A stretch of DNA of 63,514 nt from a virus. Lineage: Duplodnaviria; Caudoviricetes. Shown here in pieces: positions 1 to 63,514 of the stretch. Position 1 is the first letter of the stretch. The number at the start of each line of letters is the position of its first letter. The stretch is taken from IMG/VR virus record IMGVR_UViG_3300025086_000018, positions 1 to 63,514 of that record, one strand, 5' to 3'. Under the pieces are notes generated by a model. It was not told the DNA's origin and made no database searches. It was given only the letters and a program-made list of their open reading frames with translations. A program made the translations under genes and the position numbers.

Positions 1-115
1 TGGGACTTAATGAAGTTCAAAGACTTTGAAGATTCAGAAGCCACAATTGTTGGCTATGAACTAGGTAAAGGTAAGAGGCAAGGCACGCTTGGTAAGTTCA
101 TCATGCAAGATGACG
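1..115 (+). repeat. Terminal direct repeat / circular overlap, left copy (matches 63400-63514)
   Basis: 1-115 aligns ungapped to 63400-63514 with 5 mismatches; both copies lie in the same ligase reading frame. Confidence 0.95.
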
Positions 116-291
116 AAGGTGTACAGTTCGGCTGCCCACCGGGCAAAGGTTATACCTACAAGGATCTAGCCGCTATGATCGATAACATTAGTGACTTTAT
201 AGGTCAGCGTGCTACCTTTACTTATTTTCAACGAACACAGGCAGGTTCTTACAGACACCCGCTATACAAATGTATTAGAAACTATGAATGA
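1..291 (+). CDS. ATP-dependent DNA ligase, C-terminal OB-fold part (continues from 62836 across the circular junction)
   Basis: WDLMKFKDFEDSEATIVG (motif V-like), G.GK..G.LG, TFTYF, YRHP (motif VI-like); in frame with 62836-63514. Confidence 0.9.
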   Translation, partial: WDLMKFKDFEDSEATIVGYELGKGKRQGTLGKFIMQDDEGVQFGCPPGKGYTYKDLAAMIDNISDFIGQRATFTYFQRTQAGSYRHPLYKCIRNYE

Positions 292-455
292 AAAAGATGA
301 ATTAGCAGAAAGATATTTTGTTATAATAGAAGAAATGGTAAAAGATAAATCATGAGAAAATTAATATGGAAATTATATAATGACAACATGATCAGCGAAG
401 AAGTTGCTCATTTGTTATTAGACAAATACTACGAATAACCTCAATAAAGAGCCAA

Positions 456-692
456 TTGGATGAGAGGGAGCTCATACTGGAAACGGTATGGGCTTTCGTA
501 GGTATGAGAAACTACAAACACGAACTAATAAAGTATTTAAGATATAGAAACCATGTTTACTATGTCGAAGCGCGTGTAGTTGAATTAAGAAACACGATAT
601 GTAAACAAGCGTGTAAATACGGTAATGTAGATAATATTACTAGAGAGTTATATTTAAAATATAACAGATATTTATTATTATTAAATCCTTAA
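456..692 (+). CDS. Hypothetical protein
   Basis: 78-aa ORF co-oriented with neighbours; TTG start uncertain. Confidence 0.5.
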   Translation: MDERELILETVWAFVGMRNYKHELIKYLRYRNHVYYVEARVVELRNTICKQACKYGNVDNITRELYLKYNRYLLLLNP

Positions 693-801
693 TATGAATA
701 AAAATGAAGACTTTGTATTATATTATAGCCAAATGTGGTTAGATGAAGTTATAGCTAGTAATGGTTATAAAAATGAACATGAATTATATTATCACACATT
801 G

Positions 802-847
802 TGTGACAACAGCCCTAAAGATTAAATAGTAATAGGCTAGTGTCACA
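802..847. promoter_or_regulatory. Inverted-repeat protein-binding site TGTGACAnnAGCC-N20-GGCTnnTGTCACA overlapping the start of the HTH gene
   Basis: TGTGACAACAGCC (802-814) and GGCTAGTGTCACA (835-847); second copy at 56527-56573. Confidence 0.7.
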
Positions 848-1454
848 TAGAAATATGAAATATCTTAATGACAACCGCATCGTATATCGAAGGTATTCAC
901 CAGATAAACCAACAAAAGAGTATAGTTGGGGATGGTATTATATCGAAGGTACTTATGGGTACTACAGTCTATTTAATACTACAGCTAAAATAACAACTAT
1001 AAGATCTTTAAAATGGCATTTATTAACTATATGGTATTTAAACCCATCAATGGATAAGACTAAGTTTGATAAAACAGCAGAGATCATCTCTAACAAAGAC
1101 AATGGTTTTACAACGTTTAATATATCAAACCTTGTATTAAATAGTCTTATAAATGATATATACAAACAAGATCTTGAACAACCACCAAAAAATAAACTAC
1201 GTAAAATAGTTTTTAAAGATGGTACTGGTTTATCTATATCAGAAAAATTAAGTATTGTAGGTAAACTAATAGGTAGAAAAAATATGATTGATGAAGAGTC
1301 AATATATCAATGCATGATAGACTTAAACCATAATGGTAAAAAAATAACTATAGGCCTCATAGCAGGTCTATTAAACTGTTCAAGTAGAACAATACATAGA
1401 AATATGAGTCAACAACTAAAAGATGAGAAAGACTTATTGAATGAAAAAGTATAA
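840..1454 (+). CDS. HTH DNA-binding protein (possible replication initiator or regulator)
   Basis: C-terminal KITIGLIAGLLNCSSRTIHRNM is a typical helix-turn-helix; first gene of the replication cluster. Confidence 0.7.
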   Translation: MSHRNMKYLNDNRIVYRRYSPDKPTKEYSWGWYYIEGTYGYYSLFNTTAKITTIRSLKWHLLTIWYLNPSMDKTKFDKTAEIISNKDNGFTTFNISNLVLNSLINDIYKQDLEQPPKNKLRKIVFKDGTGLSISEKLSIVGKLIGRKNMIDEESIYQCMIDLNHNGKKITIGLIAGLLNCSSRTIHRNMSQQLKDEKDLLNEKV

Positions 1455-2190
1455 TATAAAAAACTATGTAAGGTATAAAGAGGATGTTAAGCTTTCTATA
1501 CAGGGTGTAAAACAAAAAAGATTTGTAGATTATACTCCAGAAGAACTTAAAATAATATTTTTACCATTAGTAGAAAACATAGGTAGAAAATTTGCTACTA
1601 GTCAAGAAGCCTCAGGTGTTATGTCTATAATGGATATAATACAAGAAGGTAGTGTACAATTGTGTAGAGCTGTAGATAAAATAGACAGAAATAAATTATT
1701 TGAATCTGAAGACGTAGAAAAAACTTTAAAATCTTTTCTAGCTAAAAGAATACGTGGTGGAATACGTAGGGAAATAGATAGAAACAGAGGTACAATGCGT
1801 ATACCTGAGCATAAATTAAATGAAATGCGAAAAGGTAAAGATGAAAAAATGGTTAGAATGTTTTTTAATTCTATATTCTTATCAATAGATGCTAAGCAAG
1901 ACGATGAAGATATGGTATATCAAATACCTGATAAGTCAGACCCATACAATGAAACTTTACTAAATGCTTATATAATGAGCTTACTAGTTAAACATCTTGA
2001 ATGGAACGAACTATTTGTTCTTGAAAAAAGCTATGGTTTAACAGGTCCAAAATGGTCTGCTAATGAAATAGCAACAGGATTAAACATAAAAGGTGTGTCA
2101 GCTTATGTAAGAGTTTCAGAGCTAAAAAAGCAGGCTGTAGAAAAATTAATAGAAAACGTGGATCACTCGCAAGTGCTTGATTACCTGTAA
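1441..2190 (+). CDS. Phage sigma-70-family RNA polymerase sigma factor
   Basis: Region 2 PLVENIGRKF...MDIIQEGSVQLCRAVDKID, GTMRIP (cf. RTIRIP), region 4 HTH SANEIATGL...RVSELKKQAVEKL. Confidence 0.85.
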   Translation: MKKYNIKNYVRYKEDVKLSIQGVKQKRFVDYTPEELKIIFLPLVENIGRKFATSQEASGVMSIMDIIQEGSVQLCRAVDKIDRNKLFESEDVEKTLKSFLAKRIRGGIRREIDRNRGTMRIPEHKLNEMRKGKDEKMVRMFFNSIFLSIDAKQDDEDMVYQIPDKSDPYNETLLNAYIMSLLVKHLEWNELFVLEKSYGLTGPKWSANEIATGLNIKGVSAYVRVSELKKQAVEKLIENVDHSQVLDYL

Positions 2191-2217
2191 GTTACCATTG
2201 TAAATTAACAAATAAAT

Positions 2218-2230
2218 ACGTGATTATAAT
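2218..2230 (+). promoter_or_regulatory. Putative middle/late-class promoter element (ACGTGATTATAAT)
   Basis: Intergenic, 3 nt before the ERF ATG; matches the GTGATnnTAT motif seen before late genes. Confidence 0.55.
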
Positions 2231-2233
2231 AGT

Positions 2234-2761
2234 ATGACAATTAACGAAAAATTATCAAAAATCCAAGTTGAGTTTAAATCAAAAAAATCAAGATTTAACT
2301 CATTCGGCAAGTACAACTTCCGTTCTGCCGAAGACATTCTCGAAGCAACAAAACCCTTTTTAAAGGAGCTAAAAGTTACAGTTACTGTAGACGAAGAGTT
2401 AGTATCATTTGACCCACCAGTTATGCAGGTTACTGCAACAGTTTCTGATGGTAAAGATGAGATAAGCTCTCAAGCTGTAGTAGGTGTAGACTTAGATCAA
2501 AAGGGTATGCAAATGCCACAGAGATATGGTGCTGCAAGTTCATATGGTAAAAAGTATGCACTTGGTAATCTGTTCTTGATTGATGACACTCAAGATTCAG
2601 ATGCAACTAATACACACGGCAAAGCAACTGCCGCTAAACAAACAATGACAAACGAATCACTAGCTAAAGCTAAAGAGTATATCGCAAAAGGCGGTAGCTT
2701 ATCCGCAATTAAAGCTAAATACGTAGTCTCAAAAAAGCATGAAGAAATGCTAACACTATGA
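2234..2761 (+). CDS. erf: ERF-family ssDNA-annealing recombinase
   Basis: YNFRSAEDILEA and GAASSYGKKYALGNLFLIDDTQDSD match the ERF signature. Confidence 0.85.
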   Translation: MTINEKLSKIQVEFKSKKSRFNSFGKYNFRSAEDILEATKPFLKELKVTVTVDEELVSFDPPVMQVTATVSDGKDEISSQAVVGVDLDQKGMQMPQRYGAASSYGKKYALGNLFLIDDTQDSDATNTHGKATAAKQTMTNESLAKAKEYIAKGGSLSAIKAKYVVSKKHEEMLTL

Positions 2762-3489
2762 AAAAACAAGAGATAATAGATAAACTTAGGATCGATGAGC
2801 ATTATTATGGTGACTTTGGTAAACAGTATTTAAGTAATTCAGATATATCTACACTACTTAAAAACCCATTATCTTTAAAAGAACCAAGTAAGACAAATGC
2901 CCACTTCTTAGTAGGAGGCTATTTTCACACTGCTATACTAGAACCTGACAAGATTAAAAACTTTAAAATTGTTGATTCAAGTAGCAGAAACACTAAGGTA
3001 TATAAAGAAATGTCTGGTGGTGAAATGTGCTTGTTACAACACGAGGTTGACAAAGTTGAAGCTCTAGTATCTACACTTATGAATAACAAGGTTTGCAGAG
3101 ACCTCATCGCAGAAGAAAAAGGCGAATATGAAGTACCTGCTATTACCGAACTCTACGGTCAAATGTGGAAAGGTAAAGCCGATATAGTTAATCATAATGA
3201 AAAATTAATAATAGATCTTAAAACCACTTCTGATCTTGACGGCTTTAAATGGAATGCTAAAAAGTATAATTACGATTCACAAGCATACATTTATAGTAAA
3301 CTGTTTGGATATGAGTTTATATTTATAGCCATTGATAAAAACAGTGGTCAAATAGGCTTATTCGACTGCTCTTCTAACTTTTACAAGTCAGGTGAAGAAA
3401 AAGTTGAAAAAGCTTCAGAAGTATATGATCTATTTTATAACACAGAAGAGTTTGACTCTTCACAATATTTTATAAACAAAACCCTATAA
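2758..3489 (+). CDS. PD-(D/E)xK exonuclease (RecE/exonuclease VIII-like)
   Basis: LSNSDI, G..FH.AILEP, KGKADI, IIDLKTT, YNYDSQAYIY motifs; adjacent to ERF. Confidence 0.85.
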   Translation: MKKQEIIDKLRIDEHYYGDFGKQYLSNSDISTLLKNPLSLKEPSKTNAHFLVGGYFHTAILEPDKIKNFKIVDSSSRNTKVYKEMSGGEMCLLQHEVDKVEALVSTLMNNKVCRDLIAEEKGEYEVPAITELYGQMWKGKADIVNHNEKLIIDLKTTSDLDGFKWNAKKYNYDSQAYIYSKLFGYEFIFIAIDKNSGQIGLFDCSSNFYKSGEEKVEKASEVYDLFYNTEEFDSSQYFINKTL

Positions 3490-3490
3490 T

Positions 3491-3805
3491 ATGGCAGGAA
3501 TAATTAAAGCAAGCATTAACTTAAATGCAATAGACAAATCAAAAATAATAGAAGGTAAGAAAGGAAAGTATTTGCCCATTACAATTACGGTAAATGATGA
3601 ACCTGACCAGTTTGGTAACCAAGGACCAGTAACAATGGATCAAACCAAAGAGGAAAGAGAAGCTAAAACACCAAAGCAATACTTAGGTAATGTTAAGGTT
3701 GTTTGGACTAATGGAACTTTTCCTGATAAAATACCTTATGAAGCTAACGGTCAAGCACCACAGCCACAAAAACAAACACAAGCTGAACCAGATCTACCAT
3801 TTTAA
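3491..3805 (+). CDS. ssb: Single-stranded DNA-binding protein
   Basis: Short beta-rich protein with flexible tail ending DLPF; between exonuclease and helicase. Confidence 0.7.
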   Translation: MAGIIKASINLNAIDKSKIIEGKKGKYLPITITVNDEPDQFGNQGPVTMDQTKEEREAKTPKQYLGNVKVVWTNGTFPDKIPYEANGQAPQPQKQTQAEPDLPF

Positions 3806-3814
3806 TTAAATTAA

Positions 3815-5527
3815 ATGCAAGTCGAAGAAATAGAGATCAATGGTTTTCAAATTGAAAACTTTAATCAGCACGGCTTAGACGTAGGAAAATCTCAGGGGAC
3901 TTGTCCCCTGTGTTCCTCTTCTAGGAAACCTGAGAATAGAAAAGCAAAATGTGCTAGCTATGATTGGGAGCGTGGTCTCGGTACTTGCCACAACTGTGAT
4001 AGCACTTTTCAATTACACACATACAAACGTAAAGGCAAAGCTGAACGTGAATATGTTATGCCTGAAATTAAAAAGGTTGATCTTGTAGTTGATAAAACGC
4101 TAGAGTGGTTTAAGACTAGAGGAATATCTAAAGATACACTAGATGAATTAAAAGTTAGTGTTGGTAAAGAATATATGCCTCAAACCGGCAAAGCCGAGAA
4201 TACTATTCAGTTTAATTATTATGTAGGTGGACAACTTACTAATGTTAAATACAGAGATGGTAGAAAAAACTTTAAGCTTTATAAAGGAGCTGAAAAAGTA
4301 TTTTATAATATAGATAATATTGTAGGTTATGATTATTGTGTTATTGTTGAAGGTGAGATGGACGTCTTAGCTTTACATGAAGCAGGAATTACAAATGCAA
4401 TATCAGTTCCAAATGGAGCTACGTTAAACTCAAACAATTTAGACTATCTAGATAATTGTATTGATTATTTTGAGGATAAGTCTAAGATCATTATTGCAGT
4501 TGATTCAGACGCACCGGGACAAGCCCTACAGACTGAATTAATACGTAGACTTGGAGCTGAGACTTGTTATCTAGTTACATTTGACGATTGCAAAGATGCT
4601 AATGAATATTTATTAAAGTACTCAGCTAAAGAGCTATTGTCACGTATAACAAATGCAAAACCTGTACCGTTAGAAAACGTTACAACATTTAGAGATATAG
4701 AAGATGAAATTACGGACTTTGTTAGAAACGGTTTTAAACGTGGGCATACTATTGGCCTTGATAATTTTGATTCAATTTTTAGTACATATACTAAGCAGTT
4801 TATTACTGTAACTGGTATACCTAGTTCAGGTAAGTCAGATTTTGTAGATCAAATGGTTGTAGGTTATAATAAAGAATATGAATGGAAAACAGCTTTTGCA
4901 TCTCCTGAGAACGCACCAACATATTTACATGCACATAAGTTAATGCGTAAAGTATGGGGTGATATGCCTGATAAAGGCGATATTGGCGGAGACAAATGGA
5001 ATCAAGTAGCTGAACACGTTAATGATAACTTTTTCTTTATTGATATGGAACGTTACACTCTTGAGTCTGTATTACGTAAAGGAGCTGAGCTTGTAAAACG
5101 TAAAGGTATTAAATGTTTAGTTATCGATCCATTTAACAAAGTTAGAGATGTTGACTGTAAAACAGAAGACGTTAATAGGTACACAATGGAGTATCTAACT
5201 AAGATTGAAACCTTTGCTAAGAAATACGATGTGCTAGTATTTATAGTAGCCCATCCCACTAAAATGTATAAAACGCAAGATGGTAAAATTGAAGAACCAA
5301 CAATGTACAACATTAAAGGTGGTGGTGAATGGTACGACGCGTCATATCATGGTTTGCTTGTACACAGAGACTATGAAGCTAAAACAACTAAAGTCAAGAT
5401 ACTTAAATGTAAGTTTCAAAACCTCGGGGAAAACGGAGCAGAAGCATTCTTTACGTGGGAACCAAGGTCAGGATGTTTTGTACCTCACGTACAACCTGAA
5501 TTAGAAGAAAAAATGCCATGGGAATAG
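3815..5527 (+). CDS. Bifunctional primase-helicase (T7 gp4/Twinkle-like)
   Basis: Zn finger CPLC...CHNC, TOPRIM IVEGEMD and DSD.PG, KDANE, Walker A GIPSSGKS, LVIDP, VAHP. Confidence 0.92.
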   Translation: MQVEEIEINGFQIENFNQHGLDVGKSQGTCPLCSSSRKPENRKAKCASYDWERGLGTCHNCDSTFQLHTYKRKGKAEREYVMPEIKKVDLVVDKTLEWFKTRGISKDTLDELKVSVGKEYMPQTGKAENTIQFNYYVGGQLTNVKYRDGRKNFKLYKGAEKVFYNIDNIVGYDYCVIVEGEMDVLALHEAGITNAISVPNGATLNSNNLDYLDNCIDYFEDKSKIIIAVDSDAPGQALQTELIRRLGAETCYLVTFDDCKDANEYLLKYSAKELLSRITNAKPVPLENVTTFRDIEDEITDFVRNGFKRGHTIGLDNFDSIFSTYTKQFITVTGIPSSGKSDFVDQMVVGYNKEYEWKTAFASPENAPTYLHAHKLMRKVWGDMPDKGDIGGDKWNQVAEHVNDNFFFIDMERYTLESVLRKGAELVKRKGIKCLVIDPFNKVRDVDCKTEDVNRYTMEYLTKIETFAKKYDVLVFIVAHPTKMYKTQDGKIEEPTMYNIKGGGEWYDASYHGLLVHRDYEAKTTKVKILKCKFQNLGENGAEAFFTWEPRSGCFVPHVQPELEEKMPWE

Positions 5528-5778
5528 GCAAAAAGATAGACTGGAAACCTCCACTATGGGATAAAGCAAACACTAAAGCATACCAATGGTGTATAAAACA
5601 TGGTATTAAAATATACTCCGTACCTTGCGGTAAAGGTTTTGTAAACAAGACCTGTTGGATAGAGGTAAATGTAAACGGAAGAAAACAATTAAGTCCAAAT
5701 ACTTATGGTCCAACAGAATTATGGCCTAAAGTTATGGAACTATATAAATTTTATTATGATAAAAACGTTCGCAAATAA
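5518..5778 (+). CDS. Hypothetical protein
   Basis: 86-aa ORF overlapping neighbours in operon fashion. Confidence 0.65.
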   Translation: MGIGKKIDWKPPLWDKANTKAYQWCIKHGIKIYSVPCGKGFVNKTCWIEVNVNGRKQLSPNTYGPTELWPKVMELYKFYYDKNVRK

Positions 5779-6472
5779 ATTTAGAAATGCTAATGAAGCT
5801 TTCCAGTATTGGTATCAATGCGTAGAGCACTATGGTCAAGACTTTGCTGGGACAAAAGCTTTGTTTAATATAGGATTTGAAATGGAGAACCCAGATCAAA
5901 TGACTATAAATGAATCATGGCGTAACTGGAAAGAAGATTATGCAGAAGCTGAATGGAGATGGTATCTATCAGGTGATAGAAACATAGAGACATTAGGAGA
6001 GATATACGGTAAAGTACCTGCTATATGGAAACGTATGGCAGACGATCATGGTGATGTTAACTCTAATTATGGTTGGCAGTGGGAAAGAGGTTACCAGTTA
6101 GATAAAGTTATAGAAATGCTAAGACGTGATCCTAACACTAGACAAGCTACAATATCAATTTACGATGGTAAAGAAAGAGGCAGATATAAGTATGATACTC
6201 CATGCACGTACGCAATACAATTCACAGTTGTTAATAATCATCTGAATATGTGTGTTACGATGCGATCTAATGATCTCTGGTACGGTTTCTGTAATGATCA
6301 ATATTGTTTTGCACAATTACAATTATTAGTTGCAGAGGAGACAGATTATGAATTAGGATCTTATTTTCATTTTGCACATAATTTACATTTATATAATAAA
6401 GATCTGGGTAAGTTCTTGAGTTCTAAAGAGAAAGGCCCAGCACAATCAAGAGCTGATGAATATGGATGGTAA
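5756..6472 (+). CDS. Thymidylate-synthase-fold enzyme, dCMP hydroxymethylase/methylase-like (T4 gp42-like); track ORF starts 5705, likely start 5756
   Basis: VNSNYGW, PCT (catalytic Cys), MRSNDLWYGFCND with Asp at the position where ThyA has Asn, HNLHLY. Confidence 0.8.
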   Translation: MIKTFANKFRNANEAFQYWYQCVEHYGQDFAGTKALFNIGFEMENPDQMTINESWRNWKEDYAEAEWRWYLSGDRNIETLGEIYGKVPAIWKRMADDHGDVNSNYGWQWERGYQLDKVIEMLRRDPNTRQATISIYDGKERGRYKYDTPCTYAIQFTVVNNHLNMCVTMRSNDLWYGFCNDQYCFAQLQLLVAEETDYELGSYFHFAHNLHLYNKDLGKFLSSKEKGPAQSRADEYGW

Positions 6473-7307
6473 TATAACATACTTTTTATACCACATACCG
6501 GGTAAAAAGATAGGTGTAACACGTGATCTTAATAAAAGAGTTACACAACAACAGGGGTATACCCTAGACGAATACGAAGTTCTAGATCAAAGCAATGACA
6601 TCGATTATATATCGAGCCGCGAGTTAGAACTTCAAAAGTCTTACGGCTATAAAGTCGACCTTAAACCTTATAAACAATTATTTAAAATGAAAGTAAACGC
6701 AACCGAACAAACCTCAACATTTCCTGTACCTTTAAACAAACTAAAAGGTAGATTGATGGACTCAATAGGATTAACATGGGAAACAATCCATGGTAAATTT
6801 GAAGTAACTAAAGAAACAATAGACTGGATAATGCAAAATGCATCAACATCCATGTTTAATAAGAAAAGATCTTATATATACAATAAAGCTTTCTACGAAG
6901 CATTCTTAAATGAAGCTAAAAATGAAGCTCAATTGTTTTATGATCAATTAAAAGATAGACCAGCTAAACAAAACGGTCATGCATGGGTCGATGATGATAG
7001 GTTTCAAAAAATTAGAGACTGGGCAGGTTCAAGAGGTTTATACACTAAAGGTGATACTAAAACTCAGTTCTGCAAACTAATGGAAGAAGCTGGTGAGCTT
7101 GGTAGAGCAGTGTTAAAAGATGATAAAGATGAATTTGTAGATGCTATAGGTGATATGGTTGTTGTCTTAACTAACATGGCTCATTTAGGCGGAGTAACTA
7201 TAGAACATTGTATTGATTCAGCATATGATGTTATAAAAAAACGCACCGGTAAAATGGTTAACGGAACATTTGTAAAAGATGACAACACTAGGAATAATAA
7301 TAGCTAA
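6456..7307 (+). CDS. MazG-like all-alpha NTP pyrophosphatase with N-terminal GIY-YIG-like segment
   Basis: C-terminal KLMEEAGEL...DAIGD; N-terminal YFLYH...KIGVTRDLNKR. Confidence 0.75.
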   Translation: MNMDGNITYFLYHIPGKKIGVTRDLNKRVTQQQGYTLDEYEVLDQSNDIDYISSRELELQKSYGYKVDLKPYKQLFKMKVNATEQTSTFPVPLNKLKGRLMDSIGLTWETIHGKFEVTKETIDWIMQNASTSMFNKKRSYIYNKAFYEAFLNEAKNEAQLFYDQLKDRPAKQNGHAWVDDDRFQKIRDWAGSRGLYTKGDTKTQFCKLMEEAGELGRAVLKDDKDEFVDAIGDMVVVLTNMAHLGGVTIEHCIDSAYDVIKKRTGKMVNGTFVKDDNTRNNNS

Positions 7308-7345
7308 TTTAGCTGCAACATTAATATTAATAATACTATATTACT

Positions 7346-7633
7346 ATGGTAAAGAAAGAGATTAAATTTAGAGACCCTGTTGTTGAAACAGTTGTAGATA
7401 AGTTCGTAAGCAGATCAGATGTAGGTTTCAGCAAGTACGGTCAAACACTTGACAAAGAACGTAGAACAGGCGTAAAAGATCTAGCAGGATATCTTAATGA
7501 TATACAAGAGGAATTAATGGATGCTATATTATATATACAAGCAGCTAGAGATGAACTAGCTGAAGCTAAAGACAAAGTCTACGGCGAGAGTATTAACGGT
7601 CTACCATATTATGTCTCGGATATTGCGTCGTAA
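7346..7633 (+). CDS. Small all-alpha NTP-PPase-like / nucleotide-modification-associated protein
   Basis: RS.VG..KYG followed by QEELMDAILY. Confidence 0.6.
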   Translation: MVKKEIKFRDPVVETVVDKFVSRSDVGFSKYGQTLDKERRTGVKDLAGYLNDIQEELMDAILYIQAARDELAEAKDKVYGESINGLPYYVSDIAS

Positions 7634-8063
7634 AAAGCGTGGTCCTGTTAGAGCCAAGAAAAAAATTGTAGATGGTATAGAGTTTAAGTCAGGATTAGAG
7701 GCTTACATGTATACGGCTTTAAAAGATGCTGATATACAAGCAGAATATGAGGGGACAACATTTGAATTAGTCCCCTCATTTGTCTCGCCTAATAAAAGCT
7801 ATGAGCGAACAGGAAACGGAAAAGGAGAATTTAAAGATAGGGGTAATAAAAAAATTCTTAATCTTAAATACACACCTGATTTCATTGGTAATAACTTTGT
7901 CATTGAATGTAAGGGTAGAGCCAATGAATCTTTTCCTCTTAGGTGGAAGCTGTTTAAAAAATACATGGCGAAAAATTATCCTACTACAACATTGTATAAA
8001 CCACAAAATCAAAAAGAATGCGACGAAACCGTGAGCTTAATTCTTGGGAAAAGAAAGATCTAG
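7611..8063 (+). CDS. T7 endonuclease I-like junction resolvase
   Basis: FKSGLE, YTPDF, IECKG motifs. Confidence 0.8.
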   Translation: MSRILRRKKRGPVRAKKKIVDGIEFKSGLEAYMYTALKDADIQAEYEGTTFELVPSFVSPNKSYERTGNGKGEFKDRGNKKILNLKYTPDFIGNNFVIECKGRANESFPLRWKLFKKYMAKNYPTTTLYKPQNQKECDETVSLILGKRKI

Positions 8064-8185
8064 CTAGACGTAAATACTCTGAAAGACAATTACAAAAGTT
8101 TATTGAATGGAGTATAACAAGCAGAGGTTATTTAAAATATAAAGACTTAATAGAGTTTAGTAAAAAATATGATATACATAATTGA
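8018..8185 (+). CDS. Small hypothetical protein (55 aa, not in ORF track)
   Basis: ATG 8018 to TGA 8185, MRRNRELNSWEKKDLARRKYSERQ...; fills the gap between two genes. Confidence 0.5.
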   Translation: MRRNRELNSWEKKDLARRKYSERQLQKFIEWSITSRGYLKYKDLIEFSKKYDIHN

Positions 8186-8732
8186 TAACTTCTTACGAAA
8201 TAATATTTTAAAAGCACTAAATAAATACTTAGTTAATTTTAAAGAAGTAGATACGGGCGATAAGAAATTTTGGATAATGAATCCACCAGAAGATTTTACT
8301 GCTTGGATGTGTGATAAAATATCTGTAATAGAAAATAAAAGAATAGAAAATATATTATCTTTCTTTAGAATAGCTACTGATGAATTAGATACAGACTGGA
8401 GAATACATTGTGACTCTATAATAAATGGACAACTACCTTCAAGAGCTATAGTTCTATACATGTCTGAACCTGGTTTAGATGAGTTAAATGGTACTGCTTT
8501 GTGGGAACATAAAGAATTAGGTTGTAGTCTACCAGTTGATCAGTTGACTTCAAAAAAATATGATGACTTAATTTTAAATGAGTCTAATAAATTAGACAAC
8601 TGGAAACTTAATACTGTAATTGGTTATAAAAAAAATAGACTAGTGTCTTATCCATCTAATTATTTTCACAGTAAATATCCTAATAAAAGTTGGGAAAAAG
8701 GAAGAAAAGTATTTGTAATGTTTTATAAATGA
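8169..8732 (+). CDS. 2OG-Fe(II) oxygenase-like protein
   Basis: IIDNF start, HxD (IHCD), GTALW, NRLVSYPSNYFHS distal His, basic residue near C-terminus. Confidence 0.75.
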   Translation: MIYIIDNFLRNNILKALNKYLVNFKEVDTGDKKFWIMNPPEDFTAWMCDKISVIENKRIENILSFFRIATDELDTDWRIHCDSIINGQLPSRAIVLYMSEPGLDELNGTALWEHKELGCSLPVDQLTSKKYDDLILNESNKLDNWKLNTVIGYKKNRLVSYPSNYFHSKYPNKSWEKGRKVFVMFYK

Positions 8733-8947
8733 AAGAACAAAGTTTAATTGAAATGAAAAATAAAATCCAGTCCTTGACTAATGTTATGGAACACATGATA
8801 CAAGAGCTAGATTATTTAAGAACCGTATCTTTTGGTACGTTAGAAACGATAAAGCAAATGTCAGAATATGATAATGCTTTAGGTAAAGTAAAAGAAAAAG
8901 TTAAAGAAGATAAAGAACATGGAGCTATCGAATCAGATACTAAGTGA
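8729..8947 (+). CDS. Hypothetical coiled-coil protein
   Basis: 72-aa ORF with overlapping start/stop. Confidence 0.6.
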   Translation: MKEQSLIEMKNKIQSLTNVMEHMIQELDYLRTVSFGTLETIKQMSEYDNALGKVKEKVKEDKEHGAIESDTK

Positions 8948-10781
8948 TATTACCGTTTACATGAAGTACGCTAAGTACTTACCAAAATTAAACCGAAGAG
9001 AAACATGGCATGAACTTGTTACTAGAAATAAAGACATGCATATTAAAAAGTATCCTGATTTAAAAGACCAGATCGAAGAAACATATAAATTAGTTTATGA
9101 AAAGAAAGTTTTACCTTCTATGCGATCGCTACAATTTGGTGGTAAACCTATTGAGATTAGTCCTAATAGGGTATATAATTGCGCATATCTACCTATCGAT
9201 AGTGTTGATTCGTTTAATGAGATAATGTTTTTATTATTAGGTGGTACTGGTGTAGGTTACTCAGTACAGAAACATCACGTTGACAAACTACCTATGATTA
9301 GTAAACCTTATGAAAAAAGAACTAGAAGATTTTTAATAGGTGACTCAATTGAAGGTTGGGCTGATGCTATTAAAGTATTAATGAAATCATATCTTGGTGA
9401 CAAAAGAAGTTCACGTATAGAGTTTGACTACTCTGATATACGCCCTAAGGGTGCAATGTTAGTAACGTCTGGTGGTAAAGCACCTGGACCTCAACCACTG
9501 AAAGAATGTATAGTAAAAATAACAGGAGTCTTAGATTCAAAGGAGGAAACAGATACGCTCTCCACTATAGAAACACACGATATAGTTTGCCATATTGCAG
9601 ACGCTGTCTTAGCTGGTGGGATTCGTCGAGCAGCTCTTATAAGCTTGTTCTCAGCGGACGACGACGAGATGATCTCAGCGAAGTCTGGAAATTGGTGGGA
9701 AACAAACCCACAAAGAGGTAGAGCTAATAACTCTGCTGTACTTATGAGACATAAAATAACTAAAGAGTTTTTTATGGATCTGTGGAAACGTGTAGAACTA
9801 TCAGGAGCAGGTGAACCTGGAATATATTTTAACAACGACAAAGACTGGGGTACAAACCCTTGTTGTGAAATAGCTTTACGACCATATCAGTTTTGTAACC
9901 TATGTGAAGTAAATGCTAGTGATATTGAATCACAAGATGAGTTAAACAACAGAGTGAAAGCAGCTGCGTTTATAGGAACGTTACAAGCTGGATATACGGA
10001 CTTTCACTACTTAAGAGACGTATGGAAAGAAACAACAGAAAAAGAAGCATTAATAGGAGTGTCGATGACGGGTATAGGATCTGGCAGGGTGTTAGGATAC
10101 GACATGCAGAAAGCCGCTCAATTAGTAAAACGAGAAAACGCAAGAGTCGCCAAAGCGATTGGGATTAATAATGCTGCAAGATGCACAACCGTGAAGCCTG
10201 CAGGGACAACATCTCTGGCGCTAGGAACCTCATCTGGTATTCACGCATGGCACAATGATTATTATCTGCGTAGGATCAGGGTTGGTAAAAACGAAAGTAT
10301 ATACAAATACTTAGTTGAGAACCATCCATTATTGGTTGAAGATGAGTTTTTCAGACCTCATGACACAGCTGTAATTAGTATACCACAGAAAGCTCCGGCT
10401 GGATCTATACTTAGAACTGAATCACCTTTTCAATTACTTGAACGTATAAAGAAGGTTGCTACAGAGTGGGTTGCACCTGGTCATAGAAAAGGATCTAACA
10501 CTCACAATGTTTCTGCTACGGTCAGTTTAAAAGCTGAAGAGTGGGAAGACGCAGGTGAATGGATGTGGGATAACAGAAAACACTATAATGGTTTATCTGT
10601 ATTACCATTTGATGGTGGAACATATACTCAAGCCCCTTTCGAGGACATTGATGAAGGAACCTACATAAATAGGTTACAACATTTAAAAGATATAAATTTA
10701 GAACATGTTATCGAAACTGAAGACAACACTGATCTTAGTGGTGAGCTTGCTTGCGCTGGTGGTGCTTGTGAAATTACTTAA
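8919..10781 (+). CDS. nrdJ: Class II (adenosylcobalamin-dependent) ribonucleotide reductase
   Basis: PSMRSLQ, YNCAY, GGTGVG, TNPCCEI, FCNL, TTVKPAGT, C-terminal CAGGAC; no beta-subunit gene nearby. Confidence 0.9.
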   Translation: MELSNQILSDITVYMKYAKYLPKLNRRETWHELVTRNKDMHIKKYPDLKDQIEETYKLVYEKKVLPSMRSLQFGGKPIEISPNRVYNCAYLPIDSVDSFNEIMFLLLGGTGVGYSVQKHHVDKLPMISKPYEKRTRRFLIGDSIEGWADAIKVLMKSYLGDKRSSRIEFDYSDIRPKGAMLVTSGGKAPGPQPLKECIVKITGVLDSKEETDTLSTIETHDIVCHIADAVLAGGIRRAALISLFSADDDEMISAKSGNWWETNPQRGRANNSAVLMRHKITKEFFMDLWKRVELSGAGEPGIYFNNDKDWGTNPCCEIALRPYQFCNLCEVNASDIESQDELNNRVKAAAFIGTLQAGYTDFHYLRDVWKETTEKEALIGVSMTGIGSGRVLGYDMQKAAQLVKRENARVAKAIGINNAARCTTVKPAGTTSLALGTSSGIHAWHNDYYLRRIRVGKNESIYKYLVENHPLLVEDEFFRPHDTAVISIPQKAPAGSILRTESPFQLLERIKKVATEWVAPGHRKGSNTHNVSATVSLKAEEWEDAGEWMWDNRKHYNGLSVLPFDGGTYTQAPFEDIDEGTYINRLQHLKDINLEHVIETEDNTDLSGELACAGGACEIT

Positions 10782-10798
10782 TTTTTAAAACAAATATT

Positions 10799-10837
10799 AT
10801 GTGTCCATATTGTAATGGCTACTGTGGTAGCTGCTAA
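10799..10837 (+). CDS. Candidate 12-aa Cys-rich micropeptide MCPYCNGYCGSC
   Basis: ATG after an A-rich leader, CxxC-x3-CxxC, stop immediately before the terminator. Confidence 0.45.
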   Translation: MCPYCNGYCGSC

Positions 10838-10840
10838 ATA

Positions 10841-10870
10841 AAAAAGGGAGGTCTTGCGGCCTCCCTTTTT
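10841..10870. terminator. Bidirectional intrinsic terminator at the convergence of replication and late blocks
   Basis: AAAAAGGGAGGTC-TTGC-GGCCTCCCTTTTT. Confidence 0.85.
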
Positions 10871-10913
10871 GGTTACAGGAACTTTGGGTATGGTGCCCAG
10901 TTTGTTTGTTCCT

Positions 10914-13900
10914 TTATCTTTTTCTTACTGTAACTTTTCTTTTCTTTCTATTCCCAGACTTTTGCCTTGCGGTAAGTTTGGGTTTTTTCTTTTTAGTAGT
11001 TTTAGTAGACGAGGTTTTTTCTTCTAACGACCAACTAGGCCAACCTAATAACATTGCTACTGATTGCCACCACTCTGTTTCTTCGTTCATAGCAGAGTTT
11101 ATATTATCAAACTTTTGAAGTACTCTATCTAAAGGTAAATTAGTAGTAGCTGATATAACTTTAGCTGCAGCATCATAAGCAGGGTTATCTAAACTAAACC
11201 CTTTATCAAACATTTCTTGTCTACGTTTCTTACTATCAAACAGCCACAACGCTTGTCTCATACGAGATATCTTAGAACTTATTGGTGGAGAAAACTGTAG
11301 TAACTTCCAAACAGAATCTACATACTCAGGCCTTGATCTACCTGATCTTTCATATATATCGTATATAAAATTCTTAATAACAGATACTGCTGTTCCTCCC
11401 ATACCTAGTCCACGTAAAGTAGAATCTAACATACCATTAGCTGTTTTTAAATACTTCTTATTCTTTTCTTCTTCATCATCTCCATCACCAAATCCTAGAG
11501 CAAATACAGCTTGTTGTAAAGCATTGAATATAATATTTTGAATTACACCGTAGTATATTATTTTACTTATATTAGTTTTTCTATCACCTCTGCCATTGAC
11601 TAAATCTTGAAAAGCTCTTTTCTGTATACGAGCATACTGCATAGGTGTATTAGCAAACATAAGTATTAAACGACCAGCGTCACTAGCTTGTTGTTGAGAT
11701 ATTTTATCAGGTCTACTAGACTGCTGGTTTTCCTCAGCAATCTCTCTGAATTCCTGCATAGCCTGCGCTTCAGCATCTTTGAGCTTCATTCCATCTTCGA
11801 CTAAACTATTTATTCTATTTCTATAAAACGTAGCACCACCCGAAGCTATAGCAAAACTATCTGCATATTGAGTAGGTAAATAACCTTTTTGTAATATGTA
11901 ATTTAAAACTGCTTTAGCTTTATTCTGTGACGTTTTAGCAGCATCAGCTATTTCACTTTCAGATATATTAATTCTTAAACCATTACGTCTATCCATTAAG
12001 AAGTCTGAGTTCATTAGCTTTTTGAAATCACTCCAGTACTGAGGTTGATTAGCAAAAGCTTTACCTGCTTGTATAGGATTATTAAAACTCCAGTTCATAA
12101 AGTTTATACTAGATATAGTTTGAAGCACAGCTGATCTCATGTTAAAGAACATTATAGCTCCATTACTAGCATTGATGTAATCGAGTATTTTATTACTTAA
12201 CCTATTACCACTAGACAATCTGTTCTTACCAGACTTCATTCTACTTAAAACATTTTCTAATGCTTCTCTATACTTAGCTCCATATATAGCTTCTAGCTTA
12301 TTTAAATTATCTTGATTATATATTTGATCAACATTATTCTGCCATTGCTCTAAGAACTTATCTCTTTTAGTTGTATTAAGTAGATCTAGTAAATCTGTAG
12401 TTATAGTACCTACTAACCAGCTTTGCCCTGGCTTACCATATCCATCACCTTTTGTTATAGTTAATATTTGATCTGCAAAAACTTTTAATTGAGGATCATT
12501 TTCTACTATATCAGATAATTCTTTTGAATCTGTATCAGATAGTCCAGGTACTTTTTGTCCTGTCTTATTCCATAAGTAAACTCTAACTGCTTGTTCATTA
12601 GTAAAACCAGAGTCTGTCTTTTTTCTTAAATTAGCAGGTACATTTAATTTTTTCTTTAAAGCATTAAAGTCTTTCATTAAATTTAACCTAGCAGTAGAAA
12701 AATTATCCATCGCTCTAGCATATGGATCTAATACATGTTGCTTGTACCAAGCCATCTGTGCATCACCTAAAGCTCCTTTAGCTAAGGTCTTATATATTAA
12801 TCCTTGAAAATCTTCAGCTGAATAAGGTATCCAGAATTTACCTTTACCTTTGTTAGCGCCTCTTACTTGAGCTTTAGCTTTAGAATATTTCTTTTGTTTA
12901 CCTATACCTGTAGTGTTTTCTAACAGCTTATTAAAATCACTATTTAAGTTCTTTGATTCTAACACGTGTGCTTGCTGTACTTTAGACTTAACATCTATGA
13001 CATCAAGAGCATCTTGAACTGCTTTAACATTTTGATAAGCATCATCTGCAAAGTAGAAATCATTAAACCCTTCAGCTGCTTTATCTATTATCCAATTAGC
13101 TTTTGCTTCACCTGATGAATTACCTAATCCTACTATGTTTTCTTTTTTAAATTCTAAACCTTCTGATTTTAAAAATTCATATATAGCTTCTTGAGCTTGC
13201 GGTGATCTAGCTGTAAGAACATATAAGTCTTCATTACCTCTAGAGTTTTTAATAGTTTCAGCTACTTTAAACAATGGTCCACGTTTACCTTCTTTTACTA
13301 TATCAAAGTCAGAAAAATCCATTACAGCTCCTTCTTGAACTAGTCTAGCTCCGTCACTAGCAAATTGTTCTGCTGTTAATTCTCCTTGAGATCCATCTTT
13401 TTTAGTGTAAAATACTTTACTATTTGTTTGAGCAAGTGTATCATCAAAATCAAATACTCTTATTTTCTTATTAGTTTTCTTAGTCTTTCTAGCGTTTGCT
13501 AAAGCTTCATCTATAGTCTTTGCTTTGCTTAGTATATCTTCAGGACTCATGTTGTCATCAACATTAAGAACTTTAGATTCATTAAGCATTGAAACGTTTT
13601 CATTAGCAGACTTTTGTATGTCACTAGCTAGTGGTAAGAAAGCGTCTAACTCTGCCTTAGCATCTTCTATTGACTTACCATTTTCAACTTCAGCAACTAA
13701 ATTGTTTTGGAAAGCAACTACAGCTGTATTGTTTTTAAGTCTACCAGGCACAGGTAATCCATAATCTTCCATCATAGATTTACCACTAATTAGATTTGTT
13801 ATAGTATTACCGTTAATACCAGCTTTAGATAATCTTATTATTGGATCATTAAATATACTATAACCAGTAGGTATAGTAGCATCTAACTTAGCCATATCTA

Positions 13901-16900
13901 ATAATTCATCTGAAGCTTTTGATAGCTGAGTCTGTGAATAGTTTTTTCTAATAAAAGGAAATATTTCGTCTACATTTTTATTAACTATAGCTCCTATAAG
14001 CGTAGCACCTATTACAGATGCTGGTGGATTATGTTCTTCTCTATATTTCTCTCCTGTTCTTTGTTTCTTAGACTTACCATACTCCATGACATCAGAAACA
14101 TTATCAAACCTAGCAGCAATTTTTATTAGTCCAGCAGTTGCTTGATATCCTTGAGCAATAAGCAAAGCTGCTAGAGCTGGATTCATTCCCTCTTTCACAG
14201 CGTTACCTAATTGTTTAGAAACATCTTCAAGAATATCCATGTTCATATCACTTTGTGGTTTATTCTTGTTAAACTCTTTTCGAGTAATCTTTCCTTTGAC
14301 CCTTATTCTTTTTGGTTTTTGTTTGTCGTCTCTTGCCTCTGCAGCTTTTAGCGCTGCTATATACGCAGGATCAGTAACACCATAATATAATCTACCTCTT
14401 TGTGCAACTAAATTAGTTAACGGTAAACCTTCCTTATCAACCGGTGGCGAAAAAGTTTTATTACCATTTTTATCTATACCTTTTTCTACACCTTTAGCAA
14501 ACTTCCCATTAGTTAACTTATACCAAACATCTCCTTTAACTGCTTTAATATTATTATCTGCAAGATACATATCTAGCATAGGTACCTTACCAACTCTCAT
14601 TCTAATAGCACCAGATGAAGCTGGCATAGCTGCTTTAAATACATTAGAACTTAAACCATATTTTACTATAGCTTCTAGTATTGCTATTTGTTTACCTATT
14701 CTATTCTCATCATTAACAGTTATCTTAGGTAATCCTAGTATCTTAGCAACATCATTAATAGATCTAGCATTAGAAAGTTTATCATATAATTTTCTTTGCT
14801 CTGGTGTTACTTTATTTAAAGACTCAGAGAACATTACTTGAGCTTTACCTTCAGCCAAAGCTTGTGGTATATCTCTACCTCGTTTTTCTAATTCAGCTCT
14901 TACTTCTTGATTAGAAAGCATACGCTCTGTTTGAGCTACTAAAGCTTTTATTCTAGCACTAGTATTTCTATCACTTATATTAGGTGTACCAGCTGGAGTA
15001 ATACCAAATATTTCTTTAAACTGAGATTGAGTTATGTCATTACGTTTTTCTTGAACAGCAAGTCCAGCTTTACTACCTGTAACGGACATTGCTACTCTTT
15101 TCGTTTTCTTATATAACTTATCTAATAAAACCTTTTGAACACCAGTTGAAGTACCACTACGGGTTGCACCCTCAGGCATCATCGTCATTAAAGCTTCTAC
15201 ATTTTTGTTGATAAAGTTTTGAGCATTAGCTACATCTCCTTTAGTTAAGTTACCTGTTTTAGGTTTTATACCAAACAACTCTTGAACTTTATCAATAGCT
15301 ATATTTTTTAAGGTTTTAAAATCTAAATCTGCTATAGGTAAATTATCTATTTCACTTTTAATTTCTTGTACAGCTTGATCTAATGTTTCTTTTTGATCCT
15401 CATTAGTAACTAACCTGTTTGCCAATTTAATTCCTCTTTGAGATTGATCTATTTTTTTGTTATCTTCTTTAACTATATCAGCGGTTTCTTCTGCGGCTAT
15501 ATCTTTAGCTTCTGTTATATCATCTGTAAACTCTTGGTCAAATGTATCTGTAGCTAACTTATTAGCCCTTAAATTTAGTCTATTACTTAAGAATTTATCT
15601 AAGTCTTGTTTGCTAGGATCAAACTCTTGTTGAATTAACGTACTAGCCATAGTAGTTAAATCATTTTTAAAGTCATCTCTTGTAACACCTTTTCTTAAAT
15701 CTTCTGGTACTTTGTCATATAATCTTCTAGTTGTAGACTCTATCATACCTCCTATGTCTTGACCAAACTTTGATCTAGTAATATCAGTAACAAAATTACC
15801 GTCTTTATCTTTAGCTAGATTCTCGTTTAAAAATCTTGTTCTACCAGATGGTTTAGACATGTCAAAGTCTTTAGACATTTCAGCTAAGCTAGAAGATTCT
15901 TTTACTTCTTCTTTCTTTTCGTCGTCATCTATTCTAGCTATGTCATATTTCTTAGCAGACTTTTGAAAACTATTTAAATAACCAAATACATCTTTACCCG
16001 TCTGCATTGGAAACAACCAAGCTTGATTAGATGGGTTAAATTTATTAACTAAGGTAGATAAAGTATTTTTAATACCATACATATTGTTTAAGCCAGAAGC
16101 TGTTAATACTCCTATGTTTACAAAATCCCCATATAAATTAAGTAATTCTTCAACATTAACTCCTTTATCTGTAGTGTATAATTCTTTTCTAGCATTAAAG
16201 TTATCGTACTGTTCTTGAGTTATTTTGTTTAACGCTAATTTTTCTTTCATTAAACCATCAAGCTCTGTTATAGCTGTATTAGCTTGTCCAACTACAACGT
16301 TATCTTTAACAATACCAGCTTTTCTATTTTGAATATGTAACAACTCATGCATTGGTGCTACTGCAGCTATCTCAGATTCAGTTATTAAATCTGTGTTAGC
16401 CATACCTCGTTTTATGTTTTCTTGAAATATAAATATATCGTTACCAATATTAGCCGCATTAGAACCCTTATCATAAGCAGCTACAACCGCTTTTGCATCA
16501 GCATCACTTAACCCTTTTCTTTTTAAACTTTCTATATCGGGTTTGTTTTCTCCTTCATATTTAGTAAAGCCACCATCATTCATAGCTTGATTCATTTCTA
16601 CAACATCAGTGTAAAAATCATTTAACCCCATATTATGTTCTAGTTGTGCTGGATCGGAATTGTCTTTAGCAGCTTCTTGTCTGTTTCTAGCTTCTCTTGA
16701 AAGTAAATCATTACGTCTAGCATCTACTTTTTTATACTCAGCAACTAACTTGTCTCTATTTTTTTTAGTTGCCTTAGATATACCTTGAGCAGCATTAGAT
16801 CTTATATCTTTTAATAGCTTTCTTTTTTTAGCATTAAGATTAAATAAAGATTTAACCTCAGTGTCGCTCATTCTAGCCAGCTTCTGAGTCTTCATAACGT

Positions 16901-19880
16901 CCTGCATAGACTCAGCTCTTATAATTGCTCTTTGTCTAGCAACTAATTTCTTTCTTTCTTTTACTGTTATAGGATTTCCTGTGTCGTTTAATTTTTTTCT
17001 AATATTAAATAACTCATTTCTTCTTTGTAATGTTTTAGTTCTATCTTTAACAGTTTGAACTTCATCTCTTATTATATTATAAGCATTACCACCCATACCT
17101 GGTCCTTGTATAGCTAAAGATGTAAAAGCAGTATTAACTATAAAGTCTTTATTAATACCATCTAATAAGCTTTTATCTTCACCTAGCATTACGATATCGG
17201 AAGCGTTGTTGATTAATTCAACTCCCATTTCTTCACCAATTTCTTTAGATAAGTTTAACCCAGTGTTTAAACCAGAGTACATCATCTTTTTAAAAGTGCT
17301 AGATCCAGTAACAGGTGCTATTCTTGTAAATTTATTTACGTAACTTAAAGATCCTAGTTTTTCCATGTACATGTCAGACAAACCAGCAATCATAGAAGAA
17401 GTTGTTCTTTGCCACTGAGGTATACTTACTTGTCTATTTATTTCACTGATCTGACCAGCTATCATGTCTTTCTCAAATGGTGACTTAGCATTTTCTAACG
17501 CGGTATTTAAATCAGCAATCCTCTGTTCACTGTTTAAACTTGCAATTTCTAAATCTGCCATCTTACTACCGTATCCTTGCATAAAGAATAAACCTTGAGA
17601 ATATTTGCTAGCTTGTAAACTTGCTCTCATAGCAGCTGTTCTGTAAGCTATTGTACCTCTTGCGGCTCCAGTAGATAAACCACCCATTCCACCCATGGGT
17701 AAAGTCATTAATGTAGTTAATATAGATGGTGAATTATTAGCAAACATTTGACCCATGTAGGTATCCATGTTGGTCCAACTAGAGTCGTCAAATCTTATAT
17801 TTTGTATATAGTCTTCATTTAAAGAATCATTAAGTTCTTTATTGTAGTTAGTAGCTAAACCTTTTAACTTACCTGCTTCTTCATACATTAACTCTATCTC
17901 TTCGTCAGATGCATCTGTAAACTTATCGGTCATGTAGGTAAGAGCATTACCTACACCTGCTGCAGCACTACCAATCATTTCTGCACCAGAACCTAAAAAC
18001 CCTTTTTCCAACTGTAAGCCCATCCTCTGTAGGTTACTATAGTTTTTCAAAGCACCTCTAACAGCTAAGTCAACGTCTCCAAAACTAGCGGCTTTATCCA
18101 TTAGCTCTGTGTTTCTATTTTTTAATATGCTGTAAGTATTTATTAATTCTTCTTCTCTTTGCTGTAGTCCAGCTTCTTTCATTCCGACTTGAGCATCTTT
18201 TATACTCTGTACTGCGTTATTATATTCTGCTATAACAGAAGGTGGTGAATCAGCATTAATTCCTTCGTCTTCTAATCTCTGTATAATAACACTAGCCGCG
18301 TTAGCTTGTTCAACAAAAGGTTTCATATCCGTTTCTAAAGAACTTACATCAGCTTCGTAATTATTAAAGTCTTCATTGATTTGCTCATTAGCAAAGATAA
18401 TTTTTTCTTCTGCCTTAATTCTTAAGTCATCTAATTCTTTTTGTGATAAAGAAGATCCTTCACTAAATTGTCCTTCTTCAAAAGCACCATCTTGACCAAT
18501 CCCGCCCTGTTCTGTCGAACCATATACTTTTGATTGAGAGTAAATACCTGCTGGTACGTACATAGATCCAAAAGCTGTATTTACCTTAACTAAATCTCCT
18601 CTTTTGCCATCGTCATTGTAAGCTCTTACGTTGTCTGCATGTCTATCATGTTCTGTTTTATGATCTTGTCTAGCTTTAGCTAATTCATCAACACCAACAT
18701 AATCTTCTAACATAAACTCAGATGTTCTTCTTCTTTGCTGTGGAGTGTACTCATTGTTTACATAGAACATTTCTTGAGCACCAGCTTTAGCTTCTCTAAT
18801 AGCATTTTTAACTACGTTTTCTCCTACATAATTTTTAGTCCACTCAAAGTCATAATCTTCTCCTTCTGAATTATGGTATTGTTTCCAATTATTATAAAGA
18901 TCTTTATCGTTATTAAAAAACTCTTTCATATACAACTTCGCTTGAGCATCGTCATAAAATTTACCATCTGGTTCTATAGTCTCTATTAACTCATCCTCGT
19001 CAAGAGTACTAAACCAAACGTCGTCTTCAGCATCTCTATTACTACTGTCTATTCTAGTACTAATGTTTTCATATATAGTTCTACCTAGCTGCTTCTTAGT
19101 TCTATCTTCATTTTCATCTATAGTCGCTAAATCCTTACTTAATACCTTTGCGCTAGTGTACTCGTTTCTATACTCTTTTTTTGCTTCTAAGCTAGACAAT
19201 TTTCTAGCTCTAGCTTGCTCTTCTGCCTCTAACTTCTTTATATTTTCTTTACGTTCTTTAGCTTCTTTATCTAATTTAGCTTGTAATTCTGGATCTGATA
19301 CTACTACTTCTTCTTTAACCTCTTCAACTGGTGTGTTGTCTATAATCTTAGCTTTACCTCTCCATCTTTTAACGTACTCGTCTACATCGCCGTGCATTTT
19401 AAAAACGTCAGTGTAAGAATATGACTTTACAGACCCATCAGGTTGTTCTATTTCTACACGTTTATATTTAGTGTTACGACCACCATATGTTTCATTTTCA
19501 AACTTTTCTGCTTCTAATTCTTTAGCTTTAGATTTTTTACTTTCTTCATATGCTGTATCTGCTTCTTTAGCTAACTTTAACTTTTCAGCTCGTTCATTAG
19601 CAGCAGCAACTAACTTATCCTCATACAAAGTGTTTTGTAAATTATTTATGTCTGACTCTACTAGTTCTTCTGCAGTAGGTTCTGCTACCTCTTCAGTTAC
19701 TTCTGTAGTCTCTTCTCCGCCTTCAGGTTGAGCTACACCAGCTTGATTGTCAGGTTGTGCTTCATCTCCTGCGATTTCGAAACCTTCTGGTAACCAGTCT
19801 GGACTATTAGATTCTTGAGATTTTTTTCCTTCGTCAACAATTTCAAATCCTTCAGGTAACCAATCATGTTCATTTCCCAT
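10914..19880 (-). CDS. Giant multidomain virion/ejection (polyvalent-type) protein, 2988 aa
   Basis: Last gene of the late block after ejection-type genes; contains HELLH, a sigma region-2-like segment and a HAD-like domain (DFDDT / LTAR / K / FADD). Confidence 0.75.
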   Translation of the reverse strand: MGNEHDWLPEGFEIVDEGKKSQESNSPDWLPEGFEIAGDEAQPDNQAGVAQPEGGEETTEVTEEVAEPTAEELVESDINNLQNTLYEDKLVAAANERAEKLKLAKEADTAYEESKKSKAKELEAEKFENETYGGRNTKYKRVEIEQPDGSVKSYSYTDVFKMHGDVDEYVKRWRGKAKIIDNTPVEEVKEEVVVSDPELQAKLDKEAKERKENIKKLEAEEQARARKLSSLEAKKEYRNEYTSAKVLSKDLATIDENEDRTKKQLGRTIYENISTRIDSSNRDAEDDVWFSTLDEDELIETIEPDGKFYDDAQAKLYMKEFFNNDKDLYNNWKQYHNSEGEDYDFEWTKNYVGENVVKNAIREAKAGAQEMFYVNNEYTPQQRRRTSEFMLEDYVGVDELAKARQDHKTEHDRHADNVRAYNDDGKRGDLVKVNTAFGSMYVPAGIYSQSKVYGSTEQGGIGQDGAFEEGQFSEGSSLSQKELDDLRIKAEEKIIFANEQINEDFNNYEADVSSLETDMKPFVEQANAASVIIQRLEDEGINADSPPSVIAEYNNAVQSIKDAQVGMKEAGLQQREEELINTYSILKNRNTELMDKAASFGDVDLAVRGALKNYSNLQRMGLQLEKGFLGSGAEMIGSAAAGVGNALTYMTDKFTDASDEEIELMYEEAGKLKGLATNYNKELNDSLNEDYIQNIRFDDSSWTNMDTYMGQMFANNSPSILTTLMTLPMGGMGGLSTGAARGTIAYRTAAMRASLQASKYSQGLFFMQGYGSKMADLEIASLNSEQRIADLNTALENAKSPFEKDMIAGQISEINRQVSIPQWQRTTSSMIAGLSDMYMEKLGSLSYVNKFTRIAPVTGSSTFKKMMYSGLNTGLNLSKEIGEEMGVELINNASDIVMLGEDKSLLDGINKDFIVNTAFTSLAIQGPGMGGNAYNIIRDEVQTVKDRTKTLQRRNELFNIRKKLNDTGNPITVKERKKLVARQRAIIRAESMQDVMKTQKLARMSDTEVKSLFNLNAKKRKLLKDIRSNAAQGISKATKKNRDKLVAEYKKVDARRNDLLSREARNRQEAAKDNSDPAQLEHNMGLNDFYTDVVEMNQAMNDGGFTKYEGENKPDIESLKRKGLSDADAKAVVAAYDKGSNAANIGNDIFIFQENIKRGMANTDLITESEIAAVAPMHELLHIQNRKAGIVKDNVVVGQANTAITELDGLMKEKLALNKITQEQYDNFNARKELYTTDKGVNVEELLNLYGDFVNIGVLTASGLNNMYGIKNTLSTLVNKFNPSNQAWLFPMQTGKDVFGYLNSFQKSAKKYDIARIDDDEKKEEVKESSSLAEMSKDFDMSKPSGRTRFLNENLAKDKDGNFVTDITRSKFGQDIGGMIESTTRRLYDKVPEDLRKGVTRDDFKNDLTTMASTLIQQEFDPSKQDLDKFLSNRLNLRANKLATDTFDQEFTDDITEAKDIAAEETADIVKEDNKKIDQSQRGIKLANRLVTNEDQKETLDQAVQEIKSEIDNLPIADLDFKTLKNIAIDKVQELFGIKPKTGNLTKGDVANAQNFINKNVEALMTMMPEGATRSGTSTGVQKVLLDKLYKKTKRVAMSVTGSKAGLAVQEKRNDITQSQFKEIFGITPAGTPNISDRNTSARIKALVAQTERMLSNQEVRAELEKRGRDIPQALAEGKAQVMFSESLNKVTPEQRKLYDKLSNARSINDVAKILGLPKITVNDENRIGKQIAILEAIVKYGLSSNVFKAAMPASSGAIRMRVGKVPMLDMYLADNNIKAVKGDVWYKLTNGKFAKGVEKGIDKNGNKTFSPPVDKEGLPLTNLVAQRGRLYYGVTDPAYIAALKAAEARDDKQKPKRIRVKGKITRKEFNKNKPQSDMNMDILEDVSKQLGNAVKEGMNPALAALLIAQGYQATAGLIKIAARFDNVSDVMEYGKSKKQRTGEKYREEHNPPASVIGATLIGAIVNKNVDEIFPFIRKNYSQTQLSKASDELLDMAKLDATIPTGYSIFNDPIIRLSKAGINGNTITNLISGKSMMEDYGLPVPGRLKNNTAVVAFQNNLVAEVENGKSIEDAKAELDAFLPLASDIQKSANENVSMLNESKVLNVDDNMSPEDILSKAKTIDEALANARKTKKTNKKIRVFDFDDTLAQTNSKVFYTKKDGSQGELTAEQFASDGARLVQEGAVMDFSDFDIVKEGKRGPLFKVAETIKNSRGNEDLYVLTARSPQAQEAIYEFLKSEGLEFKKENIVGLGNSSGEAKANWIIDKAAEGFNDFYFADDAYQNVKAVQDALDVIDVKSKVQQAHVLESKNLNSDFNKLLENTTGIGKQKKYSKAKAQVRGANKGKGKFWIPYSAEDFQGLIYKTLAKGALGDAQMAWYKQHVLDPYARAMDNFSTARLNLMKDFNALKKKLNVPANLRKKTDSGFTNEQAVRVYLWNKTGQKVPGLSDTDSKELSDIVENDPQLKVFADQILTITKGDGYGKPGQSWLVGTITTDLLDLLNTTKRDKFLEQWQNNVDQIYNQDNLNKLEAIYGAKYREALENVLSRMKSGKNRLSSGNRLSNKILDYINASNGAIMFFNMRSAVLQTISSINFMNWSFNNPIQAGKAFANQPQYWSDFKKLMNSDFLMDRRNGLRINISESEIADAAKTSQNKAKAVLNYILQKGYLPTQYADSFAIASGGATFYRNRINSLVEDGMKLKDAEAQAMQEFREIAEENQQSSRPDKISQQQASDAGRLILMFANTPMQYARIQKRAFQDLVNGRGDRKTNISKIIYYGVIQNIIFNALQQAVFALGFGDGDDEEEKNKKYLKTANGMLDSTLRGLGMGGTAVSVIKNFIYDIYERSGRSRPEYVDSVWKLLQFSPPISSKISRMRQALWLFDSKKRRQEMFDKGFSLDNPAYDAAAKVISATTNLPLDRVLQKFDNINSAMNEETEWWQSVAMLLGWPSWSLEEKTSSTKTTKKKKPKLTARQKSGNRKKRKVTVRKR

Positions 19881-19890
19881 AAATACTTAT

Positions 19891-21576
19891 TTAAGTTTTT
19901 GTTATAGTATAACCATTACTCAATGTGATTTTATCACCTGGTTTAGCGGCAGCTATTTTCTTTTTGTCTTCATCGGTTGGTACAAACTTAGGTTGGTTAT
20001 TTTTAAAGTGATCAATAGTTTCTTGATTCTTAAATATTTGACCAAGATACATTGTGTTTAAATTATCATGACCTTCGTTTCCTGTGAAATAATCTATAGA
20101 AAAACCACGACTATTACCAGTACCATAAACCATTCCAACTTCACCAGGTCTTTGTGGATCTACATCAACCATCTCTCCATCTGCATTTTCTTCTTTACCA
20201 GCACCAACCCAATAATCTTGAGCTCCATGGCCTTTAGTATAAGGCGCGTTGTTTAATGTTTCAACAATTTGTTCAGCTGTAGGTTCACCGTTTTGATACA
20301 ATGTAGTTATTGTTTTCATACCCTCATCATATTTAGATTGACCTTGAACTATTTCATTTTTAATAGTAGCTGAATAAGGAAGACCTTTTTCTTCTTTTAC
20401 ATCTGGCTTTTCTGGCTTAGGTGCATTTTCAATACTAAAGTAATTACCTTTAATGCTATTTAAACCTGGAGTATTTTTATTTAAAGTATCATTAGCTATC
20501 CATTTTTTTGCAGCATCTTCTTGAGCAGCAGCCATAGCTTCATTTTTAGGATCATCTGGTTCACCTACCTGTTCACCCCATCTGCTATTAACAAAATCAT
20601 TTAAAGTAACTCCAGCGTCTCTCATAGCTTGACCACTATCACTGTTATAGTATTCTGTTAAAGAATAACCATCTTCTCCATCATCTGGTATCACATCTTG
20701 GAAATAACTAGTCATTACATCTGAATTACTAATTATACTATCCATACCTGGGCTTTCTAGTAAAGTATTCATAGCTAACTCAGGATCTGTTATTTCTCTA
20801 GTTTTATATATCTTACCGTCTTTTGTTTCTGAAGTTGTTTTAATATATGTTTCATCTACTATATCATCAACATTTAAAGCTTTATTAAATAACTGTTGTT
20901 CCATAGCTGATATATCTTGAACCTTACTATATAGTCCATCACCAGTAGCGGCCTTAGCCATTAACTCAGAACCATTTAACATTGCACCTTTCTTAGTAAC
21001 GTTACCATCTTCATCTACAGTATCTGGTGTATAGTAATATATAACACCACCTCTTTCTACTACTTGTACGTTACCACCTTCCATCATGGTGTTTAATACT
21101 TGTTGACTTTCTTGAGAACTAACAGAACTTATAGAACCAGGCGCACCTGTTTGAATTTTAGAATCATCTCTATAATTAGACACTTGACCAGCTAGATAAG
21201 CTGCTTGATTTTTAAATTGTTTAGATAAACCTTCTATTCTAGTCAATGCTAAATTACCTTCACGTCTACTTATGCTACCATTTTGCATAGCATTTTTTAT
21301 TTGAAAGTATTCATCTACTTTATCGTTCCAAAAACCTACAATATTTTCATCAAGTTGAGCATCACCAGTACTACCAAAAGTATTAGCTTTTTCATTCATA
21401 GCCATCTCTTCGTCATCTCTTTTTTCTTGAAGAGCTGCTTGTTCTTTTTTCTGACGTATAGTATTCTCCGATATTGTATTAGCAGTTTTTGCTGCTGAGT
21501 TTGTAATTTCTTTTGCGCCCTTTATGAATGCATCAAAACTTTTATCTATAATTCTTTGTGGTTTAGCGTAACTCAT
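19891..21576 (-). CDS. Putative internal virion (ejection) protein
   Basis: 561 aa, helical N-terminus, position between pilot-like and giant protein. Confidence 0.55.
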   Translation of the reverse strand: MSYAKPQRIIDKSFDAFIKGAKEITNSAAKTANTISENTIRQKKEQAALQEKRDDEEMAMNEKANTFGSTGDAQLDENIVGFWNDKVDEYFQIKNAMQNGSISRREGNLALTRIEGLSKQFKNQAAYLAGQVSNYRDDSKIQTGAPGSISSVSSQESQQVLNTMMEGGNVQVVERGGVIYYYTPDTVDEDGNVTKKGAMLNGSELMAKAATGDGLYSKVQDISAMEQQLFNKALNVDDIVDETYIKTTSETKDGKIYKTREITDPELAMNTLLESPGMDSIISNSDVMTSYFQDVIPDDGEDGYSLTEYYNSDSGQAMRDAGVTLNDFVNSRWGEQVGEPDDPKNEAMAAAQEDAAKKWIANDTLNKNTPGLNSIKGNYFSIENAPKPEKPDVKEEKGLPYSATIKNEIVQGQSKYDEGMKTITTLYQNGEPTAEQIVETLNNAPYTKGHGAQDYWVGAGKEENADGEMVDVDPQRPGEVGMVYGTGNSRGFSIDYFTGNEGHDNLNTMYLGQIFKNQETIDHFKNNQPKFVPTDEDKKKIAAAKPGDKITLSNGYTITKT

Positions 21577-21593
21577 TATTTAATAATTTAAAA

Positions 21594-22310
21594 TTAAGGT
21601 GGTGTTGTTCCTGTTGATGATTTTCCTGTACCAAAACCTCCAGCTATTATACCAGCTCCATTTGCTATTGAGGTTCCAATACCCATTATCGCCGCATTTC
21701 TAGCAGCGTCAGCATCTGCAGCATTTTGTCTAGCATTATCAATTAAACCAGCAGTACGATCTAGTTTTTTCTCATGCCATTGTATAGCATCTCTCTGTTC
21801 CATTTCATCACCTTTAGCTCTCATCATATCTATTTTCTGAGCTCCTTCAGCTTTAAGTTTATCTACGTTAGCTTGACCTTCAGCAGCCATTTTTTTGTTT
21901 TGAGTTTCTTGAGCATTGATAGTAGATGCAATACCTCTTTTACTTTTTAAAGCCATTTGAGCTAAAGCAGTAGCACCAGCAGCACCCATGCCTTGTTCTT
22001 GCATCATGTCTAAGCTATTGGCTAAAGCTATGTCAGCTTCTTCAGCTTGTATCTTAGCAGCTTCGGTAGATACAGTTAAATTAGCATATGGATTATTTAA
22101 GTTTTCAAATTGATTTTGTAAATTTTCATATGGATTTTTAAATGCAGGTCTACTAGCCTCCATTGCTTCTAACTGTTGTTGCAGTTGATCAGCTTGTGAT
22201 GTTGCGGCGTCTCTAGCATTTTTAGCTTTGCTAGCTCCTATAGCACTAGTGGTTGCTCCTGCCGCTGCTGCAATACCACCTGCTATTAATACTCCTGTTG
22301 CTACTCCCAT
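21594..22310 (-). CDS. Putative DNA pilot / ejection protein
   Basis: Gly/Ala-rich hydrophobic termini with Gln/Ala-rich coiled coil. Confidence 0.6.
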   Translation of the reverse strand: MGVATGVLIAGGIAAAAGATTSAIGASKAKNARDAATSQADQLQQQLEAMEASRPAFKNPYENLQNQFENLNNPYANLTVSTEAAKIQAEEADIALANSLDMMQEQGMGAAGATALAQMALKSKRGIASTINAQETQNKKMAAEGQANVDKLKAEGAQKIDMMRAKGDEMEQRDAIQWHEKKLDRTAGLIDNARQNAADADAARNAAIMGIGTSIANGAGIIAGGFGTGKSSTGTTPP

Positions 22311-22315
22311 ATTCT

Positions 22316-22717
22316 TTATTTTAAAATTTTTGTTATTTCGTAGGATGGTGTATCATCTACATGATAACCTAGTTCTTTGTGTTTATCTATTAATGCTTTT
22401 GTTCTACCTATACTAAATATATATTTATATCCCCAGTCTTTTATAATTTTCTCAACAGTCTTTATCAAGCATGTTATAGCTAAGTCTCTGTCATTTTCTT
22501 TATATTCTGGATTAGATATTATCCATTCAAGCAAAACTGCCTTAGAGTTAGTTATATAAACAAACCCTGCAACTATCATTACATTATCTTTATAAACAAC
22601 AAACCCACCAGTTCCATTGTCTGGTAAAAAGTCTTTTTCGATAGGTGGCCATTTCCATGCTCTCCACCAATCAGCTAGAATCTCATAATCAGATTCTGTT
22701 AATTTTCTTATATTCAT
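22316..22717 (-). CDS. GNAT-fold acetyltransferase-like protein
   Basis: MNIRKLTESDYE start, VAGFVY strand, ISNPEY, K.LGY end; usual podovirus position before ejection genes. Confidence 0.6.
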   Translation of the reverse strand: MNIRKLTESDYEILADWWRAWKWPPIEKDFLPDNGTGGFVVYKDNVMIVAGFVYITNSKAVLLEWIISNPEYKENDRDLAITCLIKTVEKIIKDWGYKYIFSIGRTKALIDKHKELGYHVDDTPSYEITKILK

Positions 22718-22723
22718 ATTTAA

Positions 22724-24601
22724 TTACATTGAAGACACATTGTACCTTAACCCAACGGTGTATAGTTCTTTAAAACCACCTGGATCTGTACTAGTATCTG
22801 TACTCATTTTTACTTCTGAGAAGAAACCTTTTATACCACTCATTTGATCACCAAATTGTATTTCACCTGGCATAGCGTTACTATTATTAACTAGATTAGC
22901 AACGTATCTATTTTCTTTTCTATCAAACCCAGCGTGCAATAAAGGCGGATTTAAAGGGCTAGCTGTTGCTCCTGTATTACCAGCACCATCATATTGTCCC
23001 TCATAATAACTTCTTATTAAGTTAGTAGTATCATAGTATAGTTTCCAAGTTCCTAATGGTACTCCACCAGACCATTCTTTATCAAAGCCGGTTTCGTCAG
23101 ATGATATAGCAACTACTTTCCAACCACTATTTCCTTCATAATCTATTGTTAAAAAGTTTTTCTGGACAGAAGGGTTTGGATTTGCTATGAAAGTAACAGT
23201 AGATGGATTATCAACCGAGTAGAAATTACCTCTATTAACGTTGTTAGAGTACTGTATCCATAAACCAGAATATCCTAAGTTGCCAGCATTTGGCAATGCA
23301 AAACTTTTATTGTAAGTAGTATATACTTTACCTTTTAAACTACCTAATTGTTCAAACCTGTATGTATAAAAGCTAGTCCAACCTTTAGTTAACTCATCAA
23401 AACCTAAAGTATAAAATGTATCATCTTCTTGATCTTTACTTTTATTATTATACTGTAAAGATAAAACATATTGTTTGTTGTATATATCCCATCCACCTTT
23501 TATATAGCTTCTACTATAATAAATAACCTTTAACTCTCCTGATGGGTATGTTCCACTAGCTAAAGATACAGTTCTATCTAATTGTATTTGTACAGGATAA
23601 CCTGTAACAGGTACTGCTGGATTTAAGTCTATTTCAGTTATATAACCTAAACCAATACCAGTACCATCTTCAATAACATAACCACCTAATGCTAACTCAC
23701 CTAGTAATTGTGGTGTTGAATTTTCAACACAGAAGAAACTTTCGCCTTGTACTATTTTAGCTTTTTCAAAACTAAGTTTAAACTCATTTACTATATTGTC
23801 TTCAAGTGTTTCTAAATTATCTCTAAACCAATCACGCATACCGTATTCTGATATTTCAGTAATACCATCATGTGACAATCTTAATATAGCGCTTCTATTT
23901 CTATCAGCAAAATATTTTCTAAAACCATATATAGAAAAGCTTTCTGGATTTCTACTAATACCATATTCACCTGCGTAAGGAACTATTTGACCTATAACAG
24001 CATTTTGAGTAGTAACGGTACCACCACCTTCAGCAGAGTATATAGCGTCTTTATCTATCAAAGCTCTATTACATTTATTTTCCTGGAGTACTAATAAGTT
24101 GTTTTCTTCAGCATATAATTTTTGTATACTACCGTTGTCTGGATTTGCTGATTTAGTTATTTGATCACCAATAGGAAACTCATTAGTTCTATTAACACCT
24201 GTTCTAGAATTAAAAACACCAGAATATATTAATGCAGCAAACCTGTCTTGTTGAACCGGTTCTTCTCTATCCAAAAAAGCTCTAGCGCCATAATCCATAG
24301 GTGTATTATTAAAACCACCTTTAATGTACATGTCTTCTAAATAAAAGTTTTCTATAGTAACAGATCTATTATCAGGTATTGTCGTGTCAGCACCTGGATA
24401 CTCTGTAGTTATATTAAAAGTTTGTGGAGAAGCGTATACATTACTCAATGGAAAAACACCACGTCTAGGTGACGTACCACTTCCACCAGGAATTACTGGC
24501 TTTGTTGCTAAGTCTTCTGTATTATTTTTAGCTGTCTCTGGTGTAAGTACTCTCTTTAACCACAAGGAGTTATAATATTCTACTTCTATAATTGCTGCCA
24601 T
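22724..24601 (-). CDS. Tail structural protein (stabilisation/nozzle-like, C-terminal part)
   Basis: GEYGISRNPESF, YFAD, GITEIS, GWTSF beta-propeller-like motifs; tail cluster. Confidence 0.65.
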   Translation of the reverse strand: MAAIIEVEYYNSLWLKRVLTPETAKNNTEDLATKPVIPGGSGTSPRRGVFPLSNVYASPQTFNITTEYPGADTTIPDNRSVTIENFYLEDMYIKGGFNNTPMDYGARAFLDREEPVQQDRFAALIYSGVFNSRTGVNRTNEFPIGDQITKSANPDNGSIQKLYAEENNLLVLQENKCNRALIDKDAIYSAEGGGTVTTQNAVIGQIVPYAGEYGISRNPESFSIYGFRKYFADRNRSAILRLSHDGITEISEYGMRDWFRDNLETLEDNIVNEFKLSFEKAKIVQGESFFCVENSTPQLLGELALGGYVIEDGTGIGLGYITEIDLNPAVPVTGYPVQIQLDRTVSLASGTYPSGELKVIYYSRSYIKGGWDIYNKQYVLSLQYNNKSKDQEDDTFYTLGFDELTKGWTSFYTYRFEQLGSLKGKVYTTYNKSFALPNAGNLGYSGLWIQYSNNVNRGNFYSVDNPSTVTFIANPNPSVQKNFLTIDYEGNSGWKVVAISSDETGFDKEWSGGVPLGTWKLYYDTTNLIRSYYEGQYDGAGNTGATASPLNPPLLHAGFDRKENRYVANLVNNSNAMPGEIQFGDQMSGIKGFFSEVKMSTDTSTDPGGFKELYTVGLRYNVSSM

Positions 24602-24603
24602 AA

Positions 24604-24616
24604 TATAGTATCACTT
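24604..24616 (-). promoter_or_regulatory. Putative late promoter AAGTGATACTATA
   Basis: Intergenic, immediately upstream of ATG at 24601. Confidence 0.55.
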
Positions 24617-24630
24617 ATTTATTTTAAAAA

Positions 24631-27600
24631 TTAAGATATAATGGTTAAATTTATTTCACTAATAGTGGTTTTTAAACCTGAACCATTCATATCTGTAACG
24701 CATATTCTTAAAGGTAATGGGTTAACACTTAATGGCTCACCACCAGCGTCTTTAACATCATCTATTTGTAGTATCTTACCGTTGAGTTGAGGTGGGAAAT
24801 TTGGATTACTATAATTAGCAATCTCTAAACCTTGATGTTTTGAAAAGAAATCATAATAAGTTCCAGCACTAGGATCTCTAACTTCAATAGTCCAATTTAA
24901 TTCTTCAAAAGCTTGAGGAGTATTAGCATTATTGCTTCCGTTATTAGCGCCTAAAGTTCCACATATAGTATTATTTGACCAAGAACCAGCAGTTGGAACT
25001 GCACCTTCTCTAGTTTCGTTTATACCACTGTTGTTTATTACAGAAATATTTGGATTATTAGGTTCACCATAATTACTATTTGGAGCTTGATTTCTCAATG
25101 TGAATGATAAAGGAAATTCATAAGTGTTTTCTAAAGGATTACTTATAGAACATTCAAATACAAAATTAAGAAAATTGTTTACTAAAGTTTGTGAATAGAA
25201 TAAGTTTCCTCTAGGATCTAAACTAATACCAAATTGACTAGCGCTTAATGAAGCATCTACTTTTGTATTAGCAACACCAGCTTGAGTATATAAAGTTATA
25301 GGAGTATTACTACCATCAGTTGGATAAGACACTGTTCCATCTTGGTTTGTTATATTTTTTAAAACACAATTACTAAAACTAGCAGGTGGTATTATTCCAG
25401 CTGAATTATTTCTAACTGTAAATACTAATAACCTTAGACTAGATATAGAACCTGTTATATTTAAACTTTCATTCCAAGGAGAAGATCCTGTACTTAAATC
25501 AAACACTACGTCATCAGCACCTAGTATAGCTTCGTTAAGATCTTCTATTAAACCTGTAGTTCCAGTTTCCCAAAATATCTCTAGTGCAGATTTAGTTGGG
25601 TTGGTTTCATAAGCTGAAAAAACTAAAGGTTCAACGCTGTCTGGTAAAGCAGTCTCTGCATCTCTACCTAACTTAAATACATTTTCAATGTTAGCTGATG
25701 GTGGATCAGACTGTGCTTCATATAAACCAGCTGTAGTAGCATCTGTATTTAAAGCAAAGAAGTTTCCAACAGCTCTTACTTTCATATCTCTTCTACCTGG
25801 AAATATAGGAATATTTTGATTTGCAGATGTATAGTACAAACCTGTAGGCGTATAGCCTTCTTGTATGGCTACCCTAGGATACAAAGTTGTATCACTAGGA
25901 GAATATTGTTGTTGAACAGGCGTTGTTTCTAGTAATCCAGGTGGAACTTTATTAGCGTTATCAGTTAATAAAGTAGTAACATTTATCATGTTTTTACTAG
26001 ACTTTGTAAAAAATTCTGTGTTTGGGGTAGCAGCAAAAGAAGTAGAAGGTGAGTATGTAAAATTATCATTATTTAAAATATTAGTAATAGTATACTCAGT
26101 TCCTGAAATAGTAAAATTCATACCTTCTAATAACAAGAATGTTTTAGGTTCTGCTGCTGGATTTACTGCCGTATTGTTAACAACACCAACGCCACTAACT
26201 CCAGTTACATCTAATTTAAAAGGTTTTATTATAGGAGCTCCATTTAATATACTAGGAAGATAAACATTGTAATATTCTTGTTCAGTTTGTTTTACTACAA
26301 CTTTATAAGAATAAAAACCTAATTTATTTCTTTCTAATATAGTAACCGTATCAGTAGCAGCTGGCTGTACAAAACTATAAGAAGCGTTATTTGCTACCCA
26401 TAATATATTATTAGTTAAATCTATAGCTCCTATTTCAAATTCATATCTCGTCCCTGATAAAGTGTAAGAAACGTAATTGCCAACAGAAGCTAAACTTATA
26501 TCACCTATAGCAGGGTTGAATCTTAAAGAGTTTAAATTGTTTATATTAATTCCTCCTGAGCTAGCAAATTCTAATGCTGTTTTTACATTACTATATAAAC
26601 CAGGATAACCATCATTACTAGTTATAACGTTAGGTATAGTATTTGCAAAAAGAATTTTAAGAGAATCACCAGGCCAATCAACAATACCTGCTCTAGGATT
26701 CTGTGAAGCGGGAACAGAAGCTGTTGAAGTTAATTTTTCTGTTACACTATCGAAGTAAGGTGTATATACTGTAGATCCACCAAAAACTATAGGATTGTTA
26801 GCAAATGGTCCTGTTTTTTCCTCATAACTTCTATCTCTGACTGATGATAAAATAACATCTGAAGACCTACCGTATTTATCTTGTAACACAATACCAACTT
26901 GATATGTTCTATTTTGTTTTAAAGTATGATTAGGATAAGCTATGTCACTAGCATTGTATTGTTTAAACGCAGGTGTAAACTTAGCACTAACTCCAACTAG
27001 GTAATCTAACGTTAGTGGAGAAGTATGCGCATCTATAAAATTTCCATATATTATTCTATTACCTGCAGAAGCCTGTGTAGCTGCTCTAATAGGAACTTTA
27101 TCATAAACTCTACTTATAACACTGTCAGGTAGAACTTTTATAGGTCTTCTACTTTGGTACTTGTAAGAAATAAATTTTGTAGTTACTGAATTATAATCTT
27201 GAATATCTAATGTTTCTACAACTTTTAATGCTAGCGCTGTAGACTCTTTATATACTATATCTATCTCACTAACTTTAAGTTTATTTCCTAATTCATTAGC
27301 GGGGCATGGTAGTGGTATATCTAAAGCGACTTCAGTTATTTCATTAGTCAAAAACTCTACTATAGTATTTTCTCCTGCTTGCTGTTCTTGACTTAAGAAA
27401 TCATTTAAACTAGCTTTCTGTTTATTAGCACCAATAGTCTTTTGAAAATATCCACCTTGCTTTGGTATAAATACATTTTGAGTAAAAGGAGATAATAAAG
27501 AATATTCATTATTGTCGAATTTAAACCTATAAGAAAACCTTACAAACTTATCATCTAAAAAAGCCGGATCACCAGGAAAATCTTGTTTAAAAAATTTATT

Positions 27601-29130
27601 TGGCAATTTAAAAGATATCTGATCACCAGTAGCTATTCCATATTCTGCATTTAACCCAGCAAAAGTAGCGTCAAAAGCTCCATCTCTAAGACTAGTATAT
27701 CTACTAGTTGCTATGTTTAAAACACCAGGACCTCCACTAATTCCAGGTGCTGCAAGAATTAAAGCTGCAACAACATAATCTGTATCTGGTATTTTAGGAT
27801 GTGTCATCCTTACGTAAGCATCTTGAGGATTTACTGGTGATGATGCTGTGTTTGTTGGGAAAGCATTTACAGTTCTAAATGGTGTAAAAGTACCAATTGC
27901 AGTACTTGCCGGAGGTTGATTCCAAGCAGACCAATAAGCAGGTGCACCAGTATTATCATTGTTAGGTTTACTTCTAGTTCCAAAATAAAATAAACTTGGT
28001 ATCAAGCTAGAGCATGTAGCTGAGGAATCAACAAACTGTGTTGCTGGACCAAGTTGGTTTGTCACCGTTAGTTTAAATTGGTCATAATCGTCCCAAGCTC
28101 TACTAATATCTTTAGCGTTTTGAGAGAATAAAACAATTTTAAACTTATAAGTGCTTAAAACTGGATCAGCTTCATCCCATGCTGGGAACTTAGTATTATT
28201 TAAAGCTCTATCTATAAATAATAAGTATTTTCTATTAGAGTTACCAGGTGTATTATCAGCGCTATCAAAAGGAGCTGGTAAAAAACCCGCATCTAAAGCT
28301 AGTCCAGCGTTAGTTGGGTTATAACCATCTTGTTGAAAAAAAGCTACTTTAAATTCAAACCTATCTCCATTACTATCTTCTACATATCCTTTACTGCCTA
28401 TGTTGTCTATAAACTCATCTATAACGTCTTGGCTAGGATTATCTTCTAATATAAAATAATCGTACCAAGCGTCATAACCAGAAGCGCCTAAAGGTGATAC
28501 TCTTTTATCTAAGTCTTGCTTAACATAAACGCAATTAGTTAATGTGTACTCCCTCTTTATCTTTATAGGATTATAAGGATAATACTTAGCTACAGATATA
28601 TCTTCTTCTTTTATGTAGTAGTTTACACTTGATCGAGCTTTAGTAACATTTATTTGTCGTGGTTGATTTCTATTATCAGTCCAAAACAAAAGATCCTCTA
28701 TTAAATCTACATGATTAATAGGACTATTTTCCGAGAAGTTTAAAAAGGAACCAGTAACTAAGACTTGTGAGTTACCTGTTTTTGTATTTGTTTCCACTAT
28801 AGAACAGTATGCTAAAGGACCTGCAGGATTGTCTAGTTTAGTAGCAGAATTATCTTTGTAATTAGTTACAAAAGTATATATATAATCTTGATCTTCATTT
28901 ATGTACCAACCTATTATAAAAAATCTAGTATCTATAGTAGCACCAGGATATTGTAGGGCACTAATGAACTCATTTCCTAGTATGTTTTCTAACGCACCAA
29001 CATCAGCTCCTTCAGATCTTGAAACAGCTACGTTAACAGCGTCTCTATACTCGCGTGGAGACACAAGTCTAGAGTCCAGATCCTTTTGCATTTTAGAATC
29101 TGTAAAAGAGTGTTTATAGGTTTGTTGCAT
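24631..29130 (-). CDS. Large tail protein (stabilisation/nozzle-like), 1499 aa
   Basis: MQKDLDSRL...EYRDAVN...GALENILGN, LLFWTDNRNQP, RFSYRFKF, GNRIIYGN, TYQVGIV.QDKYGR. Confidence 0.7.
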   Translation of the reverse strand: MQQTYKHSFTDSKMQKDLDSRLVSPREYRDAVNVAVSRSEGADVGALENILGNEFISALQYPGATIDTRFFIIGWYINEDQDYIYTFVTNYKDNSATKLDNPAGPLAYCSIVETNTKTGNSQVLVTGSFLNFSENSPINHVDLIEDLLFWTDNRNQPRQINVTKARSSVNYYIKEEDISVAKYYPYNPIKIKREYTLTNCVYVKQDLDKRVSPLGASGYDAWYDYFILEDNPSQDVIDEFIDNIGSKGYVEDSNGDRFEFKVAFFQQDGYNPTNAGLALDAGFLPAPFDSADNTPGNSNRKYLLFIDRALNNTKFPAWDEADPVLSTYKFKIVLFSQNAKDISRAWDDYDQFKLTVTNQLGPATQFVDSSATCSSLIPSLFYFGTRSKPNNDNTGAPAYWSAWNQPPASTAIGTFTPFRTVNAFPTNTASSPVNPQDAYVRMTHPKIPDTDYVVAALILAAPGISGGPGVLNIATSRYTSLRDGAFDATFAGLNAEYGIATGDQISFKLPNKFFKQDFPGDPAFLDDKFVRFSYRFKFDNNEYSLLSPFTQNVFIPKQGGYFQKTIGANKQKASLNDFLSQEQQAGENTIVEFLTNEITEVALDIPLPCPANELGNKLKVSEIDIVYKESTALALKVVETLDIQDYNSVTTKFISYKYQSRRPIKVLPDSVISRVYDKVPIRAATQASAGNRIIYGNFIDAHTSPLTLDYLVGVSAKFTPAFKQYNASDIAYPNHTLKQNRTYQVGIVLQDKYGRSSDVILSSVRDRSYEEKTGPFANNPIVFGGSTVYTPYFDSVTEKLTSTASVPASQNPRAGIVDWPGDSLKILFANTIPNVITSNDGYPGLYSNVKTALEFASSGGININNLNSLRFNPAIGDISLASVGNYVSYTLSGTRYEFEIGAIDLTNNILWVANNASYSFVQPAATDTVTILERNKLGFYSYKVVVKQTEQEYYNVYLPSILNGAPIIKPFKLDVTGVSGVGVVNNTAVNPAAEPKTFLLLEGMNFTISGTEYTITNILNNDNFTYSPSTSFAATPNTEFFTKSSKNMINVTTLLTDNANKVPPGLLETTPVQQQYSPSDTTLYPRVAIQEGYTPTGLYYTSANQNIPIFPGRRDMKVRAVGNFFALNTDATTAGLYEAQSDPPSANIENVFKLGRDAETALPDSVEPLVFSAYETNPTKSALEIFWETGTTGLIEDLNEAILGADDVVFDLSTGSSPWNESLNITGSISSLRLLVFTVRNNSAGIIPPASFSNCVLKNITNQDGTVSYPTDGSNTPITLYTQAGVANTKVDASLSASQFGISLDPRGNLFYSQTLVNNFLNFVFECSISNPLENTYEFPLSFTLRNQAPNSNYGEPNNPNISVINNSGINETREGAVPTAGSWSNNTICGTLGANNGSNNANTPQAFEELNWTIEVRDPSAGTYYDFFSKHQGLEIANYSNPNFPPQLNGKILQIDDVKDAGGEPLSVNPLPLRICVTDMNGSGLKTTISEINLTIIS

Positions 29131-29134
29131 TTAA

Positions 29135-30340
29135 TTAATGTTTAATCCACTTAGACTGATTTCTAAAAGTCTGTGTTAATGTTTCTAAATTAAAATCTTG
29201 TAATCTTATTTTAGCATTTCTAGTTTTAGCGTATTTTTCTCTCTTGTATAGCTGTATCATGTTTGGATCAGAAAATCTTCTAACAGATAGAATATTATAC
29301 ATTATAGAAGCGTACATAGCATCTTCAACTACTTTAGGTATTCTAGTGTCATCATCATATGCTAAACCATCAGAAACATATTCTAATACAATACACCTGT
29401 TAGCTAAACTACTGCTAAACGAAAACCTACCAGTTCTTTCATTTAAACTGTACCAACCATTTTCTTGTGAAGTACTTGGATTTAAACCATATCTTTGGCC
29501 ATATGCTTGTTTCCACCAAACGTAGTCAAATACACCTGTAGCATTGTAAGCATCATAGTCTCCTGTTATTTCATTAGAAGTAGCTTTTTTCCACCTTTGC
29601 TCTATTAACGATTGATCTGCATCTATGTTATTAGCAAAAGAGTCTTGTGTAGGTATACCTTTATTATCTTGTATTGGTAAATCATATGGGTTGCCACTCA
29701 ATCCATTTAAGGGATATATAGGGTGCATTACGCCTGAGCTGTCAGCCCACGACAACGCCACTTGATTCACGAAATCTTGAGGTATAGGAACAGAAAGGTT
29801 AGGTGGTATAGTTAATTCTTGAGACTTTATTACTTTTAAAACGTCGTAACTTAATTCTTGTAAAACTCTTTTAGCATGAAATATAACGTCATTACGTTTT
29901 ACTCTTTGTAGTATTTTATCTTCACCTACATAAGCAAACATAAAATTATCTATAATATCATTTAGTGGAGTCCAACTATATCCACCATAATTAGCATTAA
30001 TAGCAGCTGGCATTAGTTGACACATTACTACACCGCCTGTTATACCAGCACTAGCTGGTGGCATTTCTATAGTATTGGCAGTAGGATCTGAAACTTTAAA
30101 TTGATCTTCATTTATTTTAGTAAAAACCAATGGAGCTCCTGTTCCGTGATATATTTCAAAATTTGAAGCTGATGCTATCCTAGTCCAGTTAGACGGTGCT
30201 ACTTGTGGTTCTCCAAAAGCACTGACTAATTCAGTATTGTAATTTGAAAATGTAAATGATTTAACCCCAGCACCAGCAGAGTTATCAATGATTTTTTGAC
30301 CAGAGTAATATTGTGCGTTATCTTCTTTTATAAGTCCCAT
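29135..30340 (-). CDS. Tail tubular / ring protein
   Basis: LQELSYD, P.DFVN, LEYVSDG motifs; position after adaptor. Confidence 0.6.
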   Translation of the reverse strand: MGLIKEDNAQYYSGQKIIDNSAGAGVKSFTFSNYNTELVSAFGEPQVAPSNWTRIASASNFEIYHGTGAPLVFTKINEDQFKVSDPTANTIEMPPASAGITGGVVMCQLMPAAINANYGGYSWTPLNDIIDNFMFAYVGEDKILQRVKRNDVIFHAKRVLQELSYDVLKVIKSQELTIPPNLSVPIPQDFVNQVALSWADSSGVMHPIYPLNGLSGNPYDLPIQDNKGIPTQDSFANNIDADQSLIEQRWKKATSNEITGDYDAYNATGVFDYVWWKQAYGQRYGLNPSTSQENGWYSLNERTGRFSFSSSLANRCIVLEYVSDGLAYDDDTRIPKVVEDAMYASIMYNILSVRRFSDPNMIQLYKREKYAKTRNAKIRLQDFNLETLTQTFRNQSKWIKH

Positions 30341-30343
30341 GTT

Positions 30344-31090
30344 TTACATTTTTTCTTTTTGATCTTGTACTGCAGCTGCTTGAGAAGCCATTTGTGTAAT
30401 TTCACTATCTCTAATAACAACACCAGCATAAGCTAATATTTTTAATATAACCTCCGTTTGGTCTACATCTGATATTTCAAAATCAACTGAAGCAACTCCA
30501 GGATCGTAAATATATGCACCAACACTATTTACAGTGTACGCCCAATTAACTACGTTAGGTACTCTTACATAAAATATATCATATCTTTGTATGGGTGCTG
30601 TAGGGCTTGTAGCTGTTTGAGGAAATACGTTTATAGTAGGTCCAGTCTGATAGTAAACAGGATAACTAGAACTTGATTGAGCTATAGTAGATCTTTGAGC
30701 TAAAGTAAATTCATGAGGGGTAACTTCTTGTAATTCCACAGGTGTTTTAGAACCATCTTTATAAGTTATAAATCCTAACCTATGTAGACTAGGTGTTAAA
30801 CCTGTTAGTACACCAGTACCTCCTACACCTATACTTAGTTGAGACGTAGTTTCAAACACGGATATTTTCTCTCTTAAAGATTTTACTCTATCAGAGTATT
30901 CACTACTATTTTCAGGTGATCTTAAAAAAACATTTAGATCTTCAAAGTAACTTTCAAAAATCTCCAGTTGAACTTGATTAGCTAAGTTGTTAAACTCGTA
31001 AGGTGTAATGTAACCTCTTTGTTCTTTGTTTAATATACTTAACACCGTTTGATACACGGTATTAACATTTATACTGTTAAATCCTGGCAT
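30344..31090 (-). CDS. Head-tail adaptor / ring protein
   Basis: VYQTVLSILNKEQRGYITP.EFN..A..VQ; IL.ILAYAG; structural cluster. Confidence 0.6.
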   Translation of the reverse strand: MPGFNSINVNTVYQTVLSILNKEQRGYITPYEFNNLANQVQLEIFESYFEDLNVFLRSPENSSEYSDRVKSLREKISVFETTSQLSIGVGGTGVLTGLTPSLHRLGFITYKDGSKTPVELQEVTPHEFTLAQRSTIAQSSSSYPVYYQTGPTINVFPQTATSPTAPIQRYDIFYVRVPNVVNWAYTVNSVGAYIYDPGVASVDFEISDVDQTEVILKILAYAGVVIRDSEITQMASQAAAVQDQKEKM

Positions 31091-31101
31091 AGTTTTTATT
31101 T

Positions 31102-31129
31102 AAAAAAAAGGCGGCCGCATAGCCGCCTT
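31102..31129 (-). terminator. Intrinsic terminator
   Basis: Minus strand AAGGCGGC-TATGCG-GCCGCCTT followed by a T run. Confidence 0.8.
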
Positions 31130-31130
31130 A

Positions 31131-31143
31131 TTTAGTATCACTT
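31131..31143 (-). promoter_or_regulatory. Putative late promoter AAGTGATACTAAA
   Basis: Motif match directly after the stop of 31145-31906. Confidence 0.45.
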
Positions 31144-31144
31144 G

Positions 31145-31906
31145 TTATTTTATTTTTTTCTCTATAGATTTATAAACCTCAAGTCCTTCATCAGTTTTAA
31201 ACCAAGCAGCTATAGCTGAATAAGCGTTTTCGTCGAAACCTACTGTTAGTAGTTTTCTACCGTTGCTAGCCCAAGAAAAAGTTCTTTGATCTTCTGCTAA
31301 CTTAATTATTCTTTGTTCAGTAGCTTTAATAGCAAAGTTTCTTAATATTAAATTATCATCTTCTGCTAAATCTAAAAATAGTTGAGGATTTCTTTTAGCG
31401 AAAACAACAACGTCTCTTCTTATTTCTTTAGAAGATAATTTAGTAACATCAGAACCTACTTCTACTCTAAGCACTGCCTCCGCTTCATCAATCTCCATTT
31501 CGTAAGCTAAGTTCATAGCTTCAATCTCTGTTTCTAAATGATCAAAGTGATCTTCAGCTTCTTCAGCTGCATCGAACTCTGAAAATATAATATCTTTATG
31601 AGGATGTACATTTAAAAACTCTTGTAGATTTCTTTTTTCTTTAGGTACTAATAAGTGGCCATTGTGAAAAACTACATGAGCTAAAGTAACTTCACCTTTT
31701 TGTTCATCTACATAAGGTGTTTGTTGATTACTTGCGTATCTTAATTCTCTTTGATAACCTAAGTTTTCATCAAAATGTAGAAGTGGATATCTACGTGAAT
31801 GTCTACTAGGTATAGTCATTGTTAATGGGTTTTTACCATTAACTAAATAATAATTTCTATCTTTATACTCCCATTTAACTGGAGCTTTTTTTTCTTTTGT
31901 TTCCAT
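31145..31906 (-). CDS. Structural-cluster hypothetical protein
   Basis: 253-aa ORF downstream of the capsid genes. Confidence 0.7.
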   Translation of the reverse strand: METKEKKAPVKWEYKDRNYYLVNGKNPLTMTIPSRHSRRYPLLHFDENLGYQRELRYASNQQTPYVDEQKGEVTLAHVVFHNGHLLVPKEKRNLQEFLNVHPHKDIIFSEFDAAEEAEDHFDHLETEIEAMNLAYEMEIDEAEAVLRVEVGSDVTKLSSKEIRRDVVVFAKRNPQLFLDLAEDDNLILRNFAIKATEQRIIKLAEDQRTFSWASNGRKLLTVGFDENAYSAIAAWFKTDEGLEVYKSIEKKIK

Positions 31907-31922
31907 AATATATAATAAAATT

Positions 31923-31955
31923 AAAAAGTCCCCACCGAAGTGGGGATAACTTTTT
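31923..31955 (-). terminator. Intrinsic terminator with UUCG loop
   Basis: Minus strand TCCCCAC-TTCG-GTGGGGA-CTTTTT. Confidence 0.8.
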
Positions 31956-31958
31956 GTA

Positions 31959-32561
31959 TTAGCTTAAATCAACGTCTTCTACTGTAGCTAAGTTAAAGAA
32001 CTTAACTTCAGGTTGCTCGTTTTCATTTTGTGAAGCTTCATTAATAGCCTCAGCTAGATCAGCACATAGCTGTTCTTTAGTAGATGCAGGTGCATTTGAA
32101 ACTGTAACTGTCCACTCTTTTGTATCAGTACTATCCCAAAGGTTAGTAACTAATTTACATTGAGTAGCTGAAACAGGTTCAACACACGCGATGTTATCTA
32201 CTGGTATCATTTGATAAGGGTTTGTATCACTTCCTTCAAAAGTTGCTAAATCAGCAGCGACTAAAGTTATAACAACGTCAGTCGTTCCACCGATAACACT
32301 TTGATCAAAAGTTAAAGTGTCACCAGCTTTATAACCATCACCTGCTGTAGCAACAGATGCAACAGTAACTGTATTACCAGCGATTGTTAAATCTACTACA
32401 CCTGATGTACCTAATCCATCAGTTGTAAAAGCAGTTGCAGTAGCAACTTGGTTAGTCGCGTCTGTACTGTTAGTTGTTATTGAAGTAGTTAAAGACCCCG
32501 TACCTGTTAACATTGGTCTACCTGGATTCAATGATAAAGGTATTTTTATATAATTTGCCAT
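31959..32561 (-). CDS. Putative capsid accessory/decoration protein
   Basis: Thr/Gly/Val-rich, AGDGYKAGDTLT motif; N-terminus similar to the next gene. Confidence 0.55.
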   Translation of the reverse strand: MANYIKIPLSLNPGRPMLTGTGSLTTSITTNSTDATNQVATATAFTTDGLGTSGVVDLTIAGNTVTVASVATAGDGYKAGDTLTFDQSVIGGTTDVVITLVAADLATFEGSDTNPYQMIPVDNIACVEPVSATQCKLVTNLWDSTDTKEWTVTVSNAPASTKEQLCADLAEAINEASQNENEQPEVKFFNLATVEDVDLS

Positions 32562-32569
32562 AATGTTAA

Positions 32570-32950
32570 TTATTTCGGAGTACCAGCTGAGATAGAGAAG
32601 TTATCAGCTTGATAATCTTCTAAGTCAGCAGCAGCTGCAGTAGCAGCACCCTCTAGTTCAAAAATTGGATTAGACGCAGGATTCTGATTAGATTCAAGGA
32701 TTAGATCTTTGAAGTTCTCTATATCTTGCGCTGTAACGACAGCTGTTCCACCGCCATTTGCATAGTAGCTTATTGTTGTAATTATAACATTTGCACCACC
32801 TGCAGGTATTGTAGAATAAATATCTATATGTTCGTTTGAACCGCTTACCGCAGCATCATACGCACCATCAACATTTACAATACCATATCTTGGTTCATTG
32901 CTATTTCCAACAGAAGCTCCTTTAATTGGAATTCTTATTAAGTTTGCCAT
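32570..32950 (-). CDS. Putative capsid accessory protein
   Basis: Directly after the major capsid gene; MANLIRIP N-terminus. Confidence 0.55.
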   Translation of the reverse strand: MANLIRIPIKGASVGNSNEPRYGIVNVDGAYDAAVSGSNEHIDIYSTIPAGGANVIITTISYYANGGGTAVVTAQDIENFKDLILESNQNPASNPIFELEGAATAAAADLEDYQADNFSISAGTPK

Positions 32951-32973
32951 GTTAAGTATTATTTAAGATTTAT

Positions 32974-32995
32974 AAAAGGAGGGCTTTCACCCTCC
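32974..32995 (-). terminator. Intrinsic terminator after the major capsid gene
   Basis: Minus strand GGAGGGT-GAAA-GCCCTCC-TTTT. Confidence 0.8.
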
Positions 32996-33002
32996 ATTAT
33001 TT

Positions 33003-34472
33003 TTATGCTCCTGTAAACAATACAAAATTGTTAGCAGCTTGAGTAACTAAACATCTTTCAGATAAGAAGTTAACTCTCATTGTATCTAAGTCAGAAGTGT
33101 AAGCACCACCAACAGATCCAGTGATCCAAGCTTTGAATCTTCTATCTTCAGTTTCAGACGCTCTATATCTTACGTGTAAGAAAGGTCTTCTGATGTTAGA
33201 TCCTAACATTTGATCGTATACTGTAGATGTTCCAGCAGGAATCATCACACCATCAATTTGCTTAGATAAACCACGAGTAGATGCATCATTCAGATATTTC
33301 CAGTCTGTTTTGTAGAAGTCATAAGAACCTCTTCTAAAACCTGTAAATCCAAAGTTTAACGCCATTTCTTTCTCGTTGTCAAATAAACCGTATGAAGCAG
33401 CAGCAGCTGAAGCAAACGATCCATTCATAGCAGCAACCATATCATCAAAATCTAAAGCAGTTTGTCTAGATAAGAAAAGCATGTTTTCTTCAATAGCACC
33501 CTGCTTATCAAGATTCTTAAGAATTTCGTCAAAATCTGCAATTGCTCCAGAACCAGGTCCAGCAGCACCAGCAAATCCAGAGAATACATTACCTCTTGAT
33601 TCGATAGCAGCAAATAAACCTTCAGTTCCTTTGATGTTTTGTGTTCCACCAGCAGGTCCAAATTGACCACCAAAAGCTGTAGCAGCATGTGACCAAAGTT
33701 CACCTTCAACCATTGCCATCTCTAAGTAATCTTCGTATCTTAGTCTAGTTTCAGACTCAGCTTTTAAATACCATAGGTATCCAGAAGTTCCGTCTTCAGT
33801 AGCAACTTCAATCCAACCAATTTGAGCAGCATCAGATCCACTTAGCTCGTAATTATCTTTAATGATAATTGGAGAGTTAGTGAAAGTAGATACAGCTGGT
33901 TCGATAGCGCCTTTCATTCCTTCACTTCCTTTTGGAAATTCAGAACCATAGACGAATAGACTACATTTTGCACCACCAGCAGTTAAAGCAGCAGGTACAG
34001 TTTCGTAACATTCAGCAACTAAACCATTAAGTGTACCACCAGTAACATTAGTTACTAAAAATTTAGCAGTACTTAAACCTGTTGCGTTATCAGAAACCAA
34101 AATTGTAGCTCCAGTTCTAACAGCTCCTTGTGTAGCTCCAGCAGGTAAAGTAATAGTAATGTCATATTGAGGTGCTCCACCACCAGCGACAGCAACAGCT
34201 ACATTGTTATAAGCAATATGTAATCTGTTTTGCTCAGACCAAACAACTTGATCAGATGTCATTGGCATTTCAGCTCCAACCATTCTCAAGAAACCAGATA
34301 AAGTTCTGTTTCCGTATCTTTCTACCTCTTGTTCGTAAAGCTCAGGTAGATATTGTTGAGCCCATTGTCCACCAGCAACGCTGTTGAAATCAATGTAATT
34401 GTCCTGTACAACAACTCTATTTTGTGCAGGAACGATTTTTGCGGGAAAACTCCCGCCTGGTACTAACGCCAT
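33003..34472 (-). CDS. Major capsid protein
   Basis: 489 aa after portal and scaffold, followed by a strong terminator; QQYLPELYEQEVERYGNR, WSEQNRLH, GTEGLFAAI, GFRRGSYDFYK. Confidence 0.85.
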   Translation of the reverse strand: MALVPGGSFPAKIVPAQNRVVVQDNYIDFNSVAGGQWAQQYLPELYEQEVERYGNRTLSGFLRMVGAEMPMTSDQVVWSEQNRLHIAYNNVAVAVAGGGAPQYDITITLPAGATQGAVRTGATILVSDNATGLSTAKFLVTNVTGGTLNGLVAECYETVPAALTAGGAKCSLFVYGSEFPKGSEGMKGAIEPAVSTFTNSPIIIKDNYELSGSDAAQIGWIEVATEDGTSGYLWYLKAESETRLRYEDYLEMAMVEGELWSHAATAFGGQFGPAGGTQNIKGTEGLFAAIESRGNVFSGFAGAAGPGSGAIADFDEILKNLDKQGAIEENMLFLSRQTALDFDDMVAAMNGSFASAAAASYGLFDNEKEMALNFGFTGFRRGSYDFYKTDWKYLNDASTRGLSKQIDGVMIPAGTSTVYDQMLGSNIRRPFLHVRYRASETEDRRFKAWITGSVGGAYTSDLDTMRVNFLSERCLVTQAANNFVLFTGA

Positions 34473-34488
34473 TTTATTTGTTTTTTAT

Positions 34489-35643
34489 TTATGTTCTTTT
34501 TTTAATTTTCAACTTAGTAGAATCTGAACCAGTGATTGCTCTAACCTTCCAGCCATTAGGTAATGATTCACCTGTATTACCGGATCTAGGTTCACTATTA
34601 ATGTTTTTAGACTTAGCAACAATATCTTTAGTAGCATCAGCTTTGCCTTGCTCATAAAAATGTTCTGCTATTCTATCTGCATTTCTAGCAGCATAAATGG
34701 CTTTATGATAACCATCGATATCATTAATTCTTCCATCTTTGTCCATGAACTTAGATATGAATTTACCGACATCAGCTTGTTTATCAACCATTTCATTAGG
34801 ATTTGAGATTTTATACCTAAACTTTTTATCTCCAACTTCAAAATTGAAACCTTCAAATTGCTCTTGAAAATAGTTATTAGTTGTTTGTAAAAATTCTTCT
34901 CTCCTAGTCTGTATGTTAGATTGCTCTTCGTTGTATCTATTGAAAAAGTCCATAGCTTTTTTCTGCTCATTAGTAACTGACGGCCTCAACTTGATTTCAT
35001 CATAATAATTACTTTTCATTTTTTCGAGAAAAGTTTTGGCTTTTGCAACTTCTTCTTTATATTTCAGCTTTTGCTTCTTTATAAATCTTTCTTCATCAAC
35101 CTCTTCATCAAATGTAAAATTATCTTCCATTACGAAACTAACTTCATCATCCGATAAGTGTGGTTTAGTTTTTTTATAATATTCTCTTACTAATAAAGTA
35201 TCATCATACTTCGTGTAGTCTTTATTTAATGTAACATAATCTTCGACAGATCCACCAGTGTCCTCCATGAACTTAACTAATTTTTCTATATTTTCTGGTA
35301 ATTGTCTTCCTAAAACCTTTTCATCTCTAATAGCATCTTTAACTTCTTGCTCTTTTTTAGCTACTTCTTTAGGTTTTTCATTTATTACTGTTACTTCCTC
35401 CTGTGCTTTGGCAGGTTCTTCTGGTTGTGTTTCAGGTTGTTTAATTTCTTCAACTTCAACTTTGGGTTGTTCTTTTGTTTCTGAAACGGGTTGTTCTTTT
35501 GACTGTTCTTGAACGGCATCTTTTTTAGGTTTTAAATCGACTTTGCTTATGTTATCTATTTTTCCTAGATTTCTAGGTTTTGGTTTGGTTCTTTTAGAAG
35601 GCATTTTAAATGAACCTTCTTCTGTTACTTTTTCTTTTGCCAT
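34489..35643 (-). CDS. Putative capsid scaffolding protein
   Basis: E/K-rich disordered N-terminus and helical core, between portal and capsid genes. Confidence 0.65.
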   Translation of the reverse strand: MAKEKVTEEGSFKMPSKRTKPKPRNLGKIDNISKVDLKPKKDAVQEQSKEQPVSETKEQPKVEVEEIKQPETQPEEPAKAQEEVTVINEKPKEVAKKEQEVKDAIRDEKVLGRQLPENIEKLVKFMEDTGGSVEDYVTLNKDYTKYDDTLLVREYYKKTKPHLSDDEVSFVMEDNFTFDEEVDEERFIKKQKLKYKEEVAKAKTFLEKMKSNYYDEIKLRPSVTNEQKKAMDFFNRYNEEQSNIQTRREEFLQTTNNYFQEQFEGFNFEVGDKKFRYKISNPNEMVDKQADVGKFISKFMDKDGRINDIDGYHKAIYAARNADRIAEHFYEQGKADATKDIVAKSKNINSEPRSGNTGESLPNGWKVRAITGSDSTKLKIKKRT

Positions 35644-35668
35644 GATATAATATAATATAAATTAATAA

Positions 35669-38086
35669 TTAAGATTGATTCAATATACTTTGAAGCGGAT
35701 CTTCTAAATCATCTTGTACCGCTGGATTTTCAAAATCTATCGCATCACCTTGTTTTTGTTTTTGATTAGCAATTGCACTTTGTTGTGTGCCTATAATTCT
35801 TGCTCGTTTATCTTTACGTTCTTCAATATCTTTTTCTCTTTCCTGTTCTCTATTAACCTTTTGTTGCCCTAGCTGCATATTGTAGTTAAACTCTAACTCC
35901 ATTAACTGTCTTTTTATTTGTGCTTCGGCTTCCATCTTTTCTATCGCAAATTGGCTTTTTGCTTTTTCAATCTTAACCTCAGTATCTGCTATAGCTTCTC
36001 GTTTCTGTGCTTCTGCTAATGCAGCTGCTTGTTGAGATTCTGTGTTGGCTTGAGCCTGTGCTTGAATATTTGCTTGTTGAGCAGCTTGTGCCGCTTCAGC
36101 AGCTTTCTTACGTTTAAGCTTAATCATTTGATTAGCTAACTTAAGGTTATTTATCTGCCTAATATCTATCGCATCTTCAAGATTTATACTACCACTTTGT
36201 AATGCAGCTTGTATGTTTTGTTCTAGTTGTTCTTTTTCTAATTCATCAGGAACTAAACTTAAGTATAAACCATAATCATATAAATGCATGTTAACCATAT
36301 CATCTAATTGACCAACGTTCCAAGTTGATATACTATTTTTAAGAGCTTCATTAGTTAATTCAAACTCAATGCTATCGGATGTTCTATTAACTATATTCTC
36401 ACACGTTCTAACAGTAAGATATAAATAAGAATTTAATATATGCTTAGTAGCTGTGTTAGAATTAGCTGCTGCTAGCTTTTGTAAACCTACTAATGAGTCT
36501 GAGTTAGGCATACTACCATCTCTAGCTTCATTTAATCCGGTTACATCTCTAATCATTTGTAAATAGTACTGGTAAGTAGATATAAGAGATTGTACTTTTT
36601 GACCACCAGAACTAGATTGTAATTCTTGTATAGGCATTCTACCAGGATTAGGATCACCTTCTGTTGTCATTGATCTACCTAATATACTACCAGTTTGGAA
36701 ATACATATTTAAAGCTTCTTGTGGATTGTATCTAGTGCCATTACCTAGATCAACCTCTGCTAAACCGTCAACATCCATATAAACACCATCAGGTATTAAC
36801 TTAGATATTACTTGTTGTATTTTTAAATGAGTTAACTGTATCATATCAGCAAAACCCATCATTCTACTTACTAAGCTTTCTATTCTACCCATATATAATT
36901 TAGGAGCGCATATGGTATAATTCATATTAACCTTAACTAAATTAGACTTAGGCCTAGTCATATTTTTACAAAGTTCCCATTTTAAAAGTTCATCGTAACC
37001 TAAAATTTTAGCACCACTATATAGTACTTCTATAGATCTATTAACTTTATCAAAGTTGTCATTTGCTTCTGGATCAAATGTATCTGGTTTTTCTAAAGAC
37101 TTTTCTAAACCTGTTGCGGTTTTCTTTATTTTAAAAGTTTGATTACTATATGTTTTATATTCAAAATATAATACATATATAGCATTACCGTCATTACGAC
37201 CGTTCCAATTATAAAGAAAATTACTATTACCTTGATACCTTTGGATCCTCTCCATGTCAGCATCTGTTAAGTGTGGAAATTCTTTTTTTATTTCTGCTAA
37301 CGTAATATTTTTAACTTCTCCTACATACCACATGTCTTCAAAGTTAGGATCTTCTGTATAAGAATAAACCATCCTTGCTGGATCTACATAATCGACCGTA
37401 ACACCCTCTGCTCTATTCCAGTTTGTTTTAACTGCACCCATCCCTAACACAACTAAATCTTCTATTACTCTACGCTTAGTTAAATAATATTTGTTAAATT
37501 CTAAAGTATTTGTAATAGCTTCTTCACATGCTATTTCACTAGCTTGTTTATAGCTTAGTTGCATATGTAAATCTAATTCTTCTTGATTTTCAGGTAATTC
37601 TTCTGGTTGCTCAGTGTTAAATAAATCTAAACCAATATCACCTTTAAGAATATTTAAAAACTTTTGTGCTTGAATATCTCTTAAAATATCTTCTGCGTAC
37701 TTAGATCTTTGTTTTCTTGATTCTGGATCTTGAGCAAAAGCTTTAACATCATACAGCTTATCATCCATACCATTTACAACAATATCTACAAACTTAGGTA
37801 TAATTGGTACAGGTTTCCAGTCTAGATTTAAGTAAGATAAATCTCCATTTATTGCTAATTCATCTTTATACTTCTGCACAGGTTGTTCAGCTCTAGAATA
37901 AAGTCTACGCATCCTAAAGTTATTGTAATTAGTATTAAACCTGTTTTCAACTCCAGATCTAGTCCCACTAAACCAATCCCCTTCTATAGCCCATGCTACT
38001 TTTTTACCATATTCCCATGTCTCTTTGACTGCATCAGGTACTACCTGATCTGGAAATGAACTATTATTGTTTGTGTAAATCTGCAT
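35669..38086 (-). CDS. Portal protein
   Basis: 805 aa after terminase; PIIPKFVDIVVNG, IRDVTGLNEARDG, long C-terminal Q/A coiled-coil barrel. Confidence 0.85.
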   Translation of the reverse strand: MQIYTNNNSSFPDQVVPDAVKETWEYGKKVAWAIEGDWFSGTRSGVENRFNTNYNNFRMRRLYSRAEQPVQKYKDELAINGDLSYLNLDWKPVPIIPKFVDIVVNGMDDKLYDVKAFAQDPESRKQRSKYAEDILRDIQAQKFLNILKGDIGLDLFNTEQPEELPENQEELDLHMQLSYKQASEIACEEAITNTLEFNKYYLTKRRVIEDLVVLGMGAVKTNWNRAEGVTVDYVDPARMVYSYTEDPNFEDMWYVGEVKNITLAEIKKEFPHLTDADMERIQRYQGNSNFLYNWNGRNDGNAIYVLYFEYKTYSNQTFKIKKTATGLEKSLEKPDTFDPEANDNFDKVNRSIEVLYSGAKILGYDELLKWELCKNMTRPKSNLVKVNMNYTICAPKLYMGRIESLVSRMMGFADMIQLTHLKIQQVISKLIPDGVYMDVDGLAEVDLGNGTRYNPQEALNMYFQTGSILGRSMTTEGDPNPGRMPIQELQSSSGGQKVQSLISTYQYYLQMIRDVTGLNEARDGSMPNSDSLVGLQKLAAANSNTATKHILNSYLYLTVRTCENIVNRTSDSIEFELTNEALKNSISTWNVGQLDDMVNMHLYDYGLYLSLVPDELEKEQLEQNIQAALQSGSINLEDAIDIRQINNLKLANQMIKLKRKKAAEAAQAAQQANIQAQAQANTESQQAAALAEAQKREAIADTEVKIEKAKSQFAIEKMEAEAQIKRQLMELEFNYNMQLGQQKVNREQEREKDIEERKDKRARIIGTQQSAIANQKQKQGDAIDFENPAVQDDLEDPLQSILNQS

Positions 38087-38089
38087 TTA

Positions 38090-40312
38090 TTATATTATTT
38101 GTGAAATAGATCCTGTGTTATTATATTTTTTAAAAGTAAGCGACATAGGTTGTTTAGTAATTTCCATGTTTGGTCTGTATCTATTCTTATTACAAGCCAT
38201 AAGAGCTAGTCCAGAACTAATAGAAGCATCATGCTTTGTTCTATTATTTATATTGAACTTAGCCCAATCACTTAATGTTTCTTGAAAATACATGTCACCA
38301 TTTCCGTCTTCAATTCTACCTACGTAATTCTCTATGTAATGTTCTATTGCCGCAGCGTGTGCTTGTTTAATATCTTCACTAGAGTTAGGTATTCCACCTA
38401 TTTCTTTTTCAGCTACTGATAATTTATTCCACACTTTATCTGGCCTATTCATACTAAAACCTCTGTATCCTCTACGTTTAAAGTAATACAATAGTCTAGG
38501 TTTATTATTTTCTGCTAGTATAGGCATACCATAAAAATGACAAGCCATTAATACGTCTTCAAAAAATATTTCTGCCGTTTGTGGTCTTGATATGTATTCT
38601 AAAAAAAAGTGATTTGGCGGCACATCTTCCATTGAAAACTTAGTTAATCCATGTAGTGCGCCTTTAGATCCTTTACCATCAACAGTTCCTGATATATCGT
38701 AACTATCACAGCCAAACGCTCCAATATGCTCATTACCAGGGTACTTAATACCATTCTTTACTATTACACTGTTTTGTAAGTTTTTAGGTGGAACCCATGA
38801 TATTAAAAATCTACCGTCTTTATTAGGATAAAATGTAACATTAGTATCAATCATACCGTTGTTCCAGCCAAAATTTCCTCTTGTAACAGATTTTTCATTA
38901 GCCATTTCTTCATTATAATCTATCTGCTCGTATATCTTAGTTAAATTGAATAAGGTGTTTTTGTTTTCATCTCTGAAAGCGTGTTGTTCAGTTCTAGGAA
39001 ATTGTCTATAATATTCATTTAAACCATCACTATCGTTTCTTAATCCATCAACCTCGTTTTCCCAGTGCTCGATGACTCCAATATCAATTGGCGCACCATC
39101 AATTCCGAGGATTTTATTTTTTGGCGTAATGAATACAGGTGATCCAAAAGAATCCATGAATCCTTCGTAGTTCCATTCCATAGGGATGAAAAGAGAATAG
39201 AGTCCGCTACTTGTTTGTCCGTTTCTATTTCTTTTTGTAACGTCTGAATTATAATATAATTTCTTGAAGTTGTCTCCACCTTTATCTAATGCATTTGAAG
39301 TTGAGCCCATCATACATTTACCTACGATCCTACGTCCTAGTCTTAATGTAGTTTTTGTAACTCTCCAGTTGTTTAATATGTTGTCAGGTCTTTCCCATTT
39401 ACCACTTTCATCATGGGCTAATAGCTTTAACTTTTCACCATCGTAAGAGTTATCACCTGTATTTTTCCAATCTATAGTCGTGTCAAGACCTTGTAATTCT
39501 TTTAACTTAACATTGTCATCTAGTTTACGTCTAGTAAGTTTTGAAGCTGGGACTCTATATGCCAGTTCGGTCTTAGGACGATCCATACCATCCTGGATCG
39601 GTTTGAAGAAAAACGGATAGTTAACGGATATCGGGACAACTTTATCTGTGAACATTTTCTTAGCATCTGATCCAGTTTTTGAAAGGATGCCGAATCTTGC
39701 ATCACTAGATATTGTGGCTTGGTTAACGAGTTCAGCTGAGGACATAAAGGAGAAACCAGACCGTCTGTTTTTAAGGTAACACATTCCATAACATCTATCA
39801 TCTGCCTTGCATGCTTCCCAAAATATGAAGAAGAGTCTATTTGACTCTCTATAATCGGGAGCTCCGACGTCGATCTTTGACCATTGCAAATACATGTAAT
39901 GAGTACCAGTAATATAAGTGGCCACACCACCATTATAGAACCAATAACCCAGCTCTCTTCGTTTAAATTCTTCATCTATATAATCAAACCATTTTTCTTT
40001 AAAATCTGTAGGATATTCATCCCAATCAAACCTACTCTTAATTTTTGCTAATTCTTTTGGGTAGGGTTGTTTTTGCCAGAACTGTTCCTTCTTGCTTTCG
40101 CTTCGTTTAAACGGTTCACGTTCTGCTGGTAAAGCAATACGGAGGTTTTGAACTTCAATGATCTTTCCAATTTTTCCACTTCTACTTATACAAACAAAGT
40201 CGTAATCAGAGTTATAACCATACTCCCACTTATTATATCTATTATTGGTAGACATGATTTTTTTATTAACCACGTCATCAACTTCTTTCCATAGTGTTTG
40301 TTCATAACTCAT
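38090..40312 (-). CDS. terL: Terminase large subunit
   Basis: Walker A variant KNRRSGFS, Walker B LLAHDESGK, motif III GST, nuclease GCDSYD and HDA. Confidence 0.9.
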   Translation of the reverse strand: MSYEQTLWKEVDDVVNKKIMSTNNRYNKWEYGYNSDYDFVCISRSGKIGKIIEVQNLRIALPAEREPFKRSESKKEQFWQKQPYPKELAKIKSRFDWDEYPTDFKEKWFDYIDEEFKRRELGYWFYNGGVATYITGTHYMYLQWSKIDVGAPDYRESNRLFFIFWEACKADDRCYGMCYLKNRRSGFSFMSSAELVNQATISSDARFGILSKTGSDAKKMFTDKVVPISVNYPFFFKPIQDGMDRPKTELAYRVPASKLTRRKLDDNVKLKELQGLDTTIDWKNTGDNSYDGEKLKLLAHDESGKWERPDNILNNWRVTKTTLRLGRRIVGKCMMGSTSNALDKGGDNFKKLYYNSDVTKRNRNGQTSSGLYSLFIPMEWNYEGFMDSFGSPVFITPKNKILGIDGAPIDIGVIEHWENEVDGLRNDSDGLNEYYRQFPRTEQHAFRDENKNTLFNLTKIYEQIDYNEEMANEKSVTRGNFGWNNGMIDTNVTFYPNKDGRFLISWVPPKNLQNSVIVKNGIKYPGNEHIGAFGCDSYDISGTVDGKGSKGALHGLTKFSMEDVPPNHFFLEYISRPQTAEIFFEDVLMACHFYGMPILAENNKPRLLYYFKRRGYRGFSMNRPDKVWNKLSVAEKEIGGIPNSSEDIKQAHAAAIEHYIENYVGRIEDGNGDMYFQETLSDWAKFNINNRTKHDASISSGLALMACNKNRYRPNMEITKQPMSLTFKKYNNTGSISQII

Positions 40313-40584
40313 TTGCTACGCCCTTCTGCAAAACCTTTAAATACTCTTTCTTCTTTAGTATCTTTAGGTTTTTCAATTAATCTTAGTTCTTCTTCTTCTA
40401 TTCTAGTTAATATTTCAAAAGCATCAAATATAGCTAGCTTTTTAGTAGCGGCAGCATTTTTAAGTCTGTCAGCGCTTACGTCGTCGTCTGAGTCTACGAT
40501 CTTTTCTTTAGCCACCTTAATAAGTTCCTCAACCGCCTTTTGCCCAGCTTGGATTATTTTCTTCTTCGTTTCCTTTGTGTTCAT
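40309..40584 (-). CDS. Putative terminase small subunit
   Basis: 91-aa helical protein overlapping the terL start. Confidence 0.55.
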   Translation of the reverse strand: MNTKETKKKIIQAGQKAVEELIKVAKEKIVDSDDDVSADRLKNAAATKKLAIFDAFEILTRIEEEELRLIEKPKDTKEERVFKGFAEGRSK

Positions 40585-41122
40585 GAGTTAAAGCTATATC
40601 ATTAGATTTCATACAATAAAGACGTTCATCGTCAATAATAAATTCAAATTCGGAGTTTGGTGTAAATATCACAAGTGCTCCAGGTTTCAATCCTACATCC
40701 TCTAAGGACTTATTAGAATATTTTAGTATACCAAAGTGGTGTTGCTCTCTACCTATACTTAGAAATGATTTATCTTTTATAGGTTTTACAAAGCAGTAGT
40801 TTAAATGACATTTTAAATTATACATGTATATCTGATCTAAACTACAGAAATATAAGTCTTCTTTAAAGTACGTTGAACCGTTTCGTTCTTTACCTTTTTG
40901 ATCATACCATCTTCTAAATATGTTATGATGTACATAGACTATATCACCAGTTCTTACGTCAGTATCGAAAGCAGATGGTGTAGAAACAACTACTGCTTTC
41001 TTACTAACAAATTTATGATCTTCAATATTACTATTAACAATAAGATCGTTATCACCAATTTTTCTTGTATTGTTATATCGATCATTGTAAGGTTTTATTA
41101 AAAAATTATATAAAGTTCTCAT
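40529..41122 (-). CDS. GroES-like co-chaperonin with two tandem GroES-type modules
   Basis: FLIKP...AVVVSTP...GDIVYV and CFVKP...GILKY...GLKPGALVIF...MKSNDI. Confidence 0.55.
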   Translation of the reverse strand: MRTLYNFLIKPYNDRYNNTRKIGDNDLIVNSNIEDHKFVSKKAVVVSTPSAFDTDVRTGDIVYVHHNIFRRWYDQKGKERNGSTYFKEDLYFCSLDQIYMYNLKCHLNYCFVKPIKDKSFLSIGREQHHFGILKYSNKSLEDVGLKPGALVIFTPNSEFEFIIDDERLYCMKSNDIALTHEHKGNEEENNPSWAKGG

Positions 41123-41349
41123 TCATACTTAAGATCAAATTCTACCGCTATAGCCATATTACGATTAAATTTTTTCCAAGGTAAAACTTCTTTATTTTTT
41201 TTTATATATATTAAATAATCTCCATCTCCTTGGTCACCAATTATATCGCAAATAGTATGTCCTCCATAAACTTCTTGACCAACCGAATAATGCATAGCAT
41301 CATTTTTGTAATCAGAACCTATACTTATTTTTCTTATTACATTAGACAT
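41119..41349 (-). CDS. Hypothetical protein
   Basis: IRKISIGSDYKNDAMHYSVGQ; overlapping operon. Confidence 0.7.
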   Translation of the reverse strand: MSNVIRKISIGSDYKNDAMHYSVGQEVYGGHTICDIIGDQGDGDYLIYIKKNKEVLPWKKFNRNMAIAVEFDLKYE

Positions 41350-41587
41350 TTTGCAACTCTTCTTCTTTTATATCTTCATAACTACCATCTTCAAGATTAA
41401 TATTAACTTGTCCATATTCTTTTTCAAGATCTTGTTTGTAGTTGTTTATCTCCTCATTCAATTGAGCTAGATTATGTAATAACTGGTGTTTCTGAGATTC
41501 AAGATAACCTATTTCATTTAGTAATTGATTGGTTTTAGTAGCTTGATCTTTAATTTTACTTAATTGTTCTTCTTTAATCTTATTCAT
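41342..41587 (-). CDS. Coiled-coil protein (possible fibre assembly chaperone)
   Basis: Heptad-rich, ends LEKEYGQVNINLEDG. Confidence 0.6.
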   Translation of the reverse strand: MNKIKEEQLSKIKDQATKTNQLLNEIGYLESQKHQLLHNLAQLNEEINNYKQDLEKEYGQVNINLEDGSYEDIKEEELQNV

Positions 41588-41615
41588 TTTATTTAATTTG
41601 ATTTGTATTGTTTTT

Positions 41616-41628
41616 TATATAATCACTT
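41616..41628 (-). promoter_or_regulatory. Putative late promoter AAGTGATTATATA
   Basis: Intergenic, upstream of the packaging operon. Confidence 0.55.
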
Positions 41629-41633
41629 GTTTT

Positions 41634-42233
41634 TTAGAATTTTTCTGTAGCATTAACCTTAGCTAGTATGAAGCTGCCAGTAGGATAATTAAAAGCGTTA
41701 AGTTGTATACCAAAAGCGTTAGATGTGCCAGTACTAGTTGTTAAAGTTCCTTTGCCTTCGTTTGAAGATGAAGCTGCTCCTGTAATTAAAGAACCTTGAT
41801 CATAAGTACCTGTAGCTCTCATTTCACAAACGCCTACAAATTGTACAGCTGTTAAATCTAAAGTATTTAAAGTAACATTGTATGTAAAACCTAAACAGCA
41901 ATCACCGCTAGCACTATATGAACTACCATCTCCAGCGACCATAGTGTTTTGACCTGCTTCTATTCTGTTGTCATTAATACCGGTTCTAGGTGTTACCCAA
42001 GAAAACTGGAATATAAAAGATCCAGCTGTTGATTGAGTAGTAAACATATCTCCAGATTTCATTATGCCTTTATTACCTTTTATACCATCAATCCAAGCCA
42101 TATTGTTTTCCTGTGTTCTATCAAATACAGTTTCACCAGAATTAAAAGTTGGTGAAATTGTTGAACTACTTGCAAAACTAGTAATAGTATCTCTATTTAT
42201 AGAACCGTATACGTGGAATTTTTGAAATGACAT
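41634..42233 (-). CDS. Fibre/spike-associated structural protein
   Basis: S/T/G-rich beta protein in the fibre cluster. Confidence 0.55.
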   Translation of the reverse strand: MSFQKFHVYGSINRDTITSFASSSTISPTFNSGETVFDRTQENNMAWIDGIKGNKGIMKSGDMFTTQSTAGSFIFQFSWVTPRTGINDNRIEAGQNTMVAGDGSSYSASGDCCLGFTYNVTLNTLDLTAVQFVGVCEMRATGTYDQGSLITGAASSSNEGKGTLTTSTGTSNAFGIQLNAFNYPTGSFILAKVNATEKF

Positions 42234-42242
42234 ATATTTATA

Positions 42243-42968
42243 TTAAGCAGATTCAGTGTGTTGTAGTTGTATTGGAATGTTTCTATCTGGTGGAGTAAGC
42301 TCTAAGTATTGCCAAGCAGGAAGCGTAGAACCTTGTAGAACTGGACCAGAGTTTCCAGTGGTTATAGAACTGCTAATGCTATCATCTAACATACCAGCTT
42401 GCTCAAAATTCGTAGATATTTTACAGAAAAAACCTTGCACAACTGTCAAAGATGTTCCAGACGAATTAGTATTAGGTGCTACAAAACCGTTCCAATTACC
42501 CATAAAAGCAATAACCATTCTTGTAGTTCCTTCAGTTGAACTATTGTTTCCTCTTATGGTAAGACCTATACCTCTATCTTGATCGTCAGTAGCATAAGCA
42601 TTTTGTATATAACCATCAAAAGTTGAAAAGTAATCGCTACTATCATCATTGCATTGCATTACATAATAGCCATTTTGCTCATCATTATTTACGCCAGATA
42701 TTTCAGGACATCTTACTCTTTGATATATATCACCGTATGAAGGTATAGGAGGACAGTGACTTAACCTTCCTCTAGTATTACTAGACGTGTCTGTCTGTAT
42801 ATATATCATTTCCACACTTTGAGAATTAGTCCAATTTGTTCCACTATATATCTCAATTAAACCCCAATCGCTATTAAATACAGTATCACCTTCGACCATG
42901 TCTACCATGTCATTAATTTCTTTTAATGTTTTAACGCCATATGTATAAGGTAAATCTTGATAACTCAT
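42243..42968 (-). CDS. Fibre/spike-associated structural protein
   Basis: EGDTVFNSD...IYSG..W fibre-type motif. Confidence 0.55.
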   Translation of the reverse strand: MSYQDLPYTYGVKTLKEINDMVDMVEGDTVFNSDWGLIEIYSGTNWTNSQSVEMIYIQTDTSSNTRGRLSHCPPIPSYGDIYQRVRCPEISGVNNDEQNGYYVMQCNDDSSDYFSTFDGYIQNAYATDDQDRGIGLTIRGNNSSTEGTTRMVIAFMGNWNGFVAPNTNSSGTSLTVVQGFFCKISTNFEQAGMLDDSISSSITTGNSGPVLQGSTLPAWQYLELTPPDRNIPIQLQHTESA

Positions 42969-42969
42969 G

Positions 42970-43677
42970 TTAGTATACTTCTGATTTGTTAAATAATAAA
43001 GCTGTGCAACCTGTCCACTGTTCTGTCAGACTTATAGGTATATCAGTATCTCTTGAAAGAATTCTTCCTACTTGACCAGCTGCATTAGCTTGAGTTATAC
43101 AAACACCTCTACTAAAAGGAACTGTTCCAACATTATCCGTATCATAAAATAATGGTTCTCCATATTCTACTGTACTTGATGTATTGTCTCTTAATGCTGG
43201 TGTTACGCCTGCGACTATTACAGAGGTATAGTTAGCAGAAAAATCTTCATCATTATAAGCAGCTGTAGTTTCTAAAACTATTCCCAATGAAGTATCATTA
43301 GAACTAGGTGAGCTTGAAACTTTCTGTATACAAGCTCTTACATTAGCTAAGCCGCTGCCTGTTCCAGCTGAGCTAGCAGATATTCTACATGGTTCGCCTG
43401 GAATAAAGTTGTGAGTTGAAACATTTAAAGCTAAAGCAATACCATCGCCAAACCAATGGTTATAACCATATATTTTATAGTTAGTTAGTAATCTATGAGC
43501 AACCATATTAACTGTACCACCACCGTCGTTGACTATAGTATAAGGCATTCTGCATATTACTGTATCTAAATCTTGTAGTATATCATCCCATGGAATTGTT
43601 GTAGCTGGACTGAATATATCGTTCCAGTCTACTAAACCGTAGGTAGTTCCTCCTTCTTGTCCAAATGTATAACCCAT
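42970..43677 (-). CDS. Fibre/spike-associated structural protein
   Basis: GE...IS, SLGIV, GEPLF, VGRIL motifs. Confidence 0.55.
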   Translation of the reverse strand: MGYTFGQEGGTTYGLVDWNDIFSPATTIPWDDILQDLDTVICRMPYTIVNDGGGTVNMVAHRLLTNYKIYGYNHWFGDGIALALNVSTHNFIPGEPCRISASSAGTGSGLANVRACIQKVSSSPSSNDTSLGIVLETTAAYNDEDFSANYTSVIVAGVTPALRDNTSSTVEYGEPLFYDTDNVGTVPFSRGVCITQANAAGQVGRILSRDTDIPISLTEQWTGCTALLFNKSEVY

Positions 43678-43678
43678 T

Positions 43679-45241
43679 TTATTTTATAAACCAATTATTA
43701 GTAGATCCATATATGAATTCAAAATATGTATTAACTGCTGGTACTGGCAACCAGTTAGTACTTCTATCAACTTTGTCTATTAAATCACCAGCTGTAGGTG
43801 TAATAACTCTTAATTGATCAGTCTGTGCGTTTTGTGAAGAATACTTAACACCAACTAAATCTCCTACTGAAGGAGAAGAAGGTAACGTTATTACAACAAT
43901 ACCTGTAACATCGCATATAATAAAGTCACCAGCTACAGCGGTATATGAAGCAGTTTTAGTAGTTGGTGTTAAACCACCACCACCACTACCACCTGTTGAT
44001 GCTATTGTTATTTCTGAAGCACTATTTCTAGTTAACGTTATGTTAGCACCTGCTGTAAGTTGAACCGCTGAATCGTCAGTTCCACTTGTTGAATCAAGAT
44101 TAAGAGACACGTTACCACCTGGACCTAAAACTGCAGTGGCATTGAAATCATATGTATCACCAGCCGAAGGCATTGTAACAGTTTTAACATTTGCAGCTGT
44201 AACATGACCTGTGCCATTTGTTGTAACTGTGTCTATAACAGTAAAAGTACCACCACCACCTGGAGAAGCAGAACTAGTTGTATCTGTTCTTGTTGTGTTG
44301 TCATGTTTTATTTCAACCTGCTTGGCTAGTGGTGCACTAGATGTAGTGGTTATATATGTACCTCCAGCAATATCTAAAGTATCTCCATTTGCTATAGCAT
44401 TGTCAGAACCTGCGTCTGCTGCCTGTGTCCATGATGTAGATGCAGCTGCAGCTATAGCATAAGTATTAGCAGCAACATTAGTTATAGTTACATTAGCTCC
44501 TGGTGTAAGAACAGTATTACCTGCTGGTGTACCTGTTAGTGTTTGTAATTCTATTTTACATTGAGTACCAGCACCAGTACTATTGACTAATTGATAAGTG
44601 GTATTAGTATCTGTAGCATCTAAAGTTATATTATCACCACTTACACCTATAGCCATATTAGTACCTGCAACTAGTTTTATAGCACTACTTACGCCACCAC
44701 CTGCGGCAGTTAAATCTATATCAGCATCATTAGAATTCTGGCTTGTAGATAAAGTATATGAAAAATTAGTATCTGTACCTGTTAAAGCTACTTGTTGACT
44801 ACCCGCTATATATGATGCAACTACAGAACCACCACCTACTATTCTAAGACCCGTAGCATCTGTTGCTGTAAATTCCGTTGATCCAGCACCGTTTTTAATT
44901 GGCAAAGAAGTATCATTAGTATCTGTAGCATCAATCTTTAACTCTGAATCACTTTGTCTTGTTATTGTTACATTTGTTCCACCGGTAAATGTTAAAGAAC
45001 CTGAAGCACCACCATATGTATAACCAGTTGGCTGTGTAAAGTCTAAAGTAGGGTTTAATGTTGTTGCGCCTAACCCTATTGAATATGTTGGCCAATTAAG
45101 TATACCTTCAACGTCAGATACTAAAAATTGAACATTATCTGGACCTCCAGAATTATCGTAACCTACAAAGTAAGTACTTGCTCTAGCAGGAGTAAATGAA
45201 CCACCGGGTGCTGTAAATCCTGAAAACTTTATATTTGCCAT
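43679..45241 (-). CDS. Tail fibre protein
   Basis: Repeated G.N(V/I)T(I/L) and DTNT units; C-terminal KTASYTAVAGD...ITLPSSPSVGD module. Confidence 0.75.
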   Translation of the reverse strand: MANIKFSGFTAPGGSFTPARASTYFVGYDNSGGPDNVQFLVSDVEGILNWPTYSIGLGATTLNPTLDFTQPTGYTYGGASGSLTFTGGTNVTITRQSDSELKIDATDTNDTSLPIKNGAGSTEFTATDATGLRIVGGGSVVASYIAGSQQVALTGTDTNFSYTLSTSQNSNDADIDLTAAGGGVSSAIKLVAGTNMAIGVSGDNITLDATDTNTTYQLVNSTGAGTQCKIELQTLTGTPAGNTVLTPGANVTITNVAANTYAIAAAASTSWTQAADAGSDNAIANGDTLDIAGGTYITTTSSAPLAKQVEIKHDNTTRTDTTSSASPGGGGTFTVIDTVTTNGTGHVTAANVKTVTMPSAGDTYDFNATAVLGPGGNVSLNLDSTSGTDDSAVQLTAGANITLTRNSASEITIASTGGSGGGGLTPTTKTASYTAVAGDFIICDVTGIVVITLPSSPSVGDLVGVKYSSQNAQTDQLRVITPTAGDLIDKVDRSTNWLPVPAVNTYFEFIYGSTNNWFIK

Positions 45242-45242
45242 A

Positions 45243-45416
45243 TTAAGGTGCTATTTCGCTTTTCATTAAATTTGTTAAACCTGTCTCTTGAGCTATAAAA
45301 GGATATAGACTATTGTTCTCAGGTATTATAAAAAATGTTTCTGGAGGTGTAACTCCTCCACCGTCTACCTGCTTCCACCAAGGTATAGCATTGACATTGC
45401 CTTGAGTGGTAGGCAT
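45243..45416 (-). CDS. Small hypothetical structural protein (57 aa, not in ORF track)
   Basis: MPTTQGNVNAIPWWKQ...; fills the gap exactly. Confidence 0.6.
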   Translation of the reverse strand: MPTTQGNVNAIPWWKQVDGGGVTPPETFFIIPENNSLYPFIAQETGLTNLMKSEIAP

Positions 45417-45985
45417 TAGTAAAGAGCTATTATTTCTAAATCACTATCACTACCAGCAGCGCTTGTCCAAGCAACAACTTTCTTAACCAATATTGGTAGA
45501 AATGTTCCAGCTTTAACACCTATAAAATTAGCTGTGTGAGCTGGTCCAGAAGTAGCATATAAATTACCAGATTCCATAACTACCGATAGTTCAGTTAAAT
45601 CTGCTGTAACATATAAACTAGCTCCTCTAACATCTGTGTCTGGTAAATTAGTCTCTGTTACAAAAGCTGAAAATCCAGTTCCAGTACCTGAAGTTGCACT
45701 TTGACTATATGATGTACCTATAGTACCACCTTTACCGTAAGGTTGAGAACCTGAAGCAGTAGAGTTAGGTACTAGCATAACACCAGTGACTACTCCTTCA
45801 ATAGCTTCTGTTACTTTTAAATCACAAGCTACAGTAGCTAGTGTAATAATATCTCCTGCATTGTGTCCTGTTCCACCTGCGTTTATTTCTACTTTACTAA
45901 CTGAGTCTAAAGCCACCGGTATAGCATCATGCCCAAATACCCTAGCTTGTGCAGCCCAATTACCTTGTACACTTGTACTTGCCAT
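45416..45985 (-). CDS. Structural protein
   Basis: GGTGHNAGDIIT insert; GASLYV...AGTFLPILVKKV...IALY. Confidence 0.6.
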   Translation of the reverse strand: MASTSVQGNWAAQARVFGHDAIPVALDSVSKVEINAGGTGHNAGDIITLATVACDLKVTEAIEGVVTGVMLVPNSTASGSQPYGKGGTIGTSYSQSATSGTGTGFSAFVTETNLPDTDVRGASLYVTADLTELSVVMESGNLYATSGPAHTANFIGVKAGTFLPILVKKVVAWTSAAGSDSDLEIIALY

Positions 45986-45990
45986 CGTTT

Positions 45991-46452
45991 TTAATTTTTA
46001 ATTTTTGTTATTTTTTCAGCACCTCTAGATCCAAAGTATGCTACATATACTGTAAGTAGTAAGGCTTCTAATAATGAAACCCAACCTTCTTTTATTTCTA
46101 ATAGTATAGTTGAATCTAATACTATAAATATTGTCATAGCTAAAGTAAGAAATATAAGCGTCATAGGTCTTGTGTTCTTACTTAGCCATGAATCACTCTT
46201 CATATCACTAGCCCATCTCTCTGAGATATTATTCATCTCAGCTATGTCTTGTTCTAAAAGTTTCATAGCCATTTCCTTATCAGCGGCTTTAATACTTTTA
46301 TCATTTGTTATAAGATTTTTTACTATACCATATGCACCATTATCTGGCAATATATCTCCTACAGCATTTAAAATCTTAGGTGCTTTGTTTTTAAGAAAAG
46401 CACCTATCTTTGTATCTTTGAATTTTTTCTTATTCTTTGAGTTAGTTTTCAT
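45991..46452 (-). CDS. Holin-like membrane protein (3TM GTA-holin type)
   Basis: SWLSKNTRP, two hydrophobic helices, AYFGSRG.EK. Confidence 0.7.
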   Translation of the reverse strand: MKTNSKNKKKFKDTKIGAFLKNKAPKILNAVGDILPDNGAYGIVKNLITNDKSIKAADKEMAMKLLEQDIAEMNNISERWASDMKSDSWLSKNTRPMTLIFLTLAMTIFIVLDSTILLEIKEGWVSLLEALLLTVYVAYFGSRGAEKITKIKN

Positions 46453-47308
46453 CTAGCGGGTTTGGATTAGTTTTAACATAGTCACTATCATCAAATTTCC
46501 ATGTATAACCACCTTTTTCATAAATAGCCATATCATCTAACTTCTTTTGTTGTTCTGGTGTTGAGATATCGTATTGCCTTTGTAATTTCCACTGAATATA
46601 GTCTTTACTATTATAACCCCATCTTTGTCTAGCATCTGTATCAGTAAAATTTCTATCTTCTGTATTCATCTTCCACAAGCCTTTCATGTTGTTAGGTGTT
46701 TTTACAATTGTCTTTTTATCTGTAGATTTCACCTTATCCCCTTCCGCTGCTATCTTTTTTTCAGCATCACTAACACCTATAATGTTTGATTCATCATCCT
46801 GTCTTGGTGAATACCACTTTTTCATAGATGGACCAAAGTCTTCACTCATATTTACCTCGTCAGAGTCAGCCCCGCTTTTAGTTCCAATCTCGTTAAAGCC
46901 TGGTGATTGATAATGTTTTGGTTTTATCTCTAAAGTATTAGGATCTTTCTTAGCTCCAGCTTCATACGCTGGTTTTTCGTATGGTAAGTTTTTGTCAGCT
47001 TCATTAAAACCTGGTGCGTTTCTATCATGAAATTTACCTTTGTATGTAACACCTGCTGGACCATAATCTAATTCAGGTTTACCATTTTTATCTTTCTTAA
47101 GCATAGACTTTAGATGTTCACCTTCATGATGTCTAGCTGTTTCTCTAGTTTCTGAATCGTGATCATTCTTATTGTATATTATACTAAAGTTTTTATTAGC
47201 TCTAGCAACAGGTTGAGGTGAGCTATCTTTCTGATTATCATACTGGAAAGCTACCTCATACTGTGGTACGTTATCTATTCTAAATGGTGCTTGTAATTTA
47301 AAACCCAT
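46442..47308 (-). CDS. HExxH zinc-metallopeptidase-like protein
   Basis: ARAN...I...HEGEH...L.Y...PYEKPAY. Confidence 0.55.
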   Translation of the reverse strand: MGFKLQAPFRIDNVPQYEVAFQYDNQKDSSPQPVARANKNFSIIYNKNDHDSETRETARHHEGEHLKSMLKKDKNGKPELDYGPAGVTYKGKFHDRNAPGFNEADKNLPYEKPAYEAGAKKDPNTLEIKPKHYQSPGFNEIGTKSGADSDEVNMSEDFGPSMKKWYSPRQDDESNIIGVSDAEKKIAAEGDKVKSTDKKTIVKTPNNMKGLWKMNTEDRNFTDTDARQRWGYNSKDYIQWKLQRQYDISTPEQQKKLDDMAIYEKGGYTWKFDDSDYVKTNPNPLDEN

Positions 47309-47466
47309 TAGTCTGTTTTAAAAGCTAATAACATTTCTCTTAACCCCATACCAAACGCAATACCAGAATACAACGCGTGTCCTTCTAATAATAACATTGA
47401 TCCTACAATTGCACAAGCAATAGCTTTTGAAAGTGGGTGATTAATTAACATTTTCATCTTTTCCAT
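47308..47466 (-). CDS. Small two-helix membrane protein (track ORF starts 47577; likely start 47466)
   Basis: MEKMKMLINHPLSKAIACAIVGSMLLLEGHALYSGIAFGMG. Confidence 0.55.
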   Translation of the reverse strand: MEKMKMLINHPLSKAIACAIVGSMLLLEGHALYSGIAFGMGLREMLLAFKTD

Positions 47467-47476
47467 AATAATTATT

Positions 47477-47998
47477 TTAACATTTCCATCTTTTCCTAGC
47501 AGCTTTACCTCTAGGACCTGTCCAACTTCTTGATCTAGCACAAAACGACTTTCTACGTTTAGCTGCTTTACTACCACGCTTAACTTTGCCTGTTACAGCA
47601 GTTTTAAGTTTACTGCCTGGATTATTTTTTCTATATCTTTTAACTCCTTTGCTGGTCATACCAGCTCCTTCTTTTGTAGATAAAAAGTTTCTATTTTTAC
47701 CTTTAGTAGTCTTTCTAACTTTCTTTCCTTTTTTCCTACCGAAATTTAATTTCTTCTTGCCGTAAGCTGCTGGAGCTCCACAATCTTCCCCAGTCTCTAC
47801 ATTTTTCCAGTCTTCTTTCTTAAACCAATCTCTTAATGTAGCACCAGGCTTTCTAGCGGATTTAACATTTGACTTGCTACTACGCTTTTGCTTGCCTTGA
47901 TTAGCTGCTGATTTCTTAGCATTAACTACCTTGTTCTTCTCAGCTGTACTCATGCTGGCTATTTTAGCTTTTGGTAAACAAACTTTTCTAGTAGCCAT
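47477..47998 (-). CDS. Highly basic protein with two modules (KVCLP/LRDWF and GAGMT..G...RRKSFCAR...RWKC)
   Basis: K/R-rich; motifs typical of small basic marine-phage proteins. Confidence 0.7.
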   Translation of the reverse strand: MATRKVCLPKAKIASMSTAEKNKVVNAKKSAANQGKQKRSSKSNVKSARKPGATLRDWFKKEDWKNVETGEDCGAPAAYGKKKLNFGRKKGKKVRKTTKGKNRNFLSTKEGAGMTSKGVKRYRKNNPGSKLKTAVTGKVKRGSKAAKRRKSFCARSRSWTGPRGKAARKRWKC

Positions 47999-48138
47999 TA
48001 TTTCTTTTTATTACGACATTGAACTAATTGGCCAGAAGCGTAAGCGCTTGGCCATACTTTTACTCTTGCTTTTACTTTGTGATAGCAAGCGTCTTTTTTA
48101 CCTTTCTTCTTTTTAGCTTTACTTCTTTTTCTTGCCAT
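47998..48138 (-). CDS. Small basic protein (46 aa, not in ORF track)
   Basis: MARKRSKAKKKKGKKDACYHKVKARVKVWPSAYASGQLVQCRNKKK. Confidence 0.7.
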   Translation of the reverse strand: MARKRSKAKKKKGKKDACYHKVKARVKVWPSAYASGQLVQCRNKKK

Positions 48139-48403
48139 CTGTTAACTCTTTATCGATTTGTCTGCACCAGTCTCTAAGCTCCTTAACCTCACTTTCTAAT
48201 CTATTAATATGGTCTGTGTGCCAATCTTGTTTTAAATCATACTCTATTCTATCTATAACAGCTTCAGGTAAAGCTTTAGCATCTGATATATCATCTTGTA
48301 AGGTAAAATACATACCTACAAAAGAAGCGGTTATTACTATTATACTTACTATGGTTTTAAGATCTATCTTAAATTCCGTTCCTTCAGAGATTTTTATACT
48401 CAT
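48119..48403 (-). CDS. Single-TM plus coiled-coil protein next to the endolysin (track ORF starts 48439)
   Basis: LKTIVSIIVITASFVGMYFTL helix; likely ATG at 48403. Confidence 0.6.
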   Translation of the reverse strand: MSIKISEGTEFKIDLKTIVSIIVITASFVGMYFTLQDDISDAKALPEAVIDRIEYDLKQDWHTDHINRLESEVKELRDWCRQIDKELTDGKKKK

Positions 48404-48797
48404 TAGTTGCATCAAATGATGGGCATGCTTTGTTAGCAAAATCCCTGTGTGAATGTATTGTAGCTTCAGGATACATTGCCTTAAGTGTTCTTAGCACTGC
48501 TAGCAAACTATCTTCTTGTTCTTCTGTTCTAGTATCTTTCGGGGTCTTACCATCAACTTCAACGCCTCCGCAATAACAAATTCCGATTGAGTTTCTATTC
48601 TGACCCTTCGTGTGCGCCCCGATTTTAGCTATATCTCTACCTTTATATATATCACCATGTAGGTCAATATAGAAATGATAGCCTATGTCACTCCAACCTC
48701 TACCGTCAACGTGCCAACTTCTTATAGTATCTACAGAAATATTTTGGCCTTCTCTAGTAGCAGAGCAATGTACGATAATCTTATTTATTTGTCTCAT
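48384..48797 (-). CDS. N-acetylmuramoyl-L-alanine amidase endolysin (T7 lysozyme-like)
   Basis: IIVHCSAT, GWSDIGYH, GAH.KG.N..SIGICY.GG, HRDF..KACPSF. Confidence 0.92.
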   Translation of the reverse strand: MRQINKIIVHCSATREGQNISVDTIRSWHVDGRGWSDIGYHFYIDLHGDIYKGRDIAKIGAHTKGQNRNSIGICYCGGVEVDGKTPKDTRTEEQEDSLLAVLRTLKAMYPEATIHSHRDFANKACPSFDATNEYKNL

Positions 48798-49159
48798 TTT
48801 AAATCTCTTCTTTGAGATGGAAAACTTCTATTGAGCATATTCTCTCTGATTTCAGCTGCGTTCATATTTTCAGTTTCATCAAGATCAGTTGGTTTATAAT
48901 TGACACTGTTATTTTTTCTTCTTAATGCTTCTGCCGCTTCTTTTTCTTTTTGCTCTAATATATCTTTTTGCGCTGCTTTATATTTTTCGTTTTTTTCAAC
49001 AAGTTCTTTAGGAGGTTTTGGTAAATCAACCCCAGTAGATCCTTTGTTCTCTTTATCTTCGCCGCCTGGTGCTGCCATTGGTCCATGAAATTGTTTCAAT
49101 GGATTTCTAACTTTAAGCATGTTTGAGTGCATACGACTTAAATCTTTTCTTTTAGCCAT
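48794..49159 (-). CDS. Hypothetical charged protein
   Basis: 121-aa ORF in the late operon. Confidence 0.6.
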   Translation of the reverse strand: MAKRKDLSRMHSNMLKVRNPLKQFHGPMAAPGGEDKENKGSTGVDLPKPPKELVEKNEKYKAAQKDILEQKEKEAAEALRRKNNSVNYKPTDLDETENMNAAEIRENMLNRSFPSQRRDLK

Positions 49160-49313
49160 TATCTTTATTTTTTAACTTCCACCATCTATGAGCAGTATAC
49201 CCAATAGTTACTAAAAGTAAAGTTATTTTTAATACAGGCTCTAACCAATCAAAACTTGCGATCGTGAAAGAAGTTATATTAAAACAATATAACTTTAAAT
49301 CATCGATGCCCAT
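49152..49313 (-). CDS. Small holin-like membrane protein (53 aa, not in ORF track)
   Basis: MGIDDLKLYCFNITSFTIASFDWLEPVLKITLLLVTIGYTAHRWWKLKNKDNG: two hydrophobic stretches and a basic tail, near the endolysin. Confidence 0.6.
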   Translation of the reverse strand: MGIDDLKLYCFNITSFTIASFDWLEPVLKITLLLVTIGYTAHRWWKLKNKDNG

Positions 49314-49480
49314 TATTTATTTGCGTTGAGAGCTGCGTTTCCTTTATATTCTATGTTGTCAAACCTTACTGTTGACGCGATAAATGGATTTCTAGAAACC
49401 ATTGTTCTAGTTCCTAGTGGTTTACATCCACATTTTAATTTTTTACCTGCTGGTGCTTGATATTCTCCGTAACTTGGCAT
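49313..49480 (-). CDS. Small hypothetical protein (55 aa, not in ORF track)
   Basis: MPSYGEYQAPAGKKLKCGCKP...; stop overlaps the next start. Confidence 0.6.
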   Translation of the reverse strand: MPSYGEYQAPAGKKLKCGCKPLGTRTMVSRNPFIASTVRFDNIEYKGNAALNANK

Positions 49481-49538
49481 AACTATTTGTTTAATTTGTT
49501 TAACATATTTGTATTAATATAATTACATTATTATATTA

Positions 49539-51458
49539 TTATTTACCCATTCTTGCTTTTTGTTTTGCTGTAGCTCCTGCACCTCCACCCAGTCGTTTAT
49601 AATTAGCTATTTTACCAGCAATTTTAGTAGCAGCTGTTTCTGACTTACCTTCTTTTTTTAATTTACTAACTAAACCTTTAAAACTACCTGGTTGATCGTA
49701 CTCTGCTTTCCCTCTAGTACCTTTACTTGTTTGTCTAGCAAATTTCTTACTAAGGCGTTTAGCTTTTCTAGTACCACCTAAAGCTGTTTTAGTTTTTGTT
49801 TTTCCTTTTTTATTTGTCTTAGAATATGTTACAGTATTAGGGGTTTCAGCTTTTTTTCTTTGCCCAAAATCACCTTGATTATCCATTTTAATAACCTGAT
49901 TATTTTCCATCTCTCCCTTTTTCATTTCATCTCCACCAAGCATACGTTTTTTAGTTGTTAAACTAACTGACGCTCCTCTTTTAGTAGTACCTGAGCTTTT
50001 CTTTTTATCCCACGCAGCACCATGTCTACCATACGCTGGACCATCTCCATGTTTTTCTTTATCGTATTTCATATCTCCAGCTAATTTAGATATATGCTTT
50101 TCATCAGCTGTCATATCTATATCACTTTTGTTATGTTTAGAATCATAGTCAATATCTTTCTTTAAGTATTCAATATGAGCCGCATTATCTCTTTCAGCTG
50201 CCTTGTAGTTAGATTTATTAACTCTAGTATCATTTGCATACTTACCTTTACTAACATGATAGTGACTAGCTGGAGCAGAATCTACAGCTGATTTAAAATT
50301 CGGATTATCATCTAATTTACCATCTGCTGAAGCTTTCCTTAATCCAGAATTAAATTCAGGACCGTCATACATTGGCATACCATACATTGCCATTTGACTT
50401 TGGTTAAAAGTTTGATCTAAACCACCCATTGGTTTGTTAGGTGTATTAGCTGGATTTACTTGACCCATACCATCAGCTGTTTGATCTGGCATACCAGAGC
50501 TAGCTATATTACCAAACTTGTCATTTCTTTGTTGAGTAGAAAATGCAACTTTATTATCTGGCTGTACTATATTAGGATTGTTTTCTAATACACCAGAGTT
50601 CATTGGTCGACCTTGATTATACATAGCCGGTCTAGTTTCTTCGCTATCTATGTTTGGCATATTCTTGCCTTGTTTAAATAAGTTTTTAGGTCTCATATCT
50701 TTATACATTTTTGGAGTAATTCCATATTTTTGGTTAAGCATTGATTGTTCAGTGTCAAATTCAAATTCTTCTCTTTCGTTAACGGGGCTTTCTTTAATTT
50801 TACCATCAACAATTCCAAATTTATCTTGTTGTTTTTTATCAAATTCAGCTTGCGCTCTTTTCCTATCGTTTTTAGATTTAAGATTTTTATCGATCTTTTT
50901 AATTTTTTTATCTATTTGACGATTATCTTTTTTAATTATCTTGTCGTTTGCTTTTTCATCTTTAGCATCTTGTTCAGATTGTCTAAGTCTATCTCTTTCT
51001 TTAATAGCAGCATTTAACATCTCTGTTCTTTCTTCGTCTAACCCTCTTTTTCTATCATCTCTTTTAAACTGTCTGATAGCTTTGTTAATACCTCTTTTAG
51101 TTTGTCTACCTTTTTGTCTTTCTTTTTTTAGACTATTACCTTCATTAATAAAGTCTTGAACTCTTTGAGCATTCTTAGCTTTTTCTAAAGTTTTATCATT
51201 TATTGATTTTACGTTCTCGCCTTTTTTAATTACACCTTCTTCTTTACTTCCACTCTTGTTACTTTGGTCTTCTGTAATTTGCTCACCATCTGCTTTAGAA
51301 TCTACTATATTACTTAGATCAGGCATGTTAAACTCTAATGCGTTATAGTTTTTAGTAGTTCTCTTTGGATCTCTATATCCAGAAGGTCCGTAATTTATTT
51401 TACCAGGGTTTCTGTCTTGTTTATAAGCCATTTGATCTTGTTTTATCTTTATTAACAA
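49539..51458 (-). CDS. Low-complexity basic mosaic protein (possible internal head protein; likely start 51431)
   Basis: K/R-rich blocks separated by P/M/Y/G-rich linkers. Confidence 0.6.
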   Translation of the reverse strand: MLIKIKQDQMAYKQDRNPGKINYGPSGYRDPKRTTKNYNALEFNMPDLSNIVDSKADGEQITEDQSNKSGSKEEGVIKKGENVKSINDKTLEKAKNAQRVQDFINEGNSLKKERQKGRQTKRGINKAIRQFKRDDRKRGLDEERTEMLNAAIKERDRLRQSEQDAKDEKANDKIIKKDNRQIDKKIKKIDKNLKSKNDRKRAQAEFDKKQQDKFGIVDGKIKESPVNEREEFEFDTEQSMLNQKYGITPKMYKDMRPKNLFKQGKNMPNIDSEETRPAMYNQGRPMNSGVLENNPNIVQPDNKVAFSTQQRNDKFGNIASSGMPDQTADGMGQVNPANTPNKPMGGLDQTFNQSQMAMYGMPMYDGPEFNSGLRKASADGKLDDNPNFKSAVDSAPASHYHVSKGKYANDTRVNKSNYKAAERDNAAHIEYLKKDIDYDSKHNKSDIDMTADEKHISKLAGDMKYDKEKHGDGPAYGRHGAAWDKKKSSGTTKRGASVSLTTKKRMLGGDEMKKGEMENNQVIKMDNQGDFGQRKKAETPNTVTYSKTNKKGKTKTKTALGGTRKAKRLSKKFARQTSKGTRGKAEYDQPGSFKGLVSKLKKEGKSETAATKIAGKIANYKRLGGGAGATAKQKARMGK

Positions 51459-51870
51459 AGGTTACAGATCTTGAAGTAACCTTATTTATATATGTATTTT
51501 TAGAATCTATCTTCTTAGTTGGCATGTCTTCTTCACCAAGCATTATACGGTACATACGTGATATCAGTTGTTTACACTTTACGGATACTTTATATATATG
51601 ATATTTTTGAGTTGTGCGGTTTCTTTTTCTCCACACGGTAATCCACCCTTGTTTCAATAGTCTGTTCCAGCGTCTATTATCCCAACTATATGAATACGTA
51701 CCTTTTTTAAAATCATCTTTTGTAAATAGGCTTATAGCTTCTAAGTATATCAACAACTCTAAGTCTGCATCGTTTAGATCATAGCTCTTGCAAGCCCATT
51801 TACGTATTATTCTATAATGCTTAAGTAAGTTTAATTCTTTTAAATCTTTAGAGTTTAATCTCATTAACAC
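51421..51870 (-). CDS. Winged-helix DNA-binding protein (putative)
   Basis: LNDADLELLIYL...RRWNRLLKQGWITVW...YKVS.K. Confidence 0.55.
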   Translation of the reverse strand: MLMRLNSKDLKELNLLKHYRIIRKWACKSYDLNDADLELLIYLEAISLFTKDDFKKGTYSYSWDNRRWNRLLKQGWITVWRKRNRTTQKYHIYKVSVKCKQLISRMYRIMLGEEDMPTKKIDSKNTYINKVTSRSVTFVNKDKTRSNGL

Positions 51871-52475
51871 TTACCTTTTCTCTTTTTTCTTTTTGTACAT
51901 CTTCCAACACCTAAGAATTTACCAACTTTAGTTTTTCCAAAGTTTTCTTTCTTCTTAGCTCTATTTGCTTTACGTATACTTTTCTTATCTCCTCTGAAGT
52001 TTTTTCTAGCAGCTTTGTTACATTGTCTTTTTGCTTTTCCTTTAAGACCTACACATTTAGCTTTCATTGCTGCTTTTTCTTCTTTAGCTGCGTTTTTAGC
52101 ATCACGCTTAGCTGCTCTTCTAGCTTTACCTCCTCTTTCAGCATCTGCTATATTAGCACCTTGACTTAAAGCTTCTCTTTCATTTTCAGCTGCTATAGCT
52201 TCTTCTTCTGCTTTCTTAGCTGCTGCTTCTTCTTCTTGCTTAGCTTTCATTTCTTCGCCTTCTTCCTTAGATCTTGCTAACCAATTTTTTCTAGAGTCGT
52301 TTCTAAATGAACTACCTACCTTAGGTGGAATGTCATCACTAGGAGATTTCATAACATCTTTTAATTTCTCCGCCATCTCGTTCTTCTTTGCTTCAAGATC
52401 GAACAAGCTGGACATTATGCCAAATCCTGCGGGTTGTTGAAATTTTACTATCTTACGACTCTTTAATAAACTCAT
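51864..52475 (-). CDS. Basic K/A/R-rich protein
   Basis: Composition. Confidence 0.6.
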   Translation of the reverse strand: MSLLKSRKIVKFQQPAGFGIMSSLFDLEAKKNEMAEKLKDVMKSPSDDIPPKVGSSFRNDSRKNWLARSKEEGEEMKAKQEEEAAAKKAEEEAIAAENEREALSQGANIADAERGGKARRAAKRDAKNAAKEEKAAMKAKCVGLKGKAKRQCNKAARKNFRGDKKSIRKANRAKKKENFGKTKVGKFLGVGRCTKRKKRKGKC

Positions 52476-52732
52476 AATACTATAACTATATCTGTTTCTT
52501 TTATTATCTTGTAACTTTCTTTGTCTATCTCTATGTTAAAGCCAGAAGCTTTATCATAATATATCTTGTCACCTTTTTTAATTACACTAACATCCGTGCC
52601 AGGTTTTACAACCTCAGCACGTCTGTATCTTATATCTTCTCTTTGCGAATCAGCTAAAATTAAACCACCTTTTGTTTTTGTTGTAGGTTCACTGATTGGA
52701 TCTATTACTATATACTTACCTATTGCTTTCAT
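52472..52732 (-). CDS. groES: Co-chaperonin GroES
   Basis: KTKGGLILA mobile loop, AEVV..G, KGDKIYY, IIKETDI. Confidence 0.88.
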   Translation of the reverse strand: MKAIGKYIVIDPISEPTTKTKGGLILADSQREDIRYRRAEVVKPGTDVSVIKKGDKIYYDKASGFNIEIDKESYKIIKETDIVIVL

Positions 52733-54276
52733 GCTCTAATATTATTGATTACGCAATCGGTAGATATTATAGTTTTTGCTACTGAAGCCGCGTTTTGTAA
52801 AGCACTTTTAGTAACTAGTAAAGGATCTATAATTCCGGCTTTAACCATATCAACCGTATTTCCTGTAACCACATCTAATCCTTCACCTTCTACTTTAGAG
52901 CATTCATAATCAATTACACCTGCATTCTCAAGTATTACTTCAAAAGGTTTTTTAATAGCACAGTACAATATTTCTTCTCCAACATTTTTAGGAGTTAACT
53001 GTTGTGATGCATTTAATAATGCAATACCTCCTCCAGGTACTATACCTTCTTTTATCGCGGCTTTTGTAGCGCAAATAGCATCTTCAACTCTATCTTTCTT
53101 TTCTTTTAATTCTACTTCAGAATTAGCTCCAACTTTAACTACAGCCATTTTAGCTTTAAGCATTGCTAATCTTTTTTCATATCTAATTTTAGAGTTTGGG
53201 TTTCTAGTTTTCTTAACTTGATTTTCTAGGTTTTTAATCTTATCACTTACTACTTCGTTGTTAGATAAATCAACTTGTATTAAAGTATCTTCTTGACTAG
53301 TTATAGATTTAGAACATGTACCTAGTAGGTCAACGCTAATTATATCCATATCATCTCCAAGATCTTCATCAATTAATGTAGCTCCAGTTATATCGCAAAG
53401 ATCACTTAGTGTTTCTTTTCTATTGATACCATAAATAGGAGCATTGACAATGTTTATTTTTATATTACCTTTAACCTTGTTCATAGCTAATGCATTTCCT
53501 ACCTGTGGATCAACATCTGCTATTATTAGTAAACTCTTATTAGTTTTTATAACATACTCTAAAACACCTTGTATTTTTCTTACGTTATCTACTACTGAAT
53601 CTATTATTAATACATATGGATTATCTAATTCAGAAGTTCCTTTATCTTTATTAGTTATAAAGTGAGGACTAGTTAATGGTTGATTGTATTGTACTCCTTC
53701 TATAAGTTCTACTTCTGTTTCAGGTTTTTCATTAACCTCCATTATTACAACACCATCATTGTCTACCATTTTAAAAGCATCAGCTATTACCTTGCCAATA
53801 ACTTTATCATTGTTAGCTGATATAGTTGCTACCTGATCTATCTTCTTGCCTTTTACCTTTTTACTTTTTTTATTCAAGTAGTTTACTACATTATCCACTG
53901 CACTTGTTATACCTGACTTTATATTTCTCAAAGTATCTAGTTCACTATGTTGATTGTGTTCTTTTAATATAGCTTGTGCTAATATAGTTGCGGTGGTAGT
54001 TCCATCGCCGGCATCCTTAACTGTTCTTTGAGCAGCTTCTTTAATAAGCGTTGCTCCAATATTTTCTAATGGATCTATCAATGTAACTGAATTAGCTACT
54101 GTTACTCCATCTTTTGTTACTTGTGGTTTACCATTTTGGTCTTCAAGTATAACACATTTTCCACTGGCACCTAATGTAGAACCGACTGCATTAGTTAGTT
54201 TATCTACGCCAGCTAGTATCTGACCTTTAGCGGTTTCACCAAAGGCCAGTTGTTTTACTAACTTTACTTCTTCCAT
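52729..54276 (-). CDS. groEL: Chaperonin GroEL
   Basis: TLG..G, TKDGVTVA, AGDGTTTAT, ISANND, KDRVEDA, GIVPGGG, GIIDP; lacks the GGM tail. Confidence 0.95.
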   Translation of the reverse strand: MEEVKLVKQLAFGETAKGQILAGVDKLTNAVGSTLGASGKCVILEDQNGKPQVTKDGVTVANSVTLIDPLENIGATLIKEAAQRTVKDAGDGTTTATILAQAILKEHNQHSELDTLRNIKSGITSAVDNVVNYLNKKSKKVKGKKIDQVATISANNDKVIGKVIADAFKMVDNDGVVIMEVNEKPETEVELIEGVQYNQPLTSPHFITNKDKGTSELDNPYVLIIDSVVDNVRKIQGVLEYVIKTNKSLLIIADVDPQVGNALAMNKVKGNIKINIVNAPIYGINRKETLSDLCDITGATLIDEDLGDDMDIISVDLLGTCSKSITSQEDTLIQVDLSNNEVVSDKIKNLENQVKKTRNPNSKIRYEKRLAMLKAKMAVVKVGANSEVELKEKKDRVEDAICATKAAIKEGIVPGGGIALLNASQQLTPKNVGEEILYCAIKKPFEVILENAGVIDYECSKVEGEGLDVVTGNTVDMVKAGIIDPLLVTKSALQNAASVAKTIISTDCVINNIRA

Positions 54277-54308
54277 TTTATTTAATTAAATTTGATTTGT
54301 GTTGAATA

Positions 54309-54602
54309 TTAATCGAAGGTTTTTATTACTTTCGGTCCTTCAAGAAACTCTAGTTTTTTAGCATAGTGTTCTATCGATGCATCTATTGCTTGTTCAGCTC
54401 CAGCTATTGTTTCTCTTCTGGTAACATCTATCCATGATTCAGGATCTTCGATGTCTTTATATTCGGTTTGTAAATATCCATTAGGTAGTTGTACTATTCT
54501 CCAGTTACTCTTCTTAGTAACATGTTTCCATAACTTAATGGTATCTTCATTTGGTTGTGGTGCACTAGTCCACGTTCCAGTGCGGGTGTATAAAAACGTC
54601 AT
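54309..54602 (-). CDS. Hypothetical protein
   Basis: NWRIVQLPNGY.QTE...W.DVTRRET. Confidence 0.7.
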   Translation of the reverse strand: MTFLYTRTGTWTSAPQPNEDTIKLWKHVTKKSNWRIVQLPNGYLQTEYKDIEDPESWIDVTRRETIAGAEQAIDASIEHYAKKLEFLEGPKVIKTFD

Positions 54603-54632
54603 TTTTTGGTTTTATGTTTAACGTTGGTTATT

Positions 54633-54645
54633 TATACTATCACTT
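54633..54645 (-). promoter_or_regulatory. Putative late promoter AAGTGATAGTATA
   Basis: Intergenic, upstream of the chaperonin operon. Confidence 0.55.
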
Positions 54646-54663
54646 GATAGTTCGGTTATTTAG

Positions 54664-55635
54664 TTAAAATGTTGATGCTAGTACTCTAACCCAAGTGTTA
54701 GATGCTGTACATATGTATATGTAGTCATCGTTTCCAGCTATTATCTCTCCTCTAGTTCCAGTTGAAGTAGCAGTAGCTGGTGGAGTTATTGGTATAATAA
54801 GTTTATCGGCAACAGTAACCTGAGAACCAGCAACACCTATTGTTATGTTACCAGTAACAGCGTTAGCTGTAATTAATCCAGTTGCAGTTGGTACTCCTGA
54901 AACGTTACCTGCAAATATTTGATTAGCAGCTAAAGTCTGAGATTCTACAGTTGTCCATTCTACTTTACCACCTGACACAGCTAGCAAAGCTTGACCAGCT
55001 CCACCAGTTGATCCATTTAAATCTTTTATTGGTTGATTAAATCTAGTAGCACCATTAAATGAGAACTCATCAGTAATGGAATTTGGGAAGTAACCACTGC
55101 TACCTGAACCTCCTGTTATTCTAACTGTACCAGTTGCTGTACTACTACCTAACACTACGTTCTCTCCTGTTATTTTTGTACTAGTAGAATCTAAGTTACT
55201 CTCCAATGAGACTACATTTAATTTTCCACTTGGTGCATCTACATCAATATCAAAGTCACTTTGTAATTTAAGCTTATTAGTGGCTCCACTAGCTCTCAAT
55301 CCTAAGACTCCGGCAGAAGCTAATATGTTTAACTCACCTGTAGTTTTAGTTATAAACTGTGTACCGGCTCCAGTTAATGTAGCATTACCACCTAATGAAA
55401 AAGTTCCAGAAGCTGTTATGTTACCAGTACCATTATAGTTACCGGTTAGATTTATATCTTGTGTGGCTGTGTTTCCTTTTGTTAATACTTCTTGTAAGTC
55501 TACTTCATCATCGATGTAAGCAGCAATGGCTGAAGCAGTAACAGTCTTTGTTTGATTGTCACTGCTATCAGTCATTAAAAAAGTATCATTAGCGTCAACA
55601 CTTGCCTTTTGAGGGTAAGTATATATTATTGCCAT
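54664..55635 (-). CDS. Fibre-like virion protein
   Basis: LQEVLTKGNT, STG.AGQAL...W, C-terminal PATATSTGTRGEI...YIYICTASNTW.R. Confidence 0.65.
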   Translation of the reverse strand: MAIIYTYPQKASVDANDTFLMTDSSDNQTKTVTASAIAAYIDDEVDLQEVLTKGNTATQDINLTGNYNGTGNITASGTFSLGGNATLTGAGTQFITKTTGELNILASAGVLGLRASGATNKLKLQSDFDIDVDAPSGKLNVVSLESNLDSTSTKITGENVVLGSSTATGTVRITGGSGSSGYFPNSITDEFSFNGATRFNQPIKDLNGSTGGAGQALLAVSGGKVEWTTVESQTLAANQIFAGNVSGVPTATGLITANAVTGNITIGVAGSQVTVADKLIIPITPPATATSTGTRGEIIAGNDDYIYICTASNTWVRVLASTF

Positions 55636-55641
55636 TGTCTT

Positions 55642-56409
55642 TTATTTTTTCTTGCCTTTAATAAAGCTAGGCATCTTGTGCATTGATGGAGCAGCTTTAC
55701 CTCCATGTTTAGAATAAGAACTCATCTTAGGTGCATTGTAATTACCATAAGAAATCTTAGATCCTTTACCATACATACCTGGTGCAGGTGACATAGCCTT
55801 AGTTCCACCTTGATTGTTGAACTGGTCCATTGGTCCTCTGTCTGTTAATTCTCTAGACATGTGCGGTTGGCCGTAACTAGCAGTAGAAAACGCTTTTGCA
55901 GCAGCTTTCATTTTTCTTTTAGTATTGTCCTTTTTAGTTTTTGCAGCAGATCCTAGTGCTTTAGCTTTTGCTTTAGCTTTGTTTAATCCACCACCTACTT
56001 TTTTAGCAGCAGTTTTAAGAGGCTTTTTCTCTTTAACTTTCTTAGCTACCTTCTTTAAACCTTTAGCAGCACCTCTTGCAATTTCAGACTTGCCACCAGT
56101 TGCTACAGCCGCTGCAGCTCTTGCTACTTTCTTAGCTCTACCTTTTCTGATTGACTTAACATCGTTCTTTGCTTTCGAAGCATCCTTAGCAGATTTAAAA
56201 CCTTTTCTAGCATCTCTCTTTTTTGCTCTCATTTGTTTACGAGTGATCTTTCCTTCTAGCATCTCTGCCTTAGCTCGCTTCTTACCAGCTCGCTTTGCTT
56301 TTCTAGCAGCTCGCTTCTCGCCTCTAAAGGCTTTCATTTTAGCTCTGTTGCCTTTACGCTCTGCTTTCTTTGCAGACCTTTTAGCTTTGAGCTTTTTTAA
56401 TAGTCCCAT
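55642..56409 (-). CDS. Histone-H1-like, extremely K/A/R-rich protein
   Basis: Composition; first gene of the late strand. Confidence 0.65.
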   Translation of the reverse strand: MGLLKKLKAKRSAKKAERKGNRAKMKAFRGEKRAARKAKRAGKKRAKAEMLEGKITRKQMRAKKRDARKGFKSAKDASKAKNDVKSIRKGRAKKVARAAAAVATGGKSEIARGAAKGLKKVAKKVKEKKPLKTAAKKVGGGLNKAKAKAKALGSAAKTKKDNTKRKMKAAAKAFSTASYGQPHMSRELTDRGPMDQFNNQGGTKAMSPAPGMYGKGSKISYGNYNAPKMSSYSKHGGKAAPSMHKMPSFIKGKKK

Positions 56410-56526
56410 ATTTTCTATTTATTTGTTTAGTTATAACTATATAATCCAATTTTACTTTCGTACCGCTTGGGTCTCGCGGTTAATTTAGTATATTACAGGT
56501 AAAGCGAAATATTTACAAGTGCATAG

Positions 56527-56573
56527 TGTGACACAAGCCTACTACTAGGTATACCTTACAGGCTAATGTCACA
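56527..56573. promoter_or_regulatory. Second inverted-repeat site TGTGACAnnAGCC-N21-GGCTnnTGTCACA at the strand-divergence point
   Basis: TGTGACACAAGCC (56527-56539) and GGCTAATGTCACA (56561-56573). Confidence 0.7.
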
Positions 56574-56753
56574 GTATAAATAAAATAATATTAGATACCC
56601 GGGGCTATAGCGTAGCCCACCCCAAAATTAAATTGCGTCATCAAACGAAAATGAAATATATAATTGCGGGCCCCCTTGTTTATTTACGATTTTATTATAT
56701 ATATATGATTTTTTACGATATAATATTGTGTGTTAATATTTTAATGTATACGA

Positions 56754-56786
56754 TACAAAGTAACTACGACTTCATTATGATAATAT
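56754..56786 (+). promoter_or_regulatory. Early promoter-like motif copy 1
   Basis: TACAAAGTAACTACGA-N9-GATAATAT. Confidence 0.75.
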
Positions 56787-56824
56787 ATATGTAAATAAAT
56801 TAATAACTAAATAAAATAAATAAA

Positions 56825-56920
56825 ATGAAAACTTTAAATTACATCAAATCAAATTACATTACATTAATCACTCAAACAATATTAATATCTTACTTCATAA
56901 CATTATTAATAATTAAATAA
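56825..56920 (+). CDS. Tiny hydrophobic early protein (31 aa)
   Basis: MKTLNYIKSNYITLITQTILISYFITLLIIK after an A-rich leader, between motif copies 1 and 2. Confidence 0.45.
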   Translation: MKTLNYIKSNYITLITQTILISYFITLLIIK

Positions 56921-56954
56921 TACAAAGTAAATACGAGCAATATATGATTATAAT
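56921..56954 (+). promoter_or_regulatory. Early promoter-like motif copy 2
   Basis: TACAAAGTAAATACGA-N9-GATTATAAT. Confidence 0.75.
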
Positions 56955-57051
56955 AATATAACAATTACTTAAATACATATACACATTGCACTACAACTCT
57001 TAACAAATAATAACTAATAAACTAATATACACCTTTAAAATTAAACTAATT

Positions 57052-57192
57052 ATGAAAAATTTAACTAAAAAACAAACTAAAGAAATTACTTCACTTTATG
57101 AAATGCTATCAAATGGCTGGCATTATACTAACTCGCCAAACTATCACAAGTTTATGAAAGCTCATAATGATTTACAAGATTATAAATCATAA
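57052..57192 (+). CDS. Small early protein (46 aa)
   Basis: MKNLTKKQTKEITSLYEMLSNGWHY...; stop abuts motif copy 3. Confidence 0.5.
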   Translation: MKNLTKKQTKEITSLYEMLSNGWHYTNSPNYHKFMKAHNDLQDYKS

Positions 57193-57226
57193 TACAAACT
57201 AAATACGAACTAAACAAGATTATAAT
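57193..57226 (+). promoter_or_regulatory. Early promoter-like motif copy 3
   Basis: TACAAACTAAATACGA-N9-GATTATAAT. Confidence 0.75.
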
Positions 57227-57272
57227 AATATAAAACAAAACAAATAATATAAACTAATAAATAAATATAACT

Positions 57273-57503
57273 ATGAATAATTTAACTACAAAGAGATTTG
57301 TGATAAGAAAATCACTAATCGGCGAAAACAAAGTAATAACTTTTACTAACAAGAAAAATGTGACTTTCACTTATGATCACGACGAAGTGTACTCAACATT
57401 TCAAGAAAAATTTGAAACTATGAATTGCTTTCAACAATATGGCTCTTATACAAATTCAAATACTGTACCAAAGTTTTGCAGAAATTTAAGTGAAATATCT
57501 TAA
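57273..57503 (+). CDS. Early hypothetical protein
   Basis: TKRFVIRKSLIG...YDHD.VY...Y.SYTNS..VP; A-rich leader. Confidence 0.7.
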   Translation: MNNLTTKRFVIRKSLIGENKVITFTNKKNVTFTYDHDEVYSTFQEKFETMNCFQQYGSYTNSNTVPKFCRNLSEIS

Positions 57504-57512
57504 TAAAACTAA

Positions 57513-57576
57513 ACTCGTAGTTGATCACCATAATTTAGCGAGTATAAACAATACGAACACTTGGTGCAGCACGAAC
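57513..57576 (+). ncRNA. Candidate pseudoknotted RNA (pistol-ribozyme-like 5' end)
   Basis: ACTCG/CGAGT stem followed by ATAAACA; loop CACCA complementary to downstream TGGTG. Confidence 0.35.
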
Positions 57577-57594
57577 TAATAAATAAATATAACT

Positions 57595-57789
57595 ATGTAT
57601 AATCCTAACTCGCCAAGTAATTGGTCATGGTCTAAAGCATTCGCAGAAATGGAAAAGACAGTAAACAGAGCTGAACTTGAACAGCAAATAATAAACCATC
57701 TTCATGGCTACAAAGTAGAAGGTAAATTCCTTGAACTAAGTAAGTCACAACAAGATGATCACTATGAAATACTAAATCAAATACTATAA
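57595..57789 (+). CDS. Early hypothetical protein
   Basis: 64-aa ORF with duplicated leader. Confidence 0.65.
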   Translation: MYNPNSPSNWSWSKAFAEMEKTVNRAELEQQIINHLHGYKVEGKFLELSKSQQDDHYEILNQIL

Positions 57790-57791
57790 AG

Positions 57792-57846
57792 TTTAACTGA
57801 TGATTCTTCAATAGATGAAAGTGTAAGTCGAACTCCACTTATTAAA
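57792..57846 (+). ncRNA. Candidate type I hammerhead-like RNA (non-canonical)
   Basis: TTTAA-CTGATGA-T-TCT.tcaat.AGA-T-GAAA-GTG...CAC-TTA-TTAAA. Confidence 0.4.
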
Positions 57847-58127
57847 GTAGTGATACGAGAGCGCAACTATTAAACAATAAAATAATAACTATGAATGATA
57901 CTTATGAATTCGAAATATACTATGGTGAGATAGAAGAACCATTATATTTAACTAATGACAAAGAATATATATGTGAGTCAATGTATGACTTCATGCAAGA
58001 TGAACTAGGAATAATTATGAACGAAGTAATATATAAAGTAAACAAACTATGATCTTTTTAGCAGCACCAATTGCTTTCGCAGCAATAGTAACAATAACAA
58101 TATTAGTAACATCAATTAAAGAAATAT

Positions 58128-58361
58128 TTGACAATGATTAAAGTAATAATAACAGTACTACAACTACTACAACCATATGAATTACCTGAACAAGCTTATT
58201 GGAATGAAGCAATAGATAACGTTCAAGATCAAATGACTTGGATAAAAGAAGACATAAGTAATGGTAGAATAACAGAAGAAGAAGCTCAATATTACTTAGA
58301 CAACTTAGATAGAACTGAAGATTTACTTATTCATTTATACAATGTTAATACGAACAAGTAA
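58128..58361 (+). CDS. Early protein with hydrophobic N-terminus; paralogue of 60006-60239
   Basis: Shared N-x6-W-x-K-x-D-x2-N-x2-I-x7-Y-x6-T-x2-LL pattern. Confidence 0.6.
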   Translation: MTMIKVIITVLQLLQPYELPEQAYWNEAIDNVQDQMTWIKEDISNGRITEEEAQYYLDNLDRTEDLLIHLYNVNTNK

Positions 58362-58371
58362 AGATTATAAT
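58338..58371 (+). promoter_or_regulatory. Early promoter-like motif copy 4
   Basis: TACAATGTTAATACGA-N9-GATTATAAT. Confidence 0.7.
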
Positions 58372-58376
58372 AACAA

Positions 58377-58640
58377 ATGATAAATACAAAATACATATCA
58401 ACTAAATATCTCGACGCCATCATTCTCGATGACGACTATATCAAGTTAGTGATCAACCGAGTACAAAAATCTCCGTACGGTTATACTAAACGAGATCTAT
58501 TATCATCACCATTCGGTGTAAAAACAAAAGCATTCACTTACGACTTTGTAAGTAATAAGGTAGACGAGGTGTATTCTACCTTTCCAAACGACGAAATACA
58601 CGAATTAATAACCAAAGTAAAACAATATAAAAATGGTTAA
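58377..58640 (+). CDS. Early hypothetical protein
   Basis: 87-aa ORF 5 nt after motif copy 4. Confidence 0.65.
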   Translation: MINTKYISTKYLDAIILDDDYIKLVINRVQKSPYGYTKRDLLSSPFGVKTKAFTYDFVSNKVDEVYSTFPNDEIHELITKVKQYKNG

Positions 58641-58934
58641 ACAAGCAATAATTAAGTTTTGTTACAAAGCTGTAGAAGATAAAATGCTAAAGATATATGC
58701 TTACTGCATGACTACAATCTTCTTATCAATCTGGATACCTGCAATGGTACTCGTAATCAAAGAAATAATACAAACATTCTTTTAAGCTATGAATAAATTA
58801 ACAAAACAACTAGAAAACCTGTATTCTTGGACACAATTCTATCAGCAAACTGGTGATAAAGTACAAATAAGAAAGTGTCAAACTGAAATCGCTCAGTTGA
58901 AAAAAGCGTTTAATGACTTAAAAACTAAGAAAAA

Positions 58935-59225
58935 GTGAATAGTACTAATGCAATAGAAAAAGCACTAAAAGAAAGAGTAAGTGCAGAGTGCAGAGAAATA
59001 GTTGACGACTTTATATCTGACTTAGAAAAACTATCAAAGAAATATGGTGGAGCTAGTAGCTTTTATGACTTCAAGAAAGATAACAGCAAAGATGCTAGAG
59101 AATTTATGGTAACAGGAACTCATGGAGTGACAGAAGTGCTACATAGAATGTTATTAGATAACCATGGATCTGCTATGTTGAAGTATAAATCAAAAGAATT
59201 ACTAAATAAACTAGAATTAATATGA
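58935..59225 (+). CDS. Early hypothetical protein
   Basis: 96-aa ORF, GTG start. Confidence 0.6.
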   Translation: MNSTNAIEKALKERVSAECREIVDDFISDLEKLSKKYGGASSFYDFKKDNSKDAREFMVTGTHGVTEVLHRMLLDNHGSAMLKYKSKELLNKLELI

Positions 59226-59327
59226 GTTGCCCATGGCAAGTAGCTTACCAACTACATAAAGATAGGTACACTAAAGACGAAATAGATGACATGCTATTAT
59301 GTGAAATTAACGAACTAATATACGATT

Positions 59328-59528
59328 ATGAGTAAAAGCAAACAAATACATTGGAATGCCGACACTATCGATCACTTCATATTCATAAGTAATTATGCTG
59401 ATGTTGATCAAGTGTTAACACAAGTGACAGCTTTTGTTGAAGCTGATTGCGAGCTGCAAGGCGATGATACTGAGAACGACTTAGTAGAAGACTTAATGAA
59501 TAAAATATACGAAAGAAGATATGAGTAA
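59328..59528 (+). CDS. Early acidic hypothetical protein
   Basis: 66-aa ORF. Confidence 0.55.
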   Translation: MSKSKQIHWNADTIDHFIFISNYADVDQVLTQVTAFVEADCELQGDDTENDLVEDLMNKIYERRYE

Positions 59529-59665
59529 ATATGTAAGCAGAACAATGCAAGAAATACATGACCTCTTTCACCACAACTTTGGCGGTGATGTAGAAGAGAT
59601 AACATGGTACTTAGAAGAACTAATACCTAAATTACAAGACGAATTAGATTATTACCAAACTTTTA

Positions 59666-59851
59666 ATGGTGAAGAAAATGACTGAAACACAAAAAATAGA
59701 GGCGATAACAAAAGATATCTTAGCCGGATACTACGGTACTACACAGAAATGTGGTACAGAAACACAAAAGTGGCAATATGCTCACAACCAAGCAAGGAAG
59801 ATCTTTGAAGGTGAATTAATAATAGATCCACTACATACTCCTGTAATATGA
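59666..59851 (+). CDS. Early hypothetical protein
   Basis: 61-aa ORF. Confidence 0.55.
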   Translation: MVKKMTETQKIEAITKDILAGYYGTTQKCGTETQKWQYAHNQARKIFEGELIIDPLHTPVI

Positions 59852-60005
59852 GCGATTTTAGAACAGTACAAGAATATATGCAGTTTCAAGAAGAAACAGC
59901 AATACCTAAACTAAGATGGTGGCAAGTACAAGCTTTAGAAGCGGATTGTCCTAACGATCAAGATCTAGGCGCCAAGGTAAGAGAATTAGTTAAAAAACAC
60001 GCATC

Positions 60006-60239
60006 ATGAAAAAACTATTAATAATATTAGCATTGACTAGTTGTTCTACACAAAAATCACTAAAAGTTGTGTTATATAAAGATGGAAATGTTAAAAAAAT
60101 AGAAAAAAACCTTGATGGTTTAGAGAGATGGCTAAAATTTGACTACGTTAATGAGCAAATCTCGCCAAGATGTTACAAGAATTATACTATGTTTATAGAA
60201 CATACTAGAGTCTTATTACAAACTAACAACGAACAGTAA
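60006..60239 (+). CDS. Putative lipoprotein
   Basis: MKKLLIILALTS-C lipobox signal peptide. Confidence 0.65.
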   Translation: MKKLLIILALTSCSTQKSLKVVLYKDGNVKKIEKNLDGLERWLKFDYVNEQISPRCYKNYTMFIEHTRVLLQTNNEQ

Positions 60240-60250
60240 TTGATTATAAT
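60217..60250 (+). promoter_or_regulatory. Early promoter-like motif copy 5
   Basis: TACAAACTAACAACGA-N9-GATTATAAT. Confidence 0.75.
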
Positions 60251-60501
60251 AATATGAAAACAATTAAATTTTATGCAAGCGACAGATCTAAGATAAAGAT
60301 CGGCTGGGAAACAATAACACAAAAGAAAGTAAGTCAAATAGTAAAAGGCTACACTATAGATAGCATACCAGATGAGTGTAACTCATGGTTCAACTACAAA
60401 GGTTTAACTTTTGTAATCAACTAAAAACCACGACTTCAACGCACCGTGTCGTAGCGGTGAAGAAGACAAACAGTGGGGTTGAGTGACGGCTCAACTTGGA
60501 C

Positions 60502-60614
60502 AGCGAGGTCAGGTGTATACGGATTAAATGAGGTAAATGTTCGCATAGAAAACCCATCGATGAAGTTACAGACTGTTCTAGACATGAGAGGTTCGACTCC
60601 TCTCTCTCGCTCTA
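60502..60614 (+). ncRNA. tRNA-like RNA (acceptor stem plus T-arm, atypical interior)
   Basis: AGCGAGG (60502-08) pairs with TCTCGCT (60605-11); GAGAGG-TTCGACT-CCTCTC T-arm; no canonical anticodon arm or CCA. Confidence 0.5.
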
Positions 60615-60829
60615 TGAAAAACAAATGCAAATGTGGAAATGATATCCACCCAGTAAGAATTAAGTATGGTTACAACAACTGCGTAAGTTGCTCTACAATA
60701 GAAAAGTACGGTTGTGCACCAGTTATTAACCACAAAACAGGCAATAGCATAGAAATATTGTCTCGAGCAGATGCAGAGCGCATCGCCAAACTAACCCGTC
60801 GTAAAGGTTACGGCACAATGCTAAGATAA
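60614..60829 (+). CDS. C4 zinc-finger protein, DksA/TraR-finger-like (track ORF starts 60473; likely start 60614)
   Basis: CKCGNDIHPVRIKYGYNNCVSC. Confidence 0.6.
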   Translation: MKNKCKCGNDIHPVRIKYGYNNCVSCSTIEKYGCAPVINHKTGNSIEILSRADAERIAKLTRRKGYGTMLR

Positions 60830-60830
60830 T

Positions 60831-61268
60831 ATGGCAGATTTAAATAAACTAAGACAAAATAATCCACACTGGCAACCAGAAGATGGTGACTTAGATCCAG
60901 TACAAAAAGTGTTAGCTCAACAAATAGATGAAGAGCTTAAAGAAGGTATTAAAGAAATGGTAGATAAGCATCAAGAAGATCTTGACAAAGCATCAGCTGA
61001 AGGATCCACTAAGTATTTTCCTAAAGAAGAGTGTCCACTAGATCCTATTGAAGAAGCTAAAATACTGATAGTCAACAAGATAACTAAACACTTTCAAGAT
61101 GTAATGTTTGAAATGGTTAACGAAGAAATGAGTAAATGCTATTTGTTTCAAACACAAAACTATTTCACTGAAGCAGGTTACGAGATGTTTGAAGAAGAAT
61201 GGTTTGAATTCTATCACCACAACCATGGTGACATTCTATACGAGGTAATGCAAAACATTGGAGACTAA
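60831..61268 (+). CDS. Early acidic hypothetical protein
   Basis: 145-aa ORF. Confidence 0.65.
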   Translation: MADLNKLRQNNPHWQPEDGDLDPVQKVLAQQIDEELKEGIKEMVDKHQEDLDKASAEGSTKYFPKEECPLDPIEEAKILIVNKITKHFQDVMFEMVNEEMSKCYLFQTQNYFTEAGYEMFEEEWFEFYHHNHGDILYEVMQNIGD

Positions 61269-61269
61269 A

Positions 61270-61302
61270 TACAAACTAAATACGAACACCATAAGATAAT
61301 AT
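61270..61302 (+). promoter_or_regulatory. Early promoter-like motif copy 6
   Basis: TACAAACTAAATACGA-N9-GATAATAT. Confidence 0.75.
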
Positions 61303-61306
61303 AAAT

Positions 61307-61540
61307 ATGAAAACATTATATGACCAACTAAAACCAGAAATTAAAGCTAAACTCGAAGAAAACTATGCCGAAGGCTATGTTACAAGCATAGAGTTTATTT
61401 TTAAACAATTAAAAACCAAAGATAGATACAGTGAACTAACCATTGATGAAGTGAAAACTTTGAATACATTTGCAAGTGCAGACTATTTTCAGTTAAATCA
61501 CATAGACTTAATGTACGGCGATCATCTATTTAATAACTAA
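61307..61540 (+). CDS. Early hypothetical protein
   Basis: MKTLYDQLKPEIK..L; ATG 4 nt after motif copy 6. Confidence 0.65.
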   Translation: MKTLYDQLKPEIKAKLEENYAEGYVTSIEFIFKQLKTKDRYSELTIDEVKTLNTFASADYFQLNHIDLMYGDHLFNN

Positions 61541-61545
61541 ACCAA

Positions 61546-61899
61546 ATGACAGAAAAACAATACGAAGAAGCATTAATTGCGCTAGGCGCAAAGAATGTAA
61601 CCACAAGTAGAAACAAAAAGAATGGAACTACAGCTTTTAAATTACCAACAGGTCAAGTAGTATCTGAACATAAAACAGGATATATTAGAAGAAATATATA
61701 CAGAGAAGATAACCCAACAGCTGGCGGATTATGTTACCAACTAAATCCTACTTATAATGTACCTTATCAGTGCATAGCACAAGATGGTAAATTACATAGA
61801 TATGAAGGTTCTAAAGCTAGAACACTTATATGGTCTAGAAAAGCAAGACTAAAGAAACTATTTTTATACACAATTAAAAAGATTAACAATGGGAGTTAG
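61546..61899 (+). CDS. Early hypothetical protein
   Basis: VTT.R..KNGT...GYIRR...YQLN. Confidence 0.65.
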   Translation: MTEKQYEEALIALGAKNVTTSRNKKNGTTAFKLPTGQVVSEHKTGYIRRNIYREDNPTAGGLCYQLNPTYNVPYQCIAQDGKLHRYEGSKARTLIWSRKARLKKLFLYTIKKINNGS

Positions 61900-62341
61900 G
61901 AATTACGCAAGAGAAGGACACATGCTCGAAGAAAGAATGATCGAGCTAGTTAAAAATCATTTAGAAATATCAATATCTCAAGATGTAAGTGACTTTGACA
62001 ATGTTGATTGTCATATATATAGTGAATCTACTGCAGATGGCTATGACGTTTATGTATGTACTAATGATACTAGACAACCTAGTATTTGTGAAGATGTATA
62101 CTATTATGATAATGAGTTGTCTGATGCTTTTCAAGAGCAAGTAAGATGGGGTGACAAAACATTCTACATATGTGATAGCATATACGAAGACTGTTACTTT
62201 GATGACACTTTAGTTGAGATGTTTGTAGAATACGTTGAAGATATTATAGAAAATGACGAACTAGATATTACGTTAGAAGAAATTGAATACTTAAAGAAAG
62301 AATATGAAATAGAAGAAGAAACTGAAACTACTAATAGTTAA
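61889..62341 (+). CDS. Very acidic early protein
   Basis: D/E-rich, 150 aa. Confidence 0.65.
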   Translation: MGVRNYAREGHMLEERMIELVKNHLEISISQDVSDFDNVDCHIYSESTADGYDVYVCTNDTRQPSICEDVYYYDNELSDAFQEQVRWGDKTFYICDSIYEDCYFDDTLVEMFVEYVEDIIENDELDITLEEIEYLKKEYEIEEETETTNS

Positions 62342-62354
62342 TTAGTTTAGTTAT

Positions 62355-62513
62355 CCACGATAGCGCGTGAGATGTGTATGTAGTGAATAGGTCCGATCAG
62401 CAGACAACGAAACTACAATCTTACTCACTTGGCAAGCTCGTACTTTCCCTTTAACTCTCCTGTAGATCCTATAGGTGTTGAGAGTTATAAGTGGCGGTAC
62501 GGGCTTTTCGTGG
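62355..62513 (+). ncRNA. Candidate ~160-nt multi-stem structured RNA
   Basis: Nested helices CCACGA/TCGTGG, GTGAG/CTCAC, TGTAGT/ACTACA, AGCTCGTAC/GTACGGGCT, TAACTCTC/GAGAGTTA, CTGTAG/CTATAG in an ORF-free, GC-elevated gap. Confidence 0.6.
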
Positions 62514-62515
62514 TA

Positions 62516-62549
62516 TACAAACTAACTACGAATACTAATAGATAATATT
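62516..62549 (+). promoter_or_regulatory. Early promoter-like motif copy 7
   Basis: TACAAACTAACTACGA-N9-GATAATATT. Confidence 0.75.
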
Positions 62550-62552
62550 AAT

Positions 62553-62855
62553 ATGGATAAAAAACAAATGAACGAATTAGCTGATCTTATTATAAGCAAG
62601 CTAGAAGTTAAACAAACAGAGTGGGATGAAGAGTTTCACAGTTCCGTGCAAGATCTTTATGGCAAAGAATCTAGCAAAGAAGCTTTTGTTATGACTGAAG
62701 AAGAAGCTTTGATAGGTGAACTAGCAAGACTACAAACACTATGCATGATATTCGAAAATAAAGAAGAATATGAAAAAGCAGCTATAGTGTTAAGCAAATT
62801 AAATGCAATTAAAACTAAACTAAGAAAAGGAGATTATGACGGAGACGACGATTAA
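62553..62855 (+). CDS. Hypothetical protein with a UvrB/C-like C-terminal motif
   Basis: ENKEEYEKAAIV..KL. Confidence 0.6.
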   Translation: MDKKQMNELADLIISKLEVKQTEWDEEFHSSVQDLYGKESSKEAFVMTEEEALIGELARLQTLCMIFENKEEYEKAAIVLSKLNAIKTKLRKGDYDGDDD

Positions 62856-63514
62856 ACCTATGCTAGCGCATAAATATAATCCTGACAAAGCTGATTATCC
62901 AGCATACATACAGCCAAAACTAGATGGCGTAAGATGTGTATTTACAAAAGACGGTGCATACAGCAGAACAGGTAAAGAATTTAAAAATGTAGATCACATC
63001 AAAAAAGATTTAGAAGTAGTATTCAATAGATACCCAAATCTTATACTAGATGGTGAACTATACAATCATGGATTAAAAGATGACTTTGAAAAGATCATTT
63101 CATTAGTCAGAAAAACTAAACCAACACAAGATCACAGAGACGAAGCAGCTCAACTAGTACAATACCATATATATGATGTAGCTAGTTTTCCACACGCTAC
63201 ATATAACTGGCGTATGAATTTTGTGAATACGCTAAACGACTCAGCTGTAGTTAAAACTAGTACTTGTCTATGTCTTATTAAGACTAAAGTTGTACTAGAT
63301 TATGACGAAGCAGTTAGACAACACAAAAAATACCTAAAACTAGGTTACGAAGGCAGTATATACAGATCTATTGATGGTAAATACAAAAACACTAGGTCAT
63401 GGGACTTAATGAAGTTCAAAGACTTTGAAGATTCAGAAGCCACAATTGTAGGCTATGAAACAGGTAAAGGTAAGAGGCAAGGCACGATTGGTAAGTTCAT
63501 CATGCAGGATGACG
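62836..63514 (+). CDS. ATP-dependent DNA ligase, N-terminal part (not in ORF track; runs off the end and continues at position 1)
   Basis: KPMLA, motif I QPKLDGVR, YSRTG, motif III LDGELY, YHIYD, motif IV GYEGSI, RS.DLMKFK. Confidence 0.92.
   Translation, partial: MTETTIKPMLAHKYNPDKADYPAYIQPKLDGVRCVFTKDGAYSRTGKEFKNVDHIKKDLEVVFNRYPNLILDGELYNHGLKDDFEKIISLVRKTKPTQDHRDEAAQLVQYHIYDVASFPHATYNWRMNFVNTLNDSAVVKTSTCLCLIKTKVVLDYDEAVRQHKKYLKLGYEGSIYRSIDGKYKNTRSWDLMKFKDFEDSEATIVGYETGKGKRQGTIGKFIMQDD
63400..63514 (+). repeat. Terminal direct repeat / circular overlap, right copy
   Basis: Matches 1-115 with 5 mismatches. Confidence 0.95.

Follow-up and report, generated by a model that had tools for sequence, protein, structure and literature searches.

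How could a virus with no recognisable DNA polymerase, kinase or glycosyltransferase of its own replace the cytosine of its DNA? The question is raised by the genes at positions 5756–8732 of an uncultured marine phage (Caudoviricetes; IMG/VR record IMGVR_UViG_3300025086_000018, positions 1–63,514), a record estimated to be 98% complete and whose 63,514 nt we call the window. This 63.5-kb podovirus-like phage probably infects Flavobacteriia. A sequence-only reading had described these genes as a cytosine-modification cassette comprising a dCMP-specific thymidylate synthase homologue, two pyrophosphatases and a 2OG-Fe(II) oxygenase. We favour, with moderate confidence, a scheme in which cytosine is replaced before replication, probably by 5-hydroxymethylcytosine (5hmC), by means of host kinases and the host polymerase. 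The genes on which the argument turns are as follows:

5756..6472, + strand: predicted dCMP 5-hydroxymethylase of the thymidylate-synthase fold, 238 aa (PF00303, 1b49, alignment)
6456..7307, + strand: MazG fusion protein in three parts, 283 aa (PF01503, PF03819, AlphaFold model)
7346..7633, + strand: conserved, acidic, all-helical protein of 95 aa (predicted model)
7611..8063, + strand: DUF1064 / endonuclease-I-like Holliday junction resolvase (PF06356, phrog_190)
8169..8732, + strand: DUF6445-type protein with a 2OG-Fe(II) oxygenase-like motif (motif; PF20043 below cut-off)
8919..10781, + strand: class II (B12-dependent) ribonucleotide reductase (TIGR02505, phrog_367)
62836..63513, + strand, with the C-terminal part at 10..291: DNA ligase gene split over the ends of the window (open-ended ORF; phrog_114)

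The start of the synthase homologue was taken at 5756; a longer ORF begins at 5705, to which relatives align only from its residue ~18–26. The protein matches Pfam PF00303 (E 2.8e-26, 92.7 bits, cut-off 24.3) and, in a HMMER search of the PDB, T4 dCMP hydroxymethylase 1b49 (E 2e-16). Both motifs on which the sequence-only reading had relied are indeed present on the + strand of this ORF, VNSNYGW at nt 6056–6076 and MRSNDLWYGFCND at nt 6260–6298, and the HMMER alignment pairs them with INSNYGW and MRSNDVVFGFRND of the T4 enzyme, just as DTPCT and GFCND align to T4 DFMCT and GFRND. The pattern RS.D...G...[ND] occurs a single time in the six-frame translation of the whole window, and the synthase motifs are retained in 80/80 related loci. 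At positions 143, 146, 147, 168, 169 and 177 (E. coli ThyA numbering, from a multiple alignment) the window protein has D, C, T, N, D and D, identical to T4 gp42, whereas ThyA has L, C, H, C, D and N, the 5-methyl-dCMP enzyme of Xp12 has N, C, P, S, D and D, and the 5-hydroxy-dCMP enzyme RB69 gp48 has E, C, T, Q, N and D. The catalytic Cys146 is therefore accompanied by Asp177, the residue of cytosine specificity, and the equivalents of Glu58, Trp80, Tyr94, His207 and Tyr209 are also retained. Because of Asp177, whose diagnostic meaning is described in PMC13326640 and PMC8670742, assignment of the homologue to the cytosine type is supported, in line with the dCMP specificity first proposed for it.

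An ordinary, divergent thymidylate synthase making dTMP for the phage would agree with the Pfam and PHROG family names and with the fact that this genome contains neither ThyX nor another ThyA, its relative MW202828.1 having ThyX instead. We nevertheless consider this extremely improbable: Asp stands in place of Asn177 in 80/80 relatives, the NCBIfam score is 78 bits against equivalog cut-offs of 108–427, and the C-terminal lid is missing. A ThyA assignment was rejected on these grounds. The indirect, dCMP-based route to dTMP that the sequence-only reading had offered as an alternative also lost ground, as no deaminase was found and the active site is not of the kind seen in methylases.

As to the predicted product, the diagnostic residues favour 5-hydroxymethyl-dCMP (5hm-dCMP) over 5-methyl-dCMP, because of Asp143 and the absence of a ThyA-type C-terminal lid, and over 5-hydroxy-dCMP, because Asp169 is kept. 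Asp143 stands three residues ahead of the catalytic Cys, as in T4, at a site where ThyA has Leu and Xp12 Asn; an acidic residue there is reported to give water access and, with it, a hydroxymethyl rather than a methyl product (PMC13326640). The lid corresponds to a C-terminal segment of ~40 residues present in ThyA and Xp12. Asp169 lies in the RSND of both the window protein and T4, versus RSQN in RB69 gp48, and Asn at this position is described as the mark of 5-hydroxy-dCMP synthases (PMC13326640); a gp48-type enzyme was rejected because Asp, not Asn, occupies position 169 in the window protein and in 80/80 relatives. The earlier suggestion of 5hmC or 5-methylcytosine (5mC) made through host polymerase and kinases is supported as regards a probable modified cytosine and is refined towards 5hmC by Asp143 and Asp169. 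Two features of the protein count against the 5hmC reading, namely an overall identity of 25% to ThyA and to T4 gp42 alike and the presence of Gln where ThyA has one of the two phosphate-binding Arg residues of its RR pair.

The enzyme might instead be a dCMP methylase like that of Xanthomonas phage Xp12, so that the DNA would hold 5mC and not 5hmC, especially as Asp177 by itself can be enough to make a thymidylate synthase methylate dCMP (Liu and Santi 1992, cited through PMC8670742). We regard this as quite unlikely in view of the hydroxymethylase-like Asp at 143, of the missing segment that ThyA and Xp12 have in common, and of the lack of an adjoining dCMP deaminase such as that of Xp12. 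Moreover, in a tree of 12 rows ThyA and Xp12 form a split with 98/99 support that excludes the window clade as well as T4 and RB69. The same tree, which has long branches, does not settle how the window clade relates to T4 and RB69, a point that counts against the 5hmC reading.

The next gene, for which a homologue was found in 78/80 related loci and which, in the loci inspected, immediately follows the synthase homologue, encodes the MazG-like enzyme noticed in the sequence-only reading. This identification is confirmed by two Pfam profiles over residues 180–262 (PF01503, 28.1 bits, cut-off 21.3; PF03819, 24.8 bits, cut-off 22) and by the fold of the AlphaFold model (pLDDT 79.9), which matches 1vmg with Z 9.9 and rmsd 2.9 over 81 residues. 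The motifs LMEEAGEL (nt 7077–7100) and DAIGD (nt 7140–7154) are readily located, EEAGE and DAIGD being invariant in 31/31 sequences. The fold also matches the S-2L MazG-like enzyme 7ody (Z 9.0) and the dCTP-specific DCTPP1 (2a3q; Z 9.0), the latter scoring no higher than enzymes that prefer other substrates. Homology to T4 gp56 was not detectable (hhalign 1.1%), and comparable MazG domains occur in ~955 phage records of many kinds, two points that weigh against the 5hmC reading.

Ahead of the MazG domain, in the same polypeptide, lies an N-terminal module consisting of a GIY-YIG-like domain (residues 9–62) followed by a domain of unknown fold family (72–166), and 73 of the 76 complete homologous ORFs have the full-length fusion. 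In the full-length AlphaFold model, the topology of residues 9–62 fits the beta-beta-alpha-beta-alpha core of GIY-YIG domains, and sub-threshold Pfam matches to T5orf172 (20/31 relatives, best E 0.0014) and MUG113 (17/31, best E 0.0048) were obtained; comparison of the N-terminal domain with T4 SegF and SegA by hhalign gave 0.1%. The module was found only alongside the synthase homologue (8/8 cassette genomes, 0/6 cassette-free relatives). We advance, as a doubtful and speculative proposal, that it supplies the missing T4-like step in a cytosine-replacement system of about two genes, operating without phage kinase or polymerase. In one variant it could be a P-loop-free 5hm-dCMP kinase; in the other, it could be a nuclease acting on unmodified, cytosine-containing DNA and feeding dCMP to the hydroxymethylase. 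T4 endonuclease II attacks unmodified DNA of this kind.

Scans of the ORFs against Pfam, PHROG and NCBIfam detected no DNA polymerase (including no match to PF00476 or PF00136), kinase, glycosyltransferase, deaminase, carbamoyltransferase or aminotransferase family in the 98%-complete genome, so that, as far as profile searches can tell, the first three enzymes are absent, as the sequence-only reading reported; many ORFs have no family match. The dNMP kinase, whose absence also speaks against the 5hmC reading, was sought by its Walker A motif too, but no kinase-like one was found and the only plausibly placed one belongs to a helicase. A complete T4-like hmC system was rejected, as the phage dNMP kinase, DNA polymerase and DNA glucosyltransferase were all not found. 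With no recognisable polymerase, kinase or glycosyltransferase in the genome, any modified dCTP would have to be made by kinases of the host and used by its polymerase.

In the pathway that we propose, dCTP would be supplied by the RTPR-like reductase together with the host. The reductase is best matched by the ribonucleoside-triphosphate reductase (RTPR) type (TIGR02505 E 2.3e-75, 254 bits, under the cut-off of 340; phrog_367 E 2e-128), occurs in 47/80 related loci and is a possible direct source of dCTP for the cassette. The MazG domain would convert dCTP into dCMP and pyrophosphate, at once cutting canonical dCTP and feeding the next step; T4 gp56 lowers dCTP in this way, giving dCMP for hydroxymethylation. 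The synthase homologue would then transfer the methylene of CH2-THF onto C5 of dCMP, and attack by water would yield 5hm-dCMP. Host CMP/dCMP kinase and nucleoside diphosphate kinase would raise this product to the triphosphate, and the modified nucleotide would be inserted by the replicative polymerase of the host after its recruitment by the phage primase-helicase. The analysis shows the genes, their folds and active-site residues, their linkage and the restriction-site pattern; what each of the two enzymes acts on and makes, the phosphorylation by host kinases and the occurrence of the base in virion DNA are inferred. On this scheme the DNA of the phage probably holds modified cytosine made by the cassette, most likely with 5hm-dCMP as the product, that would shield it from host restriction enzymes.

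Incorporation of 5hmdCTP in vivo by the E. coli replicative polymerase has been reported (bioRxiv 10.1101/2024.12.05.627091), and synthase homologues expressed in E. coli without the phage kinase are described as giving trace amounts of modified base only (PMC13326640). This requirement of a phage kinase for efficient incorporation suits a different explanation, in which dCTP and dCMP are drawn off or rerouted by the synthase homologue and MazG, for instance as a brake on host replication or against a host defence, and the DNA is left unchanged because no kinase accepts the product, which stays unincorporated. The failure to find a phage dNMP kinase, polymerase or downstream transferase would be expected in that case, and MazG domains are frequent in phages with ordinary DNA. 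We hold such a reshaping of pools to be unlikely, since homologues with Asp177 were mostly found on metavirome contigs resisting cytosine-sensitive digestion (PMC8670742) and since the restriction-site pattern is hard to explain if the DNA is unmodified.

To describe that pattern, observed/expected (O/E) ratios per palindrome were compared between nine cassette genomes and six relatives without PF00303; the nine form one clade and the contrast amounts to a single evolutionary comparison. None of the 12 cytosine-containing 4-bp palindromes falls under O/E 0.3 in any of the nine cassette genomes (minimum 0.65–0.77), whereas four of the six relatives are purged of between one and five (GATC, 0 versus 202 and 263 expected; CATG, 0 versus 149; CCGG, 0 versus 78), the other two showing no 4-mer purging. 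GATC is not avoided with the cassette (O/E 0.89–1.19) and is depleted in 6/6 relatives without it. The enzymes for CATG, CCGG and GGCC, as well as Sau3AI for GATC, do not cut T4gt 5hmC DNA, and those for GATATC and CATATG, which are depleted in 6/9 and 3/9 cassette genomes, respectively, cut T4gt DNA completely. One element is at odds with 5hmC: GGTACC is under-represented in 9/9 cassette genomes (O/E 0.11–0.44) and the window has few GGATCC sites (2 observed versus 8.4 expected), and KpnI-HF and BamHI-HF fail to cut T4gt 5hmC DNA. The GGTACC deficit would rather suit 5mC, as KpnI cuts Xp12 5mC DNA completely and T4gt 5hmC DNA not at all; by contrast, the lack of GATC avoidance speaks against 5mC, since MboI and DpnII cut 5mC DNA. 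We take the pattern as circumstantial support for modified cytosine, and the contrast could instead reflect host differences.

5hmC could also be a precursor only, decorated after replication by some unassigned gene to give a hypermodified cytosine. Most known 5hmC phages are reported to attach a group to the hydroxyl (PMC13326640; PMC8670742), and candidates could be sought among the many ORFs without family match or in the MazG N-terminal module, with its strict association with the synthase homologue. We find this very unlikely given that no glycosyltransferase, carbamoyltransferase, kinase or aminotransferase family appeared in any scan and that several members still avoid GATATC and CATATG, as plain 5hmC predicts.

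The predicted 5hmC system has known counterparts. The T4 hmC pathway comprises gp42 (EC 2.1.2.8; PDB 1b49, 6a9a), the gp56 dCTPase, the gp1 dNMP kinase and glucosyltransferases. Beyond the six gp42-like active-site residues, our phage resembles T4 in encoding an all-alpha NTP pyrophosphatase beside the synthase, for which we propose a gp56-like role, and in having its own ATP-dependent ligase and ribonucleotide reductase. It differs from this 169-kb myovirus in its 63.5-kb podovirus-like genome, in the low identity to gp42 and undetectable gp56 homology given above, in the fusion of its pyrophosphatase to the GIY-YIG-like and unknown domains, and in that no dNMP kinase, DNA polymerase or glucosyltransferase was found. 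With Xp12 it shares a proposed pre-replicative modification of dCMP at C5, a synthase homologue with Asp177 and a similar genome size (63.8 kb in Xp12), but Xp12 has retained the lid and the ThyA-like GLPYD, is placed with ThyA by the tree, and possesses an adjacent dCMP deaminase as well as a dihydrofolate reductase. The closest cultured-phage homologues, with 44–45% identity over 88–90% of the query, belong to Bacteroides fragilis phages BF503P2, BF486P2 and relatives, whose hosts are likewise Bacteroidota. They carry the same DTPCT and RSNDL.YGFCND motifs and are annotated, automatically, as deoxycytidylate 5-hydroxymethyltransferase; their context differs, with a second synthase homologue and a dUTPase and no MazG fusion listed.

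The cytosine-modified contigs of MetaGPA are also similar, as PF00303 with Asp177 and a non-His residue at 147, PF01503 and DNA ligase are described as associated or co-occurring on them (PMC8670742), and the window has every one of these. The contigs on which those studies focused are reported to have a carbamoyltransferase or dCMP deaminase as well, with DNA_pol_A among the common neighbours (bioRxiv 10.1101/2024.12.05.627091); none of these three was found in our phage. As Asp177 synthase homologues and PRA-PH/MazG had already been linked to cytosine-modified virome contigs (PMC8670742; bioRxiv 10.1101/2024.12.05.627091) and relatives of the enzyme are encoded in at least 520 IMG/VR stretches, the description of the system as unusual was overstated: it is of a known kind, in a stripped-down form, within a very common marine phage lineage.

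The remaining genes claimed for the cassette fared less well. The 95-aa protein, taken by the sequence-only reading for a second all-alpha pyrophosphatase, is all-alpha in its model (helices 11–31 and 46–80, pLDDT 70). Assignment as a pyrophosphatase found no support: the protein has no Pfam family, and a scan of 31 relatives gave none common to more than four of them; neither profile nor fold comparison yielded a PDB match; and the hhalign probability with the MazG protein is 3.9%. It occurs in 8/8 cassette genomes and also in 2/6 relatives without the cassette. The 8169–8732 protein is a putative 2OG-Fe(II) oxygenase, as supported by its HxD...H...R motif (RIHCDS, nt 8400–8417; YFHSKYP, nt 8661–8681; GRKVF, nt 8700–8714), with H80, D82, H167 and R179 invariant in 32/32 aligned relatives. 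Its sole Pfam match, DUF6445 (PF20043, 21.5 bits), lies below the cut-off of 24, and no PDB sequence match was obtained. The oxygenase proposed earlier is thus supported by its motif, whereas a role in the cassette is not borne out: because the gene occurs in 1/80 related loci and is present in relatives without the synthase homologue (3/6, versus 0/8 related cassette genomes), it is accessory and not a conserved cassette member.

The same region contains a gene that the earlier note did not mention, at 7611–8063. It is a DUF1064 resolvase-like gene (PF06356 40.2 bits, cut-off 24.7; phrog_190 E 3.8e-11), found also in 3/6 relatives without the cassette, and its role within 5756–8732 is in replication/recombination, not base modification. 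As the C-terminal part of the ligase lies at 10–291 (phrog_114, E 6.2e-22), both ends of the window fall inside the ligase gene. Both ligase parts are present in 8/8 cassette genomes and in 0/6 relatives without the cassette, with which the ligase co-varies.

The cassette consists of two genes, which are listed here with four downstream neighbours:

5756-6472, + strand, thymidylate synthase homologue
6456-7307, + strand, 283-aa MazG-domain protein
7346-7633, + strand, 95-aa protein
7611-8063, + strand, DUF1064 resolvase-like protein
8169-8732, + strand, 2OG-like protein
8919-10781, + strand, class II ribonucleotide reductase

Both active-site motifs noticed in the sequence-only reading were confirmed: they lie at nt 6260-6298 and 6056-6076, in an ORF of the thymidylate-synthase family (PF00303, E 2.8e-26) where they align to their counterparts in T4 dCMP hydroxymethylase (HMMER); the pattern RS.D...G...[ND] has a single occurrence across the six frames of the window. 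In a longer version of the ORF, the alignment with relatives begins only at about residue 18-26, so that 5756 is the likely start. We aligned the protein with E. coli ThyA, whose numbering is used here, and with the synthases of Xp12 (product 5-methyl-dCMP), T4 (gp42, 5-hydroxymethyl-dCMP), and RB69 (gp48, 5-hydroxy-dCMP). According to a 2026 study (PMC13326640), the change of Asn177 to Asp makes dCMP the substrate, Asp or Glu in place of Leu143 accompanies hydroxymethyl, not methyl, products, and Asn in place of Asp169 is the mark of 5-hydroxy-dCMP synthases. The synthase homologue equals T4 gp42 at every diagnostic position (Asp143, Cys146, Thr147, Asp169, and Asp177), retains the equivalents of Glu58, Tyr94, His207, and Tyr209, and lacks the C-terminal segment common to ThyA and Xp12, and its earlier designation as a dCMP-type enzyme is upheld by Asp177 together with the residues shared with gp42. 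The NCBIfam thymidylate synthase equivalog models give it 78 bits, far below their cut-offs of 108-427. A small tree separates Xp12 and ThyA jointly from the rest (98/99 support) and leaves T4, RB69, the window clade, and a homologue from a Bacteroides phage as an unresolved set on long branches; since the protein shares 25% overall identity with ThyA and with gp42 alike, the enzyme call rests on active-site residues, not on phylogeny.

The MazG-like enzyme expected after the synthase homologue is also genuine, with Pfam matches above cut-offs and a matching fold. Fold searches with the whole 283-aa model gave two lists taken up by matches to the MazG domain, including 1vmg (Z 9.9), the S-2L MazG-like enzyme (Z 9.0), and mouse dCTPase (Z 9.0), and the protein is organized as follows:

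residues 9-62, N-terminal domain, beta-beta-alpha-beta-alpha in the model
residues 72-166, second domain, conserved alpha/beta, no match found in the whole-model fold searches that listed the MazG domain
residues 180-262, MazG domain

The N-terminal domain has sub-threshold matches to T5orf172 in 20 of 31 relatives and to MUG113 in 17 of 31, two families of the GIY-YIG clan, and a search with the module preceding the MazG domain returned at least 8,000 clusters. Comparisons with T4 proteins were negative, both for the MazG domain against gp56 (hhalign 1.1%) and for the N-terminal domain against SegF and SegA (0.1%). Of 76 complete homologous ORFs, 73 carry the full-length fusion, and none of the 955 matching records in the cultured-phage collection covers 80% of the protein. 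Three loci encoding synthase homologues (L060, L079, and L082) seemed to have synthase and MazG joined in one 533-aa ORF, a fusion discarded on translation, which revealed a stop separating the two genes.

Relatives of the synthase homologue are encoded in at least 520 IMG/VR stretches, and among the best 80 of these the MazG protein accompanies it in 78, the 95-aa protein in 72, and the resolvase in 71. No record of the cultured-phage collection reaches 60% identity, the closest matches being Bacteroides fragilis phages at 44-45%. One cultured gut phage, Bacteroides phage BF503P2 (locus L001), encodes two different synthase homologues (34973-35779 and 37853-38533) separated by about 2 kb that include a dUTPase; both have Asp at ThyA position 177, and the second is very divergent. 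For whole-genome comparison we used nine cassette genomes, namely the window and eight IMG/VR records of 57-68 kb, each with a confirmed PF00303 match, and six relatives with no PF00303 match. Phyletic profiling failed to single out pathway partners: what distinguishes the cassette lineage from the relatives is the entire early module.

Two of the four components named in the sequence-only reading fall outside the cassette. The 95-aa protein, proposed as a second all-alpha pyrophosphatase, is indeed helical and acidic, but no profile, fold, or hhalign comparison favoured that function: the best PDB profile match had E 1.4 and the best Foldseek match E 3.8, no Pfam family was common to more than 4 of 31 relatives, and hhalign against the MazG protein gave 3.9%. 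The protein also occurs in 2 of the 6 relatives without a synthase homologue. The 2OG-like protein, proposed as an oxygenase acting within the cassette, has an invariant HxD...H...R motif and belongs to the large viral DUF6445 family. It matched nothing in the PDB by sequence or by profile, an Atlas search returned DUF6445 clusters only, with no structure, and we found no paper under the name DUF6445. Its gene is present in 1 of the best 80 of at least 520 related loci, is absent from all 8 related whole genomes, and is carried by the elemo, Panino, and Gundel_1 phages, all without a PF00303 match; it is an accessory gene distributed independently of the cassette. The best match of the downstream reductase, under the model's cut-off, is of the ribonucleoside-triphosphate reductase type; if dCTP is the direct product of this enzyme, dCMP would most naturally come from a dCTP pyrophosphatase.

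The window, a viral contig from IMG/VR with 63,514 bases and a G+C of ~33%, is 98% complete according to CheckV, and its ends fall in one gene:

62836-63513, + strand, ATP-dependent DNA ligase, N-terminal part, gene reaching one window end
10-291, ATP-dependent DNA ligase, C-terminal part, gene reaching the other window end

Both ends lying inside one ligase gene indicates a permuted, nearly whole phage genome; the halves are out of frame when the ends are joined directly, which points to an overlap of the ends or to the loss of a few bases. Relatives of the terminase, the portal, and further structural genes occur in cultured and uncultured phages. The terminase is 62.8% identical to that of uncultured MW202828.1, and identity to the window is 44% for the Flavobacterium elemo phages, 42% for Maribacter phage Panino, 38% for Cellulophaga phages phi13:2 and phi38:1, and 32% for Tenacibaculum phage Gundel_1. 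The host is likely a member of the Flavobacteriia.

Evidence independent of the active-site residues came from counts of palindromes against maximal-order Markov expectation in the two genome sets. In all nine cassette genomes, each of the 12 C-containing 4-bp palindromes had an observed/expected ratio (O/E) of at least 0.3 (minimum 0.65-0.77), whereas one to five of them were purged in four of the six relatives: GATC (0 observed vs 202 and 263 expected), CCGG (0 vs 26, 78, and 12), CATG (0 vs 149), and GGCC (0 vs 27). CGCG was likewise purged among the relatives (0 vs 35). Complete purging of some 4-bp sites, seen in MW202828.1, elemoF (NC_055853.1), Panino (PP540027.1), and phi38:1 (NC_021796.1), is by itself a strong signature of restriction avoidance. 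A Fisher calculation by hand (0/9 vs 4/6) gives 15/1365 = 0.011, although the nine cassette genomes form one clade and the contrast is really a single comparison. PMC7653180 reports that T4gt 5hmC DNA is uncut by NlaIII, MspI, HaeIII, and Sau3AI and completely digested by EcoRV and NdeI. The depletion of GATATC (O/E <0.2 in 6/9 cassette genomes) and CATATG (<0.2 in 3/9) fits 5hmC-like protection. Part of the pattern runs against 5hmC: GGTACC is low in 9/9 cassette genomes (O/E 0.11-0.44), as is GGATCC in the window, although KpnI-HF and BamHI-HF leave T4gt DNA uncut. As for 5mC, the same source describes Xp12 DNA as cut by KpnI, and 5mC DNA as cut by MboI and DpnII; GATC shows no avoidance in the cassette genomes. 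This mixed pattern, circumstantial evidence for modified DNA, thus supports some cytosine modification and does not settle which.

Pre-replicative cytosine modification, most likely to 5hmC, is a credible and testable prediction to which we give somewhat better than even chances. It would follow the scheme of the T4 pathway, here cut down to hydroxymethylase and pyrophosphatase. As the sequence-only reading had noted, Pfam, PHROG, and NCBIfam scans of the window ORFs detected no DNA polymerase, nucleotide kinase, or glycosyltransferase, nor any carbamoyltransferase, deaminase, or DNA methyltransferase. The record gave no match to PF00476 or PF00136, the sole convincing Walker A motif lies in the primase-helicase, and a hunt for a hidden polymerase or kinase yielded nothing new from NCBIfam on 28 ORFs and no usable Atlas match for a 639-aa ORF (49539-51458). 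These enzymes thus appear to be absent at profile level, an absence not proven since many late-strand ORFs match no family. Reliance on the host polymerase is plausible, as bioRxiv 10.1101/2024.12.05.627091 states that 5hmdCTP is incorporated in vivo by the replicative polymerase of E. coli. The kinase step is the weak point of the 5hmC reading: in E. coli, according to PMC13326640, incorporation above trace needed a phage dNMP kinase. The window has the same domain combination as MetaGPA-type cytosine-modified metavirome contigs, with which an Asp177 synthase homologue with changed position 147, PRA-PH, and DNA ligase are associated in two reports (PMC8670742; bioRxiv 10.1101/2024.12.05.627091). 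The ligase tracks the cassette (8/8 cassette genomes vs 0/6 relatives), a distribution that echoes the published association.

Our literature search on 5hmC phages from marine or flavobacterial sources found no paper that treats this lineage. The type of system is already known, and the lineage that carries it is new and very abundant. If the prediction is true, a very abundant marine phage group replaces cytosine in its own DNA, and full base replacement can do without a polymerase or nucleotide kinase of the phage's own. Such modification would alter the recovery of these phages by restriction-based, bisulfite, enzymatic, and nanopore methods, would bear on how restriction-modification and modification-dependent defences shape marine phage-host dynamics, and would make this short, easily tested enzyme a possible 5hm-dCMP synthase for biotechnology.

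Several other genes of the window deserve mention. A sigma-70-like protein (1441-2190, +; Sigma70_r2, TIGR02937 E 3.6e-8) is kept in 8/8 cassette genomes and 0/6 relatives; a 204-aa protein encoded ahead of it (840-1454), with a C-terminal HTH, and a zinc-ribbon-like 118-aa protein, both so judged by eye, are conserved across the cassette lineage. A GroEL-like chaperonin (52729-54276, -; phrog_5725, E 9e-132), common to the window, elemo, Panino, phi38:1, and MW202828.1, is accompanied by two GroES-like genes (52472-52732 and 40529-41122, -). A giant 2988-aa ORF (10914-19880, -) belongs to no Pfam family, and its sole match is weak (E 1.2e-5), a polynucleotide kinase/phosphatase PHROG aligned with residues 2129-2308, a stretch that shows a DxDxT-like HAD motif; homologues with 38-63% identity occur in 8/8 related genomes, and MW202828.1 has a still bigger gene (741-12320) in the same place. 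Finally, a tail protein (22724-24601, -) has the C-terminal domain of the crAss-virus muzzle protein (PF25729, E 4.3e-8), a connection between this group of flavobacterial podophages and the crAss-like type of tail.
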